64,000 nt of DNA from a virus. This document shows positions 1 to 64,000 of this stretch, in pieces. The stretch is taken from positions 11,330-75,329 of the IMG/VR virus record IMGVR_UViG_3300046455_000477. One strand, written 5' to 3'. The first letter of the stretch is position 1. Every line of letters starts with the position of its first letter. The notes beneath the pieces were generated by a model, which was not told where the DNA came from, did not search any database, and saw nothing but the letters and a program-made list of their open reading frames with translations. The translations under genes were made by a program, and so were the position numbers.

Positions 1-2
1 AT

Positions 3-173
3 AGCGCGCTCGGCAACGGCACTGTCCGAACAGACAGTAGCACCCTGTCGGTCTATGAGTTGATCAACCTGTCGGTTGCCGAGGTGCGAGAGTTAAGCTT
101 CACCGGGGAGGACGCTGACTTTATCATTACGATCATCGGCTACTACTCAACTAATTCCTCTCTGTTTGGGTGA
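3..173 (+). CDS. Tail tube protein, C-terminal part (5' end outside window)
   Basis: Own translation, frame 3: SALGNGTVRTDSSTLSVYELINLSVAEVRELSFTGEDADFIITIIGYYSTNSSLFG*. Lies upstream of the chaperone and tape measure genes. Confidence 0.6.
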   Translation, partial: SALGNGTVRTDSSTLSVYELINLSVAEVRELSFTGEDADFIITIIGYYSTNSSLFG

Positions 174-177
174 TGGT

Positions 178-402
178 GTGAGCAAACAATTCAACACCCA
201 GATGCCTGAAGACATAGAACCTATTCTGCAATTCTTCGCTTACGACCATCTGCCGCCGCATCTGGCGGCGATCAGTCAACAATTCAGTCTTCTGGCCCAG
301 GCGGTGGTTGATGTTTTGCCGCGCAACCCCGAGCGCACGGTGGCGCTGCGCAAGTTACTGGAAGCGAAGGACGCCGCCGTTCGCGCGCGGCTCTATCAGT
401 AA
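178..402 (+). CDS. Small helical-hairpin phage protein (possible Acb2/Tad1-like hairpin)
   Basis: FFAYDHLPPHL...LPRNPERTVALRKLLEAKDAAVRA is a recurrent small phage protein pattern. Start is GTG 178 or ATG 202. Confidence 0.6.
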   Translation: MSKQFNTQMPEDIEPILQFFAYDHLPPHLAAISQQFSLLAQAVVDVLPRNPERTVALRKLLEAKDAAVRARLYQ

Positions 403-428
403 ACTCTGGAAGCAAGGGTTGAAGCGTT

Positions 429-1004
429 ATGCGACTAAACGAGCGGCTAAACTTTGTCTTGCCGCTGTATCGCGGGGACGACGATTGCTACGCGTGGGTC
501 CACGCGGCACCGATCAGCCGCGAGGTCTTTGAGTCAAACTACCTGCTGCTATCGAAGACTTTCACGGCTATTCACAGCGAGGGCCTGGGCGAGATCGCCG
601 GTCCCAAGATCGCAAAACTCCTGCTTAATGATGTCGCCAAAAGCATGGACTCCAGCAATCCGGATATCGTAACGCGACCGTTGCTAAACGAAATACGTCG
701 ATTGAGCAACGTCATGCTGAAGACCGCCACAGCGTGGGAGACCATGCCGCTGCAGGACGCGATCCAACACAAGCAGCTGGACGAGGAGGACATCGGGGAG
801 GTCGAGAATATCCTGACTTTTTTTACTGTCGTCTTGCATCTCTATCCGAAAAACATGCGTCAGGCCTATCTGGATGGCGCTACGAAAATGTGGGGTGCTC
901 AAATGCTATCATCCAATTCTACGGAGTTTCTCAATTCTTTGCCGACCTCGAGCGAGATCGTCAGCATTGGCGCGAAGGCGATAGCATCGTCGGTGCCATC
1001 CTAG
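429..1004 (+). CDS. Tail assembly chaperone
   Basis: 191 aa ORF between the tube and tape measure genes; contains T TTT TTT at 818-824. Confidence 0.7.
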   Translation: MRLNERLNFVLPLYRGDDDCYAWVHAAPISREVFESNYLLLSKTFTAIHSEGLGEIAGPKIAKLLLNDVAKSMDSSNPDIVTRPLLNEIRRLSNVMLKTATAWETMPLQDAIQHKQLDEEDIGEVENILTFFTVVLHLYPKNMRQAYLDGATKMWGAQMLSSNSTEFLNSLPTSSEIVSIGAKAIASSVPS

Positions 1005-1144
1005 ACTGGGTCATGAATGACGGCTTCGTTAAATTCTTCGAAGACTACGACCTGGAGTTTGCTTACCAATCGGCGGCTGAATTTAGACAGCGGCATCTGG
1101 TCAACGGTCTGGCTAGGCAGATGTCCAGGATCATGGGAGGCTAG
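818..1144 (+). CDS. Putative -1 frameshift extension of the tail assembly chaperone (G-T type)
   Basis: The -1 frame is open across the T7 run until 1144, ending 2 nt before the tape measure start. Its C-terminus SIVGAILDWVMNDGFVKFFED...AEFRQRHL looks protein-like. Confidence 0.5.
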   Translation, partial: FFYCRLASLSEKHASGLSGWRYENVGCSNAIIQFYGVSQFFADLERDRQHWREGDSIVGAILDWVMNDGFVKFFEDYDLEFAYQSAAEFRQRHLVNGLARQMSRIMGG

Positions 1145-1146
1145 AC

Positions 1147-3339
1147 TTGGCGGTTAAGTCTGTCATTGATATTGAAGTCAACGACGCTTCGTTTAAGAAG
1201 TTTGTCGAGTCGTTCAAAGACTATCAGGACATGCTTGGCAAGCAGCCGAGGAATTGGCAGGGGTTAAACAGCGGAATCGATAAAGCCGTCGCATCGCTTG
1301 ACAAGCTGGTCAGCTCGTTTCAAGAGATGGTCGATCTGACGCGGGAGCGTCAGAAGATCGGTGAAAATGTAACAACGCAGACTCGCGGTCAGACAACGCA
1401 CGTCGAGCGGCAGGCTCAGGTGTGGAAGAACCTGGGACGGACGATCAAGGACGCGGCTGGTCACATCGTTGGCATGACACGGTCGCTGCTGAGCTGGGGA
1501 ACGCTGACCGGCGTTCTGTCTGGCCTGCTGGGTGCCGGTGGACTGTTTGGCATATCAAGGCTGGCGCAGGCGGCGCAGGGCTACAGGCGGTCCTCTCTTG
1601 GCCTGGGCGCTACGGTTGGCGAACAGCGCGCCTTCACGCTTAGTTATGGCCGCATGGTCAACGCGGGGAGTGTCCTGGGAGGCGTCAGCGAGGCGCTGTC
1701 TGATCCCAGCAAGCGCGGGACGCTTTATCCGTTCATCAAGGAGCCGGAGCTGAAGGGCAAGGATACCGGCGAAGTCGCGGTCTTGCTGATGCAGCGGATG
1801 AAGGAGATGCTGGACAAGACTGATCCAAGCATGATCGGCGCCGTCCATGGCTCCATGAATATGGGGCAGTTCATAACGCCCGAAGAAGCTCGGGCAATGC
1901 GAGCAACGCCAAAGGCCGAAACAGACGCTTACGCCAAGCAGTACGAGGCGTTGATCAAGACGCTTGATCTGACCAAGCAGCAACAGAAGGTTTGGTCAGA
2001 TCTTGCAACCCAACTCAAGATAAGTGGCGAGCAGATAGAGACGCTGTTTGTTAGGAAGCTGACCGGCTGGGCACCGCAGCTTTCGTCGATATCGGACTCG
2101 CTTAAAAGCATGTTTGAGACAATGCTCAACAGCAAGGTGTTGGAAGGCTGGATAAAGGACGTGGAGGGTGCGCTCAAGACTCTGGCGCAATACATGAAGA
2201 CCGACGCTTTCAAGACGGATGTTGAAAATTTCATGAATAAGGTCGGGGAATTCGTTAAGGGTGTGGGAGAAATGATATTGGCCATGGGGCGCTTCGTTAC
2301 CTGGGTAAGGAGTCTTCCCTTCTTTAAGGAGAAGCTTGAGAACAAGGCCAGTCCCGAGGTATGGCCGGAGGACAAGAGTGACCTGGACAAGGCCAGGGAG
2401 AAGCGCGCAGCCGAGATCCAAGAAGACATGAGAAAGCGGGGGTTGAACCCTGATTCCGACACCCCCATAAACGAAAGGGAGCAGGCTCCGTGGAGCCCAT
2501 TTAACAAAGACGCGACCGGTTTCAAGGAAGGCTTTAAGCAATTTTTCAGGGACCTTTTTCCGCATAATCGAAAGGAGGGCGAGGAGACACCGGAGGGGGA
2601 GCGATCCCTCTTCATGGAGCTTATGCGCCTGTTGCTGAAGAAGTCGCGGGACGATGAGAAGACGCCAGCCGTCATGGGGCCATCGACGACCGGTTATCAC
2701 GTCCAGCCTTTTGGTGATCTGATGCATCAGGTCCGCGCCAACATTTCCGGCGGCGCAGGCGGCGGCGTGGGTGGTTGGCCCGGTGGCGGCGGCGCGCAGG
2801 TCACAAACGCCGTCTACCGCCCTCCAGGCGTCAGCAACGGCAGCCTGGCAAACAATGAGGCTGTAACCGAACAGTTTTTTAGGGACAACGGTTTCAGTGA
2901 TGCCGCGGTCGCCGGTCTTATGGCCAATATCAGTGCTGAGTCTGGCTTTGATCCGCAGCGGGTCAATAAAGTAGGTGGCGATGCCGGTTTGATGCAGTGG
3001 CGCGGCGACCGGGCGAAAGAGTTCTTCAGGCAGTATCATCACACAGTTCAGGAAGGAAAGTTGCAGGAGCAACTCGACTATGCGCTATGGGAACTGACGC
3101 AGGGGCCGGAGCGCGCGCATGGCGATATCCTGCGCCGCATGACTGATCCTGGCCGCGCTGGTCGTTATGTCTCGACTGACATAGAGCGTCCCCATGATCC
3201 CAGTGGCAGGGTGGCTGGCGAACGGGAGGCCGAGGCGGTCAGACGCTATCGGCGCTATAATGTCGGCGGCTTAAAGGTCGAGATACATAATAACACCGGC
3301 GGCGCTGCAGCCGTCAAGACAGCGGCGCTGCCGACGTGA
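1147..3339 (+). CDS. Tape measure protein with C-terminal phage tail lysozyme domain
   Basis: Long helical protein, Gly-rich linker, then AVAGLMANISAESGFDP...GLMQW...QLDYALWEL...ERP (Phage_lysozyme2-like). Confidence 0.85.
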   Translation: MAVKSVIDIEVNDASFKKFVESFKDYQDMLGKQPRNWQGLNSGIDKAVASLDKLVSSFQEMVDLTRERQKIGENVTTQTRGQTTHVERQAQVWKNLGRTIKDAAGHIVGMTRSLLSWGTLTGVLSGLLGAGGLFGISRLAQAAQGYRRSSLGLGATVGEQRAFTLSYGRMVNAGSVLGGVSEALSDPSKRGTLYPFIKEPELKGKDTGEVAVLLMQRMKEMLDKTDPSMIGAVHGSMNMGQFITPEEARAMRATPKAETDAYAKQYEALIKTLDLTKQQQKVWSDLATQLKISGEQIETLFVRKLTGWAPQLSSISDSLKSMFETMLNSKVLEGWIKDVEGALKTLAQYMKTDAFKTDVENFMNKVGEFVKGVGEMILAMGRFVTWVRSLPFFKEKLENKASPEVWPEDKSDLDKAREKRAAEIQEDMRKRGLNPDSDTPINEREQAPWSPFNKDATGFKEGFKQFFRDLFPHNRKEGEETPEGERSLFMELMRLLLKKSRDDEKTPAVMGPSTTGYHVQPFGDLMHQVRANISGGAGGGVGGWPGGGGAQVTNAVYRPPGVSNGSLANNEAVTEQFFRDNGFSDAAVAGLMANISAESGFDPQRVNKVGGDAGLMQWRGDRAKEFFRQYHHTVQEGKLQEQLDYALWELTQGPERAHGDILRRMTDPGRAGRYVSTDIERPHDPSGRVAGEREAEAVRRYRRYNVGGLKVEIHNNTGGAAAVKTAALPT

Positions 3340-4106
3340 GCGGCATCCTTGGTAGCATCGGTAGCAGCGCTTTTAAGCTGGCGTTTGAAATATCGCCAAT
3401 CGTTTTGGTAGGCGGGATAATCCCAGGCGGCATTCTGCCAATCGTCGCGATCACGCAATCCGCCAGCTTCCTGCAAGGCATCCTGTCTGGTCAAAACCCG
3501 CTCGACTTAGACGATCACTTCGCGCACTTTCAACCCGTGCCGGGCGCTGAACTGATCAGCAACCAGATCGGGACTTATCCGTTCGCCAACAGTGCCGTTG
3601 CCGCAAACGCGGTCATCAGACAGCCGATTAATTTTTCAATGCTGATGATCGCGCCTGCCAAGGGGGCGTTTGGCTTTGCCACCAAGCTGGCGACGATGAT
3701 TGCGATGAAGATGGTGCTCAACCAGCATATCAGCAGTGGTGGGACTTTCACGGTCATAACGCCATCGTTCTTTCAGACCAATTGTCTGTTGACCAACGTG
3801 CGCGACGTGTCGCCTGGTCAGACCAAGCAGACGCAGATCGAATGGCAGTTTGACTTTACTGCACCGTTGCTGACCATCAACGATGCACAATCGATCATGA
3901 GTTCATTGATGAACAAGATATCTGGGGGTTCGCAGATTGACGGCGCGCCAGCCTGGTCCAACGCCAGCAATGTGGTTGGCAATGCCGATGTGGCGATTGC
4001 CCCCAGCGTTGTCCCGGCTACGACAGGCCTGCCAGCGGCGACCGTCGCGCCTAACATCCCTGGTCCGATTAATGCTTTTCCTCCACTCGGACCGGGGCTT
4101 GGTTGA
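3336..4106 (+). CDS. Tail tube initiator / baseplate hub-associated protein
   Basis: Directly after the tape measure with GTGA overlap; YPFAN..VAANAVI and QIEWQFDF motifs. Confidence 0.6.
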   Translation: MSGILGSIGSSAFKLAFEISPIVLVGGIIPGGILPIVAITQSASFLQGILSGQNPLDLDDHFAHFQPVPGAELISNQIGTYPFANSAVAANAVIRQPINFSMLMIAPAKGAFGFATKLATMIAMKMVLNQHISSGGTFTVITPSFFQTNCLLTNVRDVSPGQTKQTQIEWQFDFTAPLLTINDAQSIMSSLMNKISGGSQIDGAPAWSNASNVVGNADVAIAPSVVPATTGLPAATVAPNIPGPINAFPPLGPGLG

Positions 4107-4375
4107 TGGCGACCTTGGTCCCCTTCCTGCCGTCGCCAATCAGCGCTTTCCGCTTTAGCGCGACCTTTGACGACGCGCTCCACGATTGCATTGTGCATTG
4201 GAACGTTGTCGGTCAGCGATGGTATCTGACGGTCGTCCGCCAAGACGGCACGCGCATCGTGACCATAGCGCGGGTCGCAAGTCCGGATAATTACGACATC
4301 GACCTGATAGCTGGTTACTTCGCTTCGACCATGGTCTTTCGTCAGTCAAGTCAAATGTTTGAGATTAATCCATGA
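4103..4375 (+). CDS. Small baseplate protein
   Basis: 90 aa with WNVVGQRWY; syntenic position in the baseplate operon. Confidence 0.6.
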   Translation: MMATLVPFLPSPISAFRFSATFDDALHDCIVHWNVVGQRWYLTVVRQDGTRIVTIARVASPDNYDIDLIAGYFASTMVFRQSSQMFEINP

Positions 4376-5385
4376 GGTATTACTCAGTAACCATAACCAA
4401 TCCCAGTACAGGCAAGACTATCCTGCCGTCAAGTCTCAAAGGCAACATCATCTCAAGTTTAGACACCGCAGGCAAGTTTAATCCGCAAGCGCTCAACATT
4501 GAATTTGATCTGGCGATGCCAACGTTCAACGCACCTGATCAGGACGGCTGGTTGCGGATATGGGGACTTTCTCTGAAGGACCTTGGCTCCGCCTTTGACC
4601 TAAACAGGATGGTGGTCGATCTGAGCGTGGGCATGTCCAAGGGCCTGCCGCTTGCCAAACCAGATCAGCAAGGCCTGATCATGCACGGCATGATCAAGGC
4701 GGCATACGGTAACTGGATTGGCGTTGATCAGACGCTGGACATGAATTTTATGGCTGATACCGGCGGGCCGCAGGTAGCGGATAATAAGAACTATCCCTTC
4801 GTCTGGCGCAAGGGGGAGGAGTTGTCAACAGCCATAGGGCGGACGCTGGCGACAGCTCTCAAGGGATTTAAGCAGGACATCCGTATCAGTAAGAACCTTG
4901 TCTTGGCTTACGACGAAAGCGGCTTTTATCAGTCGGCGCAACAATTCAATGATTACCTGAACGACCGCGCCAAGGCGATCCTAAAGAAAGCCAATTATCA
5001 AAGCATAACGATTTCGACGGATGGCTCAACCGTTCACGTCACGGACGGAACGGTTTCGGAGGGGGAGAAGGAGACGACCGAGATAGCGTTCGAGGATTTG
5101 ATCGGGCAGCCAACCTGGATCGGGACGCTGGAGATCTCCTTCAAGACGGTTCTGCGCGGTGATCTGCATGTTGGTAACTATGTCAGGCTACCAAGGGGAC
5201 CACGCCAGTTGACGATAGCCAGTAACAGCGGCTTTAGTCAGGAACAAAATCCGGCCAACAAATCAACCTTTGAGGGAAAGTTCTATATAAAGGATGTTCA
5301 CCACTACGGCAACTTTCGCCAGCCTGACGCCGAAAGTTGGAACACAACAGTCATAGCCGCGCAATCGGAGCCTAAAAATGTCTGA
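4372..5385 (+). CDS. Baseplate hub protein
   Basis: 337 aa with DLIGQPTW and GNFRQPD..SW; precedes the spike gene. Confidence 0.65.
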   Translation: MRYYSVTITNPSTGKTILPSSLKGNIISSLDTAGKFNPQALNIEFDLAMPTFNAPDQDGWLRIWGLSLKDLGSAFDLNRMVVDLSVGMSKGLPLAKPDQQGLIMHGMIKAAYGNWIGVDQTLDMNFMADTGGPQVADNKNYPFVWRKGEELSTAIGRTLATALKGFKQDIRISKNLVLAYDESGFYQSAQQFNDYLNDRAKAILKKANYQSITISTDGSTVHVTDGTVSEGEKETTEIAFEDLIGQPTWIGTLEISFKTVLRGDLHVGNYVRLPRGPRQLTIASNSGFSQEQNPANKSTFEGKFYIKDVHHYGNFRQPDAESWNTTVIAAQSEPKNV

Positions 5386-5953
5386 CAATACCCAAAAGAC
5401 GCCGGTTGGGATCAGCCTGAACCGGTTCGCGTCAGGCAAGGCCAAGGACGCCATCCAGAAGCTTGGTAAGTCCCTACCCGCGTCGGTCGTCAGTGTCAGG
5501 GGTTCTATTGTGCAAGTTAAGTTCGAGATCGCAAGCAATGTCTTTACACTACCAAACGTGACCATCCCGCTGATTGGAACCGAGTATGTGCGACCTCCTA
5601 TTCAATCCGGATGCAAGGGTTTTGTCTTGGCCGCTGATGCTTATCTTGGTGGCATGTCGGGTATTGGTGGCGGTGTTGCCGATCTAACGCCGCCTGCCAA
5701 CCTGACGGCGCTTGTCTTTGCCCCGATAGGGCATAACGGCTGGTCAACGGTTGACGGCAACGCCGTCGTCATCTATGGCCCCAATGGCGTTGTGCTAAGA
5801 TCGGAGGATGGGCGAACATCCCTGACCCTAACTCCAACCGGCATTCATGTGCAGACCGGTGGTGACTTCACGGTTAACACGATCAGCATCCTGCATCACG
5901 TTCACAAAGATGTCCAGCCGGGTGGTAGCTTGTCGGGAGAACCCAAGGCGTGA
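5378..5953 (+). CDS. Baseplate central spike (gpV/gp138-like)
   Basis: N-terminal OB-like region and C-terminal HxH metal tip (LHHVHKDVQPGG...GEP). Confidence 0.8.
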   Translation: MSDNTQKTPVGISLNRFASGKAKDAIQKLGKSLPASVVSVRGSIVQVKFEIASNVFTLPNVTIPLIGTEYVRPPIQSGCKGFVLAADAYLGGMSGIGGGVADLTPPANLTALVFAPIGHNGWSTVDGNAVVIYGPNGVVLRSEDGRTSLTLTPTGIHVQTGGDFTVNTISILHHVHKDVQPGGSLSGEPKA

Positions 5954-6300
5954 GGACCTACGGACGGACCTACGACCTGTTCGGCAAGCCGACGTGGCAG
6001 GTTGTGCAGACAGACGCCAACGGCGCGGACGACATGGTGTGGGTCACGACGCTCATCCAGACGCTGAAGCTGAATCTAGGGGAGTCACCGTTCTTCGCCA
6101 ACTATGGCATTCCGGCGCACAGCAGCGTCATGCAACAGATATTCCCCGATTACTACATTGCTTACACGCAACAGCAATACAGTCAATACTTCGCCAGCCT
6201 TATCGTCGCGCGGTTGCCGACGGCGACTCCGCAGTATAGTGTCCAGGTCGTCACCCATCAGGGCGTCCAGCTAAACGTCTCCGTTCCAATTCCGGGATAA
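5950..6300 (+). CDS. Baseplate wedge / sheath initiator (gp25/W-like)
   Basis: 116 aa with LKLNLGESPFFANYGIP; between the spike and baseplate J genes. Confidence 0.65.
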   Translation: MRTYGRTYDLFGKPTWQVVQTDANGADDMVWVTTLIQTLKLNLGESPFFANYGIPAHSSVMQQIFPDYYIAYTQQQYSQYFASLIVARLPTATPQYSVQVVTHQGVQLNVSVPIPG

Positions 6301-6306
6301 AACCTT

Positions 6307-7509
6307 ATGGCCCTGCTCCCCGTTGTCCTTGGTCCAGACGGCATGATCCCGGTTCAACCGGCTGACCTGCATCAGCGGCTGTTGGCGGCGGTCGCCTTGC
6401 TGGCGCCTGGTTACGAGGGACGCTTGCCTGGTTCGCTGGTTGAAGACATAACCAGCACAGACGTTGGTGCGCTTGTCATCTGCGATCAGGCAAGGGTCGA
6501 GGTCATCAACAGCATAACGCCACGCGGCGCCAATGCGTTCCTGCTTAACCAGCTTGGCCACGTCTACGGGGTCATGCCTGGCATCGCGACAAACACAAGT
6601 TGCTATGTCGTTTTCAGTGGGCCCGTCGGCTACGTCGTGAGTCGGGGCTTTGTCGTCAGCGACGGGACCAACCAGTTCACTCTGCCGGACGGCGGTATTG
6701 TGCAAACCGGGGGGGCGACCCTACCGCTGTTTGCCGTCAGCGCGACCCCCGGTCCCTTTGCCGTCCCGGCGCACACAGTCGTTAATCTTGTGACCAGCGT
6801 CCCGACAGCCGTCGCCCTGACAGTCACGAATCCGTTGGACGGCACGCCCGCGACCGATGCCGAGACTGAGACGATCTATCGGGCCAGGGTCCTGACGGCG
6901 GGTCTGGCGGCGGCGCAGGGCACACCGCGTTTTCTAAAGACTTTGCTGGGCAACGTGCCTGGAGTTGAGTATCGTCTGATCAGCGTCAGGCAGATCGGAA
7001 CCGAGTGGGGCGTCATCTGCGGCGGATCAGGCGATCCCTATCAGATCGCCTATGCGATCTTTCAGGCCATCTTTGATACAGCAAACCTTGTCGGTTCAAC
7101 GATCAATAGCGCGCGCAACGTCATCGTTACGATAAACGACTATCCGGACAGCTACGTGATTCCCTTCATCGTCCCGGTCCTGCAGAAGACGACGATGGCG
7201 GCGACGTGGAACACCAACTTTCCCAACTTCGTCAGTCCGGCCGGAGTCGCACAGTTGGCGATTCCCGAGCTGGCCGCATACGTGAACAGTATTCAGGTTG
7301 GTCAGCCGATCAACGTCCTTGATCTGGAGGAGACGTTTCGCGCGGCCATCGAGAGCATCCTTCCGCGTCAGTACATCACGCGCCTCGTCTTCAACGTCTT
7401 GATAAACGCTATCGCGACGGCGCCACCAACAGGCACGACGATTATAGCCGGGGATCCGGAGGGGTTCTTCTCGATATCGCAAGCAGACATAACGGTCCTG
7501 CAGGGTTAG
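6307..7509 (+). CDS. Baseplate J-like wedge protein
   Basis: 400 aa with TVTNP..G...ETETIYRARV, typical of gpJ/gp47. Confidence 0.85.
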   Translation: MALLPVVLGPDGMIPVQPADLHQRLLAAVALLAPGYEGRLPGSLVEDITSTDVGALVICDQARVEVINSITPRGANAFLLNQLGHVYGVMPGIATNTSCYVVFSGPVGYVVSRGFVVSDGTNQFTLPDGGIVQTGGATLPLFAVSATPGPFAVPAHTVVNLVTSVPTAVALTVTNPLDGTPATDAETETIYRARVLTAGLAAAQGTPRFLKTLLGNVPGVEYRLISVRQIGTEWGVICGGSGDPYQIAYAIFQAIFDTANLVGSTINSARNVIVTINDYPDSYVIPFIVPVLQKTTMAATWNTNFPNFVSPAGVAQLAIPELAAYVNSIQVGQPINVLDLEETFRAAIESILPRQYITRLVFNVLINAIATAPPTGTTIIAGDPEGFFSISQADITVLQG

Positions 7510-7513
7510 GCGG

Positions 7514-8176
7514 ATGCAGGAGCCACCGTTCCCTCCCCCCGGTCAAACGAGCATCTGCTCGATCATTCCGTCGTACTTGTACGAGCAATACTTTGATGAC
7601 GAGGACCTCCAGGCGTTCATCACGACCTACAATCAGATGGCCCAGCTGGAGGCCTCCTGGTTCTGCGACATAAACCTACCGATCTATACTCAACCCCAGA
7701 TAGCCGGTGATCTACTTGACTGGGTGGCGGAGGGAATCTATGGTTTTCCCAGACCGACGCTCTCGTCCGGCGGCATCAACATCGTTGGTCCGCTTAACAC
7801 CTGGATGCTGAATACCGTCGGCATGACCCTGAACACCTCCATCTTGATCGGCGCTGTCACGTCGTTCGCGACGACAGACGACATCTACAAGCGGTTGCTG
7901 ACCTTCCTGTTCTACAAAGGCGATGGTTTCCAATACACGATCAGTTGGTTGAAGCGCCGCATGATGCGGTTCCTGACCGGTCCCTTTGGCATCGACCCGC
8001 CGATCGCCAACACCGTTCCGATCAGCGTCGTGATAGAGGAGGACGATCACGTCCTGATAACGATCACGGTTGGTGGTGCGATAGCGCAAGACATCGCGGA
8101 GATTCTGCAAGCCGCCATGCAATCGGCCTGGCTTGGCATGCCGTTTCAGTATCACTTTACGATCAACTTAGCGTAG
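7514..8176 (+). CDS. Baseplate wedge protein (gpI/DUF2612-like)
   Basis: LLDWVAEGIYG.PRP and TDDIYKRLL; follows J. Confidence 0.7.
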   Translation: MQEPPFPPPGQTSICSIIPSYLYEQYFDDEDLQAFITTYNQMAQLEASWFCDINLPIYTQPQIAGDLLDWVAEGIYGFPRPTLSSGGINIVGPLNTWMLNTVGMTLNTSILIGAVTSFATTDDIYKRLLTFLFYKGDGFQYTISWLKRRMMRFLTGPFGIDPPIANTVPISVVIEEDDHVLITITVGGAIAQDIAEILQAAMQSAWLGMPFQYHFTINLA

Positions 8177-8188
8177 GAACCCCGGCTC

Positions 8189-9568
8189 GTGGTAGAAATC
8201 CTGTTTAGGAACAATGCTGGCACGACTCTGGCGCTGCCGGTCAGCAGTAGTCAGACAACCGTGACGCTCGTGGCGGGTTCCGGGGCACTGTTTCCGTCGC
8301 CAACAGGGGGCGACTTTTTCACGCTAACCCTAAGCATCGCAAGCGGGGCGCAGCGTGAGATAACCTTCTGCACCGCCAGATCGGGTGACATCTGCACAGT
8401 TCTGCGCGGTCAGGAGGGAACGACGGCGCAGGCATGGAACGCTGGGGATCTGGCGCAGAACCTGGCGACGGCCCGCGCGTTCCACGAGCTATACACCGAG
8501 CAGGTCGGCGGCGTCCTGTCTGGTCGCCTGCCGAACCCAGGCATGTCGGCTGGATCAGCAGCGGCTAATCTTGGTGCGGCTGGCGGCGACCTGACCGGCA
8601 CCTATCCAAATCCTTTGTTTAACCTTGGCCTGACGCATGCCTGGACGGTTCGTCAGAGCTTTAATGGCAATCTGCTTGTTCCTAACAATGTCGCCATTTA
8701 TTCAGCGAATGCCGCGGGAGTGGAACAAGTTCTGATTCAGCGAACCATTAGCGACTCGGTGGATATCGCTGGTGGATCCACAGGTTTTCGTGTTGTTAAT
8801 CTTGCATATAATCTTGTAAATCTACTTGTTTCTGATGGTGGTGCTCTATATCCTCGTAATGCTATTGTGTTGAATAATAATACGGCTTTGATGGGTAACG
8901 ATACTTCTGGCAATGCTCATAATCTGATATTTATGGGTGGTGACAACAGAACAAGAGTCATAGGTGGTGCTTCCGGATTAACTCTGGTGAATTTTGCACA
9001 AAATACGGATAACGTGACGGTTTCGGACGCTGGTGTGATCAACACTCGCAGCAGTATTTCAGCTGGAGCAAATATGTATGCGGCGACATATATGGCGTGT
9101 GGAACATATATGCAGTCAACAACATATATCACAGCTGGAACAGGGATTGACGCCGGAACATATGTCACAGCCAATAACGGCAATGTCACGGCCATTAATG
9201 GACGTCTGCGCGCCTCACTTGGAGCTAGTGGTGGGGATGCGCAGACGGCGCCTATTATGGCAGAATTTACGAATTATCTTGGTGGCTTTGGCTATCAGAA
9301 GCTACCGACCGGTTGTATTATTCAGTGGGGTAGTGGTGTCACGACCAATGGACAATACGTTGGGTTTCCCATTACTTTCCCTAACTCACTTCTGGCTATT
9401 ACCATTTGCGAGAATGCCGCGCAGGGTGGTTGGGGAGGTGGCGTCGCGACTCTTCACGCGGTTGGGTATCAGGGTCAGTCCGGTTTCTACCATTACACGC
9501 TTTCCTGGAATGGTGTTGGTTGGACCGATGGCGCGACCAGTTACTCGTTCATTGCGGTTGGATACTGA
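8189..9568 (+). CDS. Baseplate tail fibre
   Basis: N-terminal anchor (EITFCTARSGD..TVLRGQEGTTAQAW); C-terminal GYQKLPTGCIIQWG...FPITFPN...FIAVGY fibre-tip domain. Confidence 0.85.
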   Translation: MVEILFRNNAGTTLALPVSSSQTTVTLVAGSGALFPSPTGGDFFTLTLSIASGAQREITFCTARSGDICTVLRGQEGTTAQAWNAGDLAQNLATARAFHELYTEQVGGVLSGRLPNPGMSAGSAAANLGAAGGDLTGTYPNPLFNLGLTHAWTVRQSFNGNLLVPNNVAIYSANAAGVEQVLIQRTISDSVDIAGGSTGFRVVNLAYNLVNLLVSDGGALYPRNAIVLNNNTALMGNDTSGNAHNLIFMGGDNRTRVIGGASGLTLVNFAQNTDNVTVSDAGVINTRSSISAGANMYAATYMACGTYMQSTTYITAGTGIDAGTYVTANNGNVTAINGRLRASLGASGGDAQTAPIMAEFTNYLGGFGYQKLPTGCIIQWGSGVTTNGQYVGFPITFPNSLLAITICENAAQGGWGGGVATLHAVGYQGQSGFYHYTLSWNGVGWTDGATSYSFIAVGY

Positions 9569-9569
9569 C

Positions 9570-10178
9570 ATGCCAAAGTATGCGCTCTACGATCCGACGG
9601 TTAGTCCGCCAGCTCCGGTGATGGGCTGGTATGATACCGACGAGCTGACTTATCCCAATCTTCCATCATCTGATCAATTGCTTGAGCTGACTGACGAGGA
9701 GTGGGACGCGCACATGGATGGTAGTCTCTGGGCAGTCGAGGCCGATGCGCTGGTTCCATACGATCCGCCGATACCTCCGGCTTTGCAGGCGTCCATGGAA
9801 TACACGACGCGTGTCAACAATGGAATGACAATTGTCTGCACTTTTAATCCATTGCTTGATGCTGTCTACAGCATGCTGAGCCCTGATTTTATCAAGGCCG
9901 GAGCTATTGCGCGCGACGTCGCCGCTGGTCTTGGTTTCCCAGGTGCGCCAATGATCTTTGTGCGGACCATACCAGACGCGCCTGAGCAAGCGGCGGCACC
10001 GCCAGTCCCGACCTTTGATTATCCGGATATCGACGGCAATATGCATACTTTCACGACGACTCAGTTCACCGACTTCTACCGCGCGATGCGCGACCTACTG
10101 CATGAAATGCAGATACAGACCGACGTCATGGCGGCGGGCGGGACGCCGGTCTGGCCCAGCCAGACCATGGCTATCTAG
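9570..10178 (+). CDS. Tail fibre assembly chaperone (DUF4376-like C-terminus)
   Basis: Real start is the ATG at 9570 (MPKYALYD), just after the fibre stop; VMGWYDTD and YPDIDGNMHTFT motifs. Confidence 0.7.
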   Translation: MPKYALYDPTVSPPAPVMGWYDTDELTYPNLPSSDQLLELTDEEWDAHMDGSLWAVEADALVPYDPPIPPALQASMEYTTRVNNGMTIVCTFNPLLDAVYSMLSPDFIKAGAIARDVAAGLGFPGAPMIFVRTIPDAPEQAAAPPVPTFDYPDIDGNMHTFTTTQFTDFYRAMRDLLHEMQIQTDVMAAGGTPVWPSQTMAI

Positions 10179-10181
10179 CCA

Positions 10182-10274
10182 CCTCCTGCATCGGGGCTAC
10201 GCGACCCCAGGTATGCGAACCGATAGTAGCGTGGAGCCCCCCGGTCGGGCGTCGTGTAGCCCCGACGCAAGGGG
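10182..10274. repeat. Intergenic imperfect inverted repeat, member of a dispersed element
   Basis: Arms 10187-10205 (tgcatcggggctacgcgac) and 10251-10269 (gtcgtgtagccccgacgca); related sequences at 26136-26189 and 30753-30777. Confidence 0.6.
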
Positions 10275-10296
10275 CTGCGGTCACAAGGAGAGTATC

Positions 10297-10770
10297 GTGT
10301 CAGCGACAGTGGACCCCTATGACATCGCACCCGGCGAGCTCATCACGTCGGAGGACATTTCCACCATAGACGTGATCGCGCGGGCGGCGCTCCCCCGAGC
10401 GGGGGGTGAGGTCTACGGACCCATCTACGGAACCGGCGATGATCCGGTCAGGCTTAACGAGCTGGTTGATAAGCACTACGTTGATCAGAACACGGTCAAT
10501 TCGTTTAACGGCAGGACCGGGGACGTTGTCCTGGAGGAGGGCGATGTCAGCGAGGTCCTGGTCCTGCCCATCGCGACCACGACCATTCTGGGCGCCATCA
10601 AGCCAGATGGCGTGTCGGTATCAGTCACGCCGACGGGCGTTCTCAGCATGAATCCCGCCATCCAGATTCCAGACGCACCAATCGACGTTCACACCTATGG
10701 TCGCAAGGACGCGGCCTGGCATCAGGTCATCGCCGCCAGCGGTGATGTTGTAGACGGAGGCAATTTCTGA
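10297..10770 (+). CDS. Short fibre/adaptor protein ending in DGGNF
   Basis: AAGGAG RBS and GTG start at 10297; fibre motifs VNSFNGRTGDVVL, ATTTILGAIKPDG and DAP.D...YGRKDAAW. Confidence 0.7.
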   Translation: MSATVDPYDIAPGELITSEDISTIDVIARAALPRAGGEVYGPIYGTGDDPVRLNELVDKHYVDQNTVNSFNGRTGDVVLEEGDVSEVLVLPIATTTILGAIKPDGVSVSVTPTGVLSMNPAIQIPDAPIDVHTYGRKDAAWHQVIAASGDVVDGGNF

Positions 10771-12329
10771 TGGCCGATATCCTTCGGATCAAGCGGCGCG
10801 TCAGCGGGGCGATCGGTGCTCCGGCATCGTTGGCGAACGCCGAGCTCTCCTATAACGAGGTCGATCACATTCTCTACTATGGGGAAGGAACTGGTGGCGC
10901 CGGGGGGACGGCCTCGGTCATCTCCGCCATCGCTGGTCAGGGGCTTGCCTATACGTCCAATCCAGCCATGAACGGTCCGCCTAACCCCGGCACGCAGGGG
11001 TTATGGTCCAAGGGCGATCATGTTCATCCAAGGGACACGAGCAAGGCAGATCTAAACAATCCATCGTTCACAGGGACTGTAACGATCAATGGCCCGATAA
11101 CCGGCGCGGGGATGGTGGCCTGGTCAGCCTCGCCTGGCCCGATCGGCAGCACCTCCGCGTCGTCTGGGGCGTTCACGACCCTGTCGGCTTCCGGCGCTGT
11201 CTCCGGAACAGGCTTCACGAACTATCTTGCCTCTCCTCCACCTATCGGTAGTACTCTGGCATCAACCGGGGCGTTTACCAACTTGTCGGTCACTGGCACG
11301 CTGGCTGGTCCCGGGGTCACAGCCGCCCTGGCCGGTTATGCCTTGATCAACAGTCAGGTCTTTACCGGCACGCCGTCCCTACCCACCGGGACGATTGGCG
11401 TTACACAGGCAAACACCGTTAATAACACGACGTTGGCGACAACCGCTTACGTCAGATCGGTTCGCCTTGATCAGTTATCGCAGCCAACCGCTGCCGTTAC
11501 GTTCAACAGTCAGTTTATCACCAATCTTCAGGATCCCCTGAACGACCAGGACGCGGCGACGAAGAAGTATGTTGACCAGAACGCCGCGGGTCTGAAGACC
11601 AAGGTCGCCGTCGCGGTCGCGACGACCGCCAACCTGTCCACCTTCACCTATCCAACGACTCAGCCCGTGATCGACGGCTATCAGGTCGCGGTCAATGATC
11701 GCATTTTGATAAAGGACCAGGCATCACAGCAGAACAACGGCATCTACGTCGCGGTTGCTGGCACGTGGGCGCGCTCGCTTGATATGGACACCTGGGCGGA
11801 GGTCCCGCAGGCCTACGTCTTTGTCGTTAATGGCGCGGTCAATTCCTCGAGCGCGTGGGTCTGTAACTCCGCTGTCGGTGGAACGCTTGGTTCGACCGCC
11901 ATCACTTGGGTGCAGTTTAGTCAGCAGGCCTCGGTGACCGCTGGCGCCGGTCTGACCAGAACCGGCAATCAGTTTGACGTGATCGGAACGACGGCGCGCA
12001 TTGCTGTGTTTGCCGACAGCATCGATATCGACAGCAACTACGTCGGCCAGGCGTCTATCACGACGCTAGGCGCCATCACGACGGGGACGTGGAACGGTAG
12101 CACGATCGCCATTGCCCGAGGCGGGACGGGGTCAACAGCCATCGCCAGCGGCTACGTGCTTTCCAACGGGGCGGCGCTCGTTTCGCAGACAACCATCCCC
12201 AACACGGTGATCACCGGCCTCGGCACGATGTCAACGCAGAACGCCAGCAATGTTGTGATAACTGGGGGGACCATAGGGACGGGCGGCATCAGCACTCCCG
12301 GCATAACGATAGACCTTGGGACATTCTGA
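10770..12329 (+). CDS. Fibre protein (519 aa)
   Basis: N-terminal LRIKRR...AELSYNE; ITNLQDP..DQDAATKKYVD; DRILIKDQ...NGIYV; ends IDLGTF. Confidence 0.8.
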   Translation: MADILRIKRRVSGAIGAPASLANAELSYNEVDHILYYGEGTGGAGGTASVISAIAGQGLAYTSNPAMNGPPNPGTQGLWSKGDHVHPRDTSKADLNNPSFTGTVTINGPITGAGMVAWSASPGPIGSTSASSGAFTTLSASGAVSGTGFTNYLASPPPIGSTLASTGAFTNLSVTGTLAGPGVTAALAGYALINSQVFTGTPSLPTGTIGVTQANTVNNTTLATTAYVRSVRLDQLSQPTAAVTFNSQFITNLQDPLNDQDAATKKYVDQNAAGLKTKVAVAVATTANLSTFTYPTTQPVIDGYQVAVNDRILIKDQASQQNNGIYVAVAGTWARSLDMDTWAEVPQAYVFVVNGAVNSSSAWVCNSAVGGTLGSTAITWVQFSQQASVTAGAGLTRTGNQFDVIGTTARIAVFADSIDIDSNYVGQASITTLGAITTGTWNGSTIAIARGGTGSTAIASGYVLSNGAALVSQTTIPNTVITGLGTMSTQNASNVVITGGTIGTGGISTPGITIDLGTF

Positions 12330-15300
12330 ATGGTTGACGTCCTACGAGTCAGGAGAAGAGCCGCCGGAGGTGCGGCCGGGTCGCCGACATCGTTGGCGGC
12401 GTCCGAGATCGCGTTCAACGAGGCAGACAATACGCTCTACTACGGACGCGGCAACAACGGTGCCAATCAGGCGCAGACCATAATCCCGATCGCTGGTCCA
12501 GGCTCCTTTTTGCCTTTATCAGGTGGACAACTGAGCAACGGTCTGGGCTTCGGTGCCGCGACAGCGGCCAGCAACGTCGATCTCACGCGGCACGTCAACC
12601 TGTTCGATGGTGGCGGGGCCAATCGCTTTGGCTTCAACGTCTCCTATGACGGCGTCAACGCGCACCTTAACTATGTCGTGACAGAGACAAGTCACAGTTA
12701 TCACACCTTCGTTGTCGGTGCCGCTAACATCACGACGATAGGTCCGGCCGGTTTGGCCATGGTTGGCGCGACTGACATCACGCTTACGCGTGATCCGCAG
12801 ACGGCGCTGCACGCTGTCTGGCGGCAGTATCTCGACAACAACTACAGCAACAACACGCAGGGCGATGTGCGCTGGGTGAACGTCGGCGGCGACGAGATGA
12901 CCGGACAACTCGTTGTCAGCAACACGCTGTTTGCCAATGGCAACTTTTTATTCAACTTCCGCAACAGCGGCAACCCGTGGCCTGTCGGCGGGTATGGCGC
13001 TTTGGGATGGAACGTCAACGGCGCGTGGGGTGAGGTTGATTTTGTCAACGCTTGTTCATGGGCACCCGCTGGTTTTGATTGGCTACAGGTTACCGGCGAC
13101 GGAACCTGGAAATCGTTGATGAGCATTCGCAACGACGCCATCTTGCGTCTTTACGGAACTGGCATTGGCTACAATGGTCTACCAAGCGGCGGTAATGCCG
13201 TGGGTTACACATGGGACGGAGGTTGGGTCACCGCCTATGTCGATGGCAGCTTGATTGGCAAGCTGACTACATCGGATTTTATATCAAGCAACTACGCGCC
13301 AATCGTGAGTGGCGGCTACCTCGCGCTCTCCGGCGGCTATATGACCGGCGTTATCAACTTCAACAACAGCGGAAACAATAACTACATAGGTCAGGGTAAC
13401 GATGGTGTCGGCGCGGTCAACAACAACATCAAGATATCGTCGTGGTGGGGTGTTGGCTTTTACAATAACGTCGGCGCTGGTAGCGTGCCCGCCGGTCAGG
13501 CTGGTATCTATTTCGATTGCCGAAATGGTGTTGGATACTTCACCGGGCTTAATGTTACCGGCGACGCCGTCACGCATAATATCTATCACGATGGCAGCGT
13601 CGGGATTATGTATCGCGGCGTTGGCGGTGCCAACTGGTACGGGTTTAAGTATGATAACGCCGATGGTACGCATGTCATTATCGATGCGACGGATCACGGG
13701 GCGCTCGCTTTTCGAAGCTGGGTAAGCGCGAATTATGCGCCGATAACCAGTGGAAGTTATGTCGCCAAGGGCGGCGATGTCATGACCGGTCGGCTTACGA
13801 TCAATGCTGCTACACCGCCATGGGGCGCGTTTAATTTCGGATCACAGTTGGTCATCACCGGACCTCAGAACAATTCCATTGCGATCTTTGATAATTCAAA
13901 TGCCAACGGTATCGGGATAACCAATGCAGCGGGGACTTTGGTGATTGCTGGAATGCCAGCGTTAACTGACAGTGCTACGGCTCCGGTTGATCGTTTTAGA
14001 TTGACGGCATCGCTGGCAACGTTCAGCACGCCAGTTCAGATAAACTACACACCAACCGATACGACCGCGCAACTCTGGCTGCGTCCTACAGGCGGCTTTC
14101 TCGGTAAAAGCATCATCCGTTTTGGCGGAACATTCGCCCCTGAGACAGGCGATGGTGGTCCACGATATGTCGCTTCAATTCGTGCCGGGTTTGCCAGCAA
14201 CGCATGGGGTTATGAGAACCTAGATATTTGGCTGAGCAACACAGCCAACGATGCGAACTCAGACGCCGGTCAGGCTCGCGCCGTGCGCTTCACGCTGGGC
14301 CAGACAACGATAGACACGCCGGTCACCATCAACCGAAATCTGGCGGTTTTGGCTACGTCTGGCAACGACCCGATGTATATCCGTGTCCCAAACGGACAAT
14401 GGGCGCGCTATTTTAGTGAAGTTCAGGGAACGCGAACCTGGGCGGCTGGCACACGCAACGATGGCGTCTATGTAATCAGCGATGAGAACGCGCCAGCGAT
14501 CCGTTTTCATATCGACCTGTCCGGCAACGCGGCTTTCTATCAAGGTTTGTCTGTAACAAACAGTCTGAACGTGACCGGCGGCATAAATCTCGTCAATGCT
14601 GCGTCGACCAACCCGCAGGATATGTCGCGCGGCATCACGTTCTGGGGGGCACCTACCAGCGGCTATGGACTTGTCGTTACCGACAGCACGATGAACTACA
14701 ACGTGTTTTTATCCAATAATAAACATGATTTCTATGCTGCTGGCAACTTGTTGTTTCGCATACAAGGTGGCGACTGGGTCACCTCCAATTTGCCAATGAG
14801 AACCACCAGCAGCATGGAGGTGCAAGGCAACGCAGACGTATGGGGCTATTTTCGCGCGGGCGGCAATCACACAGCCGCTCTCGCCGCCGCCGCGAATAAC
14901 TGGGGCGGTCTGATCACGAATAACATCACGCAGGGTCAGGGAGAAACGGACTTCGTCAATTTTTGGTACCCCTACGGCGGGTTCCGCTGGTATCAGAAAG
15001 ACACCGCTGGCGCCACGACGCTCAGAACCCTCATGCAATTGCAACCGAACGGTAATCTGGGACTTGGGGGCGCTGGAATTTACTACACTGTCGCGACCGG
15101 CGGCAACGCGATTGGTTTTGGTTTCGCATCTGACGGAACGGCCAATCGCGTCAAGCTGTACGTGGACAACACCGACCAGGGTTTCCTGGCCACGACCGCG
15201 TTCACGGATGGCGCTTATCTTAAACTCACGGGTGGTTCCGTAACCGGTCACACTGACTTCTCACCTGACGTTAACTTCATAAACGGCAGTTCGGTTCTCA

Positions 15301-17723
15301 ATATCAATGCCAGTTTCGCGGGCGGTTGGAACGGAATTGTTACAACTGGCGATGCCACCATCTTTGAACGGCGAGATGCACCAGATACAGGCGCGCTCAC
15401 GCTCATGACGTGGAGCAGTTCACCGTTAGGCATTCGCATCGATGGCGCGGCGCATACCATCCGCATGGATGCGGTCAGTGGCGTCAATGTCAATGCGCCA
15501 GTGAAGATCGTGAAGGCCGGGGATGGGTTCCCGCTGATCGTCAGTGGAAACACACGGGGCGTGCGCTTTCTGGTTGACGCGACTCAGATGAACATAGAGG
15601 GGGTGGATCAAACCGGGATCACGACATATCAGCCGCTGGGCCTGGGAGGGTCGAGGATCAATCTTAACGCGGTCGTCTACGGGTTGAACGCGGGCGACCG
15701 TGCGACATTCCAGACCGGCATCTATATGAACAACAACGTGGCGTCGGGGCCAACCGATCTGTCACACGGCATCGACATGTATGGCGGCGGCTACGGTTTC
15801 TCCATCACGGGCGGCACGCTGAACATCGTCGCGGGCGGCGCGACGAACTTTTATCCGAATGGTGCCTTTGTCTCTTGGATCAACAACGCTGGCATGGGCT
15901 TCGTAACTGGAAAAGTCCTTACGCTGGGTCGCGATCCGATCGACCCGATGGAAGCCGTGACGAGACAGTTCTTCGATTATCGTCAGTTATATTACAACGT
16001 TAAACACTATGGAGCCGTCGACCGGGTCGAGACCGGCAACGCGACAAACGACAATGCGACCGCGGTCCAGAATACAGATGCGATCAATAGTACCGTTACC
16101 GCTGTGCGAAACGCGGGCGGCGGCACGGTGTTCTTTCCCGCTGGCACGTATCTCACAAGCGGCACGATTGCTCTTTATCCTGGCGTGTCGGTCATGGGTG
16201 TCGGGACAGCATCGATCATCAAACCGCGCACGTCCATGTGGACGTTTGCGTATTTGTTCGGGGCAGACACCGATGTGAGTGCCAGCGTAAGCAATCTCAA
16301 AATTGCTCCGGCTGCTGGGATGTGCGTTGGCGTTATTGGTCAGTTTGCCAACCTTCTGAAAATTCACGACGTTACGTTCGAGGGCACGAATAGTTACTCG
16401 ATCTATTTGGATCGTTGCGGCAACTACGTCATCGAGGATTGCTTCGTTACATCGAGCCTGAGTTTTCCTGGTGGAAGCGTGACGTGCTGGGACTCTACCG
16501 GCGGTAATCACGGTGGAGGCGGCACGATCACGCGCGTCAGGTTCGTCCCGATGTCTGGTGCTCCGCATGGTGATTCTCCCTTTGGTCACAATGGTGCCTG
16601 CATCTATTTAGATGGGCAAGCCACCACCAATATAACTGAATGTTTTCTTATGTGGGGTGCTTATGGCGCTGGACCGATCACGTTTATCCTCCTGCAGGGA
16701 AACTGTCAGGGAAACATACTTCGGGATAATCTGTGTCTCGGTGTTTATTTCGGGATTCTCATTCAGCCGGGTGGTCCCAGCGGTATGATGCCGTCCTACA
16801 TTTCAATGATCGATAATACGATAGACTCTTACGGTGGCATTGGGATTTTTATCGCTGCGAGCACAACTCAGAGTGGCAGAGACATGGTCATTCGCGGAGG
16901 CGCGATCACTCAGCCTGGAAGGCTGTGCACCTCGGTATCTCTTGGCAATCAGGGTTCTGGCTATTGGGTTGGTGATCTTCTGACCGGGCCAAATCCGCCA
17001 TTCGAGGAGGAGGGGTCGGCGGTCATCATTCAGGTAACGACGATAGGAGGTAGCGGCAACGTCACGGGCACCTCCATATATAACCAGGGTCTGTGTCAGA
17101 CTTTCCCGACAACGGTGCCGGTCGCTTATACCGGTGGACACGGATCAGGCGCGACGTTCTATCCGAACTACTCGGATGCTGGTGTCGGCGTCTGGATGAG
17201 AAATACGAACCGCTTTAATATCAGTGATGTCTATATGGAGACTTACGCTGGTCACCAACTTGGCTACGGATTTTTTCTGCAGAACTCCACCAACGGCAAC
17301 ATGAGTCGTAATCAGGTCTATGACCATTATGACGCGATATGGATGTATGACAACAACGTCTATAATATCATATTTTCGCAGAACATACTGGTCGGTAATG
17401 CTCACGTTGATTTCGGCGGGTCAGTTCCGCAGTACTCCGTTGTTCAGGATAACATCGGTGTTCCGTGGCTTTCCGGCACACCTGCGCTACCCGCGACCGG
17501 CGCTTTCGCCGTCAACACCATGCCATACTCGCAACAGGTTTTCATCACGGGCGGCGTTATGTTTGGGATAGCCATCAGGTTCGGGGCACCTCCCGGCATC
17601 GGCATCCAACCGGCGGTCGGCGGTCAGTGGAACGAACCGATCATACTCACGCTGAGACCTGGTAACAGCATAGCGGTGTCTTACACGACGGCTCCAACGT
17701 GGACCTGGATACCGATGCTGTGA
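12330..17723 (+). CDS. Long fibre/tailspike with C-terminal pectate-lyase-like beta-helix (putative depolymerase)
   Basis: Repeated fibre knuckles (YLxLSGGxMTG), then YNVKHYGA...NTDAIN...GGGTVFFPAGTY, the typical start of a beta-helix domain. Confidence 0.85.
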   Translation: MVDVLRVRRRAAGGAAGSPTSLAASEIAFNEADNTLYYGRGNNGANQAQTIIPIAGPGSFLPLSGGQLSNGLGFGAATAASNVDLTRHVNLFDGGGANRFGFNVSYDGVNAHLNYVVTETSHSYHTFVVGAANITTIGPAGLAMVGATDITLTRDPQTALHAVWRQYLDNNYSNNTQGDVRWVNVGGDEMTGQLVVSNTLFANGNFLFNFRNSGNPWPVGGYGALGWNVNGAWGEVDFVNACSWAPAGFDWLQVTGDGTWKSLMSIRNDAILRLYGTGIGYNGLPSGGNAVGYTWDGGWVTAYVDGSLIGKLTTSDFISSNYAPIVSGGYLALSGGYMTGVINFNNSGNNNYIGQGNDGVGAVNNNIKISSWWGVGFYNNVGAGSVPAGQAGIYFDCRNGVGYFTGLNVTGDAVTHNIYHDGSVGIMYRGVGGANWYGFKYDNADGTHVIIDATDHGALAFRSWVSANYAPITSGSYVAKGGDVMTGRLTINAATPPWGAFNFGSQLVITGPQNNSIAIFDNSNANGIGITNAAGTLVIAGMPALTDSATAPVDRFRLTASLATFSTPVQINYTPTDTTAQLWLRPTGGFLGKSIIRFGGTFAPETGDGGPRYVASIRAGFASNAWGYENLDIWLSNTANDANSDAGQARAVRFTLGQTTIDTPVTINRNLAVLATSGNDPMYIRVPNGQWARYFSEVQGTRTWAAGTRNDGVYVISDENAPAIRFHIDLSGNAAFYQGLSVTNSLNVTGGINLVNAASTNPQDMSRGITFWGAPTSGYGLVVTDSTMNYNVFLSNNKHDFYAAGNLLFRIQGGDWVTSNLPMRTTSSMEVQGNADVWGYFRAGGNHTAALAAAANNWGGLITNNITQGQGETDFVNFWYPYGGFRWYQKDTAGATTLRTLMQLQPNGNLGLGGAGIYYTVATGGNAIGFGFASDGTANRVKLYVDNTDQGFLATTAFTDGAYLKLTGGSVTGHTDFSPDVNFINGSSVLNINASFAGGWNGIVTTGDATIFERRDAPDTGALTLMTWSSSPLGIRIDGAAHTIRMDAVSGVNVNAPVKIVKAGDGFPLIVSGNTRGVRFLVDATQMNIEGVDQTGITTYQPLGLGGSRINLNAVVYGLNAGDRATFQTGIYMNNNVASGPTDLSHGIDMYGGGYGFSITGGTLNIVAGGATNFYPNGAFVSWINNAGMGFVTGKVLTLGRDPIDPMEAVTRQFFDYRQLYYNVKHYGAVDRVETGNATNDNATAVQNTDAINSTVTAVRNAGGGTVFFPAGTYLTSGTIALYPGVSVMGVGTASIIKPRTSMWTFAYLFGADTDVSASVSNLKIAPAAGMCVGVIGQFANLLKIHDVTFEGTNSYSIYLDRCGNYVIEDCFVTSSLSFPGGSVTCWDSTGGNHGGGGTITRVRFVPMSGAPHGDSPFGHNGACIYLDGQATTNITECFLMWGAYGAGPITFILLQGNCQGNILRDNLCLGVYFGILIQPGGPSGMMPSYISMIDNTIDSYGGIGIFIAASTTQSGRDMVIRGGAITQPGRLCTSVSLGNQGSGYWVGDLLTGPNPPFEEEGSAVIIQVTTIGGSGNVTGTSIYNQGLCQTFPTTVPVAYTGGHGSGATFYPNYSDAGVGVWMRNTNRFNISDVYMETYAGHQLGYGFFLQNSTNGNMSRNQVYDHYDAIWMYDNNVYNIIFSQNILVGNAHVDFGGSVPQYSVVQDNIGVPWLSGTPALPATGAFAVNTMPYSQQVFITGGVMFGIAIRFGAPPGIGIQPAVGGQWNEPIILTLRPGNSIAVSYTTAPTWTWIPML

Positions 17724-17743
17724 GTAACGCGAGAGGACATACG

Positions 17744-17935
17744 ATGAATAATGAAGAGATCGTCAGGCGACCGCGACCGGCGCGTCCGCCGCATCCCGTG
17801 GCTCCGATACCGATAAATCTGCCGCTGCCATCGACGCAATTGCCATCGTCGTCAGGCACGGCATCCATCGTGCATCCGACGTGGACACCACCGCCGATCC
17901 CAGACAGACCCCCGATAACAAGTGAAAAGGAGTAA
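17744..17935 (+). CDS. Small proline-rich hypothetical protein
   Basis: GAGAGGA RBS before ATG 17744; fills the gap between neighbouring genes. Confidence 0.4.
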   Translation: MNNEEIVRRPRPARPPHPVAPIPINLPLPSTQLPSSSGTASIVHPTWTPPPIPDRPPITSEKE

Positions 17936-17940
17936 CCCGC

Positions 17941-18294
17941 ATGGCCGCGCTCATCATCCCGAACAGCACGACCTTTGGTCAGATGACCAACAGCGTTGTA
18001 AGCCGCCTGGCTGGCCTTAACACGACTGTGCTGCGGCTCAGCGAGGCGGTGTCAACCGCGTCCGCCGGTTTCACTGGAACAGCTGGAACCGAGTTCGAGA
18101 GTCCGTCCGGCAGTATGGGAATGCCGTATCCGTCTGGTAATAATTTCGGCGTGCAACCTGACAGCACAACGCCCGGTGCGAACGGCACGGCATATGCCGA
18201 TGCGGTCACCGCGCTTGCCGCGCAGTGGGCGACCTTCTGGGCGGCGGCGGCACCACTGATCAAGTCACTTGATAACGGTCAGGCAGCAATGTAA
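17941..18294 (+). CDS. Hypothetical virion-associated protein
   Basis: AAGGAG RBS; 117 aa in the fibre block. Confidence 0.6.
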   Translation: MAALIIPNSTTFGQMTNSVVSRLAGLNTTVLRLSEAVSTASAGFTGTAGTEFESPSGSMGMPYPSGNNFGVQPDSTTPGANGTAYADAVTALAAQWATFWAAAAPLIKSLDNGQAAM

Positions 18295-18308
18295 TCAGGG
18301 TGGTCGTC

Positions 18309-18755
18309 ATGACGGTTCCCTACATCGCGAAGGCGACTCCTCTAACACCCATGTGGTGGCCAGCCAAGGAAGCGGGGGAGTCGCGGCAGTACGCGCTGGA
18401 CGTCTCCGAGGTAGTGACAGAGCAGATCTACTCGGTGGGGGTTGGATCAGCGCCGTCCGGACCGGGGGAGCTTGATCTGTCCAACTTCGACGGCTACGGC
18501 GCGGTGTTTTATCTGCGAACAAGCGGTGGTCAGCCGACGCGCATCTACCAGATAAGGTTCACCGTTCAGCTCGTGGACGGCCAGATCCTACGGTTCATCG
18601 TACATCAGGCCATACCCCCCGGACTGCCCGGCTACCCGATTCCGGAACCGCCCAGCACTAGCTTCGAGGAGCTTCCGCTGCCCAACTTTGGTCGATACGA
18701 CTTGTCGAACTACGACAGCGGCTATGTGTATGCCGGAAGGATCATCAGTCCATGA
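18309..18755 (+). CDS. Fibre-tail adaptor-like protein
   Basis: WPAKEAGESRQYALD...SGGQPTRIYQIRFTV resembles phage fibre adaptor domains. Confidence 0.55.
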   Translation: MTVPYIAKATPLTPMWWPAKEAGESRQYALDVSEVVTEQIYSVGVGSAPSGPGELDLSNFDGYGAVFYLRTSGGQPTRIYQIRFTVQLVDGQILRFIVHQAIPPGLPGYPIPEPPSTSFEELPLPNFGRYDLSNYDSGYVYAGRIISP

Positions 18756-19144
18756 CACCCGGAAGCTTTAATCTAAAGCTCTATCGTGGGGACAGTTACA
18801 CCTGGCGCTTCGTGATGTGGTCGGACACGGCCAAGACGATACCGGCCGACCTGGTGGGTGTCGTTCCGAGGGCCGAGATCAGGGACAAGCCGGGGGGCGC
18901 GCTGGTGGTTCCATTGGTGTGCACCGTGGAACCGCCTAATACGGTGCTCGCGATACTTTCGGCCGCAGCGAGCTCTACGCTCCCCTTGCAGGGCTCCTGG
19001 GATCTGCAACTGACATACCCCGACGGGGAGGTCGCGACGGTCGTAGCGGGGTCCGTGGGCGTCACTGCGGACGTGACGAACAGTAGTCAGCATATCAGCT
19101 CCGTCACTCGAAGCGGTCCGACGCCGCTTCGTGCGCGAGGATAG
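18752..19144 (+). CDS. BppU-N-like Ig-fold adaptor
   Basis: NLKLYRGDSY...AEIR...WDLQLT...G.V.VTADVT pattern. Confidence 0.6.
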   Translation: MTPGSFNLKLYRGDSYTWRFVMWSDTAKTIPADLVGVVPRAEIRDKPGGALVVPLVCTVEPPNTVLAILSAAASSTLPLQGSWDLQLTYPDGEVATVVAGSVGVTADVTNSSQHISSVTRSGPTPLRARG

Positions 19145-19706
19145 GGCCGTGGACGACGTCGTTCTGGTTGAAATATCGTCCACGGCCGACGTGACGAGTA
19201 TCGACGCCGTCTCGACCGGCGGAACGGTTTTCGTGGATATTGCTCAGTTGCGGATTGGCGTTGTGGACGTCGTTGTGCCGGAGTCAGGCGTTGTTATCGT
19301 CGACGTCGTCGAGTTCGGTGGTCCGCCAATCGGCTATCCCCAGCTTCCCGTCGAGCTTAGGCAATTGCCGATCAGCTTTCCCTTTGGCGGTCAGGTTGCG
19401 GCTGGTCAGATGGTCAATGTCCCGATGGGTTTTGCCGTGACAATTCCGGACGGTTTGCAGGGTGTCAGGACGTTTGCGGGGACGCCGCCCACGGCTGACG
19501 CGGTCTTTGCCTTGAACCGCCTGACGGGTCCCGCAAGCGTCCCGCTGGGCATGATAACGCTGACCGCAGCCAGTCAGACAGACAACCGGTTGGCAGGCGG
19601 CGGGCTGGCGTTGGCGGCTGGCGATGTCTTGCAGATCGTTGGCCCCGCTCCGCCCGACTCGACGCTATCCGATGTCGGAATCACAATCATGGCAAATCGC
19701 GTGTAG
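19131..19706 (+). CDS. Hypothetical beta-rich virion protein
   Basis: C-terminal LAAGDVLQIV.P...D.TL domain, common in fibre blocks. Confidence 0.55.
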   Translation: MREDRAVDDVVLVEISSTADVTSIDAVSTGGTVFVDIAQLRIGVVDVVVPESGVVIVDVVEFGGPPIGYPQLPVELRQLPISFPFGGQVAAGQMVNVPMGFAVTIPDGLQGVRTFAGTPPTADAVFALNRLTGPASVPLGMITLTAASQTDNRLAGGGLALAAGDVLQIVGPAPPDSTLSDVGITIMANRV

Positions 19707-19719
19707 AGGAGAACAGACA

Positions 19720-20127
19720 ATGGCGATTCAGTACAGTGGTCTGCTGCAAGGCGGACAGTTGGGGGTGATCAACACGCAAATGGGAGCGTCCGCTGGCACC
19801 ATAATCATCTATAACACCGGGGCAGTGGCGCATGCTGATACCGTGACCGGTCCGACTGGACCGCTGGTCACGATCACGGTGCCTGGAACGCCGATGACGA
19901 TCACCAACGGCACAACGACCGCGGCAGCGGTCGCCAATCAGACAACGACTCCCTGGACCGGCGTTGCCTCCGGCACCGGCGTCGCATTGTCTTGGCGCAT
20001 GTTCAACAACGGCGGGACCTGCGTCATTCAGGGTAACATGAGTGATCTTGTGCTAAACAACACCAGCATCAATTCAGGTCAGACAGTGACCGTTACGCAG
20101 TTCCAGATCACCGCCGGGAACTGGTAG
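19720..20127 (+). CDS. Small beta-sandwich filament subunit-like protein
   Basis: GAGGAG RBS and ATG 19720 (MAIQYS); GTGVALSWRM...CVIQG..SDLVLNNTSINSGQTVTVTQFQIT. Confidence 0.65.
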   Translation: MAIQYSGLLQGGQLGVINTQMGASAGTIIIYNTGAVAHADTVTGPTGPLVTITVPGTPMTITNGTTTAAAVANQTTTPWTGVASGTGVALSWRMFNNGGTCVIQGNMSDLVLNNTSINSGQTVTVTQFQITAGNW

Positions 20128-20453
20128 TGACCGAGTTCGTCTCCGGCAACATCTTTATTCGCAAGATGTTTGAGTTCGTCGATGCCGGGACGGTCAATCC
20201 ACCGCACGCGCATAACTTTGACCACACGACGTTCGTGTTCACGGGAGCCGTGCATGTCAAAGCAGAGACACCTGATGGTCGAAAAATAGAGCACGATTTT
20301 CATGCGCCAACCAGCTTCCTTGTGAAGGCCAATGTCTTACATGAAATAACGGCGTTGGAGAACGGTACGACGGTTTGGTGCGTCTATAGTCATCGAACGC
20401 CACAAGGCGACATTACGCAGGAATGGACAGGTTGGGAACAAGGGACCTGGTGA
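20127..20453 (+). CDS. Cupin-fold protein
   Basis: HAHNFDHTT..FTGAVHV and HEITALE cupin metal motifs. Confidence 0.75.
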   Translation: MTEFVSGNIFIRKMFEFVDAGTVNPPHAHNFDHTTFVFTGAVHVKAETPDGRKIEHDFHAPTSFLVKANVLHEITALENGTTVWCVYSHRTPQGDITQEWTGWEQGTW

Positions 20454-20878
20454 TGGCGGAACTCCTTGTATTCGCGACCGACACGACCGGCGATGATGTT
20501 TATAAAAACGCCAAGCTGCCCAAGATCGGTCATGTGATTCATGTCGCCGAGGACGGTTGGAACTGGGGGCTGGAGGAACTGTCCAACGTGGCGTTCCGGA
20601 TCGTCAAGGTGCCCGGTGCGACAGTTGAGACGTTTCAGCATCTGTTGTCGTGGGAGCAACCGACCGTGCCGCTGCCGCCGAACGAGAGTGCGGCGTCACT
20701 GACAAACACACTGCAACACCGGGGCTTTCGCATCGATCCCGCGCTCCTCCCACCGGTCGCGCGAACCTCCTTTACCGAGGGTGAAAGGCCGAGTGAGTTT
20801 GTTGAACTGGAGGAGACAATCGTGCTCGATGCCGTGGCGGTCAATCCGCCAATAGACGATCCCGCCGTGATCGGCTGA
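20453..20878 (+). CDS. Hypothetical protein
   Basis: ATG 20453 overlaps the previous stop (MAELLVF...); operonic. Confidence 0.6.
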   Translation: MAELLVFATDTTGDDVYKNAKLPKIGHVIHVAEDGWNWGLEELSNVAFRIVKVPGATVETFQHLLSWEQPTVPLPPNESAASLTNTLQHRGFRIDPALLPPVARTSFTEGERPSEFVELEETIVLDAVAVNPPIDDPAVIG

Positions 20879-20879
20879 C

Positions 20880-23800
20880 ATGCCAACCGCCGTCGTTAAA
20901 ACAATCGGAAGCGCAGGAGGGCGTGATTACAGCACGATCTCCGCGTGGATAGCGGGGCTCTCGACGTTCGCGCCGACCGGGAGTCTGGTCACCGCCGACA
21001 TCACTTACGAAGGACAGTGCTACAACGACGGTCAGTTCTACGAGACAAATTGCACACTTGCCGGACATACGACTGACGCTACGCACACGATCACGCTGAC
21101 GGCGGCGTCGGGAGAATCGTTCCAGGACAATGCTGGTGCTCAGACCAACGCTCTGCGATCCGACCGGACCAATGGTGTCGAGGTTATCAACAGCGGCGGA
21201 TACACAAGCTGGTATATTTTCAATTGGTCTGACACGAACGTAACGATTTCCAGACTGCAAATTCGCAGCGTGGGTCCGACACGAGGAGTTAACCTCGGCT
21301 CCAACGGAGTATCCTGTCGGAATTGCATCATCGAGGCGCCTACGTTCCCGGCGGTAAACGGCAACTACTATAATTGTTCGCTTGTTGTGTATACGAACTT
21401 TCCCGCGCTGGCGGGATCGTCCCCCAGCACGGTTGTCAATTGCACCCTGGTAAAGTCTACTGACTCGGTCTCGTCGACCACCGCGCTGACGACCGGATAC
21501 GGCGCGGCCTACGTCATGAAAAATTGCGCGGTCTTCGGTTTCGCCAGCATTGTCGGCGGTGCGTCGGTAACCGCCGCCAACTGCATGACCGACTGCGCCA
21601 GCGCGCCAACCGGCTTCGCGACGAGCAAGACCTACGCCAGCCAGTTCGTCGATACCGGCACGACGCTGGCCAATCGCGACTATCGCGCGAAGACCGGCGC
21701 CGATCTGCTCGACGCGGGCGCGACCTATACGACGGATATTCCAGCCGCTGACGACATCGTGAAGACCGCGCGTCCGCAAGGCGCGGCCTGGGACATCGGT
21801 TGCTGGGAGCTCGCACCGACTGGCCCGCCGCCGACGTATCCGACGCTCACCAGCACGCTTGCAAGCATTGCGCAACCTGATGCGTTAACAACCGGTCGTG
21901 GAATCGTTGCTAATCCAGCGACAGCACAGACATTTTACGTGTTGGCAACGAATGCCGTTACACCGAATTTCTTTGGCAACATGCAACAAGGCGGGTCAGC
22001 GCCAACCGCCGCTAACAGTGCCTTCGGTTGGGTGCCTTCGACAGCGAATCTATCTAGTCCATACTATCGTGGTCGTCTTGGCGCTGTTGGCACAACAGCA
22101 ACCGGTCAATCGGCAAGCTATAATGCATCAACCAGTGGACCGACGGCGGGCACAGGGACGGCGGCGACGACGGCGGGCGACAGTTTCGTTGCTGGTCCAC
22201 TTACCGGCACGTTCTCGTCGGGGGTTTGGAACTATACTCTCAACCTGCGCGCCTCCATCGCTGGTGCGGTCGGACACGTCAACGTACGCACCTGGAGATC
22301 AGTCAACGCCAATGGCGCCAGCGCCACGCAAATCATAGCAAACACAGCTGGCGCGATTGTCACGCTGAGCACGACGGCAGACGTCAACAGCGGCATAACA
22401 TACAATCCTGGCGCGCTCACGTTTAATAACGAATATTTGTTTTTCCAAACCGAGTGGCAGGAAACCACCAAGGGCACGACGACAAATAACAATGTGTTGT
22501 TCCGCGCTGGAACAACATCGATCACAACGGCACCATTCGCAGCCGCTGTTGGCATCGGTCCCTCCGCTGGCGCGCTGGCGTCGATTGAACGGCCGGACAC
22601 ACAGGTCGCAACTGGCACGGTCGCTGATCCCTTGCCGCTGCTCACGGCAACGCTGGCGGTCACGGAACTGCCTGATGCGCTCGCTGGTTTTGGAACTGTC
22701 GGAACCGCGCTGCCGACGATCACCGGCACACTGGCGGTTACGCAAGCCGATCAGGGACTGGTGGCGACCGGTCGGGTCGGTAGTTACCTCGTCTCGTCGT
22801 TCACCATCACCTCTTCACAGAATGACTTCGACGGTCTTGTCGGATGCATGTTCCAACTGACAGCCAACCAGACGTTTGATAATGTTGGGTTGCTGTGGCG
22901 ATCCTGGAATTTTGGCACCATTAATTTCGCGTATGGCACATGGGGCGGCGGCAGTCTTACGATCCTGAATGAAACCGCCGTTGATATGAGCAGCGGCGTC
23001 AATGGTAGATTCAATTATAAACCGGTCGCTCCATTCACGCTGACGGCGGGCGTGCAGTACTTCATCGCCAGACGCGTTGTGAATGGCGATGGCAATTCAT
23101 CAAACCATGGTCCCGTCACGCTGAACAACGCGACCGGAGTCAACGGTGTCTACAGCGTAGGGACTTCGCTCGCCGGAACGATTTTCGCCGCGGACACGAT
23201 GTTTGGTGCCGAGGACCTGGCGCTCTTCGGCGCGGCCCCAACAACGATAACCGGCACGCTCAACGTAACTCAGGCGAGCCAGACCATATCGGCGCAGGGG
23301 CGCGTCCTTGTCACCGGCACGCTGGCGGTCGCGCAACAGGCGCAGACGATCAGCGCGCAGGCAGCGGTCAGGGTTGATGCAATCCTCTCGCAGGCGCAGG
23401 CAGCGCAGGCGTTGGCTGGTCAGGGTCGCGTCGCAATCGCGGCCACGCTCAGCCAGGCGCAAGCACCGCAGACCATCAGCGCCATTGGCCAGATCTCGCT
23501 GGCTGCCGCGTTGGCGACTACGCAGCAACCGCAGACGATCAGCGCGCAGGCCGCTGTCAGGATAACCGCGACTCTTGCCCAGACCCAGCAACCGCAGACA
23601 CTGGCGGCAACTGGTCTGGTTCCGGCGTTCGGGACGCTCGTCCAGACCCAGCAACCGCAGACGCTGCTCGGGGCTGGCTCGGTCGTCAGTCCAGGCGCGG
23701 CGACAGGCACACTCGCCGTCACGCAAGCCCCGCAGACACTGCTTGCGACGGGTCAGACGACCATCGCGGGCGCGCTGACGTCCACAGGGGCCGCACAGAC

Positions 23801-24434
23801 CCTGGCAGGTCTGGGTGGGGTATCCGTATCGGCGGGTCTGGTCACGACGCAAGCGGGGCACGCAAGCGCCGCGCAGGGCCGAGTCTCCATTGGCGCGACG
23901 CTGGCGCAGACGCAGGCCGATCAGACCATCATCGCCAGCGCGGCGGTCAGGATATCCGCGACGCTGGCGCAGGCGCAGCAACCCCAGACACTGCTCGCGC
24001 GCGGCACGGTCCCTGGCGTGGCCACGCTTCGCGTCACGCAAGACCCACAGACGCTATCCGGCTTCGCAATCGTCGCGACCGGCATAGCCGCCAGCCTGAC
24101 CGTCACGCAAGCGCCGCAAACGTTGAACGCACAAGGTGCGGTGCGTATTGGTGCGATTCTAAACGTTTCACAATCAAATCAGGCATTCCTTGGGTCCGGC
24201 GGTTCGATCGTTACCGGCGCGGCGGCGCAGACGCAGCAGCCGCAGACGATCAGCGCGCAGGGTCGCGTCCGCTTGTCGGCTCTGCTTGCGGTTGTGCAAG
24301 ATTCTCAGATCGTGCTGGCAAGAGGGGATGTCCGCATAGATGGTGGACTGGCAGCGACACAGGCCGGTCAATCATTGGTTTCGCGCGCGCACGTAGGATC
24401 ATCCTATGCCGCTCGCGTTATGGTAATGGCTTAA
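20880..24434 (+). CDS. Large virion filament protein: N-terminal beta-helix-like domain plus about 21-aa tandem repeats
   Basis: NCxx repeats and WDIGCWE; about 18 consecutive units like ITATLAQTQQPQTLAATGLVP in the C-terminal third. Confidence 0.75.
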   Translation: MPTAVVKTIGSAGGRDYSTISAWIAGLSTFAPTGSLVTADITYEGQCYNDGQFYETNCTLAGHTTDATHTITLTAASGESFQDNAGAQTNALRSDRTNGVEVINSGGYTSWYIFNWSDTNVTISRLQIRSVGPTRGVNLGSNGVSCRNCIIEAPTFPAVNGNYYNCSLVVYTNFPALAGSSPSTVVNCTLVKSTDSVSSTTALTTGYGAAYVMKNCAVFGFASIVGGASVTAANCMTDCASAPTGFATSKTYASQFVDTGTTLANRDYRAKTGADLLDAGATYTTDIPAADDIVKTARPQGAAWDIGCWELAPTGPPPTYPTLTSTLASIAQPDALTTGRGIVANPATAQTFYVLATNAVTPNFFGNMQQGGSAPTAANSAFGWVPSTANLSSPYYRGRLGAVGTTATGQSASYNASTSGPTAGTGTAATTAGDSFVAGPLTGTFSSGVWNYTLNLRASIAGAVGHVNVRTWRSVNANGASATQIIANTAGAIVTLSTTADVNSGITYNPGALTFNNEYLFFQTEWQETTKGTTTNNNVLFRAGTTSITTAPFAAAVGIGPSAGALASIERPDTQVATGTVADPLPLLTATLAVTELPDALAGFGTVGTALPTITGTLAVTQADQGLVATGRVGSYLVSSFTITSSQNDFDGLVGCMFQLTANQTFDNVGLLWRSWNFGTINFAYGTWGGGSLTILNETAVDMSSGVNGRFNYKPVAPFTLTAGVQYFIARRVVNGDGNSSNHGPVTLNNATGVNGVYSVGTSLAGTIFAADTMFGAEDLALFGAAPTTITGTLNVTQASQTISAQGRVLVTGTLAVAQQAQTISAQAAVRVDAILSQAQAAQALAGQGRVAIAATLSQAQAPQTISAIGQISLAAALATTQQPQTISAQAAVRITATLAQTQQPQTLAATGLVPAFGTLVQTQQPQTLLGAGSVVSPGAATGTLAVTQAPQTLLATGQTTIAGALTSTGAAQTLAGLGGVSVSAGLVTTQAGHASAAQGRVSIGATLAQTQADQTIIASAAVRISATLAQAQQPQTLLARGTVPGVATLRVTQDPQTLSGFAIVATGIAASLTVTQAPQTLNAQGAVRIGAILNVSQSNQAFLGSGGSIVTGAAAQTQQPQTISAQGRVRLSALLAVVQDSQIVLARGDVRIDGGLAATQAGQSLVSRAHVGSSYAARVMVMA

Positions 24435-24442
24435 CAAGGAGA

Positions 24443-24673
24443 ATGACAATGCTACAGGCACAGGACAAAGTCTCGATCACTCTCGAAGTGCAGTACTGGA
24501 ACGCGGTGCTGGAGGCTCTGAATAGCGCACCATATCGCGTCGCCGCACCGATCATTGGTGAGCTCGTGAGGCAGTACAACGAAGCCAATGCCGCCAGCGA
24601 GCAGCCGCCGGGATCAGTTCCGCAGTTAAGGAACGGCAACGGCAAGGATGCGCCGATCGTGCTGGATAACTGA
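24443..24673 (+). CDS. Small helical protein (fibre chaperone-like)
   Basis: AAGGAG RBS; ITLEVQYWNAVLEALNSAPYRVAAPII. Confidence 0.6.
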   Translation: MTMLQAQDKVSITLEVQYWNAVLEALNSAPYRVAAPIIGELVRQYNEANAASEQPPGSVPQLRNGNGKDAPIVLDN

Positions 24674-24677
24674 GCCG

Positions 24678-25421
24678 ATGCCAAACAGCATGGTGATCGA
24701 TCTGTCGCATTGGAACGAGGTGACGGACTGGCACGCCGTCGCGCGGAGCGGCGTCCTAGGTGTTGTTCACAAATTCAGCGAGGGGACGAGCTACCGGGAT
24801 CCGATGTACGAGAAGGCGCGGGCGGGCGCGAAGTCGGCGGGTCTCCTGTTCGGACGCTACCACTTCGCCAACGGCAACGATGTCAAGGCACAGGTCAAGA
24901 ACTTTATGGTCGGAGCGGCACCAGACGAGTTGCTGGCGCTCGATTGGGAGGACACCTCGCCAAGGATGTCCCTGTCGCAAGCCGTCGCGTTTGTGCAAGA
25001 GGTGCAGCAACTGACCGGTAGCTGGCCCGTCGTCTACAGCGGCAACACCGCCAAGGAGGCGCTTGGCAGCACACCAAACCCGGTCCTGGCCAAGTGCCGC
25101 CTATGGCTGGCGCAGTACAGCAGCAAGCCGGTCACGCCCCCCGGCTGGGCCATCCCCTGGCTGTGGCAGTGGACCGACGCGGGGACGATCGCGGGCATCG
25201 TCGGCGGCGTTGATCTTGACGCCTACGGCGCGACGGCTGACCGGCTGGCTGACGAATGGGCTGATGGCAGGGCGCAACCTGAAATCGAGCCTGAGCCGCC
25301 TGACCCAGGCCGCGATCCGTCCGACGTTGTGACGCTGACAGTGACCATTCCGGCAGGCAGCAGAGTCGTTGTAAGGACGACAGGCGACAACGACAACATC
25401 GTCATGAACGACAGTTGCTGA
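24678..25421 (+). CDS. Endolysin, GH25 muramidase
   Basis: IDLSHWN, KFSEG, GRYHF, ALDWE, LWLAQY, WLWQWT and VDLD motifs. Confidence 0.92.
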   Translation: MPNSMVIDLSHWNEVTDWHAVARSGVLGVVHKFSEGTSYRDPMYEKARAGAKSAGLLFGRYHFANGNDVKAQVKNFMVGAAPDELLALDWEDTSPRMSLSQAVAFVQEVQQLTGSWPVVYSGNTAKEALGSTPNPVLAKCRLWLAQYSSKPVTPPGWAIPWLWQWTDAGTIAGIVGGVDLDAYGATADRLADEWADGRAQPEIEPEPPDPGRDPSDVVTLTVTIPAGSRVVVRTTGDNDNIVMNDSC

Positions 25422-25422
25422 A

Positions 25423-26034
25423 ATGCCTGATCCAGCTGCCGCGGCGGGAATCCTGGATCGGGTCCTGAAGTTCATCGACGCGCCGTGGAAAGCGCTGGTC
25501 GTCTTTGGCCTGATCCTGACGCTTGGCGGTGGCTGGGTGCTTTACGAGAAACGCAACGAATTATTCGAGGCGTGGCTGACGCCTGATCAGCCGCAACTGA
25601 AAACCGGCGACGTGCCGGAGGCGCTGACTAAACTCGCCAGCGAAACGAATGCCGACATGGTGCAGATATGGGCGGTTGATCTTGCGTCGAACTCGCAGTG
25701 GTTCCTTGGCGCCAGACGCCACGACGGCGAGCGGCCAGTGGTGCCGTCACCCAGGCGTCTGCCGATCATCGACCAGACATCGGATGTGAAACGGCTTGTC
25801 GATGTGCTGGAAGGCCATCCGATCTGTGTTGACCTGCATCGGGACGGCACGCCGGTCGCGCGACGATTGGCGGAACGGGGAATGAAGCGCGGCTGTGCCG
25901 TCCCGATACCGCCTAACCCTGAAAGTTTTGTCGGCGTGATCTACCTCGTCTGGTCGGAGGCGACCGATGCCAGCAATGAAAATGTCGCCGTCGGGGCAGC
26001 CAGGGAGATCGCGAAGCGGTTGGCGACGCATTAG
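25423..26034 (+). CDS. Holin with one TM helix and a GAF-like periplasmic domain (T4 T-like)
   Basis: Adjacent to the endolysin; GILDRVLK amphipathic helix, one TM segment, ADMVQIWAV...CAVPI...FVGVIYLVW...AAREIA. Confidence 0.65.
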   Translation: MPDPAAAAGILDRVLKFIDAPWKALVVFGLILTLGGGWVLYEKRNELFEAWLTPDQPQLKTGDVPEALTKLASETNADMVQIWAVDLASNSQWFLGARRHDGERPVVPSPRRLPIIDQTSDVKRLVDVLEGHPICVDLHRDGTPVARRLAERGMKRGCAVPIPPNPESFVGVIYLVWSEATDASNENVAVGAAREIAKRLATH

Positions 26035-26199
26035 CAAACCGGTCGGACCGGTTCGCAGGGCCCAGGACGGCGTCGTGCCCGGACAACCCCCGTAGAGACC
26101 GCCCTGGGGATGCTGTGCGACCGGGGGAACCCGCCCCGATAGTAGCCCCGACCCCGGTTCCGGGGGTCGTGTGGACCCGATGCAGGAGGCGCGGCGGGG

Positions 26200-27693
26200 T
26201 CACTTGAGGTACCGCAGCCAGTCCCTGACACCATCGCCGTTCACGGCATCCGCGATCGTCTTCTTGCCTCGCAGGTTCTCCACGATGCGCTCCTCCACGG
26301 TCCGGGGGGTGATCATGTCGACGTAGAGGACCGGGCGGGTCTGTCCGTCGCGGTGGGCGCGGTCCTCCGACTGCAGCCGATGCTCCAGATTAAAGTCGTT
26401 GCTGTAGTAGACGACGTTGGCGGAGGCGGTCAGGGTGATCCCCATCCCCCCGGTCGCAGCGGTTCCAACGAAGCAGTGAGCATCGCCTTCCTGGAAGTCC
26501 ACCTTCGCTGCGGCTCTCTGATCGGCACTACAGAGGCCGTCGTAGCGGACCGACCTACGGGTGGGGAACCGCCGCTCCAGCTCCTGCAGCACGAGCGTGA
26601 CGTCTCTGCGGAAGGCGCACCAGACGATCACCTTGTCCCCCATCTCTTCAACGAGGTCCCCGAGCACCCTCGGACGGTTGGTCGGGATACCGTGGACGTC
26701 TCCGTTCTCGTCCACGAGGTGCCCGAGTATTATCTGGTGAAGCTTTAGCAGCCGATCCATGGCGTTCTTGGAGGAGCTCCACAGGCCGTTCTCAAGCTCC
26801 GCCGAGGCTAGCCTCGCCATTTCTCCGTAGAGCCGCGCCTGCTCGGGCGTGAGCTCCACCTCCTGCTGACGATACGTCTTCGGGGGAAGGTCCAGGCACT
26901 CCTCCTTCAGGACGCGGTAGGAGTGCCGCGCCAGCCGCCGCTCGAGAACGTCCAGGTTCCGAGCACCAACGACCTTGAACACGTACTTGGATCGGGCGGG
27001 CGCTCCGTTGGCCGTCGGTTTCCCCATGCCGATTCGGACCTGCTCCAGCTCGCAGAACCGTGCCCGGAATCCGTAGTAGTTCTCGGCAAACTCCTCGTGC
27101 ACGCCGAGGAACTTCATCTGCGACCAGAGGTCCAGCGGGCTCTTCGTGACCGGTGAACCGGTCATTATCCGGCGCACGACGCAGAGCTTCCCGAGCCGTA
27201 TCGCTGCCTTGGTCCGGATGGAGCCCTCGTCCTTGATCTTGGTGGACTCGTCGACGACGAAGACGGTCCGGCCACCCCTCACGAAGTTCTCCGCCACCGT
27301 CATGGCGTCCCTCGACATGCTGAGCGCTTCGATGTTCATCGTCAGTATGCGGAGCGCGGGCGGATCGTCCAGCAGGTACCGCAGGGCATCCGTCTCCGCC
27401 TTTCTCCTTCCACCCCTCCACATGTGCGACTTGACGGGTAGGTCCGGGGGGAGGTTCTCGGGGAGGTGCTTCTCCGTCCAGTCTCCGTATGATCCTGCTC
27501 CAGAAACCACTAGGACACGGTCAATCTTCTTTTCGAGGTAGAGCTGGACGAACTCGTCACATGCTATCTTACTCTTTCCACCCCCCATGTCAATCAAGAA
27601 GGCAAATGCAACTCTATTGCGAGCAAGCCTGAGGGCTTCCCACTGATGGTTTCGTGGTTCTCGGGTTGGTGTAAATAGAAGAGGAACCTTCAT
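26200..27693 (-). CDS. SNF2-family helicase
   Basis: DMGGGKS, VVDEST, MTGSP, GGMGITLT and QSEDRAHR motifs. Confidence 0.92.
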   Translation of the reverse strand: MKVPLLFTPTREPRNHQWEALRLARNRVAFAFLIDMGGGKSKIACDEFVQLYLEKKIDRVLVVSGAGSYGDWTEKHLPENLPPDLPVKSHMWRGGRRKAETDALRYLLDDPPALRILTMNIEALSMSRDAMTVAENFVRGGRTVFVVDESTKIKDEGSIRTKAAIRLGKLCVVRRIMTGSPVTKSPLDLWSQMKFLGVHEEFAENYYGFRARFCELEQVRIGMGKPTANGAPARSKYVFKVVGARNLDVLERRLARHSYRVLKEECLDLPPKTYRQQEVELTPEQARLYGEMARLASAELENGLWSSSKNAMDRLLKLHQIILGHLVDENGDVHGIPTNRPRVLGDLVEEMGDKVIVWCAFRRDVTLVLQELERRFPTRRSVRYDGLCSADQRAAAKVDFQEGDAHCFVGTAATGGMGITLTASANVVYYSNDFNLEHRLQSEDRAHRDGQTRPVLYVDMITPRTVEERIVENLRGKKTIADAVNGDGVRDWLRYLK

Positions 27694-28202
27694 TTCGTCC
27701 TTCCGAATTCACCATGATATTTCCTGGAGGCCTCGGCGTAGACGGCAGCAGCCTCCTCCACTGTCTTGTGTCTTCCTAGATACGTCATCTTTCCCTTCCC
27801 GCCTTCGGGTCGCGGAACTCTTATCTGAGCGGTGTAGGATCCGTCCTCGTTTACGTGGACTCCCTTTACCCCGAGCTTGTTATTTATCTGGGCTCCTTTG
27901 TTCATGCCGTTTTGGCTTCTCGTAGCCGCCCTGAGATTATCTATCCTCATGTTATTTCTGTCCCCGTCGATGTGATCCACCTCCGGCGGCTCCTCGTTAT
28001 GCACCAGCTTATAGATGACTCTGCAGATCCTGTAGAACTTTCCCCTCCAGCGTATGTGCTGCTTTCTCTTCGTTCCAGCCCGATATCCGGCCTGAGCCCT
28101 TGCGTTAACCGATATCCTCCACGTCAATAATCCGGTGTCTGGCTCGTAAACAAAGAACTCCAGGAGTTCCTCCTGCGACGGCAGTGGCTTCGTCGGGTTC
28201 AC
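27690..28202 (-). CDS. HNH homing endonuclease with AP2-like DNA-binding domain
   Basis: VDHIDGDRNNMRIDNLRAATRSQN; GVKGV...YLG...EEAAAVY. Confidence 0.9.
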   Translation of the reverse strand: MNPTKPLPSQEELLEFFVYEPDTGLLTWRISVNARAQAGYRAGTKRKQHIRWRGKFYRICRVIYKLVHNEEPPEVDHIDGDRNNMRIDNLRAATRSQNGMNKGAQINNKLGVKGVHVNEDGSYTAQIRVPRPEGGKGKMTYLGRHKTVEEAAAVYAEASRKYHGEFGRTK

Positions 28203-28399
28203 AGCCCTCCATCCTCCGGCACGACAGTGACCTGATCCACACCATTATTGTTAAAGCAACGGAGGAACGACTGCCACTCTAGTTCAGTAAACACGAGTGT
28301 CCCGTTCAATGCATACGTGTTCATCACGAATTTAGCCGAGAATAATCGCGCGTAAATGTGTTCGCCGCGCCGCTCCCAGCGCACCCTGAAGTGTGTCAC
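28199..28399 (-). CDS. Hypothetical protein
   Basis: GTG start overlapping the upstream stop; THFRVRWERRGEHIYARLF. Confidence 0.55.
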   Translation of the reverse strand: MTHFRVRWERRGEHIYARLFSAKFVMNTYALNGTLVFTELEWQSFLRCFNNNGVDQVTVVPEDGGL

Positions 28400-28620
28400 G
28401 GCTTTCGCACTCCGTCCATGTGATTCGCCATGTCCTGATAGTGGTGGAGCCAGAACCGGAGCGTCTGCCACACCTCGGGCTCCATGCAGATAAAGTGATC
28501 GGTGCCTTCGCGCGGCGCTCGCAGTCGTATCTGGTATCCGTCGAACGACGCGTAGAGGCCGTCCCCTAGATACGTCTCGTCACCGGGGGGTGGAACGCGC
28601 TGTGCCTGTTCCTCGCTCAT
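28396..28620 (-). CDS. Conserved small phage protein
   Basis: ATG 28620; YLGDGLYASFDGYQIRL...I.MEPEV motif. Confidence 0.7.
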   Translation of the reverse strand: MSEEQAQRVPPPGDETYLGDGLYASFDGYQIRLRAPREGTDHFICMEPEVWQTLRFWLHHYQDMANHMDGVRKP

Positions 28621-29204
28621 GGCTTCACTCCCTCCAGGCGAACGTGACCGTGCCGAACGTCCCGACGCACGTTCCGCGCCGATACCCCCCGGTCCCGGCA
28701 CTGCTGAACGGTTTCGCCCACGCGCCACTTATCGAAGGAAATCGCCATCTCGCAACCGGCTCGGTGCGGGTTTGCGTCCCGGATCCACACCACGATCCGG
28801 GTGTCCGACCGTTTCGCGGGTCCTGTGGTCGGGCTACGCGTCGCCGGGGGGGAACCGGGTGGGGTAGGCCGACCGGAGGCGCGGGCCGCTGCAGCCTCCG
28901 CCTGAGCCGCCTCCACGGTTGGTCCCCAGGGAACGATCGGGCGGCCGATGAGTTTTTCGATGATCGGGCGAGCCGCTCCGCCCTCTCCAGCGAAGCTGAG
29001 GACGACGCGGGCGTGGTCCAGGCCGACGCTCCGGCAGGTTTCGAACAGTTGATCGGGGGTCTCGACGACTACCTCGTGTCCGTTGCTGTATTCTTCAACG
29101 TCAGCGCGCCACTTGTTCGTGACCTGGTCCCAGACGTACTCCACCTCCGACGGCGTTAGAGTGGCGAAGAGAGGGCGGTGCCGCTCCTGTAAGCGAGTTA
29201 TCAC
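28617..29204 (-). CDS. Hypothetical protein with C-terminal GxTV paralogous domain
   Basis: AAGAGGA RBS and GTG 29204; the frame is also open upstream to ATG 29699. Confidence 0.6.
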   Translation of the reverse strand: MITRLQERHRPLFATLTPSEVEYVWDQVTNKWRADVEEYSNGHEVVVETPDQLFETCRSVGLDHARVVLSFAGEGGAARPIIEKLIGRPIVPWGPTVEAAQAEAAAARASGRPTPPGSPPATRSPTTGPAKRSDTRIVVWIRDANPHRAGCEMAISFDKWRVGETVQQCRDRGVSARNVRRDVRHGHVRLEGVKP

Positions 29205-29221
29205 TGGTGGGTCCTCTTGGC

Positions 29222-29404
29222 TCAGCGCTCCGTGAAGTCGATCGGGAGCTGGTTGTTGATGCAGAAGTCGATCAGTCGCTGACGCGCCCGAACCATCTCC
29301 TTCGCCCAGGTTCCCGGCGAGCGAATGTGCTCCGCCGTGATCTGAGCCGCGTCCCTGTTGTAGTCCTGGAACGCTCTCCAGACCTCCTCGATGTGAACCG
29401 GCAT
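29222..29404 (-). CDS. Hypothetical 60 aa protein
   Basis: Strong AGAGGAGAG RBS before ATG 29404. Confidence 0.55.
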   Translation of the reverse strand: MPVHIEEVWRAFQDYNRDAAQITAEHIRSPGTWAKEMVRARQRLIDFCINNQLPIDFTER

Positions 29405-29695
29405 CCGTTCTCTCCTCTAATTGCAGTGACAGGCGGGCGCGCTCCGTGGCGGCCCGATACTCGTCGTCGCGTCGGCGGGCTTCAGCGACAGTGCACAGGT
29501 ATGGTCGGGTGTATCGGGACTCCTCGGACCCGACCTGGAACCGGCTGTTGCGCGAGAAGCGCTCGGCGCGACCGTCCTCGAAAACAACAACGACGACGGT
29601 GCGCGTGACGCGGTCGATCACGCCATACCAGCTCTTGTATCCTGAGCGGGCCGCGATACGCAGCCCAGGCTCAAAGGTGAGGTAGCTCGTTTCGA

Positions 29696-29908
29696 TCATC
29701 GCTCGGCAAGCCACTTCGGCATCGTCACGCGAACGTGCTGGACTGCGACGAGGTGCCTCGCGCCGTAGTGCGGCTTGCGGTCCTCGTCCCAGAGGTGCTC
29801 GATGGTCACGAGCTTCTTCGGCAGGTAGTTGCCAGTGAGGATCTTGTAGGCTCGCGGGGTCTCGCGCTTGGTGTCGAGAACGGTCTGGAAGGTCACGGTA
29901 GCGGTCAC
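29696..29908 (-). CDS. Small SH3-like protein (ETxxA...LPK...PxWLA family)
   Basis: CCGCCAGGAG leader and GTG 29908; resembles 38368-38550. Confidence 0.6.
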   Translation of the reverse strand: MTATVTFQTVLDTKRETPRAYKILTGNYLPKKLVTIEHLWDEDRKPHYGARHLVAVQHVRVTMPKWLAER

Positions 29909-29930
29909 GGCGGGTTCTCCTGGCGGAAGA

Positions 29931-30125
29931 TCAGATCGGCTTGACGACGACGAAGCTGGAGCCGTTGCGGACGATGAGGCCAGCGGCGGCAAGCTCCTCG
30001 ATCCGGGCGGCGGGGATGATCGTGCAGCGCTTACGGCTGACGCCCCAGAAGTTTCCGGCAAAGTTGCTGATTGGCTTTCCCCGGGAGTAGGTCCAGAGCC
30101 AAGCGGCGAATTTTTCGGTTGACAT
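29931..30125 (-). CDS. Hypothetical early protein
   Basis: ATG 30125, just downstream of a promoter copy, with an AGGA RBS. Confidence 0.55.
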   Translation of the reverse strand: MSTEKFAAWLWTYSRGKPISNFAGNFWGVSRKRCTIIPAARIEELAAAGLIVRNGSSFVVVKPI

Positions 30126-30163
30126 CGTGATTTTTCCTAGCGGGGGGAATCCCCGACACCAGC

Positions 30164-30193
30164 TTTGTAGGCCGATGTCGGGTGTGGATGAAA
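30164..30193 (-). promoter_or_regulatory. Early promoter copy (TTTCAT-N18-TACAAA)
   Basis: Member of the repeated CTTTC...GCCTACAAAG family. Confidence 0.7.
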
Positions 30194-30201
30194 GAGAAAT
30201 T

Positions 30202-30636
30202 CTACTCCAGGCCCAGTTTTCCGGCGCACTCTGGCCCAATTCCGCGATCGATGCTCTCGGGAACCGTCAGGGCACGACCGCAGCGACCGCAGCGGCCTTC
30301 ATGCCTGACCTCCAGGCTGACGGTCTCGGGAACCTTCTCGCCAGCGAGGACCTGGTCCGCGAAGAAGCGGACGGCCCGAACCGGCAGCGCATCGTCGCTC
30401 ATCTTGGACTTCTTGGTGGTCCGGAACCCGAAGGAGTCCATCGTCCCGATGTAGGTGAAGTCGCGGGTGTTGTCCGGACCGGTCAGGGTCGAGACGAAGA
30501 AGCGGTCGTTGCGGTTCTCGCAGGACGATACGCGATAGGTGTAGCGGGCTCCCGTCTTCATCGACGAGAGAGTGAAGACCGCCCGACCGGCGGTGACGAA
30601 ACGGCGGATGTCGGCGGGGTCGCAGAGTAGGCACAT
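30202..30636 (-). CDS. DUF6011-like zinc-finger protein
   Basis: HEGRCGRCGRALTVPESIDRGIGPECA. Confidence 0.8.
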   Translation of the reverse strand: MCLLCDPADIRRFVTAGRAVFTLSSMKTGARYTYRVSSCENRNDRFFVSTLTGPDNTRDFTYIGTMDSFGFRTTKKSKMSDDALPVRAVRFFADQVLAGEKVPETVSLEVRHEGRCGRCGRALTVPESIDRGIGPECAGKLGLE

Positions 30637-30689
30637 AGCGAAGTCTCCTGGCGGGAGTGAAACCGGGGGAACGCCCCCCGGACCCAGTC

Positions 30690-30718
30690 TTTGTAGGCTG
30701 ACACGGACTGGCGCGAAA
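30690..30718 (-). promoter_or_regulatory. Early promoter copy (TTTCGC-N17-TACAAA)
   Basis: Repeated motif upstream of a gene start. Confidence 0.7.
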
Positions 30719-30811
30719 GACCTTTTCCTAAAAATTCCTCAGGGGCGCAGCGCCTCCTGCAGTCGGGCTAGGCGACCGGGGGGCGGGTTCGGTAGGCTAG
30801 CCTCGGTGTCG

Positions 30812-31090
30812 TCACTGAAGCGTCCTGTGCGGTCGGTGCATCTCCCCTTCGCCCAGGTCCAGGAGCCGCTCCGGTATCTCCCAGTCGACGAGCCACGACC
30901 GAATGTGGGGGACGAGCGTCCCGGGATCCTCTCCGTGCAGTGGAGCGAACTCCGACACGAGCTTCCGCGCTGCCAGACACATGTCCTCGGCCACGAGGGA
31001 TATGAAGATCATCATCCTGTCGACCGACACCTCGCGACAGGTTTGGGCAGCCTCGTCCAGCAGCTTGTGGACCATTTCCTCGGTCGTCAT
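30812..31090 (-). CDS. Hypothetical protein
   Basis: GGAGG RBS; ATG overlaps the previous stop (MTTEEMVH). Confidence 0.55.
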   Translation of the reverse strand: MTTEEMVHKLLDEAAQTCREVSVDRMMIFISLVAEDMCLAARKLVSEFAPLHGEDPGTLVPHIRSWLVDWEIPERLLDLGEGEMHRPHRTLQ

Positions 31091-31293
31091 CGCACACCTC
31101 CCCTCGATCTGCTGACGATGATCTGCCAGAGTCGAGCGGCGTCGGTGCTGCTCGCCTTGATGAACCAATCGTAGGGATCATGGCTGAAGCGGAGCCACTC
31201 GCTGTGGCTCAGGTATATCCCGACGAATTCCAGCTCGCCGCGATCGATGCTCCGCATGATCAGCAGGACGTTGTGCAACTCGGCTATGTCCAT
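31087..31293 (-). CDS. Hypothetical protein
   Basis: GGAGGA RBS; 68 aa. Confidence 0.6.
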   Translation of the reverse strand: MDIAELHNVLLIMRSIDRGELEFVGIYLSHSEWLRFSHDPYDWFIKASSTDAARLWQIIVSRSRGGVR

Positions 31294-31341
31294 GGTTCAG
31301 TCCTCCACTGGAGGGGAGCCGCGTGGCCCCCCTCCGATTGA

Positions 31342-32286
31342 TCAGCCAACCTCGGCCATCACCAGCTTCAGGGCGGCGCTCTTGTTCTTGTCGGCGCGGC
31401 CGAACAGGCTGGAGTTGAGCCGGTGGCTGTCGCTCATCGCGCGTCGCTCGTGATCGGAGAACTGCGTGACAGCGTTCAGCCAGGCCCAGGCGGTCCCGTG
31501 GCGACCCTCCAGGTCGACGCCGATGAGGCCCTCTCCGCGGAAGAGGTTCATCACCCGGTCCACGGTCGGCCCGTCCTGGGTAGTGAACACCTTGTTCGTG
31601 AGCTCCAGCGCCCGGTCCTCGGACAACGGAGCGTTGGCGAGCCGCCGCATGTTGTCCATGAACGTGTCGAACGACCGGGGGGCGACCCCGAGGGTTTTCT
31701 TAGCTTCGTCGGCATTGAACTTCGCGCTGTGAATGACGCGCACGGGAGCCTCCCCCCGGTTAGCCATCATCAGCGTGTTGTTGCACACGACGCACACGGT
31801 CGTGTAGCGAGCCGTGGTGGCCATGCTGCCGTCGAGAGCCGTGGAGAGGAGCAGGTAGCTCCGGACGCGGTCCCGATCGTCGATCATCGACTGCTCACCA
31901 ACGTAAGCGCTGGCGAAGAGCTTCCGGCCACCGAAGAGCGTTCCGGCTGTCGTTATCTGCAGCCCGATGCTCTCGACGAGGTCCCGAAAGAACTCGATGA
32001 CGTCACCCGGCTGAACGGTCTGGAAGCCGGAGCTGACAGCCCCGAGCGCTGCTCCGGTGTCGGAGCGAGCCTGGATGACGCGGTCGGTGACCGTGAAGCG
32101 CTCGCCATTGTGCTCGTAGAACGTGGTCTTCGGGATGCACTCCCAGTCCATACCCGCCTTCTGGCGGATCTCTTCCAGGCTAGCCGATGCGTTGAAGGAG
32201 TTTCCCATGCCGTGCCAGACATAGGTGCCTTCGAGATAGGCGAACTCCGCGAACCCGTTGCGGCGGATGGTTGTCTCGGCGGTCAT
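31342..32286 (-). CDS. DUF932 family protein
   Basis: WHGMG, AGMDW, LGAVS..FQTVQP, TAGTLFGGR, DGS, VVCNNTL and GTAWAWLNAVT motifs. Confidence 0.88.
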   Translation of the reverse strand: MTAETTIRRNGFAEFAYLEGTYVWHGMGNSFNASASLEEIRQKAGMDWECIPKTTFYEHNGERFTVTDRVIQARSDTGAALGAVSSGFQTVQPGDVIEFFRDLVESIGLQITTAGTLFGGRKLFASAYVGEQSMIDDRDRVRSYLLLSTALDGSMATTARYTTVCVVCNNTLMMANRGEAPVRVIHSAKFNADEAKKTLGVAPRSFDTFMDNMRRLANAPLSEDRALELTNKVFTTQDGPTVDRVMNLFRGEGLIGVDLEGRHGTAWAWLNAVTQFSDHERRAMSDSHRLNSSLFGRADKNKSAALKLVMAEVG

Positions 32287-32288
32287 CG

Positions 32289-32531
32289 TTAAATCTCCTT
32301 TTCATAAGTAATCTTGGTGACACCAAGAAGCTCCGCCTTGAGACGGAGCGCTGTCAGGCTTTGAGCCTTTGTCGGACCAAGGCGCAAGCTGCCGGCCTTG
32401 CCGACATAGTAGTAGTCAGATGCGCCAAAGCGGGTGAACACCCGCGTCCTGTTAGTGCGCTTGTTGGTCAGCTCAATGCTGCCACGAGCTAGCAGACCTT
32501 CGATGATGATATCTCGTTGAGTTTTAGCCAC
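32289..32531 (-). CDS. Hypothetical early protein
   Basis: CCGCCAGGAG leader and GTG 32531; YYYVGKAGSLRLG. Confidence 0.6.
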   Translation of the reverse strand: MAKTQRDIIIEGLLARGSIELTNKRTNRTRVFTRFGASDYYYVGKAGSLRLGPTKAQSLTALRLKAELLGVTKITYEKEI

Positions 32532-32580
32532 GGCGGGGTCTCCTGGCGGTAGCCTCGGGCGGGGTGCCCTCGGTAGCACC

Positions 32581-32610
32581 TTTCTAGGCGTTCCCTCGGG
32601 CTGAACGAAA
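32581..32610 (-). promoter_or_regulatory. Early promoter copy (TTTCGT-N18-TAGAAA)
   Basis: Variant of the repeated motif. Confidence 0.6.
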
Positions 32611-32626
32611 GATGTTTTCCGCGAAA

Positions 32627-32740
32627 CTATCTTTCGTTCCGCCGCTCCAGCCACTGACCAAGGAAAACCCCGATCAGCACGCCGAGGGCGACAAGTATGG
32701 CGGCGTCGAAGAGGTCGAAGGAGGCCCGAAGCGCGCTCAT
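32627..32740 (-). CDS. 37 aa single-pass membrane peptide (not in ORF track)
   Basis: Own translation MSALRASFDLFDAAILVALGVLIGVFLGQWLERRNER*; ATG overlaps the previous stop. Confidence 0.55.
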   Translation of the reverse strand: MSALRASFDLFDAAILVALGVLIGVFLGQWLERRNER

Positions 32741-32943
32741 GGCTCGTCCTCATTGAGCATGTCGTCCCACTCCTCGACGGTCATACCGGTCATGTAGAAC
32801 TCTCGCTCGCTGGCGGAGAGCTGCGGAAAAGCGTCCTGAATCAGGATACCACCTCGGGTGTAGGCGGCGACCTGTTCGACTGTGATGTTCAGCTCCATCG
32901 TGCGGACGAAGCCGGAGAAGGCGGAGCGGCGGGTGACGAGCAT
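32737..32943 (-). CDS. Conserved small phage protein
   Basis: LIQDAFPQLSASEREFYMTGMT.EEWD motif. Confidence 0.75.
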   Translation of the reverse strand: MLVTRRSAFSGFVRTMELNITVEQVAAYTRGGILIQDAFPQLSASEREFYMTGMTVEEWDDMLNEDEP

Positions 32944-32995
32944 CGGTACTCTCCTTGCAGCAGCGGGACCGGGGGACGCCCCCCGGTCGGGTCGG

Positions 32996-33670
32996 TCACA
33001 GGCTCCAGTCGCACTCCAGGCGGACGCGGTTCTCGTGGAACGCGGCCCACGCGACGCGGACGCTATTCTCCATCAGGTTGGTGCACTGGCTGGTAGACGC
33101 CGACAGCCAGCGGCTCTTGGCCATCAGCTCGGTGACGACCATCTCGTAGAGGTTGTCGAACCGCTCGCGGGTCGTGAGTGGCTGGCCGTTCTCGTTGGTC
33201 TTCTCGCCGAGGATCCCGACCCAGTGGGCGACGGCGTCGTAGACGTCGGCCTTGGCGGCGTTCTCGAAGTGCTTGTCGGCCCAGCCCATCACGGAGCACA
33301 GGCTGTTTCCGCGTGCCACTGCCTTCACAAGGTCGGCGTGGAGGCGCTGCAGATCGTCCTTGGCGACCGCGGACGCGGCGCTCAGGCGGCTCGGGAGCGT
33401 CGCCCAGGCGCGGTCCAGAGTCTCTGCGGCGATGAGCGGCCGGAGGTTGTCGATGGCCGACTGGAGAGTCTCGAGCGAATAGGTGGCGTTCTTCTCCATT
33501 GCTTCCTGGTAGTATCCGTCGGTCGTCGCCTTCGTCAGGATGCGGTGGAGGAGGGACAGTCGCTGGCGGGCGTCGCCCTTCACGGAGACGTCTCTCAGGA
33601 CGCTGAGGTCGGCGCGAAGGTCTGCGAGGGCGTTGGAGCGGCGCTCGGCACGGGGGATGCGATTGGACAC
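32996..33670 (-). CDS. Hypothetical helical early protein
   Basis: CCGCCAGGAG leader and GTG 33670. Confidence 0.65.
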   Translation of the reverse strand: MSNRIPRAERRSNALADLRADLSVLRDVSVKGDARQRLSLLHRILTKATTDGYYQEAMEKNATYSLETLQSAIDNLRPLIAAETLDRAWATLPSRLSAASAVAKDDLQRLHADLVKAVARGNSLCSVMGWADKHFENAAKADVYDAVAHWVGILGEKTNENGQPLTTRERFDNLYEMVVTELMAKSRWLSASTSQCTNLMENSVRVAWAAFHENRVRLECDWSL

Positions 33671-33694
33671 GGGGATTCTCCTGGCGGGTGGGGA

Positions 33695-33976
33695 TTAGAG
33701 GGTGACGAACTGGCAGGGTTGGCAGTACTGATACCCGCCTTTCGTCCATTTTCCGGCGAAACCGTCCTTGAGGCAAAAGCCGAGGGGAGCAAGGTTGTAG
33801 GCGAAGCCGCTCGGGATGTTCTTCCAGCCACGGTCGCGAAGCTCGCTCGCGATACGGGAGACCGCGATGCCCTGGGTCATGGAACCGTCCGCGAGCTTGA
33901 AGCTGTGGACGAGGCAGTCGAGGATGGCGTTCTGAAGACGGAGAGCGGCGGCAGACATCTTTTGGTCACGGGTCAC
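33695..33976 (-). CDS. Hypothetical early protein
   Basis: Leader motif and GTG 33976, downstream of a promoter copy. Confidence 0.6.
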   Translation of the reverse strand: MTRDQKMSAAALRLQNAILDCLVHSFKLADGSMTQGIAVSRIASELRDRGWKNIPSGFAYNLAPLGFCLKDGFAGKWTKGGYQYCQPCQFVTL

Positions 33977-34031
33977 GAGGGTAGCTCCTGGCGGGAGGGT
34001 TGGAGGCTCGGGCCACCGGCCCGACCCCAGC

Positions 34032-34060
34032 TTTGTAGGCCGATCACTCCTGCGGCGAAA
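34032..34060 (-). promoter_or_regulatory. Early promoter copy (TTTCGC-N17-TACAAA)
   Basis: Repeated motif. Confidence 0.7.
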
Positions 34061-34295
34061 GATCTTTCCCGAGAAATATTCTTTCGTCCTCGGCAGCTCG
34101 CGCCTCTCCGATCCACAGCGCCTGGAGCTGCGCATCACTGCGCCGCAGGCCATGGGATCCCGACGTCCCTGCGTCGGCATAGCAGATCGGGTTCCCCATC
34201 ACCCGGCATACCGGGCACTCCGGACAGATGCAGGCCTCTGTAGCACGACCGCAGACGTCGCACGGACCCGATCTCCAGTGTAGCATATCACTCAC
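34044..34295 (-). CDS. Small Cys-rich protein
   Basis: PCDVCG...CICPECPVC...NPICY; AGGAG RBS. Confidence 0.55.
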   Translation of the reverse strand: MSDMLHWRSGPCDVCGRATEACICPECPVCRVMGNPICYADAGTSGSHGLRRSDAQLQALWIGEARAAEDERIFLGKDLSPQE

Positions 34296-34343
34296 TCCTA
34301 GAAAAGGCCAGCCCCCCGGTTTGTCCGGGGGGCGTGACCGGGT

Positions 34344-35270
34344 TCAGCCGATGGACTTGCGGGCGGCTCCGCCCCCGACCTGACGGTCCAGGCCGATGTC
34401 CCGGCCGGACTGTGATCCGGAGTTGTAGGCGTTCCAGTCGACGCGAGCGGCCTCCTTCGCCTGGCGGCGCTGATAACCCTCGTACCAGCGGCGATCCCGG
34501 GCCTCGCGCTTCGCGCGCTCGGCGGGGGTCTCCTGCTTTACCGGCTCCACCGCCTTGCGGGCGTCGTACTCGGCGCGCCACTGAGCGGCCCGAGCGGCGG
34601 ACTCGGCCCGAGCGCGGGTCGTGGTTCCCGGAGCGTATCCGTAGCGGAGGTCGTTATTCAGGTCCTCCTCGTTCAGGTAGACGTCGGAGAGGACCAGCTC
34701 CGTTCCGTTGCCCCTGGGAACGTCGCCACGGCGAGCACGAGCCTCGGCGTCGGCCTTGGCCCGGAGGTCGGACAGGCGGCTCTGCAGCCGATCGCTGCAT
34801 CCGTTGAACCACGACTTCGTGGAGCGGTCCCGCTTGTCCTCGTAGGGGCAGAGGCGCTCCATTGTGGCCATCAGGTAGGAGTACATCTCCCGGACCACGA
34901 GGATGTTGACGCTGCGGCCGACCAGGCAGTGACGGCGACGCATCCGGAGCTTGCCGGTGCCGTTCGTGCGGCGGGCGAGGGTCTCGACCGTCCAGTGAGC
35001 GCAGAAGTTGGCCTCGGCGACCGCCTTCATCAGCGTGACCTGCCAGTCGGCGGTGGCGGCGATACTGCCGACATCCTTCTCGCGGGTGGCGTCGACCGAC
35101 GCGGGCTCGCTGTCGTCGATGGAGGACATCTCCAGGTTGTACTCGGCGAGGATCGCCTGCGCCTTCAGGGCGGCGGCGTTGGCCTCGTTTTCGTTGGAGT
35201 TATTGCCGGCGAGCGCGAGCAGCTTGCGGACGCGGGCGATGACGGACTCGGGGACGGCTGTCTGGGACAC
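34344..35270 (-). CDS. DUF2786-domain protein
   Basis: GTG 35270 after the leader motif; VIARVRKLLALA...NENEANAA..KAQAILAEYNL. Confidence 0.8.
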   Translation of the reverse strand: MSQTAVPESVIARVRKLLALAGNNSNENEANAAALKAQAILAEYNLEMSSIDDSEPASVDATREKDVGSIAATADWQVTLMKAVAEANFCAHWTVETLARRTNGTGKLRMRRRHCLVGRSVNILVVREMYSYLMATMERLCPYEDKRDRSTKSWFNGCSDRLQSRLSDLRAKADAEARARRGDVPRGNGTELVLSDVYLNEEDLNNDLRYGYAPGTTTRARAESAARAAQWRAEYDARKAVEPVKQETPAERAKREARDRRWYEGYQRRQAKEAARVDWNAYNSGSQSGRDIGLDRQVGGGAARKSIG

Positions 35271-35326
35271 GGCGGGTTCTCCTGGCGGGAGGTGGTGGGC
35301 TCCGGAGGCTCCCCCCGGACCCCAGC

Positions 35327-35356
35327 TTTGTAGCCGGAGAGTCCGGGGGAGGGAAA
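35327..35356 (-). promoter_or_regulatory. Early promoter copy (TTTCCC-N18-TACAAA)
   Basis: Repeated motif. Confidence 0.7.
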
Positions 35357-35388
35357 GACTTTTCCTGGGGTGAAGCAAGAATAATCCG

Positions 35389-35883
35389 TTAGCCAAACAT
35401 TCCGGGAAACTCGGCGCTCTCGACCTCGTCGGCGGCCTCGTCCAGCGCATCGGCGGCCTCCTCCAGCTCCTGGAGCTCGTCCCCGAGCTTCTCGGCCTCC
35501 GCCTCGTCCTCGCGGAGCTTCTCGACGACCCCCCGCATCTCCTCAGCAGCTGCGCGGCCAAAGTTGGCGATGTTGCTGGCGCGAGTGGCCCGCGACTCCG
35601 CCCCCCGCTTCCGGCCGCCACGCATCATCACGCCGACGGTGGCGACGACGTCCCGCAGCAGCTCCTCGGCCTCCATGGACAGTTCGGGCTTACACCCGTC
35701 GATGCCCTCCAGGATGTCGGCGGTCTCGCCCAGGGTCTGGATGCGCGGGGTCTCGGCGAGTCCTCCCTCGGCGTTGTCGACGATCTCACGGAGCTCCTCG
35801 GCGAGGGACTCGGTGTCGGCGTAGAAGATGTCAATGGCGTTCGGCACGGACGTCTTGATGGTCTCGAGTTTGTAGCGTGACAC
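35389..35883 (-). CDS. Acidic helical hypothetical protein
   Basis: AAGGAGA RBS; 164 aa, E/D-rich, ends EFPGMFG. Confidence 0.7.
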   Translation of the reverse strand: MSRYKLETIKTSVPNAIDIFYADTESLAEELREIVDNAEGGLAETPRIQTLGETADILEGIDGCKPELSMEAEELLRDVVATVGVMMRGGRKRGAESRATRASNIANFGRAAAEEMRGVVEKLREDEAEAEKLGDELQELEEAADALDEAADEVESAEFPGMFG

Positions 35884-35895
35884 GGTGGGCTCTCC

Positions 35896-36084
35896 TTAGG
35901 AAATTTGACCGGCGGCGCGAGCCTTGGCGACAGCGGCGGCGCTCGGGGCGCGACCGAAGAGCGCGGTCCAGTCGGCGACGTACTTGGCTTCGGTTTTCAC
36001 GGTATAGGTCTTGGCGGGCTTGGCGACAATGCCGAGGCGGGCGAGGCGGCGAGTGACGCGGTCGGGCTTGGAATCGTGGCTCAC
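35896..36084 (-). CDS. Small basic early protein
   Basis: AAGGAG RBS and GTG 36084. Confidence 0.55.
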   Translation of the reverse strand: MSHDSKPDRVTRRLARLGIVAKPAKTYTVKTEAKYVADWTALFGRAPSAAAVAKARAAGQIS

Positions 36085-36122
36085 GGCGGGCTCCTTGACC
36101 GGGGGGAATCCCCGACCCCCTC

Positions 36123-36151
36123 TTTGTAGGCTGACGTCGGGGATCCTGAAA
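36123..36151 (-). promoter_or_regulatory. Early promoter copy (TTTCAG-N17-TACAAA)
   Basis: Repeated motif. Confidence 0.7.
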
Positions 36152-36179
36152 GACTTTTCTTCGGGGTGAGGTAGGAATC

Positions 36180-37199
36180 TTAGACTGCCACCTCGCTCAC
36201 GCCGCCCTGCGGCCGGTCGATCGAGGATCGCCACCACCGCTTCCCCCCGCACTCGGCGCAGCGAAACCGCTGAGGGTTTGAGGTAGCTCTGCTTCCGTAG
36301 TCGCTGGCCTCCAACCACGCATGGGAACAGCCCGCAGCCGAGCCGTGGGATCGGGCCACCGCGTCGTGTACCCAGTGGCCTCGGCGGTGATCCACCGGTC
36401 CCCTGCGGTCGCCCTGCGCCCCTTGCGGGGGTGACGGGTGCGGCGGGTAGACGCGGGGGACGAGGTGAGTGACCGAGTGGTGGGGGGTCGTCCGGACGGA
36501 GCGACCGCCGCTGAACGTTCGCTTGGCGCTTATCTCCACCATGGTTGGACTGAACAGATCGCCCGTCAGCGCCCCGAGCAGAGCGATGATGTTCCGGAGG
36601 TCGGCCGAGCCCTCCTTCAGGATCGGGATGTTCAGGTCCGCGAGGTCGAACCCACCCTGAATCTTCAGGAGCCGCGCCGAGTGGTGATCCGCCAGGGAGC
36701 CCAGCAGCTCCGGCGGGAGTCGGTTAGCGGCCGAACCCCAGAGGTACTCGTCCGGATTCATTCGGATGATCTCTGCCATTCGGGCGCGATCCTCGGTTGC
36801 CCACGGAACGTGAAGCTTGTAGGCGACCGGCCAGATAACGGCTCCGGTCACCGTCGGCCCATCGGCAAAGCAGTAGACGTCGTCGCCGACGACCAGGTAG
36901 CCGACACGGGCGTCCATCGTTGGGCTTCCCGGATACCCGTTCGCTTTATTCCAGAACGCTCGGTTGTCGACCTCCATCCACGTCGCCTGATGAGGTGAGC
37001 GGACGGTTGGGGCGATGGCGGCGATCAGCTCCGGGTGATCGTGGATCACCTGCCCGATCAGCTCGGAGGCGCGACTGTCGAAGACGTACTTCTCGGCTCT
37101 GTGGACGGCTTTGATGCCGTCCGGATATCTGGTTCCGTACTTTCCACCAAAGAATATCGGACGGGTCGTGACCATGTCCGCGAGCGTCAGATTTGTCAT
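36180..37199 (-). CDS. Hypothetical protein with HRRGHW motif and C-terminal Cys cluster
   Basis: 339 aa; GGAGG RBS; HRRGHWVH...CSHAW...CAECGGKRWW. Confidence 0.65.
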   Translation of the reverse strand: MTNLTLADMVTTRPIFFGGKYGTRYPDGIKAVHRAEKYVFDSRASELIGQVIHDHPELIAAIAPTVRSPHQATWMEVDNRAFWNKANGYPGSPTMDARVGYLVVGDDVYCFADGPTVTGAVIWPVAYKLHVPWATEDRARMAEIIRMNPDEYLWGSAANRLPPELLGSLADHHSARLLKIQGGFDLADLNIPILKEGSADLRNIIALLGALTGDLFSPTMVEISAKRTFSGGRSVRTTPHHSVTHLVPRVYPPHPSPPQGAQGDRRGPVDHRRGHWVHDAVARSHGSAAGCSHAWLEASDYGSRATSNPQRFRCAECGGKRWWRSSIDRPQGGVSEVAV

Positions 37200-37247
37200 G
37201 CAAGGCCTCCATGCGGAAACCGGGGGGCAAGCCCCCCGGTCGTTTCC

Positions 37248-37826
37248 TCAGCCAGCCGGAGTGATCTCGATCCAGCCCTTGCGAACCGCCTTGCGGAGGG
37301 TGCGGCGAGCCTTGGAGCCGACGAGCTCGATGAACTCCCCGACGGTCATGCCAGACTTCAGGAGCGAGCGGCGGCGGAGGCTGTCGGAGCCGTCCCGACC
37401 GCTCCACGAGGTGGCGAGAACCGTGATGACGTCGTCGTGATCGGCGGTCTTGGCGCGGCTCGCGCCCTCCTCGTCGTCGTCGGCGTCGGCGTTCTCCATC
37501 TCGGCCTCGATTGCCTTCATCTCGTCCTCGAGGGTATTCACGTCGGCCTCGATGACGTCCAGCTCGGCCTTGATGGCGTCCAGCTCGGTTTCGTCGGCCT
37601 CGGCCTCGTCGTCACTGAGGTCTTCACAAGCGCAGAGGTTGCCCGACTCGTCGATGAAGAACTCGTCGGCGTGCTTGGAGAGGAAAGCCTCGATGAAGTC
37701 GCGAAGCTGTTCGGCCTTTTGGCGAGAGAGGGTCGACGCGGCGGGCGTCCGGTCCTCGTTGTGCTCGCAGATCGTCTGAACGAGGGACACGAGAACGGGC
37801 TTGGAAGCGGTGCTGAGGTCGTACAC
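37248..37826 (-). CDS. Protein with acidic coiled coil and C-terminal GMTV domain
   Basis: Leader motif and GTG 37826. Confidence 0.65.
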   Translation of the reverse strand: MYDLSTASKPVLVSLVQTICEHNEDRTPAASTLSRQKAEQLRDFIEAFLSKHADEFFIDESGNLCACEDLSDDEAEADETELDAIKAELDVIEADVNTLEDEMKAIEAEMENADADDDEEGASRAKTADHDDVITVLATSWSGRDGSDSLRRRSLLKSGMTVGEFIELVGSKARRTLRKAVRKGWIEITPAG

Positions 37827-37876
37827 GGCGAAGTCTCCTGGCGGAGGGTTAGGGGCCAAACCGGCCCGGTAGATGA

Positions 37877-37905
37877 GTTCTAACCGTCCTCGGGAGACCG
37901 CGAAA
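37877..37905 (-). promoter_or_regulatory. Promoter (TTTCGC-N17-TAGAAC)
   Basis: Same -35 element and spacing as the early promoter family. Confidence 0.55.
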
Positions 37906-38371
37906 GCAAATTCTGCGAAAGAATATTTCGTTCCTGGGGGTTGGTTAGGACGGCGGATATCTCCCGCCAGCTCCAGTTTGCCGGACCACCCTTCCAAACT
38001 CGGCCGCTGGCGGGAACATTATTCAGACCCCCGAGGGCGAGCGCCGCCGCGTGAGCTCCGCTCACTATGTATAGTTGGTCGACGGGGTCGCCGCGCCGAG
38101 GTCCTCCGTCGTGTCGGCGGCGCACAGCGATCCATACGATCCCTCCGTGGCGGACGCGGCGGCTGATCCAGGCGACCTGGAGCGGGCGGAGGTCCACGGT
38201 GAAGCTGCTCGTCTCCTTGAACTCAATCCAGAACTCCGTTCCTGCGCTGCAGGAGTTCGAGTCCGGGATGCCGGGGGTTACTCCGCCGCTCTCCACAGCC
38301 ACCCAGTCGAAATCGCGAAGCTGTTGGCGAAACAGTCCTCGCAGTCCTCCGTCGCGCTTGGTGGCCGTCAG
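37880..38371 (-). CDS. VRR-NUC / PD-(D/E)xK nuclease (resolvase-like)
   Basis: VES...PGIPD...FWIEFK...LRPLQVAW; start uncertain. Confidence 0.8.
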   Translation of the reverse strand: MTATKRDGGLRGLFRQQLRDFDWVAVESGGVTPGIPDSNSCSAGTEFWIEFKETSSFTVDLRPLQVAWISRRVRHGGIVWIAVRRRHDGGPRRGDPVDQLYIVSGAHAAALALGGLNNVPASGRVWKGGPANWSWREISAVLTNPQERNILSQNLLSRSPEDG

Positions 38372-38550
38372 ATCAGCTCCTTCTCCTTGGCGAGCCAAAC
38401 GGGTATCACCATGACACCCTGTTCCTTGTCCCACTCGCACTGAGACTTGGGGAGCCACACGAGCCGGAGGCCGTCCGAGAACCTCCAGGCTTTCTCGGTC
38501 TCGACCGTTATCTCTCCGGCTATGTCGACGAGAACCTTTTCCTTGGCCAT
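38368..38550 (-). CDS. Small SH3-like protein
   Basis: ETEKAW...VWLPKSQ...IPVWLAKEKEL. Confidence 0.7.
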   Translation of the reverse strand: MAKEKVLVDIAGEITVETEKAWRFSDGLRLVWLPKSQCEWDKEQGVMVIPVWLAKEKELI

Positions 38551-40496
38551 CACGCGAGAACCTTTCTGTAGTCTGTCTTAGCCTTGCCCCAGGTGCTGCC
38601 AACTTCTAGGTCCACGGTCACGGGCATCACGAGCTTGACCGCGTCGATCATCAGCTCGCCTATCGTCTCCACCTCTCGGGCAGTACCCACCGACGCCCCG
38701 ATCTCGTCGTGTAGGGTGACCAGGGGGACGATACCGGCCCGATGGATAGCGACCATGGCCCGCTTCACCTGTCGCGCGGCGGAACCCTGAATAACGCTGT
38801 TGCCTGCCTGATAGGCGAAGGCGCGCTCCAGCGGCTGATCGGGCCACCGCCGCTCAGCCTCCTCCCGGTAGGCAAATCCCCCGGGAACGCGGTGCTTCTT
38901 CGGTTGCCAGAGCGGATAGTGCCGACGAGCGCCGTCTATCATCCGAACGAACCCGTTCACCTTGGCCTGATGCTCGGCGCACTTGGATATTCCGGAGATG
39001 TACGGGATACGGGCGTGATACAGATTCCACAGCTCCGCCGCCTCCTCCTCGGGTTTGTTAAGGTGAACGGCGAGCAGCTTTGCCGACATTCGGTAGGTCA
39101 GTCCCTGGTTCAGGTCCTTGGCCTCCCTTCGGGTCAGGCCGAGGACCTTTGCCCCGAGGGAGTGGAAGTCCGGGTCCGGGTCCGTTCGGTAGTAGCGGAC
39201 GACGCCCTCGATGTCCCCCATCTCTATCCCGAGGCGCTTGGCGAGGTTCCTGCACTTGTAGGCATAGTGGACGTTGAGGCGCGGCTCCTGACTCTTGAAG
39301 TCGGCGCTCAGCCAGTGCTGGCCATTCTCCGGTAGAAAGGCGTTGCGGACCAGCGGAGCGAGGACCTCGTCCCGGCTCGGCATCTGCTGGAGCGGGGGAT
39401 TGGAGTACGAGAAGCGGTGCGTCACTGCCCTGAGCTGACGTATCTCGGCGTGGACGCGGCCCATCGTCTGGTAGTCCCGGATGTAGAACCCTAGGAACTT
39501 CTCGTGAAGATCGTGGAGCTGCCTGACGCGCCGGACCTTCCTGCCGAGCGGGTGAGTGAGCCTGTCCAGCCACTGAGCCTGAAACGATGGAGCGTTCGTC
39601 TTTGCGGTGCGGGGATACGCGATACCCTCCTCGTCGAACAGCTTGGACAGCCGCTCGGCGGAGCGCAGGTCCTCGATCGTGCAGCCACCGCGCCAGGGGA
39701 CCGTGATGGTGGACATAACCTCCTCCTCCATCCGCCGAACCTGATCCATTGCCGCGTTCACGCCATCCATGGAAACCCTGATGCCGCGCCGACGCATGGC
39801 GTTCGTTACTGGGTAGAGATCCATCTCGGTGCGGTAGGCTTCGACCGTGTCCTCCTCCACAATCGTCGGCCAGAGAACCCTGCAGAGCCGTAGTGTGGAG
39901 GCCGCGTCCTGCTCGGCGTAGGGACCGACGTAGCGCGCCGGTAGACGGTGAATACCCGCCTTGACGTTCTTGTGGATTCCTGCGGACGCGGCTGCCTCGC
40001 GCAGAAGCGTCTCGTCCTTCCCGAGGATACCGGCGCGGGCGCAGCATGCGTCCAGGCTGTAGGACTGGTGGTTCTCGTCGGCGATGAAGGCCATCGTACC
40101 GCCATCCTCGGCCCGCTCCGGCCAGACGCTGCATCCGTGAGTCTGGAGCCATCCCATGTCGTACGATATGTTGAAAAAGTGGACGCGACAGTGCCGAAGA
40201 AGGTGCTCAACCCAGGCGATAACCTCCTCCATGGGGCGGTTCTCCGTTTCCGGGTGCCTCACCGGAACGTAGATGGCCTGATCACCCCAGGCCACCGACA
40301 CGCCGCAGAGGTGTCCGTTACGGTCCACCCAGCCCGGACCCCGCTCCTGGGCGAGACCCCGGTCGTAGGTCTCCGTGTCCAGGCCGATGTCTATGCCCGA
40401 CAGCATGGGAAGCGGACCCTGGGGCGGCTTCCAGCTCGACTCAGGGACGAACAGGGACCGCTGCCCCTCCGCCCACAGGGTTCGGGTGGACGTCAC
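38550..40496 (-). CDS. polA: DNA polymerase family A with 3'-5' exonuclease
   Basis: LDTET (ExoI), FNISYD, YAEQDA, RFSYSNPPLQQMP, ADFKSQEPR (A), RREAKDLNQGLTY (B), IQGSAA, LHDE (C); likely GTG start at 40496. Confidence 0.95.
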   Translation of the reverse strand: MTSTRTLWAEGQRSLFVPESSWKPPQGPLPMLSGIDIGLDTETYDRGLAQERGPGWVDRNGHLCGVSVAWGDQAIYVPVRHPETENRPMEEVIAWVEHLLRHCRVHFFNISYDMGWLQTHGCSVWPERAEDGGTMAFIADENHQSYSLDACCARAGILGKDETLLREAAASAGIHKNVKAGIHRLPARYVGPYAEQDAASTLRLCRVLWPTIVEEDTVEAYRTEMDLYPVTNAMRRRGIRVSMDGVNAAMDQVRRMEEEVMSTITVPWRGGCTIEDLRSAERLSKLFDEEGIAYPRTAKTNAPSFQAQWLDRLTHPLGRKVRRVRQLHDLHEKFLGFYIRDYQTMGRVHAEIRQLRAVTHRFSYSNPPLQQMPSRDEVLAPLVRNAFLPENGQHWLSADFKSQEPRLNVHYAYKCRNLAKRLGIEMGDIEGVVRYYRTDPDPDFHSLGAKVLGLTRREAKDLNQGLTYRMSAKLLAVHLNKPEEEAAELWNLYHARIPYISGISKCAEHQAKVNGFVRMIDGARRHYPLWQPKKHRVPGGFAYREEAERRWPDQPLERAFAYQAGNSVIQGSAARQVKRAMVAIHRAGIVPLVTLHDEIGASVGTAREVETIGELMIDAVKLVMPVTVDLEVGSTWGKAKTDYRKVLA

Positions 40497-41509
40497 TTCG
40501 TTTCTCCACCCGTCCGCGTCTTTATCCACTGGATCGCCGCCTCCCTCCAGTCCGTGTGAACGACGTCCCCGCAGAGCATCAGTGCTGTGTTCCACTTCTT
40601 CTCGCGTATCGCATCGTGCACGAGGGACACGGGAACTAGCAGGTTCCTGAAGAGGGCCGACCGTCCGGGGGGCTCCCCGCTGGGCTTCTCCAGCCAGGCG
40701 TCCAGCTCCTGCGCAAACGTGACCGGATAGCAGTCAGCAAACAGCGGTGATGCAGCCACCCGCCCGTCCGCGTAGAGATCCCCCCGGTCATCGTGCCGGT
40801 CGTAGAGGTGGAGCGTGTTCTCGTAGGCGTGGAGGTTGTGACTGAACTGATTGAAGCACCCGACAACGGTCCCGAGCCGCCAGGCCAGATACTCCTGCAG
40901 CACCGTGAAGTGAACCGCGTTCGCGCCGTAGGCTCCCCATATAGCGTCGTTGGATCGGCAGCAGACGGTGAGATCCAGAGCGGAAACGCCGCCCTTCTCC
41001 ATTATCCTCAGGTAGATCGTCGTGTTGCAGGGGATATCCGGGGGGGCGGAAACGCCGGATGCAGTGGAGTCCAGGCTCGGATCGTACATCTGTATCACTG
41101 CGCGGCGGGAGCCAGGATCGTTTCGCAGGTGATCGACGACCCACTCTATCTGGTCGAAGTCCTCGCAGCCGCGCCCGACCCAGTTTCGCCAGCGGTGACC
41201 GTAGGCTCCGTGCAGAACTCCGTTGTCCGCGAACCGTTGGCCGAAGTCGCTGACGTATCGGTCCAGGAACGCCGCGTCACGCCTTCCGGCCAGCATCCAC
41301 ATCGCCTCGAAGAGGTGGAAGAATGGGTTGGCTCGCCGCTTGCGATTGAACAGAACCCGCTCCGTGGGCCTCCGGTATATCGTTAACACCGGCTTCGGAT
41401 AGACGATGGCCCGACCGTTTCGGGTGTTCTCCCACTTCCCCGAAACGAGAAGCTCCTCCATCATTACGGAGAAAACGTCGTTGACGTTTCGTTGAGTAAA
41501 CGTACTCAT
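40493..41509 (-). CDS. Thymidylate-synthase-fold enzyme, probable dUMP hydroxymethylase
   Basis: NPFFHLFEAMWMLAGR, YGHRWR, DIPCN (catalytic Cys), RSND..WGAYGAN (Asn indicating dUMP specificity), NLHAY; neighbours are hypermodification genes. Confidence 0.8.
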   Translation of the reverse strand: MSTFTQRNVNDVFSVMMEELLVSGKWENTRNGRAIVYPKPVLTIYRRPTERVLFNRKRRANPFFHLFEAMWMLAGRRDAAFLDRYVSDFGQRFADNGVLHGAYGHRWRNWVGRGCEDFDQIEWVVDHLRNDPGSRRAVIQMYDPSLDSTASGVSAPPDIPCNTTIYLRIMEKGGVSALDLTVCCRSNDAIWGAYGANAVHFTVLQEYLAWRLGTVVGCFNQFSHNLHAYENTLHLYDRHDDRGDLYADGRVAASPLFADCYPVTFAQELDAWLEKPSGEPPGRSALFRNLLVPVSLVHDAIREKKWNTALMLCGDVVHTDWREAAIQWIKTRTGGETK

Positions 41510-41603
41510 GACTCCATTCCTCTTCAACCCGGTTACTCTACGCCTCCACGGTCTCATGACTCCATTCCTCTCCAACCCGGTTACTCTACGCCTCCACGGT
41601 CTC
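41505..41603. repeat. 48-bp tandem duplication
   Basis: 41505-41552 and 41553-41600 are identical except for one base (ttcaa/tccaa). Confidence 0.95.
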
Positions 41604-42287
41604 CTGCGCTAGGACTGATCCGTAGAGGCGGACAACCTGAGAGGCGTGACTGCTCCTGCCTATCGTCGACCATATGTGGACACACGCCCGGTGCTCGATA
41701 TCACTGCAGCGTCGGACAACGCTACAGGAGCTCATTGGTATGGTTTCCGCGAGCCTGTCCGCAATACCAACAACGTCTTGTTCGTACCAAGCAACGGTCA
41801 GTGTTTCACCGGAGGCAACCTCCACGACGTCCCCGCAGCGCGGCGGCTCCTTCTCCTCGCAGTATCGGAGGACGTCGCTCAGGAATACTCCAACGGCTAG
41901 CCGAACCAGCGGATCGTTGTACTCGTGGTTCCGGCCGCTCGGGTGCGGTATCGTTGCCCAGGTTCCCTTCCACACGAGCGGGGGGTTCCTAAATCCAAAG
42001 GCGTTGGTGGCGTCGGTTCCAACGAGTATCACGATACGGTTCCGTATCATCGTCTCAAGCCACTCCGCACGCTCGCGTGCTCCGGCCCGGTAGTCGCGGG
42101 GGAGCACCCTGTCCGTCAGAAGGTTGTTCCGCTGCGTGCGCTGCAGCCAGTTCTCCATGCTGATGCCGGAGACGGTGTTCACCATGCTCCACAGACGATA
42201 CCCGGCCGACTTCCGATCGTGAGGATGGAAGGCCATCCTAGGGTCGCTGCTCTGGGGATTATTGATGCCAAGCAGGTATGGTCTCAC
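41586..42287 (-). CDS. Uracil-DNA-glycosylase-fold protein with an extra C-terminal domain
   Basis: LLGINNP...SAGYRLW...RNNL...VILVG...TIPHPSGRN..YND (UDG motif-B-like HPS), followed by a second module CGDVVEVASGETLTVAW. Confidence 0.65.
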   Translation of the reverse strand: MRPYLLGINNPQSSDPRMAFHPHDRKSAGYRLWSMVNTVSGISMENWLQRTQRNNLLTDRVLPRDYRAGARERAEWLETMIRNRIVILVGTDATNAFGFRNPPLVWKGTWATIPHPSGRNHEYNDPLVRLAVGVFLSDVLRYCEEKEPPRCGDVVEVASGETLTVAWYEQDVVGIADRLAETIPMSSCSVVRRCSDIEHRACVHIWSTIGRSSHASQVVRLYGSVLAQETVEA

Positions 42288-42853
42288 AGTATGACTCCCT
42301 GTTCTCGCAGCCAGACGACGGCGGTCTCCCTGCAGCCCTCGGTTACGTGAACGCCCATCCGACGGAACCGAGGTGGATGAAGCCGAAGCGTCCGGTGGCG
42401 GTCGGCCGTTGTCTTAGGGTTTAGTGGTGACGTGTTGCCCTTGGCCGAGCGGCGAGCGACGACGCCGTCCAAGCACTCCTGCAGCGTTAGATTGAAGTAG
42501 AACAGACGAACATCGAAGCCCTCCCTGTGAAGGTCCGCTGTTCTGTTCTGCTCACAGCTCAGTATCAGACCCTCGAAGAACACGTCGTAGAGTCCGTGCA
42601 GCTCTCTGGCAAGCTCGAACCACTTGTCGACGCCGCTGATAGTGTCGCACCCCCCGGTCGCGCTCTCGTAGTGCCCAAGTAGAGCGATGCCACGCTGACC
42701 AATACTCAGTGGCTCCCTCGTGTAATACAGGGGCTGCTTTCGCCCTTTAGTGTGAAATGGCTCGGCTGGAGCGTAGACTCCCTCGGAGTGGAGGACACGC
42801 TTCGCGACCGTAGTCTTTCCGGAACCCGATGTGCCACGAACTGATAGTATCAC
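42284..42853 (-). CDS. P-loop nucleotide kinase of base-hypermodification clusters
   Basis: VRGTSGSGKTT, LGHY....GGCDTI and FFEG motifs. Confidence 0.8.
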   Translation of the reverse strand: MILSVRGTSGSGKTTVAKRVLHSEGVYAPAEPFHTKGRKQPLYYTREPLSIGQRGIALLGHYESATGGCDTISGVDKWFELARELHGLYDVFFEGLILSCEQNRTADLHREGFDVRLFYFNLTLQECLDGVVARRSAKGNTSPLNPKTTADRHRTLRLHPPRFRRMGVHVTEGCRETAVVWLREQGVIL

Positions 42854-42911
42854 CGGCTGTCTCCTAGTTTGAGCCGGAGCTATAGTAGCGCGTCCATTCC
42901 TCCTGGGCTAG

Positions 42912-43844
42912 TCAAACCCTGGAGGTGAACCTTCGGCGGGTTCCCTGGCCCGTTACCCGAACCCTGATGTACTTGAAGTACTCGCAGAGCGTGTGCTCGA
43001 TGTCCCGCATCTCCAGAGCCAGGTGGCTGCTGGGCCAGTGCCTCGTGAGCCTGGAGAGCTCCAGCAGCTCCCTCATCTCGGCCACGGTTTGCTCACTTTT
43101 CAGCTTTACGTTGTACTGGTACTTCATCGTCGGTTTGCGAGGGTTTCTCACCTGTCTGTCTGACAGGTAATTCAGTCCTCGCTGAGCGCCGGGACCGGGG
43201 TTCGCCCACGTCATGATGTCCGGCGCATTCTCCAGCAGAGCCGTGTGACGAAGGTCGGTCGTAATCTCGTAAGCCAGAAACCCGCCCAGGAAGGGAATCT
43301 CCGCCAGGAGGTTCGTGAAACTCTCCAGATTGTAAAGTCCATCCCTCACCCTATCCGCTGTATCCCGCCACTTGCCCGCGTTGTGGAAGTCGGCGCACAG
43401 CCGGGATACTCCGTTCAGCTTGTCCATGCCATCCGGGCTGCGTATCATGTAGGAGCCTGTCACCCACGGACCATCCGGATAAACGCGACGTATCGGGGCC
43501 GACAGGTCGTGGGCCCGACCACCCTCCAGGAAGTGCTCCCACGGCACCCGGTTCGTCATAAGATCGGGCTGCTGGAAGACGATCTGGCCGATCTCCGTTT
43601 TGTTAAACCACCGAAACACTACCGTTGCCAGAAGCACCTCCGGTGTGTCCCGAAGCCTGTTCCGGACGTTCTCCCGGAACCAGACGGTGGTCGCGTCCAG
43701 TTCCCGATAAACGTTGGTGAAGCGGTTCTCCAGAAGGATGGGATCCTCCGTCCACGGCGGCGGGAGACCGCTCCGGCGGCGCAGGTACACGTCGTGGCGC
43801 TCTCTCGCGAACGCGAAGAAGTCGTTGACCCGCTCCGGCTTCAT
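42912..43844 (-). CDS. aGPT-Pplase1 / 5-hmdU DNA kinase helical-domain family protein
   Basis: FARERH.VYLRR..G.PPPWTEDPIL...RFTNVYRELD, FRWFN, GGFLAYEITTDL, GPGAQRGL and DIEHTLCEYFKY motifs. Confidence 0.88.
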   Translation of the reverse strand: MKPERVNDFFAFARERHDVYLRRRSGLPPPWTEDPILLENRFTNVYRELDATTVWFRENVRNRLRDTPEVLLATVVFRWFNKTEIGQIVFQQPDLMTNRVPWEHFLEGGRAHDLSAPIRRVYPDGPWVTGSYMIRSPDGMDKLNGVSRLCADFHNAGKWRDTADRVRDGLYNLESFTNLLAEIPFLGGFLAYEITTDLRHTALLENAPDIMTWANPGPGAQRGLNYLSDRQVRNPRKPTMKYQYNVKLKSEQTVAEMRELLELSRLTRHWPSSHLALEMRDIEHTLCEYFKYIRVRVTGQGTRRRFTSRV

Positions 43845-43952
43845 GGAGTACCCCCAGAATAGGTGCCCCCCGGCTGTCTCGTCTGGCACGAGGACCGGGG
43901 GGCGTGCGGGCGAGCCGTGCTGCCAAGGCCAAAGCTCGCCTACGCTGCGGAG

Positions 43953-44654
43953 CTAGGCGGTTGCCGTCTCCTCTTCGTCAGCCTCAGCAGCCTCCGGACG
44001 AGGCGGCGGAGGCGGGTTCAGAACGATGAAGCCCTTGTCGTGCATAGCCTCCAGGTAGCGTGCTGCGACACCAGCCTTGACCGCTTCGGTCGCCGTCATG
44101 CCCTGCTTCAGCTTCAGGAAGCGACCGGCTCGGTTGGAGTCCGCCCGATACGGGAGGTTCTCGGCACCGTAGGGCCTGCCCTCCTTGTCCGCGCCGAAGT
44201 TTATGCTCGCCGTCGGGTCGACGTTGCCGGTTCTCGGCGTGGACGTGGTTTCGTTGGTTGTGCCTGCTTCGCTCATGCTCCTAGTCTCCTTTCTGCCGTT
44301 ATTCAATGCGGTCCTGTCTGCCTTCACGATATCCAGGATCTCACCGAGCGTGTCCGGTGGATCCGTTGCCCGCTCGCACAGTAGCCTCCATATATCCGGA
44401 GCCGACTTGTCGCGAGCCAGTCTTGCCTCCGTTACGCCGAGGTGGACCATCGCTTCCTGCAGTATCTGGTTCTGATAACCGGCGGCACGCATCAGCTTCG
44501 TCCACTCCAATCGGTTGTACAGTCTCAGCAGATCATCCGGACTCTCGATGATCGCGTCTCCGTACTGAACGACCGGGTGAAGGAACGCATCCCTTTCGCT
44601 CTGGAACTTAAGGATGGCGCCGAACCCGCCGCGTGTCACTGCTATACAGACCAT
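43953..44654 (-). CDS. Hypothetical protein with C-terminal GMT paralogous domain
   Basis: 233 aa ORF downstream of a promoter; the C-terminal part may have its own start (MSEAG). Confidence 0.6.
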   Translation of the reverse strand: MVCIAVTRGGFGAILKFQSERDAFLHPVVQYGDAIIESPDDLLRLYNRLEWTKLMRAAGYQNQILQEAMVHLGVTEARLARDKSAPDIWRLLCERATDPPDTLGEILDIVKADRTALNNGRKETRSMSEAGTTNETTSTPRTGNVDPTASINFGADKEGRPYGAENLPYRADSNRAGRFLKLKQGMTATEAVKAGVAARYLEAMHDKGFIVLNPPPPPRPEAAEADEEETATA

Positions 44655-44663
44655 AACTCGCTC

Positions 44664-44692
44664 ACTCTAGCCTCATCGTAATTAAAAGCAAA
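44664..44692 (-). promoter_or_regulatory. Promoter for the modification/polymerase operon (TTTGCT-N17-TAGAGT)
   Basis: Sigma70-like spacing in an AT-rich gap. Confidence 0.55.
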
Positions 44693-44730
44693 GAGGTTTT
44701 CCCGATATCGTGGAAATAAAAATCGGTAAT

Positions 44731-46263
44731 CTATATCTTGTAGTGGAGCGCCGTCTGGGGGGAAACCACGATGAGCTCCTCCTTTGCTCGTGTAACCCCG
44801 ACGTAGAAGACGCGGTGCTCCGCATCCGGGTTGGTCGCGGCCTCCCTGTGAGTGCGGAAAGCCCGATCCCTCACCAGAACGACGCGATCGGCCTCTCCGC
44901 CCTTGGAGCCATGGATCGTGGACAGCCGTATGCGCGGCTCCCTCGTCAGTCGCTCACCGTTGGCGCGGCACGCTCTGATGTAGGTCACGTCCTGCTCCGG
45001 AATACGGTTGAGGGAGTCGAACCACTCCCTGTCGGTCCGGAGCCCGCCGTCCCTCCGCAGATCATCCATGCTCACCATCTCATCGGGATGGAACCGGGGA
45101 AGCTTCTTGAAGCCTCGGTCCAGTCCTCGCCCGCTGACGATAAGGTCGTACGGACCACTGATGATGTCCGAAACCCGCTGCGAAACACCATTGCGAAGCC
45201 TCTCCCAGCACACGATAGCGTCCAGGGTGGACCGCTTCACCGACGGGCTCCCGTCCCGACTGTAGAGTCTCCCTGCGGCCCGCAGCTGATTGGCTACGTT
45301 GTCCAGGTAGGGACGCCGGTTCCGCGTCAGCACCATCGTCGTCCCGTCCTCCCCCCGGTCCCCGTTCTTGCTGAAGTCAATGGCAGCGAGGGACGGAGCG
45401 CGGCGGGCGATACCCTCCCCCTCGCGAGCGTTCCATACTTTTGGTCGGCGGTGGCTGACCTGCCCGATGATCCGGTTCGCAACCGATTGAACCCGGCGCG
45501 GGACGCGGTAGGACTGCCCGAGAACGACGACGCTACCAAGCATATCGATCATGGTGTCGGTATCCGCTCCAGCCCACTGATAGATGGACTGGTCGTCGTC
45601 CCCCGCTATGGTGACCGGTATGTCGTCCACAGCCATCGCCCGGATGACGTCCCACTGGATGAGGCTGAGGTCCTGAGCCTCGTCCACGAGCAGTGCCTCC
45701 AGCTTCGGGTATCGCTTCTGCTTCACGAACTGCTCCAGCAGGTCGGTAAAGTCCAGCATCCTGTGGGCATCCTTGTACTCCCTCATCCCCCGGCTGAACC
45801 GCTCCACGCGGCTCCAGTCCAAACCGTCGCTGTCCTCGTTGTAGAGCTGCCGCAGGGGGATGCGGCGGACGCGGGCCAGGTTATCCATGAAGAGCATGCG
45901 GTCCCCCGGCTCGTAACCGCTCCAGGTTCCCTCGTCCATCCGGAAGTGCCCAGTGATCCGCTCGCCTATCCAGTCCCCAAACTCAGCCATCTTACGGCCC
46001 TCGAGAATACTTCCCGCCGAGGCACCGATCTGGCGCATGCACAGCGAGTGGATGGTCCGGAAGTAGGGCAGGGCGTCCTTCTCCAGCCGAAAGTCCACCG
46101 CGACGCGGCCCGCAGCCTCCTCGGCCGCTCGGCGCGTGAAGGTGAGAAACCCGATGCGATCCGGGGGGACGCCCGCGTCCAGGTGGCCCCGGAGGGTGTC
46201 CAGCAGGGTCGTTGTCTTGCCCGTTCCGGGCGGGCCGAGGAGTATCGTCCAGGGGCGGGTCAT
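44731..46263 (-). CDS. UvrD/Rep-like SF1 helicase
   Basis: GPPGTGKT, FTRRAA, TIHS, VDEAQD, GDDDQSIY, QSYR, STIHGSKGGE and YVGVTRA motifs. Confidence 0.93.
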   Translation of the reverse strand: MTRPWTILLGPPGTGKTTTLLDTLRGHLDAGVPPDRIGFLTFTRRAAEEAAGRVAVDFRLEKDALPYFRTIHSLCMRQIGASAGSILEGRKMAEFGDWIGERITGHFRMDEGTWSGYEPGDRMLFMDNLARVRRIPLRQLYNEDSDGLDWSRVERFSRGMREYKDAHRMLDFTDLLEQFVKQKRYPKLEALLVDEAQDLSLIQWDVIRAMAVDDIPVTIAGDDDQSIYQWAGADTDTMIDMLGSVVVLGQSYRVPRRVQSVANRIIGQVSHRRPKVWNAREGEGIARRAPSLAAIDFSKNGDRGEDGTTMVLTRNRRPYLDNVANQLRAAGRLYSRDGSPSVKRSTLDAIVCWERLRNGVSQRVSDIISGPYDLIVSGRGLDRGFKKLPRFHPDEMVSMDDLRRDGGLRTDREWFDSLNRIPEQDVTYIRACRANGERLTREPRIRLSTIHGSKGGEADRVVLVRDRAFRTHREAATNPDAEHRVFYVGVTRAKEELIVVSPQTALHYKI

Positions 46264-46454
46264 CTCCACATACTCATTCTCTTTACTCTCTCGCAACCTT
46301 CCGGACAAGGGTCTTCCTCCACTCTGCTCTCCTCATCGTTCTTTGTGGATTGGACGTGCGGTTTGGACCTATCGTAGGACAAGTATGGATTATACTCGTG
46401 CGGATTTCCCCTGAAGGGGCGGCGTCTCTCCTTCAGCGTATAATTCTTAGCCAT
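46260..46454 (-). CDS. Hypothetical small protein
   Basis: Overlaps both neighbours in operon fashion. Confidence 0.4.
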   Translation of the reverse strand: MAKNYTLKERRRPFRGNPHEYNPYLSYDRSKPHVQSTKNDEESRVEEDPCPEGCERVKRMSMWR

Positions 46455-46839
46455 CAGAGATCTCCGCCGCACGAGCCGATGCCTTGGCTGCCTGATTGGC
46501 GACGTAGCGACCCTTGGGTGTCAGAGCGTGCCTGACGGGATCCTCCATTCTGCGGACGAGCCCGTGGATCCTAGCGGACTTCAGTCTGGCACTGACCTGA
46601 CGCCGATCGCTTCCCTCCGTCTTCTCGATTATCTCGCTGGTGCGCAGCCACGTCCACTGCCGAGGTGTTCGCCGTCGCTCCACTTCTATGACGTGCATGG
46701 CGTAGATCACTGCGCCGCGCTGGTTCGTGCAGCTCTCCTCCACTCCATCGTACGTGTAGTGAAACGAACCCGGCTTCCGCCGCATCACTCGTTTGTAGGG
46801 CTTGCGCTTGCGATCGGTTGGTTCCTGCGTGACATCCAT
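46447..46839 (-). CDS. Putative winged-helix DNA-binding protein
   Basis: SEIIEK...RRQVSARLK.ARIHGLVRR...ALTPKGR. Confidence 0.55.
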   Translation of the reverse strand: MDVTQEPTDRKRKPYKRVMRRKPGSFHYTYDGVEESCTNQRGAVIYAMHVIEVERRRTPRQWTWLRTSEIIEKTEGSDRRQVSARLKSARIHGLVRRMEDPVRHALTPKGRYVANQAAKASARAAEISDG

Positions 46840-46962
46840 GCTCGCTTTCCCTTTGTTACACCGGAGTAACCTAAACCCTCCGCACGGGCGGGCGAAAGCC
46901 TCTTTTTTAGCACGGGTCCTGTGAACCCAGGGCGGATGCTAGGCGGCGCGGCGGCGGCGCGG

Positions 46963-47652
46963 CTAGGCTACTATCGGTTCCGGGGGCGTGGCGCCTGTAG
47001 CCTCCGTCTGGGGCGTCGCAACGGGGTGATCAGGGGGCGTGACCGGGGGGCTAGCGGCGGCGCGGTGCCGTAGGATGCTGCGATGAACGTATCGACAAGA
47101 GTAGGCATCGGCGAGGGCGTCGTGGGCGTTCGTTATTTCCTTCCGGGCGAAGTGGCGGTATGCCTCACTCAGCTTGGGTGCCTTGAAACCGTCGATCGAG
47201 TAACCGCCTCGCGACGGTATCCCGACGATCGCCGCCGACTCCCGCATCGTGCAGAACAGCTCGGGCCACTCCAGCCTGGGAACGCGCTGCACGCCGCACA
47301 CGTGGTCCATAACGGTGAGATCAAACTGAATGTTATGCGCGACGACGACGCGCGCGATACTCAGCATCTGACGGAACCGGCCGATGATGAAATCTGGTGG
47401 CCAGCCGTAGGCGTCGCACACCTCCGGCGTTATGCCGTGCAGGTCGATCACTCGCTGAGCGATGGGGTTCTGCCTGATTCCCTGCCAGTGCCGCTGGCTG
47501 ATGATGCAGGACAGCGTTGTGACGACGCGGTTCTCCGTTGCAAGGATCGCCGCGACCTGCACCGGCAGGGCGGGGGAGCCTCGCTCGTGATAGTCCGCCG
47601 TCTCGGTGTCGAAGTAGAGCGCGGGCCAGCCCCCCGGTTGAGCTCCACTCAT
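46963..47652 (-). CDS. DEDDh 3'-5' exonuclease (DnaQ-like)
   Basis: FDTET, HGIT, VAHNIQFD, CTM and AHDALAD motifs; ATG 47652. Confidence 0.9.
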   Translation of the reverse strand: MSGAQPGGWPALYFDTETADYHERGSPALPVQVAAILATENRVVTTLSCIISQRHWQGIRQNPIAQRVIDLHGITPEVCDAYGWPPDFIIGRFRQMLSIARVVVAHNIQFDLTVMDHVCGVQRVPRLEWPELFCTMRESAAIVGIPSRGGYSIDGFKAPKLSEAYRHFARKEITNAHDALADAYSCRYVHRSILRHRAAASPPVTPPDHPVATPQTEATGATPPEPIVA

Positions 47653-49886
47653 CGCACGTCCTCCTCTATCGGGCACACGCCGGACGCGCACGCCAGCGCG
47701 GCGTCGTCGTAGGCCTCCCGCTCCACCGGAGCGAGGATACGGTTCATCAGGTCGGCGTACTCCGTTGCCGTGATGGGCTGCTCCGGGACGTATCCGTAGA
47801 GCTTCTCGGTGGCGCGCCAGTCCGACGAGGGCATCACTGCACAGCAGCGAATGCGTGGCTGCCACTCCAGAATCATCTGCATGAACTCCGGATAACTCAC
47901 CCGATCAGGCTGATACTTGAGCGTGTAGCTGACCTGATTGTTTCGGCCGCGCTCCTCGCCAAGCCAGTACTTCTCGAGCAGCATGAGCCAGCGAAAGTTC
48001 TCCTCCATCGTCGTGTCGTCGGCCGACGTGACGTTGTCACCCATCAGCTCGGCGATCGGCTGTCGGGTCGGGAATCCAACGACGACCTGACCGTGGTAGC
48101 GCTCCCCGATGTCCTTCACCGGATACCCGCGCGCAACCAGATCCGGAAGGTCGGCGGCGGTCTTGTTGTACTGGACCCACCTGAGATAGTAGGGACTGGC
48201 TGGCAGGTGACCACCCTCGGTGCAGTTCATCACCTTGGAGACGGTTCCGCTAGGCTTGATGGTCGTGACCGTGTGAGGGGTGACCATACCCACGACGGCG
48301 GAGTACTCGGCCGCAGCGGTCTCCGCAGCGCTGCGCAGCTCCCCGACGAAGTTCCAGAACTCGGTGGACCGGGGGGTTGGATCCCGTATCAGGTCCTGGA
48401 ACGTGAGGCCGAAGAGGTTCCAGGCAAACTCGTGGATTCCGGTCAGACTGACCCCGATGCGGTTCGTTCGCTGAACCTCGCTGGCGTAGTCGGATTTCAT
48501 CAGGTTGCAGCGCACGAGGAACCGCGCCATCAGGTCGGCGGCGTCCAGCGCCTCCAGCTTGCTGTGGACCTGGGCGAGGCAGAGGTCTCCTATAACGCAG
48601 TAGCCTCCGTAGAGGGCTAGGACGATCTCTCCGCAGGGGTTCGTTATGAACTGATAGGGAACGCGCCGGACGTGGGTCAGGACGTTGTCGACCATCTCCC
48701 GCGTTCGCCGATGCAGCGACGGATACGTGTCCAGGCTGATGTAGTTGCTGCCGTCGATGGCGTCCATTCCATCCCGGTTGTCGTTGAGCATGTCGACGTT
48801 GATGAACCCCGGCTCCCCGGTCCGGTCCCAGTAGGCGGCGTTCACGGCGGCTTCGAACACCCGGCGAGCATGCGTGTGCTGGGGCTCCGCCGCCTCCCGC
48901 CAGAACTTCTCGTCTACCAGCACCGAGTTATTGGCTGACCACAGGAACCCGCCGCGCTTCAGGTCGATGAACTCGATCACGTCACGGTCCCGCCAGTACT
49001 TCGTCGCCATGCGGGCGCTGCGTCGGGCACCGCCGACGTGGACGCACGCCGCGAGGTAGTGGTCAATGAACATGGCCTGCTTCCAGGGGGCCATCCCGGA
49101 GCCCTTCACGGAGGCCACCCGCTGAAGTGCCCACATTGTGGGGATCGGGCCTGACGACGGGCGGTTCTGCATACCCCGGATGGGCATCCCCTTCCCGCGC
49201 ACCTCCGAGAAGTCGAAGATGAAGAGCTTGTCGGCGTGCTTCTCCTGCCAGGCGGCGGTCTCGAGGATCTCCACGACCTTCGTCCAGCCGTCCCGACTGT
49301 CCTCCACAACGAACCACCGGACGTCCTCGCTGTCCGACGGATACTTGTGCCGGGCCTCGCGCAGCGGCTCCATGGATCCCTGGAAGAGGTCGGGGTGGAA
49401 GTCCGGGTGAGAGTCCGACATAACGAGGCGCACGTCCGGCATGCGATCCCAGTTCACGCGGCAGGTGGCCGACGAGTAGTCCCGCCCCACCCCCGCACCG
49501 CACAGAAGGAGCTTGAACGACATGAAGCTGAACAGAGCGGTCGCGCAGTTGGAGTGCAGCTCCATGATGCGATTCACCTGACCAGCGTCGCCGTGCTGAA
49601 GATGTCGGCCAGAGGTGGAGAACACCCCCGCCCTGGCCAGCTCCAGCGTTCTGTGGAGCTCGTTGCGGGCGCGGGCGGCGTCCAGTGCCGCGTAGCGCTG
49701 CGTTGCGAGGCTTCGGTCGAGCCGAGGGTCCAGCGCGAAGTTCCCCCGGACAACGTCCTCGATGCGCTCCGCCCAGGTCTGCAGCCGCCCGGAGGGCGTC
49801 GGCCTGGAGTACTTGTTCTCGAACACGGCCCGAGGCATACCCGCCGGAACCACGAACTCTCTTGCTGAGTCTACTGCGTCATTCAT
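47649..49886 (-). CDS. nrdJ: Class II (AdoCbl-dependent) ribonucleotide reductase
   Basis: SNC, TNPCGEI, GGYCV, NRIGVSLTG, TTIKPSGTVS and C-terminal CASGVCP; no small subunit gene nearby. Confidence 0.88.
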   Translation of the reverse strand: MNDAVDSAREFVVPAGMPRAVFENKYSRPTPSGRLQTWAERIEDVVRGNFALDPRLDRSLATQRYAALDAARARNELHRTLELARAGVFSTSGRHLQHGDAGQVNRIMELHSNCATALFSFMSFKLLLCGAGVGRDYSSATCRVNWDRMPDVRLVMSDSHPDFHPDLFQGSMEPLREARHKYPSDSEDVRWFVVEDSRDGWTKVVEILETAAWQEKHADKLFIFDFSEVRGKGMPIRGMQNRPSSGPIPTMWALQRVASVKGSGMAPWKQAMFIDHYLAACVHVGGARRSARMATKYWRDRDVIEFIDLKRGGFLWSANNSVLVDEKFWREAAEPQHTHARRVFEAAVNAAYWDRTGEPGFINVDMLNDNRDGMDAIDGSNYISLDTYPSLHRRTREMVDNVLTHVRRVPYQFITNPCGEIVLALYGGYCVIGDLCLAQVHSKLEALDAADLMARFLVRCNLMKSDYASEVQRTNRIGVSLTGIHEFAWNLFGLTFQDLIRDPTPRSTEFWNFVGELRSAAETAAAEYSAVVGMVTPHTVTTIKPSGTVSKVMNCTEGGHLPASPYYLRWVQYNKTAADLPDLVARGYPVKDIGERYHGQVVVGFPTRQPIAELMGDNVTSADDTTMEENFRWLMLLEKYWLGEERGRNNQVSYTLKYQPDRVSYPEFMQMILEWQPRIRCCAVMPSSDWRATEKLYGYVPEQPITATEYADLMNRILAPVEREAYDDAALACASGVCPIEEDVR

Positions 49887-49902
49887 ACTACCCGACCCCT
49901 TG

Positions 49903-51459
49903 CTATAGTGGACTGTCCGCTGTGTCCGGCGTATCCAGTGGCTCCGTTTGCCACGAGAATTGATCCTCTCGCAGTCGCCACGTTCGCACGTTCTTTCCCT
50001 TTACCTTGAATTGATCACTCGTACCACCCATCTCGCGTAGCCTCGCTGTTAGCCAACTGCGTAACGATATGTCGCGAGTAGGCGACGCGAACTTCTCCAG
50101 CTCCAGGGAGCGCTCCAGATCCTGGATACGGAAGTGGACGATACCGTGCTCGGTATCCAGCCACGGCACCCCCTGCACGATGCTGTCGCGCGTCTCCGCC
50201 GCGCTCCGGCTTGTCACGAACTGATCCAGGAGCTCCATGAACCTTCCTCCGGAACTAGATTCCTTCGGCACCTCTATGTGGATAGCGTTCTCCATTATCT
50301 TCTGGGTCCAGGACGTCCAGTCCGTCTGCTTGTACAAAGGCATTATTATGTGGTGCTGTGTTGTAGCGGCCAACCGAAATCCATAAACATTAAGCAGCTG
50401 ATGAGAAGTGATCTCCACGGTTTGGCCCGTCTTTAGGACGACAAAATAGACGGGCGTTTCGGTCTTAAGGACACTGGCGCTCTCCAGTATCGACACCGAA
50501 CCAGCATGGCCGTTAACTCCGTGCTCGCGCGTGCGACACAGGGCAACGTTGCAGCGCATGGACAACGGCTTCTCGGTGCACTTGTAGTTGTAGTCCTTCT
50601 TCCTCAGGCTCCGTATGATACTGTCCAGTTCCTGAGGGGGGAACGGCGGATCCCCACCGTGCTCCCTCACCCAGTCCCTCAGCAGCGCCTCCCAATTCTC
50701 CGGAGACATCTTCTTAGCCAGAATACCCAGCCCGAGCACACCGCTGTTCCGTGTTCCGGGGGGGAACCCGGTTGCCACGAGGCTCTCGAGGCAGGGCGGG
50801 CCTGACCCGAACCCTTCAACCGGCTGACTGAGCCTCAGGTCGTGCAGCCCACGCCTGGAGAGCCGCACGGACTCGGCTAGGTCGAGGAAGGCGGCGGCGG
50901 TCACGCCTCTTCCGTCTGGACGAACCGCGTGGCGCGTCGTCGCGTCACCACCATAGTAGGGCATGTTCAGCCAGGAGCCCAGGTCGCCACGCTCCGCGAG
51001 CACCGTCATCTGCTTGGGAAATATCTCGCTGTCGCCGTGCCCCAGAGCTGCGGCTAGCTCACGAAGGCGCGGGACGACCTCCGCCGCCGATATCGGCTCC
51101 GAAAAGAACAGATACACGTGAGCACCGCCGCTCTTTGTTCGGCAGACGATGGCCGGGATACCCGCCTTCACGACAGCGGCAGCGAGGTCCGCGACAACGA
51201 TTGTGTAGTCGTCAACATCGACCGCGCCCCACAGGCAGGCGTCGTCCTCCCGTATGGGAACGATCCCTAGTGGCTTCGCACCAGCGAGGTGCTGCTTCCA
51301 TAACGCTACAGTCGCGGGGGATCGAACGGTCGTGGCCGTCCGCTTTATCGTCCGCTTCCCCCCCGGCTCCGCGTCCTCCTCCGCATAGGTTCCGTGGGAT
51401 CTCTCGGCCCCAGCGAATATACGCATGAACCTCTCGGCTAGTGATGCGTCGTCGCTCAC
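49903..51459 (-). CDS. AEP primase-polymerase with C-terminal helical domains
   Basis: WGAVDVDDY, RTKSGGAHVYLF, EIFPKQ, LNMPY and PPCL..GTRN motifs. Confidence 0.85.
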   Translation of the reverse strand: MSDDASLAERFMRIFAGAERSHGTYAEEDAEPGGKRTIKRTATTVRSPATVALWKQHLAGAKPLGIVPIREDDACLWGAVDVDDYTIVVADLAAAVVKAGIPAIVCRTKSGGAHVYLFFSEPISAAEVVPRLRELAAALGHGDSEIFPKQMTVLAERGDLGSWLNMPYYGGDATTRHAVRPDGRGVTAAAFLDLAESVRLSRRGLHDLRLSQPVEGFGSGPPCLESLVATGFPPGTRNSGVLGLGILAKKMSPENWEALLRDWVREHGGDPPFPPQELDSIIRSLRKKDYNYKCTEKPLSMRCNVALCRTREHGVNGHAGSVSILESASVLKTETPVYFVVLKTGQTVEITSHQLLNVYGFRLAATTQHHIIMPLYKQTDWTSWTQKIMENAIHIEVPKESSSGGRFMELLDQFVTSRSAAETRDSIVQGVPWLDTEHGIVHFRIQDLERSLELEKFASPTRDISLRSWLTARLREMGGTSDQFKVKGKNVRTWRLREDQFSWQTEPLDTPDTADSPL

Positions 51460-51554
51460 AGTTGATGTGGTGTGCGTCGCACGGACACCCCTCCCCTCCG
51501 ACGGATTCCGGTGCCGGAGGGCTCCCCTGCCCCCGGCGACCGGTCGGCGCTAGC

Positions 51555-52532
51555 TCAGAGGGGGCTTTCGTCAGCCAGATCAGCGTCTATCACGACGCCG
51601 TTGCTGGATTCTTCCTCGTGGACCATTCGGGCCTTCACGCCACCCGCCCTAGTAGCTTCCACGAAGTGCTTGTAGGCTTCCAGGAAGGCGGCTGGGCACA
51701 GCGTTCTGGCATCGCCCGCATCCCGCAGTTCCTTGCAGGGCTGACCATTCTTGTCCAGGAACTCGAACTTATAGTTGTACCAGTCTCCGGATTCGTTATT
51801 ACGCCAAACCGTTTTCATCCGGACAATCGTCTGGAAGGAGGGCCGGATCGCGCCGTTCGGCAGCTTGATCTTACCCAGGGAGCCATTGAGCTCCTGGTGG
51901 GACCTCCAGTTCGTACTCGCCATCGACACGGCAACGGGCCGAAGCTCCTCCACCAGCAGGAGGTGATGAACGGCGGTCTTGACCAGCTGATGGCCATTGG
52001 GAAGCATGCGAACCTCGCCGCGTCCCTGGTCCTTGGGGACCAAACGGACCTGATTGACCAGGGGCGTGTCGAACGGATGGGTGGCCTTCAGACCCTTGTC
52101 GGCGGAGCCGCGCAGCCCCCACTCAAGCTCCAGGGACTCCGAGTAGAACTGTATGAACAGGAGCCCGTCGCCAGCCTCGGTGTCCCAGTACTGTTTCGTG
52201 GAGGAATCGAAGACGCTACCCGGCTCCAGTCCCTCGATGTAGGCTGGATCGCGCTTGTTGACCTCCGGAGAGCCCTTCTGAGCTATCTTCAGGAAGGACG
52301 TGAGCGTGTCCTCGGGGCGCAGGGATACTCCGGCCCCAGCGAACTCGCTGAGGTCCCCCATCAAGTTATCGGGGATGGCTACCGACTGGTTCCGGAGATG
52401 GGCAAGCACCTGACCGGGGGGAGGGTTGGTTGTGGGTGGATCCGTGGCTTCTGACACTGTGGGCTGTCCCTTGTTGGTTGTTGTTGCCTGTTTGGTCGGC
52501 TTCTGCTTCGTGGTGCTCACTTGCGTACTCAT
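51555..52532 (-). CDS. Putative single-stranded DNA-binding protein
   Basis: ATG 52532; LKIAQKGSPEV...EW...NESGDWY; acidic tail; lies next to the primase. Confidence 0.6.
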   Translation of the reverse strand: MSTQVSTTKQKPTKQATTTNKGQPTVSEATDPPTTNPPPGQVLAHLRNQSVAIPDNLMGDLSEFAGAGVSLRPEDTLTSFLKIAQKGSPEVNKRDPAYIEGLEPGSVFDSSTKQYWDTEAGDGLLFIQFYSESLELEWGLRGSADKGLKATHPFDTPLVNQVRLVPKDQGRGEVRMLPNGHQLVKTAVHHLLLVEELRPVAVSMASTNWRSHQELNGSLGKIKLPNGAIRPSFQTIVRMKTVWRNNESGDWYNYKFEFLDKNGQPCKELRDAGDARTLCPAAFLEAYKHFVEATRAGGVKARMVHEEESSNGVVIDADLADESPL

Positions 52533-53194
52533 CTCCGTGCTTTCCGCTTTGTGATGGAGGAGATGCGCCGCTTTGTGATCTCGCAGACGCGCCCGACCGA
52601 CGCTCCGAGAAGCTCCAGATCGATCGGCGGTCGGCCGCGTCGCATTTCCTCGTCGAAGAGGAAGCTCTTGAGCCAGGCTGTGAGCGTTGCGTGATGAACC
52701 GTCACGTCCAGTTCGACGGGCGGAGGCGTGCTGTTGCCGTAGCCTTTCTCCAGCCAAGCGGTGGCGGCTGCACGGAAGCTGCGCGCCTTGTCCAGCTCCT
52801 CCCTGGGAAAGTTCACGACAACGCTGGCCTTCGGCAGCGATCCGCCGCCCAGCTCCTCCAGGTGAGCGAATATGGCGTCCCTGACGTCGTCCGGCGTGTC
52901 CTTCCGTATGGAGGCAAACACCCAGGGCTTGAGAACGATGTCGACCCCGGCCTCCGGCAGCCCGATAACGTCGGTGCCGGTTTCGTCCATCAGCTCCGGG
53001 ATGACCGTTTTGGCCAGCCTGTCCCGACGCTTTTTCATTTCTTCCACGAGCTTCTCGGCGCGGCGATGGGCGGCGTCCAGCCGAACAAGTTCCTGACAGC
53101 GTTGACGAATGTCGCCGATCCGACCGTCCTCGGGTAGGTTCCCGAGATCTATCGCGTATGCTTGCTCTCGAGCAAATAATTCCTGAATAGACAT
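52529..53194 (-). CDS. Conserved replication-region protein
   Basis: IPELMDE.G and VHHATLTAW pattern; upstream of the SSB-like gene. Confidence 0.6.
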   Translation of the reverse strand: MSIQELFAREQAYAIDLGNLPEDGRIGDIRQRCQELVRLDAAHRRAEKLVEEMKKRRDRLAKTVIPELMDETGTDVIGLPEAGVDIVLKPWVFASIRKDTPDDVRDAIFAHLEELGGGSLPKASVVVNFPREELDKARSFRAAATAWLEKGYGNSTPPPVELDVTVHHATLTAWLKSFLFDEEMRRGRPPIDLELLGASVGRVCEITKRRISSITKRKARR

Positions 53195-53243
53195 AGCCTG
53201 GCGGGCTCCTGTTTCGGTGACGCGGGATACGTCACTGGGGTTA

Positions 53244-53272
53244 ACTCTAACCGGTCCAACGGCTTCGCGATA
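53244..53272 (-). promoter_or_regulatory. Promoter for the replication operon (TATCGC-N17-TAGAGT)
   Basis: Same -10 element and spacing as 44664-44692. Confidence 0.5.
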
Positions 53273-53314
53273 GCCTTAAACCGCCGTGACCGGGGGGATG
53301 TAATAATGCGTGGG

Positions 53315-54121
53315 TTACTCCGTTGCTTTTATTTGCGGCATGAAGTCCAGGTGATAGTAGAGCGGAGAGATGTGCCCGATGAGGCCCTTCCTCGCAAGCG
53401 TTGACATGTGGTGCGAGGCGGTTCCGGTCGGAATATCCAGATACTCGGAGACATCCGCCGAGCCCATCCCCGCCGAGCCGCTCTCCTTCAGCACGTACAT
53501 GATGTTGCTGTCCAGGTCCGGACGCCGCTGGTGCGTTCTGAAGAATTTCTTGCTATTCCTTTTGTTGTTACGACTCGCTGGACTCGTGCCGCTCAGCGAA
53601 GGGTTTCCGAGGAACTCCCTGCCTGACTCCGTTATGTGATAGCCACTGTTCTGGTTAAGGACGCTTCCATCCCGCGACAGGAGACCGAGGCGTCCGCGAA
53701 CAGCTTCGATCGGCATACCGAGCTTTCTGGATATCTGATCGGACGTCGGGGCGTAGCCCGATACCCCCTTCGCTATCACGCCCAGTATATCTCGTAGGTG
53801 ATTAGTTGTGTCGAAGTTGTATTTGCTGAGGGTGGGACCGGAGGCGGAGGGTGGCTGTGGAGTGGGTTGCTGAGGGGGCGGCGGCTCGGCCTTAGTATAG
53901 CGGCGCGGTTGGAGGTGGATGGTGGGGGATGGGTCGGGTCGCGGCGGCTCCTGCGTCGGGACTGGGGGGCGTCCGGGGGGTGGAGCCGATGAAAGGTGGC
54001 TGAGGAAGGCGTCGAGACCCCTGATCGTCTCCTGGAGCTCCAGCAGCTTCACCATCAATTCGTCTCGGTATCGCAGCGTCTCGGCGTAGGCGGCTTCTTT
54101 GGCGGATTCATAATGTGGCAT
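53315..54121 (-). CDS. Putative regulator with two winged-helix domains
   Basis: SDQISRKLGMPIEAVRGRLGLL...YHITESG and SADVSEYLDIPTGTASHHMSTLARKGLI. Confidence 0.65.
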   Translation of the reverse strand: MPHYESAKEAAYAETLRYRDELMVKLLELQETIRGLDAFLSHLSSAPPPGRPPVPTQEPPRPDPSPTIHLQPRRYTKAEPPPPQQPTPQPPSASGPTLSKYNFDTTNHLRDILGVIAKGVSGYAPTSDQISRKLGMPIEAVRGRLGLLSRDGSVLNQNSGYHITESGREFLGNPSLSGTSPASRNNKRNSKKFFRTHQRRPDLDSNIMYVLKESGSAGMGSADVSEYLDIPTGTASHHMSTLARKGLIGHISPLYYHLDFMPQIKATE

Positions 54122-54143
54122 GGTGGGTTCCTGGCGGGTTTGG

Positions 54144-54506
54144 TTAGGTTATGGGATCTTCAATATCCAGTATAAGCATTAGGGTTTCGGCTCTCATGAA
54201 ATCGCGTTCGCGGATAGCATCGTGATACTGGGAATGGTCTCCGGATTCCAGGCTCTTGGCGGCTATATCTGTTAGTAGTCGATACTTGTCACGAGTTTTA
54301 TTGGCGCGCTTCAGCCATCTATCGTGGTCGGCTTTGGCTTTTTTGGTTTTTGCATCGGTTTTTGCCTTAGCTCTAACCTCAGCCAAAGCTTCGGCTTTCT
54401 TCCTACGCTCTACAACGGTTTCCATCCATTTCTCGCGAGAAGCTTTATACTGAAGTTTCATCCACTCCTCGCGAGTAATGCGAATTCCATTAACGTGATA
54501 CGCCAC
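54144..54506 (-). CDS. Hypothetical basic protein
   Basis: GGAGG RBS and GTG start; 120 aa. Confidence 0.55.
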   Translation of the reverse strand: MAYHVNGIRITREEWMKLQYKASREKWMETVVERRKKAEALAEVRAKAKTDAKTKKAKADHDRWLKRANKTRDKYRLLTDIAAKSLESGDHSQYHDAIRERDFMRAETLMLILDIEDPIT

Positions 54507-54559
54507 AGTGGCCTCCCAGTAGGGTCCAGGCGGATACTATGCGGCGTCCACCGACCGGG

Positions 54560-55460
54560 GGGAAAGATAATTCGGTTGGTGACGATTTTTGTCTAGGTTA
54601 TGGCGAAGGGAGCGGTTAAGTATAGGGTGCTGACCTTCACCAGGCGCAGCGAGGATCCTGGCGGACCTCCATTTACTCGGGCCACTACCCTGATTTTACA
54701 GGGGGTGGCCCGAGACCGTTTTGGGGCCGTTCGGCGCTACCTTCTACGGGCCTATCGCCACTTCTCGTTAGGGATAAGTAGTTGAAACTAAAGGAAACAT
54801 ATTTTTGGTTACGTTATAAAGGTAGCGCCGAGGTAGTGAGGCCGACGCTACCTGAAAAACCTAGGTTTGATCACTGCAGCGCGCCGAGGATTTACTTGGT
54901 TCGTTACGAAAACCCGGGAAAGGTAGTGAGTAGCGTCGGTTCGGGGTCGGGTAATTTTTTTGAAAGGCCGAGAGTAACCTTTTACCTCGCTACCTCGCTA
55001 CCTTTCGGGGGCCGGTCCCTGGTACTAGCCGATTAAAATAGGTATCGGTTAGGGTATCGGTTAGCTGGCGTACCGCTACCTTTTTTCGGTAATCGCTCCA
55101 CTGCAGTGATAAACGGAATTTATCTACCGATACCCTTGGTTCGGTCAGGAAACGGATATCCGGGGGGAATCCGTTCTATCCCTATAGCATATACGCGCGA
55201 AGGAAATGGTATGGTTTTTACCGCCTACGCGTGCTTAAAGGTTATCGTAACGATCTACCGAAACGTTCCCCCCGGTTAGCGTAATGAATGAAATTTTAAC
55301 AGCGGAAACGTCGGTTTATGGTGAGTTTGTCAGCCGAAGGAAAACCGATGAAACCCGATAGGACGGGGCAAAGTTCTGTGATTTTCGGTAAATGGTGAGT
55401 TTTCTGTGGGGTAGAAGGTTAGGTTTTGATTATTTCGGTAAAATCTAACTGTTAAGTAAC
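54560..55460. other. Divergent non-coding control region, putative replication origin
   Basis: AT-richer than its flanks; many GCTACC(T)/(A)GGTAG copies in both orientations; tandem GGTATCGGTTAG. Confidence 0.55.
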
Positions 55461-55469
55461 GTTTTTTAG

Positions 55470-55498
55470 TTGTGGAATTCGGGCTATCGGCGTATAGT
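55470..55498 (+). promoter_or_regulatory. Sigma70-like promoter TTGTGG-N17-TATAGT
   Basis: Ends 32 nt upstream of ATG 55531. Confidence 0.6.
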
Positions 55499-55530
55499 AG
55501 TGATGAAGGGGACTATTTCGGGGGCTTAAC

Positions 55531-56028
55531 ATGCTAAAAGAGCAACTCGTTTACCTTCTCCAAAAGGCAGGGGGGGTTATGTGGATGATGCCGGGGGGCG
55601 AGCTGGGCGTTCTGGGTATGGCGGTTGGCGGGTTTGAGACGGCAAATGATCCCCGGTTGGCCTACGGATACGCGTCGGCTTCATCGGTTCGGTTGCGACC
55701 GTCGGCTGCCGATATCTCCCTGATGGACGAGGTGAGCAAGTGGTTATCTCTCATACCCGATACGATGAGGCCCGAGCGATACGTTGTTGCTCACCGTATG
55801 CTATGGAACGTTGAGCGAAACCGTGCAGTGTGGACGTACCGGAGGCTGTCGCAGAAGATGCACACCTCCCCCCGGCTCGTTCGTTTCATGGAGGATCGGG
55901 GCGTAGAGACGATTCATCGGGAGCTTTCTAAAACAAAATCGGTTTCAGTAAAATTAGGGCTTTACTTACGGGGATGGGACGGGCCAAGTTTCAGTTACGC
56001 TGAAAGCGCTGCCTCGGTTCGTCATTGA
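55531..56028 (+). CDS. DUF6362-like putative late transcription regulator
   Basis: RLRPSAADISLMDEV..WLSLI plus C-terminal HTH-like segment; first gene of the late arm. Confidence 0.6.
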   Translation: MLKEQLVYLLQKAGGVMWMMPGGELGVLGMAVGGFETANDPRLAYGYASASSVRLRPSAADISLMDEVSKWLSLIPDTMRPERYVVAHRMLWNVERNRAVWTYRRLSQKMHTSPRLVRFMEDRGVETIHRELSKTKSVSVKLGLYLRGWDGPSFSYAESAASVRH

Positions 56029-56486
56029 CGAGGACTAAAAAGATAAAACCAACAACCAACCCGAAACGGTTGAACCGGGTGGACAAGCCGAAAGAGCAGA
56101 ACCAGCCAGCCAGAGCACCGGGTCGTCCGATAGGTACCAGAGGAGCTCCGGTTTTAGAGCGAGAACAACGACTCGCGGAAGCGATGGCCGCTGCCACTGA
56201 GGCTATCGGCGACGAGGCTATCGCCACCATGACACCCAAGGACGTCATGCTGTTCGTCATGCGGCTGTCGGCCAGGCAGGGTTGGTGGTTCAAGGCCGCC
56301 GAGATAGCCGAGAAGGTCGCTCCATACATCCACGCCAAGTTGGCGAGCACGGTTATAGACGATCAGCGGCGGCGCTCTGCAGCCCAGTTTAGCGACGAGG
56401 AGCTGCTGGCCCTGGCTAGCTCATCGGCTGTCATCGACGCGACGGTAGCGGACGACTCCAGACCCCTGGAATCGGAGATCAACTAA
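56025..56486 (+). CDS. terS: Terminase small subunit
   Basis: GRPIG, TPKDVML and AEKVAPYIHAKL motifs; upstream of TerL. Confidence 0.65.
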   Translation: MTRTKKIKPTTNPKRLNRVDKPKEQNQPARAPGRPIGTRGAPVLEREQRLAEAMAAATEAIGDEAIATMTPKDVMLFVMRLSARQGWWFKAAEIAEKVAPYIHAKLASTVIDDQRRRSAAQFSDEELLALASSSAVIDATVADDSRPLESEIN

Positions 56487-56502
56487 TCCGGAGTAACCCC
56501 TG

Positions 56503-56703
56503 ATGTCACAAGCTCCAAAACCAGTTCCCGATGAAGCCGCCAAGCGGGGTGGCGTTGATGTCAGTAAAACCGATGAGCAACGGGAAAGCGAAGCTCTAGT
56601 TGTGTCTCAGGCTATTGAGCGCGAAGCGGCCAAAGCAGCCGAGGCAACCGAGGAATCACCCCCCGGTCTCCAGCCGGTTTACTCCAACCCTAACCAGACG
56701 TAG
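56503..56703 (+). CDS. Hypothetical protein
   Basis: GGAG RBS; 66 aa. Confidence 0.5.
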   Translation: MSQAPKPVPDEAAKRGGVDVSKTDEQRESEALVVSQAIEREAAKAAEATEESPPGLQPVYSNPNQT

Positions 56704-56732
56704 CATCGGCTCACTAAGCAGGGAAACTCACC

Positions 56733-64000: not shown

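Follow-up and report, generated by a model that had tools for sequence, protein, structure and literature searches.

The soil/rhizosphere phage analyzed here carries a minimal thymidine-replacement module, i.e., a set of genes predicted from sequence to replace thymine by 5-hydroxymethyluracil and then to phosphorylate it in DNA, and this is the smallest version known of the gene set for hmdU replacement and phosphorylation. The phage record is complete (a circular genome of 75,329 bp with a 127-bp terminal repeat); the window, i.e., the whole 64,000-nt stretch under study, corresponds to bases 11330–75329 of that record, and the remaining 11.3 kb was also searched. Five co-oriented genes on the (−) strand encode aGPT-Pplase1/HMUDK_hel, a P-loop homologue of 5-hmdU DNA kinases, a UDG-fold protein, a TS-fold enzyme, and PolA. 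An initial annotation had described this run as a 5-hmdU-type module without a standard transferase or tailoring gene, in which a UDG-fold gene stood where an amino-acid:DNA transferase (AADT) would be expected; the phage would either stop at phospho-hmdU or use the UDG-fold protein to make a different, perhaps undescribed base. Comparisons with Pfam, PHROG, HMM, PDB, and NCBIfam located all five genes where they had been placed and agreed with a 5-hmdU-type module, and the absence of a transferase held across the complete genome, including the 11.3 kb beyond the window. The role of the UDG-fold gene as an AADT substitute was not supported.

The 5-NedU cluster of the Pseudomonas phage M6/YuA type comprises gp51 (AADT), gp52 (PLP), gp53 (rSAM), gp54 (kinase), gp55 (aGPT-Pplase1), and a dUMP hydroxymethylase. 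The window shares with it the kinase, aGPT-Pplase1 (~35% identity), and TS-like genes, with PolA nearby, as well as a mini-UDG homologue in the same early region (LKO4 gp09, 28% identity). Unlike M6/YuA, it has no AADT, PLP, or rSAM gene, aGPT-Pplase1 precedes the kinase, and the mini-UDG carries an extra C-terminal domain and lies directly before the TS-like gene rather than ~7 kb upstream of it. The closest cultured aGPT-Pplase1 (46.5% identity) belongs to PhiJL001, an Alphaproteobacteria phage (Keylargovirus) that also has a mini-UDG-like match, a TS-like hydroxymethylase, and PolA, with no AADT above cut-off, but that differs from the window in having, within its cluster, a gene annotated as a glucosyltransferase (gp22). 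No kinase homologue was found within the 18.8-kb PhiJL001 locus, where gp16 was rejected as a kinase because Walker A is missing.

Kinase, aGPT-Pplase1, and tailoring genes

The 189-aa P-loop kinase (42284..42853, (−) strand) matched phrog_800 at 1.2e-15 and has the Walker A sequence RGTSGSGKT. In a genome-wide HMM search, a model built from three M6-type 5-hmdU DNA kinases returned it as the only significant six-frame match (E = 1.1e-6), while PF18748 gave no match to it at E ≤ 0.01. The protein aligned over its full length with the LKO4 gp16, MW2, and Sonora kinases, with common Walker A, GHYE..GG.DT, and EG motifs, features that mark it as a predicted homologue of the 5-hmdU DNA kinases of the M6 gp54 type.

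The 325-aa aGPT-Pplase1/HMUDK_hel protein (42912..43889, (−) strand) matched PF18723 at E = 2.5e-44, its 152 bits exceeding the cut-off of 25. It is a paralogue of the AADTs of the helix-hairpin-helix, glycosylase-like kind, and its gene is the sole one of this type in the genome; position 43844, initially given as the gene end, corresponds to the internal Met16, an alternative start. Its residues C302-E303 were invariant in 17 sequences (motif EHTLCE), and EHTLC aligned to the AADT motif ETVLC, the catalytic motif of solved AADTs being E-T-x-x-C. The initial annotation had overlooked this catalytic-type Cys-Glu motif. The structural model (pLDDT 87) matched the queuine salvage enzyme QNG1 at Z 10.5 and PaMx11 gp46/PUGT (8z2n_B) at Z 9.9 over 225 residues, all-helical matches for which Z ~10 lies in the tool's warning range. 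Counted back from the ends of the model ranges (22..321 and 8..265), C302 falls within one residue of Cys247, the nucleophile of PaMx11 gp46, in which Glu243/Thr244 bind metal (PMC11472151). In addition to the common HhH-like fold, aGPT-Pplase1 has Glu-x-x-x-Cys in the same C-terminal helix as PaMx11 gp46/YuA Pplase2 (PMC11472151, PMC13458397). It differs from the AADTs in its Pfam family and in the residues after the Cys (E-F-D-K, not K-W-K), none of the amino-acid pocket residues of solved AADTs was recognizable in it, and profile homology between the two was weak (hhalign E = 0.034; HMM E = 0.02–0.2). The clade-1 protein of M6, gp55, was dispensable in vitro for glycine transfer (PMC8989533). 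aGPT-Pplase1, which keeps the Glu(−4)/Cys motif of AADTs but has a different pocket, most likely performs any post-phosphorylation chemistry and, judged from this motif, is a better candidate for it than the UDG-fold protein.

Alternatively, the pathway may stop early, leaving virion DNA with 5-hmdU, partly as 5-phosphomethyl-dU (5-PmdU), and aGPT-Pplase1 may be only a DNA-binding, base-flipping helper of a split kinase. The Pfam name of PF18723, helical domain of kinase, is in keeping with such a role, as is SP10 gp186, which fuses aGPT-Pplase1 to a kinase whose domain is active alone (PMC8989533). Like the window, Bacillus phage SP10 combines a kinase with a clade-1 Pplase and has no clade-2 enzyme that could be detected (PMC5889632, Table 3); unlike the window, where the two proteins are separate, SP10 has them fused, carries an rSAM gene, and produces glutamyl-thymidine, a comparison of systems rather than of sequences. 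The genome encodes no known tailoring enzyme that would carry the chemistry further, and phosphorylation by itself shielded DNA from NcoI in vitro (PMC8989533). However, an invariant Cys-Glu at the AADT nucleophile position fits poorly with a passive domain, and among kinase-carrying phages no analyzed virion retains hmdU or 5-PmdU (PMC8989533), which leaves an early stop possible but unlikely.

The search for a transferase among the hypothetical ORFs and outside the window returned no AADT anywhere in the genome. Specifically, PF18724 (AADT) and PF18757 (Nmad5) had zero six-frame matches at E ≤ 10 across the whole genome, and a custom AADT HMM, run with filters off against every stop-to-stop frame, reached a best E of only 0.6. 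Pfam scans of 13 window ORFs taken singly, together with screens of 66 further ORFs, revealed no PLP, rSAM, FAD, acetyltransferase, glycosyltransferase, or amidoligase family. A hypermodification could still be completed by an unrecognizable transferase, either a host enzyme or one of the early ORFs without a Pfam family, of which six (140–365 aa) could hide an unrelated enzyme; candidates include 36180–37199, 28617–29714, 37880–38602, and 43953–44654. Related clusters do hold 270- to 350-aa unknown families between Pplase1 and the mini-UDG, but the window ORFans share homology with none of them. The last-named candidate, a 233-aa protein directly upstream of the module (43953..44654, (−) strand), had no Pfam, PHROG, or NCBIfam match and only eight other homologous clusters, none with a Pfam domain. 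Its low-complexity center and Pro/acidic tail are not enzyme-like, and hhalign showed no relation to AADT (E = 0.28). We consider such a hidden transferase quite unlikely.

TS-fold enzyme and flanking genes

The TS-fold enzyme (40493..41575, (−) strand; likely start Met23 at 41509) scored 74 bits with PF00303 and 1.6e-85 with phrog_5131. It has the catalytic Cys within DIPCN and the dUMP-type Asn at the uracil-selecting position. In the PDB, the CMP 5-hydroxymethylase MilA (5jnh, E = 2.4e-17) was its best relative and outranked every thymidylate synthase; in the alignment, GAN stands opposite SD of MilA, i.e., Asn where MilA has Asp. The TS-fold enzyme also fell far under every NCBIfam thymidylate synthase equivalog cut-off. 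Identity to the TS-like proteins of related loci was 36–42%, and DNA matches came from M6-like, Bordetella, and PhiJL001 phages, whose records read thymidylate synthase or deoxyuridylate hydroxymethyltransferase. On the basis of these sequence comparisons, the enzyme is probably a dUMP hydroxymethylase.

If it were instead an ordinary thymidylate synthase, the module would be a remnant or serve another function, and the DNA would be canonical. Phages with hmdU usually bring a dCMP deaminase, dUTPase, dTTP/dTMP hydrolase, and dNMP kinase; none of these dTTP-depleting and dUMP-supplying enzymes was found in screens of the phage genome, and Illumina contigs from four runs were identical to the window over the module stretch, both of which would suit canonical DNA. 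Against this stand four genes that are all intact with their catalytic motifs present, a TS-like protein closer to a hydroxymethylase and below all the thymidylate synthase cut-offs, and a 5-hmdU DNA kinase that would have no substrate without hmdU, making this explanation very unlikely.

The family A DNA polymerase PolA (38550..40595, (−) strand; 681 aa; PF00476, 1.7e-39; phrog_17, 1.2e-87) has no fused UDG domain and keeps its synteny with the module across 11 related loci. On the other flank, a UvrD-type helicase (44731..46308, (−) strand; PF00580, 2e-29) shows 36–50% identity to its positional counterparts in the 11 loci.

The mini-UDG family

The 233-aa UDG-fold protein (41586–42287, (−) strand) scored 22.5 bits with PF03167, slightly below the cut-off of 24.3, and its start overlaps the kinase stop (GTGA), i.e., the two genes are translationally coupled. 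Residues 1–148 (41844..42287) form a mini-UDG domain, assigned by fold match and phrog_12275 (1.4e-22), and residues 149–233 plus the stop (41586..41843) a C-terminal extension. In the AlphaFold model (pLDDT 88 overall and ~97 for the mini-UDG domain), VIA-align of residues 1–148 gave Z 11.0 with human TDG (142 aa, rmsd 3.4) and 10.8 with both E. coli MUG and a family-4 UDG, while the best Foldseek matches were SMUG1; by sequence, the domain had no significant similarity to any solved UDG. In the extension, the model has strands at 154–192, which make up a small beta domain, and then two helices at 196–226 (pLDDT 74–90). It occurs only in the nearest relatives, P0005 and P0006, and had no sequence match in Pfam or PDB, with short BFVD matches to phage proteins of 55–70 aa.

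Motif 1 reads G7-I-N-N10-P11 and motif 2 P114-H115-P-S-G-R119-N. Among 59 sequences, conservation was highest for R53 (59/59), P11 and N55 (58/59 each), and H115 (57/59), with N10 in 51 and Asp at that position in five more. The Asn is of the SMUG1/MUG type and the His of the UNG/SMUG1 type. SMUG1, TDG, and MUG (UDG families 3 and 2) share the fold and the Asn-Pro of motif 1, but known enzymes read GMNPG/GINPG where the mini-UDG has GINNP with one extra residue, SMUG1 has HPSPRN in place of HPSGRN, and these enzymes span 165–250 residues compared with ~150. The residue after Asn-Pro, which gates the C5 position in UNG, varies among mini-UDGs (H, Q, Y, L, V, or R) and so gives no guide to which substrate is chosen.

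The protein is a member of a large, uncharacterized family of ~150-residue mini-UDGs with SMUG1/MUG-like motifs, for which 607 cluster representatives matched at E ≤ 1e-3. HMUDK_hel was present in 19 of 36 mini-UDG-carrying IMG/VR records, a TS-like gene in 20, and an AADT in only 7; among the 13 records that were ≥90% complete, these numbers were 11, 10, and 2. 5-HMUDK contigs have a published background frequency of ~8e-4 (PMC8989533). The order UvrD..Pplase1..kinase..mini-UDG-TS..PolA recurs in related loci. In at least ten related metagenomic phages, the mini-UDG directly precedes the TS-like gene, at a distance of at most ~350 nt in ~10 loci, and in L015 the two are in one frame with no stop between. 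This position is constant whether or not the cluster also holds an AADT, TAGT glycosyltransferases, or a radical-SAM fusion; the variable AADT, TAGT, rSAM-SPASM, and amidoligase genes are inserted between aGPT-Pplase1 and the mini-UDG, and the NTP transferase gene likewise lies elsewhere in the cluster. Since the mini-UDG stays beside the TS-like gene regardless of these additions, and M6/YuA-like phages have both a mini-UDG and an AADT, it is a core companion of hmdU modules and not a replacement transferase. The link is not absolute, because two complete phage genomes (G020 and G033) carry it but have neither HMUDK_hel nor a TS-like gene, and T4-like rhizobiophages carry it as well.

In the rival reading, the UDG-fold protein would flip 5-PmdU out and, in place of an AADT, catalyze a substitution or other conversion to an undescribed base. 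This reading has in its favor the position of the gene between the kinase gene, to which it is coupled, and the hydroxymethylase gene, closest folds (TDG and SMUG1) that accept 5-substituted uracils including hmU, the lineage-specific C-terminal domain, and the lack of another transferase, but it is highly improbable given that the family coexists with AADTs (LKO4 gp09 beside gp12, MW2, and the metagenomic loci L012 and L036), TAGT, or rSAM as the constant element, occurs in complete genomes without kinase or Pplase genes, and has the Asn, His, and Arg wedge of hydrolytic glycosylases with no conserved Cys or other AADT-type nucleophile.

Proposed pathway

The TS-fold enzyme would convert dUMP to 5-hydroxymethyl-dUMP, PolA would build this unit into DNA, and the P-loop kinase, by homology to M6 gp54, would turn 5-hmdU in the polymer into 5-PmdU. 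In T-modified phages, active UDG domains occur either as polymerase fusions or encoded in trans, and the proposed role of the fused domains is dU removal before or during replication (PMC13697223). The hmdU-derived YerA41/phiLo type shares the UDG fold with the window (phiLo 9qhs_A, Z 9.9) but has family-4-like motifs on a polymerase-fused domain, whereas the SMUG1/MUG-like UDG of the window is free-standing, two genes upstream of PolA. By analogy, the mini-UDG is most likely a uracil-excising sanitizer beside the polymerase, flipping out and excising uracil misincorporated instead of hmdU, the same job as that of the UDG domains of SPO1-/SP15-like polymerases. aGPT-Pplase1, in turn, could convert 5-PmdU to thymine or to a small non-amino-acid adduct. 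We give this pathway as a whole, i.e., a minimal hmdU module with a sanitizing mini-UDG and with aGPT-Pplase1 for later chemistry, about an even chance of being correct. From sequence, hmdU/5-PmdU, thymine that has been regenerated, and a small adduct of a new kind are all candidates for the final base.

Composition of the gene module and the search for a transferase

Profile and structure searches bore out the gene identities of the initial annotation, which had described one co-oriented run of five genes, here on the (−) strand. The first product (42912–43889; 325 aa) is an aGPT-Pplase1 protein: PF18723 (HMUDK_hel, the name under which Pfam now lists aGPT-Pplase clade 1) matches it over profile positions 3–276 of 281 with 152.2 bits, above the gathering threshold of 25, and with 151.9 bits in a six-frame search. 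The second (42284–42853; 189 aa) is a P-loop protein with no match to PF18748 (5-HMUDK) at E ≤ 0.01; it is matched by phrog_800 at 1.2e-15 and aligns end to end with LKO4 gp16 (the orthologue of M6 gp54) and with the kinases of Bordetella phage MW2 and Stenotrophomonas phage Sonora, the last of which is PF18748-positive. An HMM built from these three kinases found it as the only significant match in the genome (E = 1.1e-6), and by homology we regard it as a putative 5-hydroxymethyl-dU (hmdU) DNA kinase. The third gene (41586–42287) encodes the uracil-DNA glycosylase (UDG)-fold protein discussed below, and the fourth (40493–41575) a TS-fold enzyme (PF00303, 74.3 bits), followed by PolA (38550–40595).

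The TS-fold enzyme retains the fold, the catalytic Cys (in DIPCN) and, as the initial annotation had noted, an Asn at the base-selecting position, where its GAN aligns with the SD of MilA (Asn versus Asp). It falls far under every NCBIfam thymidylate-synthase equivalog cutoff, and its closest solved relative is the CMP hydroxymethylase MilA (E = 2.4e-17), which ranks above every thymidylate synthase. Both observations bear only indirectly on whether this predicted dUMP hydroxymethylase would make hmdUMP rather than dTMP.

The annotation had also recognized no transferase in the early arm, and this result extends to the whole genome. Specifically, neither the amino-acid:DNA transferase (AADT, aGPT-Pplase clade 2) model PF18724 nor the Nmad5 model PF18757 gave a six-frame match at E ≤ 10 anywhere in the genome, and our own AADT HMM, run with filters off on 1,081 stop-to-stop frames, reached a best E-value of 0.6, while a clade-1 HMM matched a single gene, aGPT-Pplase1, in the same frames. 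Pfam scans of 66 further ORFs, plus 13 window ORFs scanned singly, returned helicases, an AEP primase, class II RNR, an exonuclease, HNH endonucleases, DUFs, Nudix, topoisomerase IB and structural proteins. The same scans held no PLP, radical-SAM, FAD, acetyltransferase, glycosyltransferase or amidoligase family, in agreement with the earlier failure to see PLP, radical-SAM or glycosyltransferase genes, and no dCMP deaminase, dUTPase or nucleotide hydrolase genes, which hmdU phages usually carry. Six early ORFs (140–365 aa) match no Pfam family. As far as homology can tell, these searches confirm that a standard transferase is missing from the whole genome. A 233-aa upstream ORF was ruled out as a relative of Sonora gp38 (E = 0.22), and no relationship of it to AADT was found.

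The window spans bases 11330–75329 of a 75,329-bp IMG/VR virus record, whose 127-bp direct terminal repeat indicates a complete and circularly closed genome. The minus-strand genes (~26.2–54.5 kb) form the early/replication arm; structural genes take up the rest, with the 11.3 kb that lie outside the window. In four runs, contigs match the window exactly across 38500–46400, all of them Logan contigs from rhizosphere or soil metagenomes, and no RNA run is listed among those matching this interval. Several further features lie outside the module. A 1,177-codon ORF of the late operon, located past the portal region, crosses the junction of the circular genome (window 61942–64000 on to record base 1602; locus L004 7–1602), and Pfam screens of the ORF set that includes it contain NUDIX and type IB topoisomerase domains. 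A PEP-CTERM motif match (PF07589, 1.4e-7) in the plus-arm ORF set was placed in the ORF at 56733–57494, between the terminase genes. The early arm at 26200–38600 on the (−) strand yields many PHROG matches annotated as HNH endonuclease (matches rather than an ORF count) and DUF-only proteins (DUF932, DUF6011, DUF2786/DUF7168 and Pam3 gp33/gp34-like). The ORF at 37880–38602, which has no family, has homologues (39–43% identity) adjoining the mini-UDG gene in two related loci (L030/L031) and downstream of PolA in two others (L021/L022); since conservation is limited to approximately the last 160 residues, its true start is probably internal.

Fold, motifs and family of the UDG-fold protein

The UDG-fold protein (233 aa) scores 22.5 bits against PF03167, just under the gathering cutoff of 24.3, and its relatives range from no match to 26.9 bits, which places the family at the edge of the model. 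The fold assignment is carried by the AlphaFold model (pLDDT 88), in which residues 1–148 form the UDG alpha/beta fold. The best matches are human TDG (3uo7_A; Z = 11.0, 142 aa, rmsd 3.4), E. coli MUG (1mug; Z = 10.8) and a family-4 UDG (4zbx; Z = 10.8), and all top structural matches are UDG-superfamily proteins, including the UDG domain of the phiLo polymerase (Z = 9.9). SMUG1 heads the Foldseek list with an E-value of only 2.3e-3, and a sequence search of the PDB, with the single protein or a profile, found no solved UDG, so we rejected a sequence-based assignment to SMUG1 (UDG family 3).

An exhaustive HMMER search recovered 607 cluster representatives (50% identity) at E ≤ 1e-3. Nearly all are 137–200 residues long and match query residues 2–145, which defines the family as a mini-UDG; we found no solved or assayed member among the 607 clusters. 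The 85-residue C-terminal extension of the window protein is limited to its two closest relatives. The family consensus, GMNNP...RxN...PHPSGRNxxYND, contains both the motif 1 Asp/Asn before Pro (N10-P11) and the motif 2 His-Pro-Ser (H115-P116-S117). Across 59 sequences, conservation is nearly complete at G7 (58), N10 (51, with Asp in 5 more), P11 (58), R53 (59), N55 (58), H115 (57) and S117 (57), and lower at R119 (40, with Leu in 13). By position, we take the conserved Asn to be the water-positioning Asn of MUG/TDG/SMUG1 and the conserved His to be that of the HPS motif of UNG/SMUG1, while the conserved Arg is presumably the wedge Arg. This correspondence of residues favors a hydrolytic glycosylase over a transferase.

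Genomic neighborhoods of the mini-UDG genes

The cultured phages that encode homologues are ~40 M6/YuA-like Pseudomonas phages, Bordetella phage MW2, PhiJL001 and T4-like rhizobiophages. In LKO4 and MW2, the mini-UDG gene immediately follows the RNR genes and precedes the AADT-PLP-rSAM-kinase-Pplase1 cluster, so that it coexists with AADT. A pattern scan of IMG/VR yielded 36 mini-UDG loci, with HMUDK_hel in 19 of these records, a TS-like gene in 20 and AADT in only 7; in the 13 records at least 90% complete, the respective numbers are 11, 10 and 2. The published background for kinase-bearing contigs is ~8e-4 (PMC8989533). The window's gene order (UvrD helicase, Pplase1, kinase, mini-UDG, TS-like gene, PolA) is common to ~10 loci, in which the mini-UDG gene ends within ~350 nt of the TS-like gene that follows it. 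In L015 (9569–11395), the only clean in-frame case, mini-UDG and a TS-like hydroxymethylase share one frame with no intervening stop, as a result of either natural fusion or a lost stop codon. What looks like a UDG-TS fusion in L040 is a degenerate case that could reflect a frameshift.

What distinguishes the related loci is a set of inserts between Pplase1 and mini-UDG that differ by locus; the window cluster has none of them. They comprise TAGT glycosyltransferases (L011, 4614–5465; L013, 7792–8580; L016, 6365–7285 and 7848–8714; L017, 12648–13463; L021, 10453–11265), an NTP transferase (L016), an rSAM-SPASM protein adjoining the kinase and weakly similar to it (L018, 7618–9444), amidoligases (L010, L040), AADT (L012, L036) and proteins of ~330 aa with no known family. 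The two TAGT inserts scanned (L011, L016) match the TET-associated glycosyltransferase model PF20691. Members of this insert family sit in kinase/Pplase1/TS clusters that lack AADT, which suggests, on gene content, sugar-modified hmdU in those uncultured phages. The L018 insert is an ORF of 608 aa with both a radical-SAM and a SPASM domain; BLAST grouped it with the kinase family, and it may represent a fusion or two overlapping frames.

Across these clusters, then, mini-UDG stays constant while the tailoring enzymes vary, the reverse of the pattern expected of a transferase substitute. The proposal that the UDG-fold protein stands in for the missing AADT is therefore not supported. The Nmad5 protein that occupies the equivalent position in Sonora is not homologous to mini-UDG (BLASTP to Sonora gp43, E = 6.4). 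Moreover, two complete genomes (G020 and G033) carry mini-UDG with neither kinase nor Pplase, as the rhizobiophages appear to do as well, which argues for a general role at the DNA level.

Some of these phages show further combinations. In L042, L046 (Sinorhizobium phage phiM9) and Rhizobium phages RHph_Y68 and RL38J1, mini-UDG occurs alongside a canonical ThyA plus a divergent second TS-like gene (Td.2), and these T4-like rhizobiophages have no AADT above the family cutoff. PhiJL001 (L005, 9004–11188) encodes aGPT-Pplase1 (gp19), an annotated glucosyltransferase (gp22) and a hydroxymethylase-like TS, with no AADT above cutoff and no kinase homologue in its 18.8-kb locus (gp16 was rejected as a kinase, having no Walker A motif); its DNA may carry glycosylated hmdU. 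For the close relatives of the extended UDG protein, no locus was found in viral or metagenome contigs with P0001 or the close relative P0006 as query. The 59-sequence alignment was too diverse to locate loci.

Possible roles of the clade-1 enzyme and the mini-UDG

With AADT missing, the clade-1 Pplase is the only other candidate for the step after the kinase. Its model (pLDDT 87) aligns with 8z2n_B over 225 residues (Z = 9.9; ranges 22..321 and 8..265), which puts C302, counted back from the ends of the aligned ranges, within one residue of Cys247 of PaMx11 gp46. In the gp46 structure, Cys247 serves as the nucleophile toward C6 of the base, with a metal bound by Glu243/Thr244 (PMC11472151), and the equivalent Glu/Thr and Cys have the same roles in the Pplase2 of Acinetobacter phage SH-Ab 15599 (PMC13458397). 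Invariant among 17 clade-1 sequences are C302-E303, K306 and R309 within the motif EHTLCEFDKYERVR, the AADT counterpart being ETVLCKWKS. Weak HMM alignments pair the two Cys motifs and likewise the upstream GPW/GxF helix; in hhalign, the clade-1 and AADT alignments showed no significant similarity (E = 0.034). In the window protein, the Cys is followed by acidic residues where AADT has Lys, making an amino-acid carboxylate unlikely as the co-substrate.

Lee et al. report no hmdU in virions of SP10, phiW-14, M6 and ViI, with hmdU converted to a hypermodified base or to canonical thymine before packaging; they gave the thymine branch no enzyme, and the clade-1 protein M6 gp55 was dispensable for glycine transfer (PMC8989533). 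We infer that the clade-1 enzyme might carry out a thymine-forming or small-nucleophile reaction on phosphorylated hmdU (5-PmdU).

A recent structural study offers a precedent for the mini-UDG: SPO1-like and SP15-like polymerases of T-modified phages contain an active UDG domain that removes dU in front of the fork but does not act on modified T. The study also notes numerous metagenomic phages with an in-trans UDG gene (PMC13697223). Together with the phiLo match, this precedent leads us to read the mini-UDG as most likely an in-trans uracil sanitizer, which would provide separately the function that is polymerase-linked in those phages. A broader reading is tentative, and we would sooner doubt it than adopt it as a whole: kinase and aGPT-Pplase1 would form a self-sufficient post-replicative pathway, in which the clade-1 enzyme converts 5-PmdU in DNA to thymine or a small non-amino-acid adduct via transferase-type Cys-C6 chemistry, and the ~150-residue mini-UDG would represent a novel UDG family whose function is to exclude uracil from genomes built on hmdU. 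Judged by its predicted genes, the locus represents a known system in a minimal form that lacks AADT.

Thymidine hypermodification pathways are a source of enzymes for the chemical tailoring of DNA and account for the resistance of phages to restriction. Published schemes leave gaps in the role of the ubiquitous clade-1 aGPT-Pplase and in the enzyme that returns hmdU to thymine before packaging, and both can be addressed most simply in a natural four-gene module without the clade-2 transferase. The module recurs across soil samples, and several of its AADT-less relatives are complete or nearly complete. Finally, the strong link between mini-UDG and hydroxymethylase genes suggests that quality control is a general step in T-replaced genomes.
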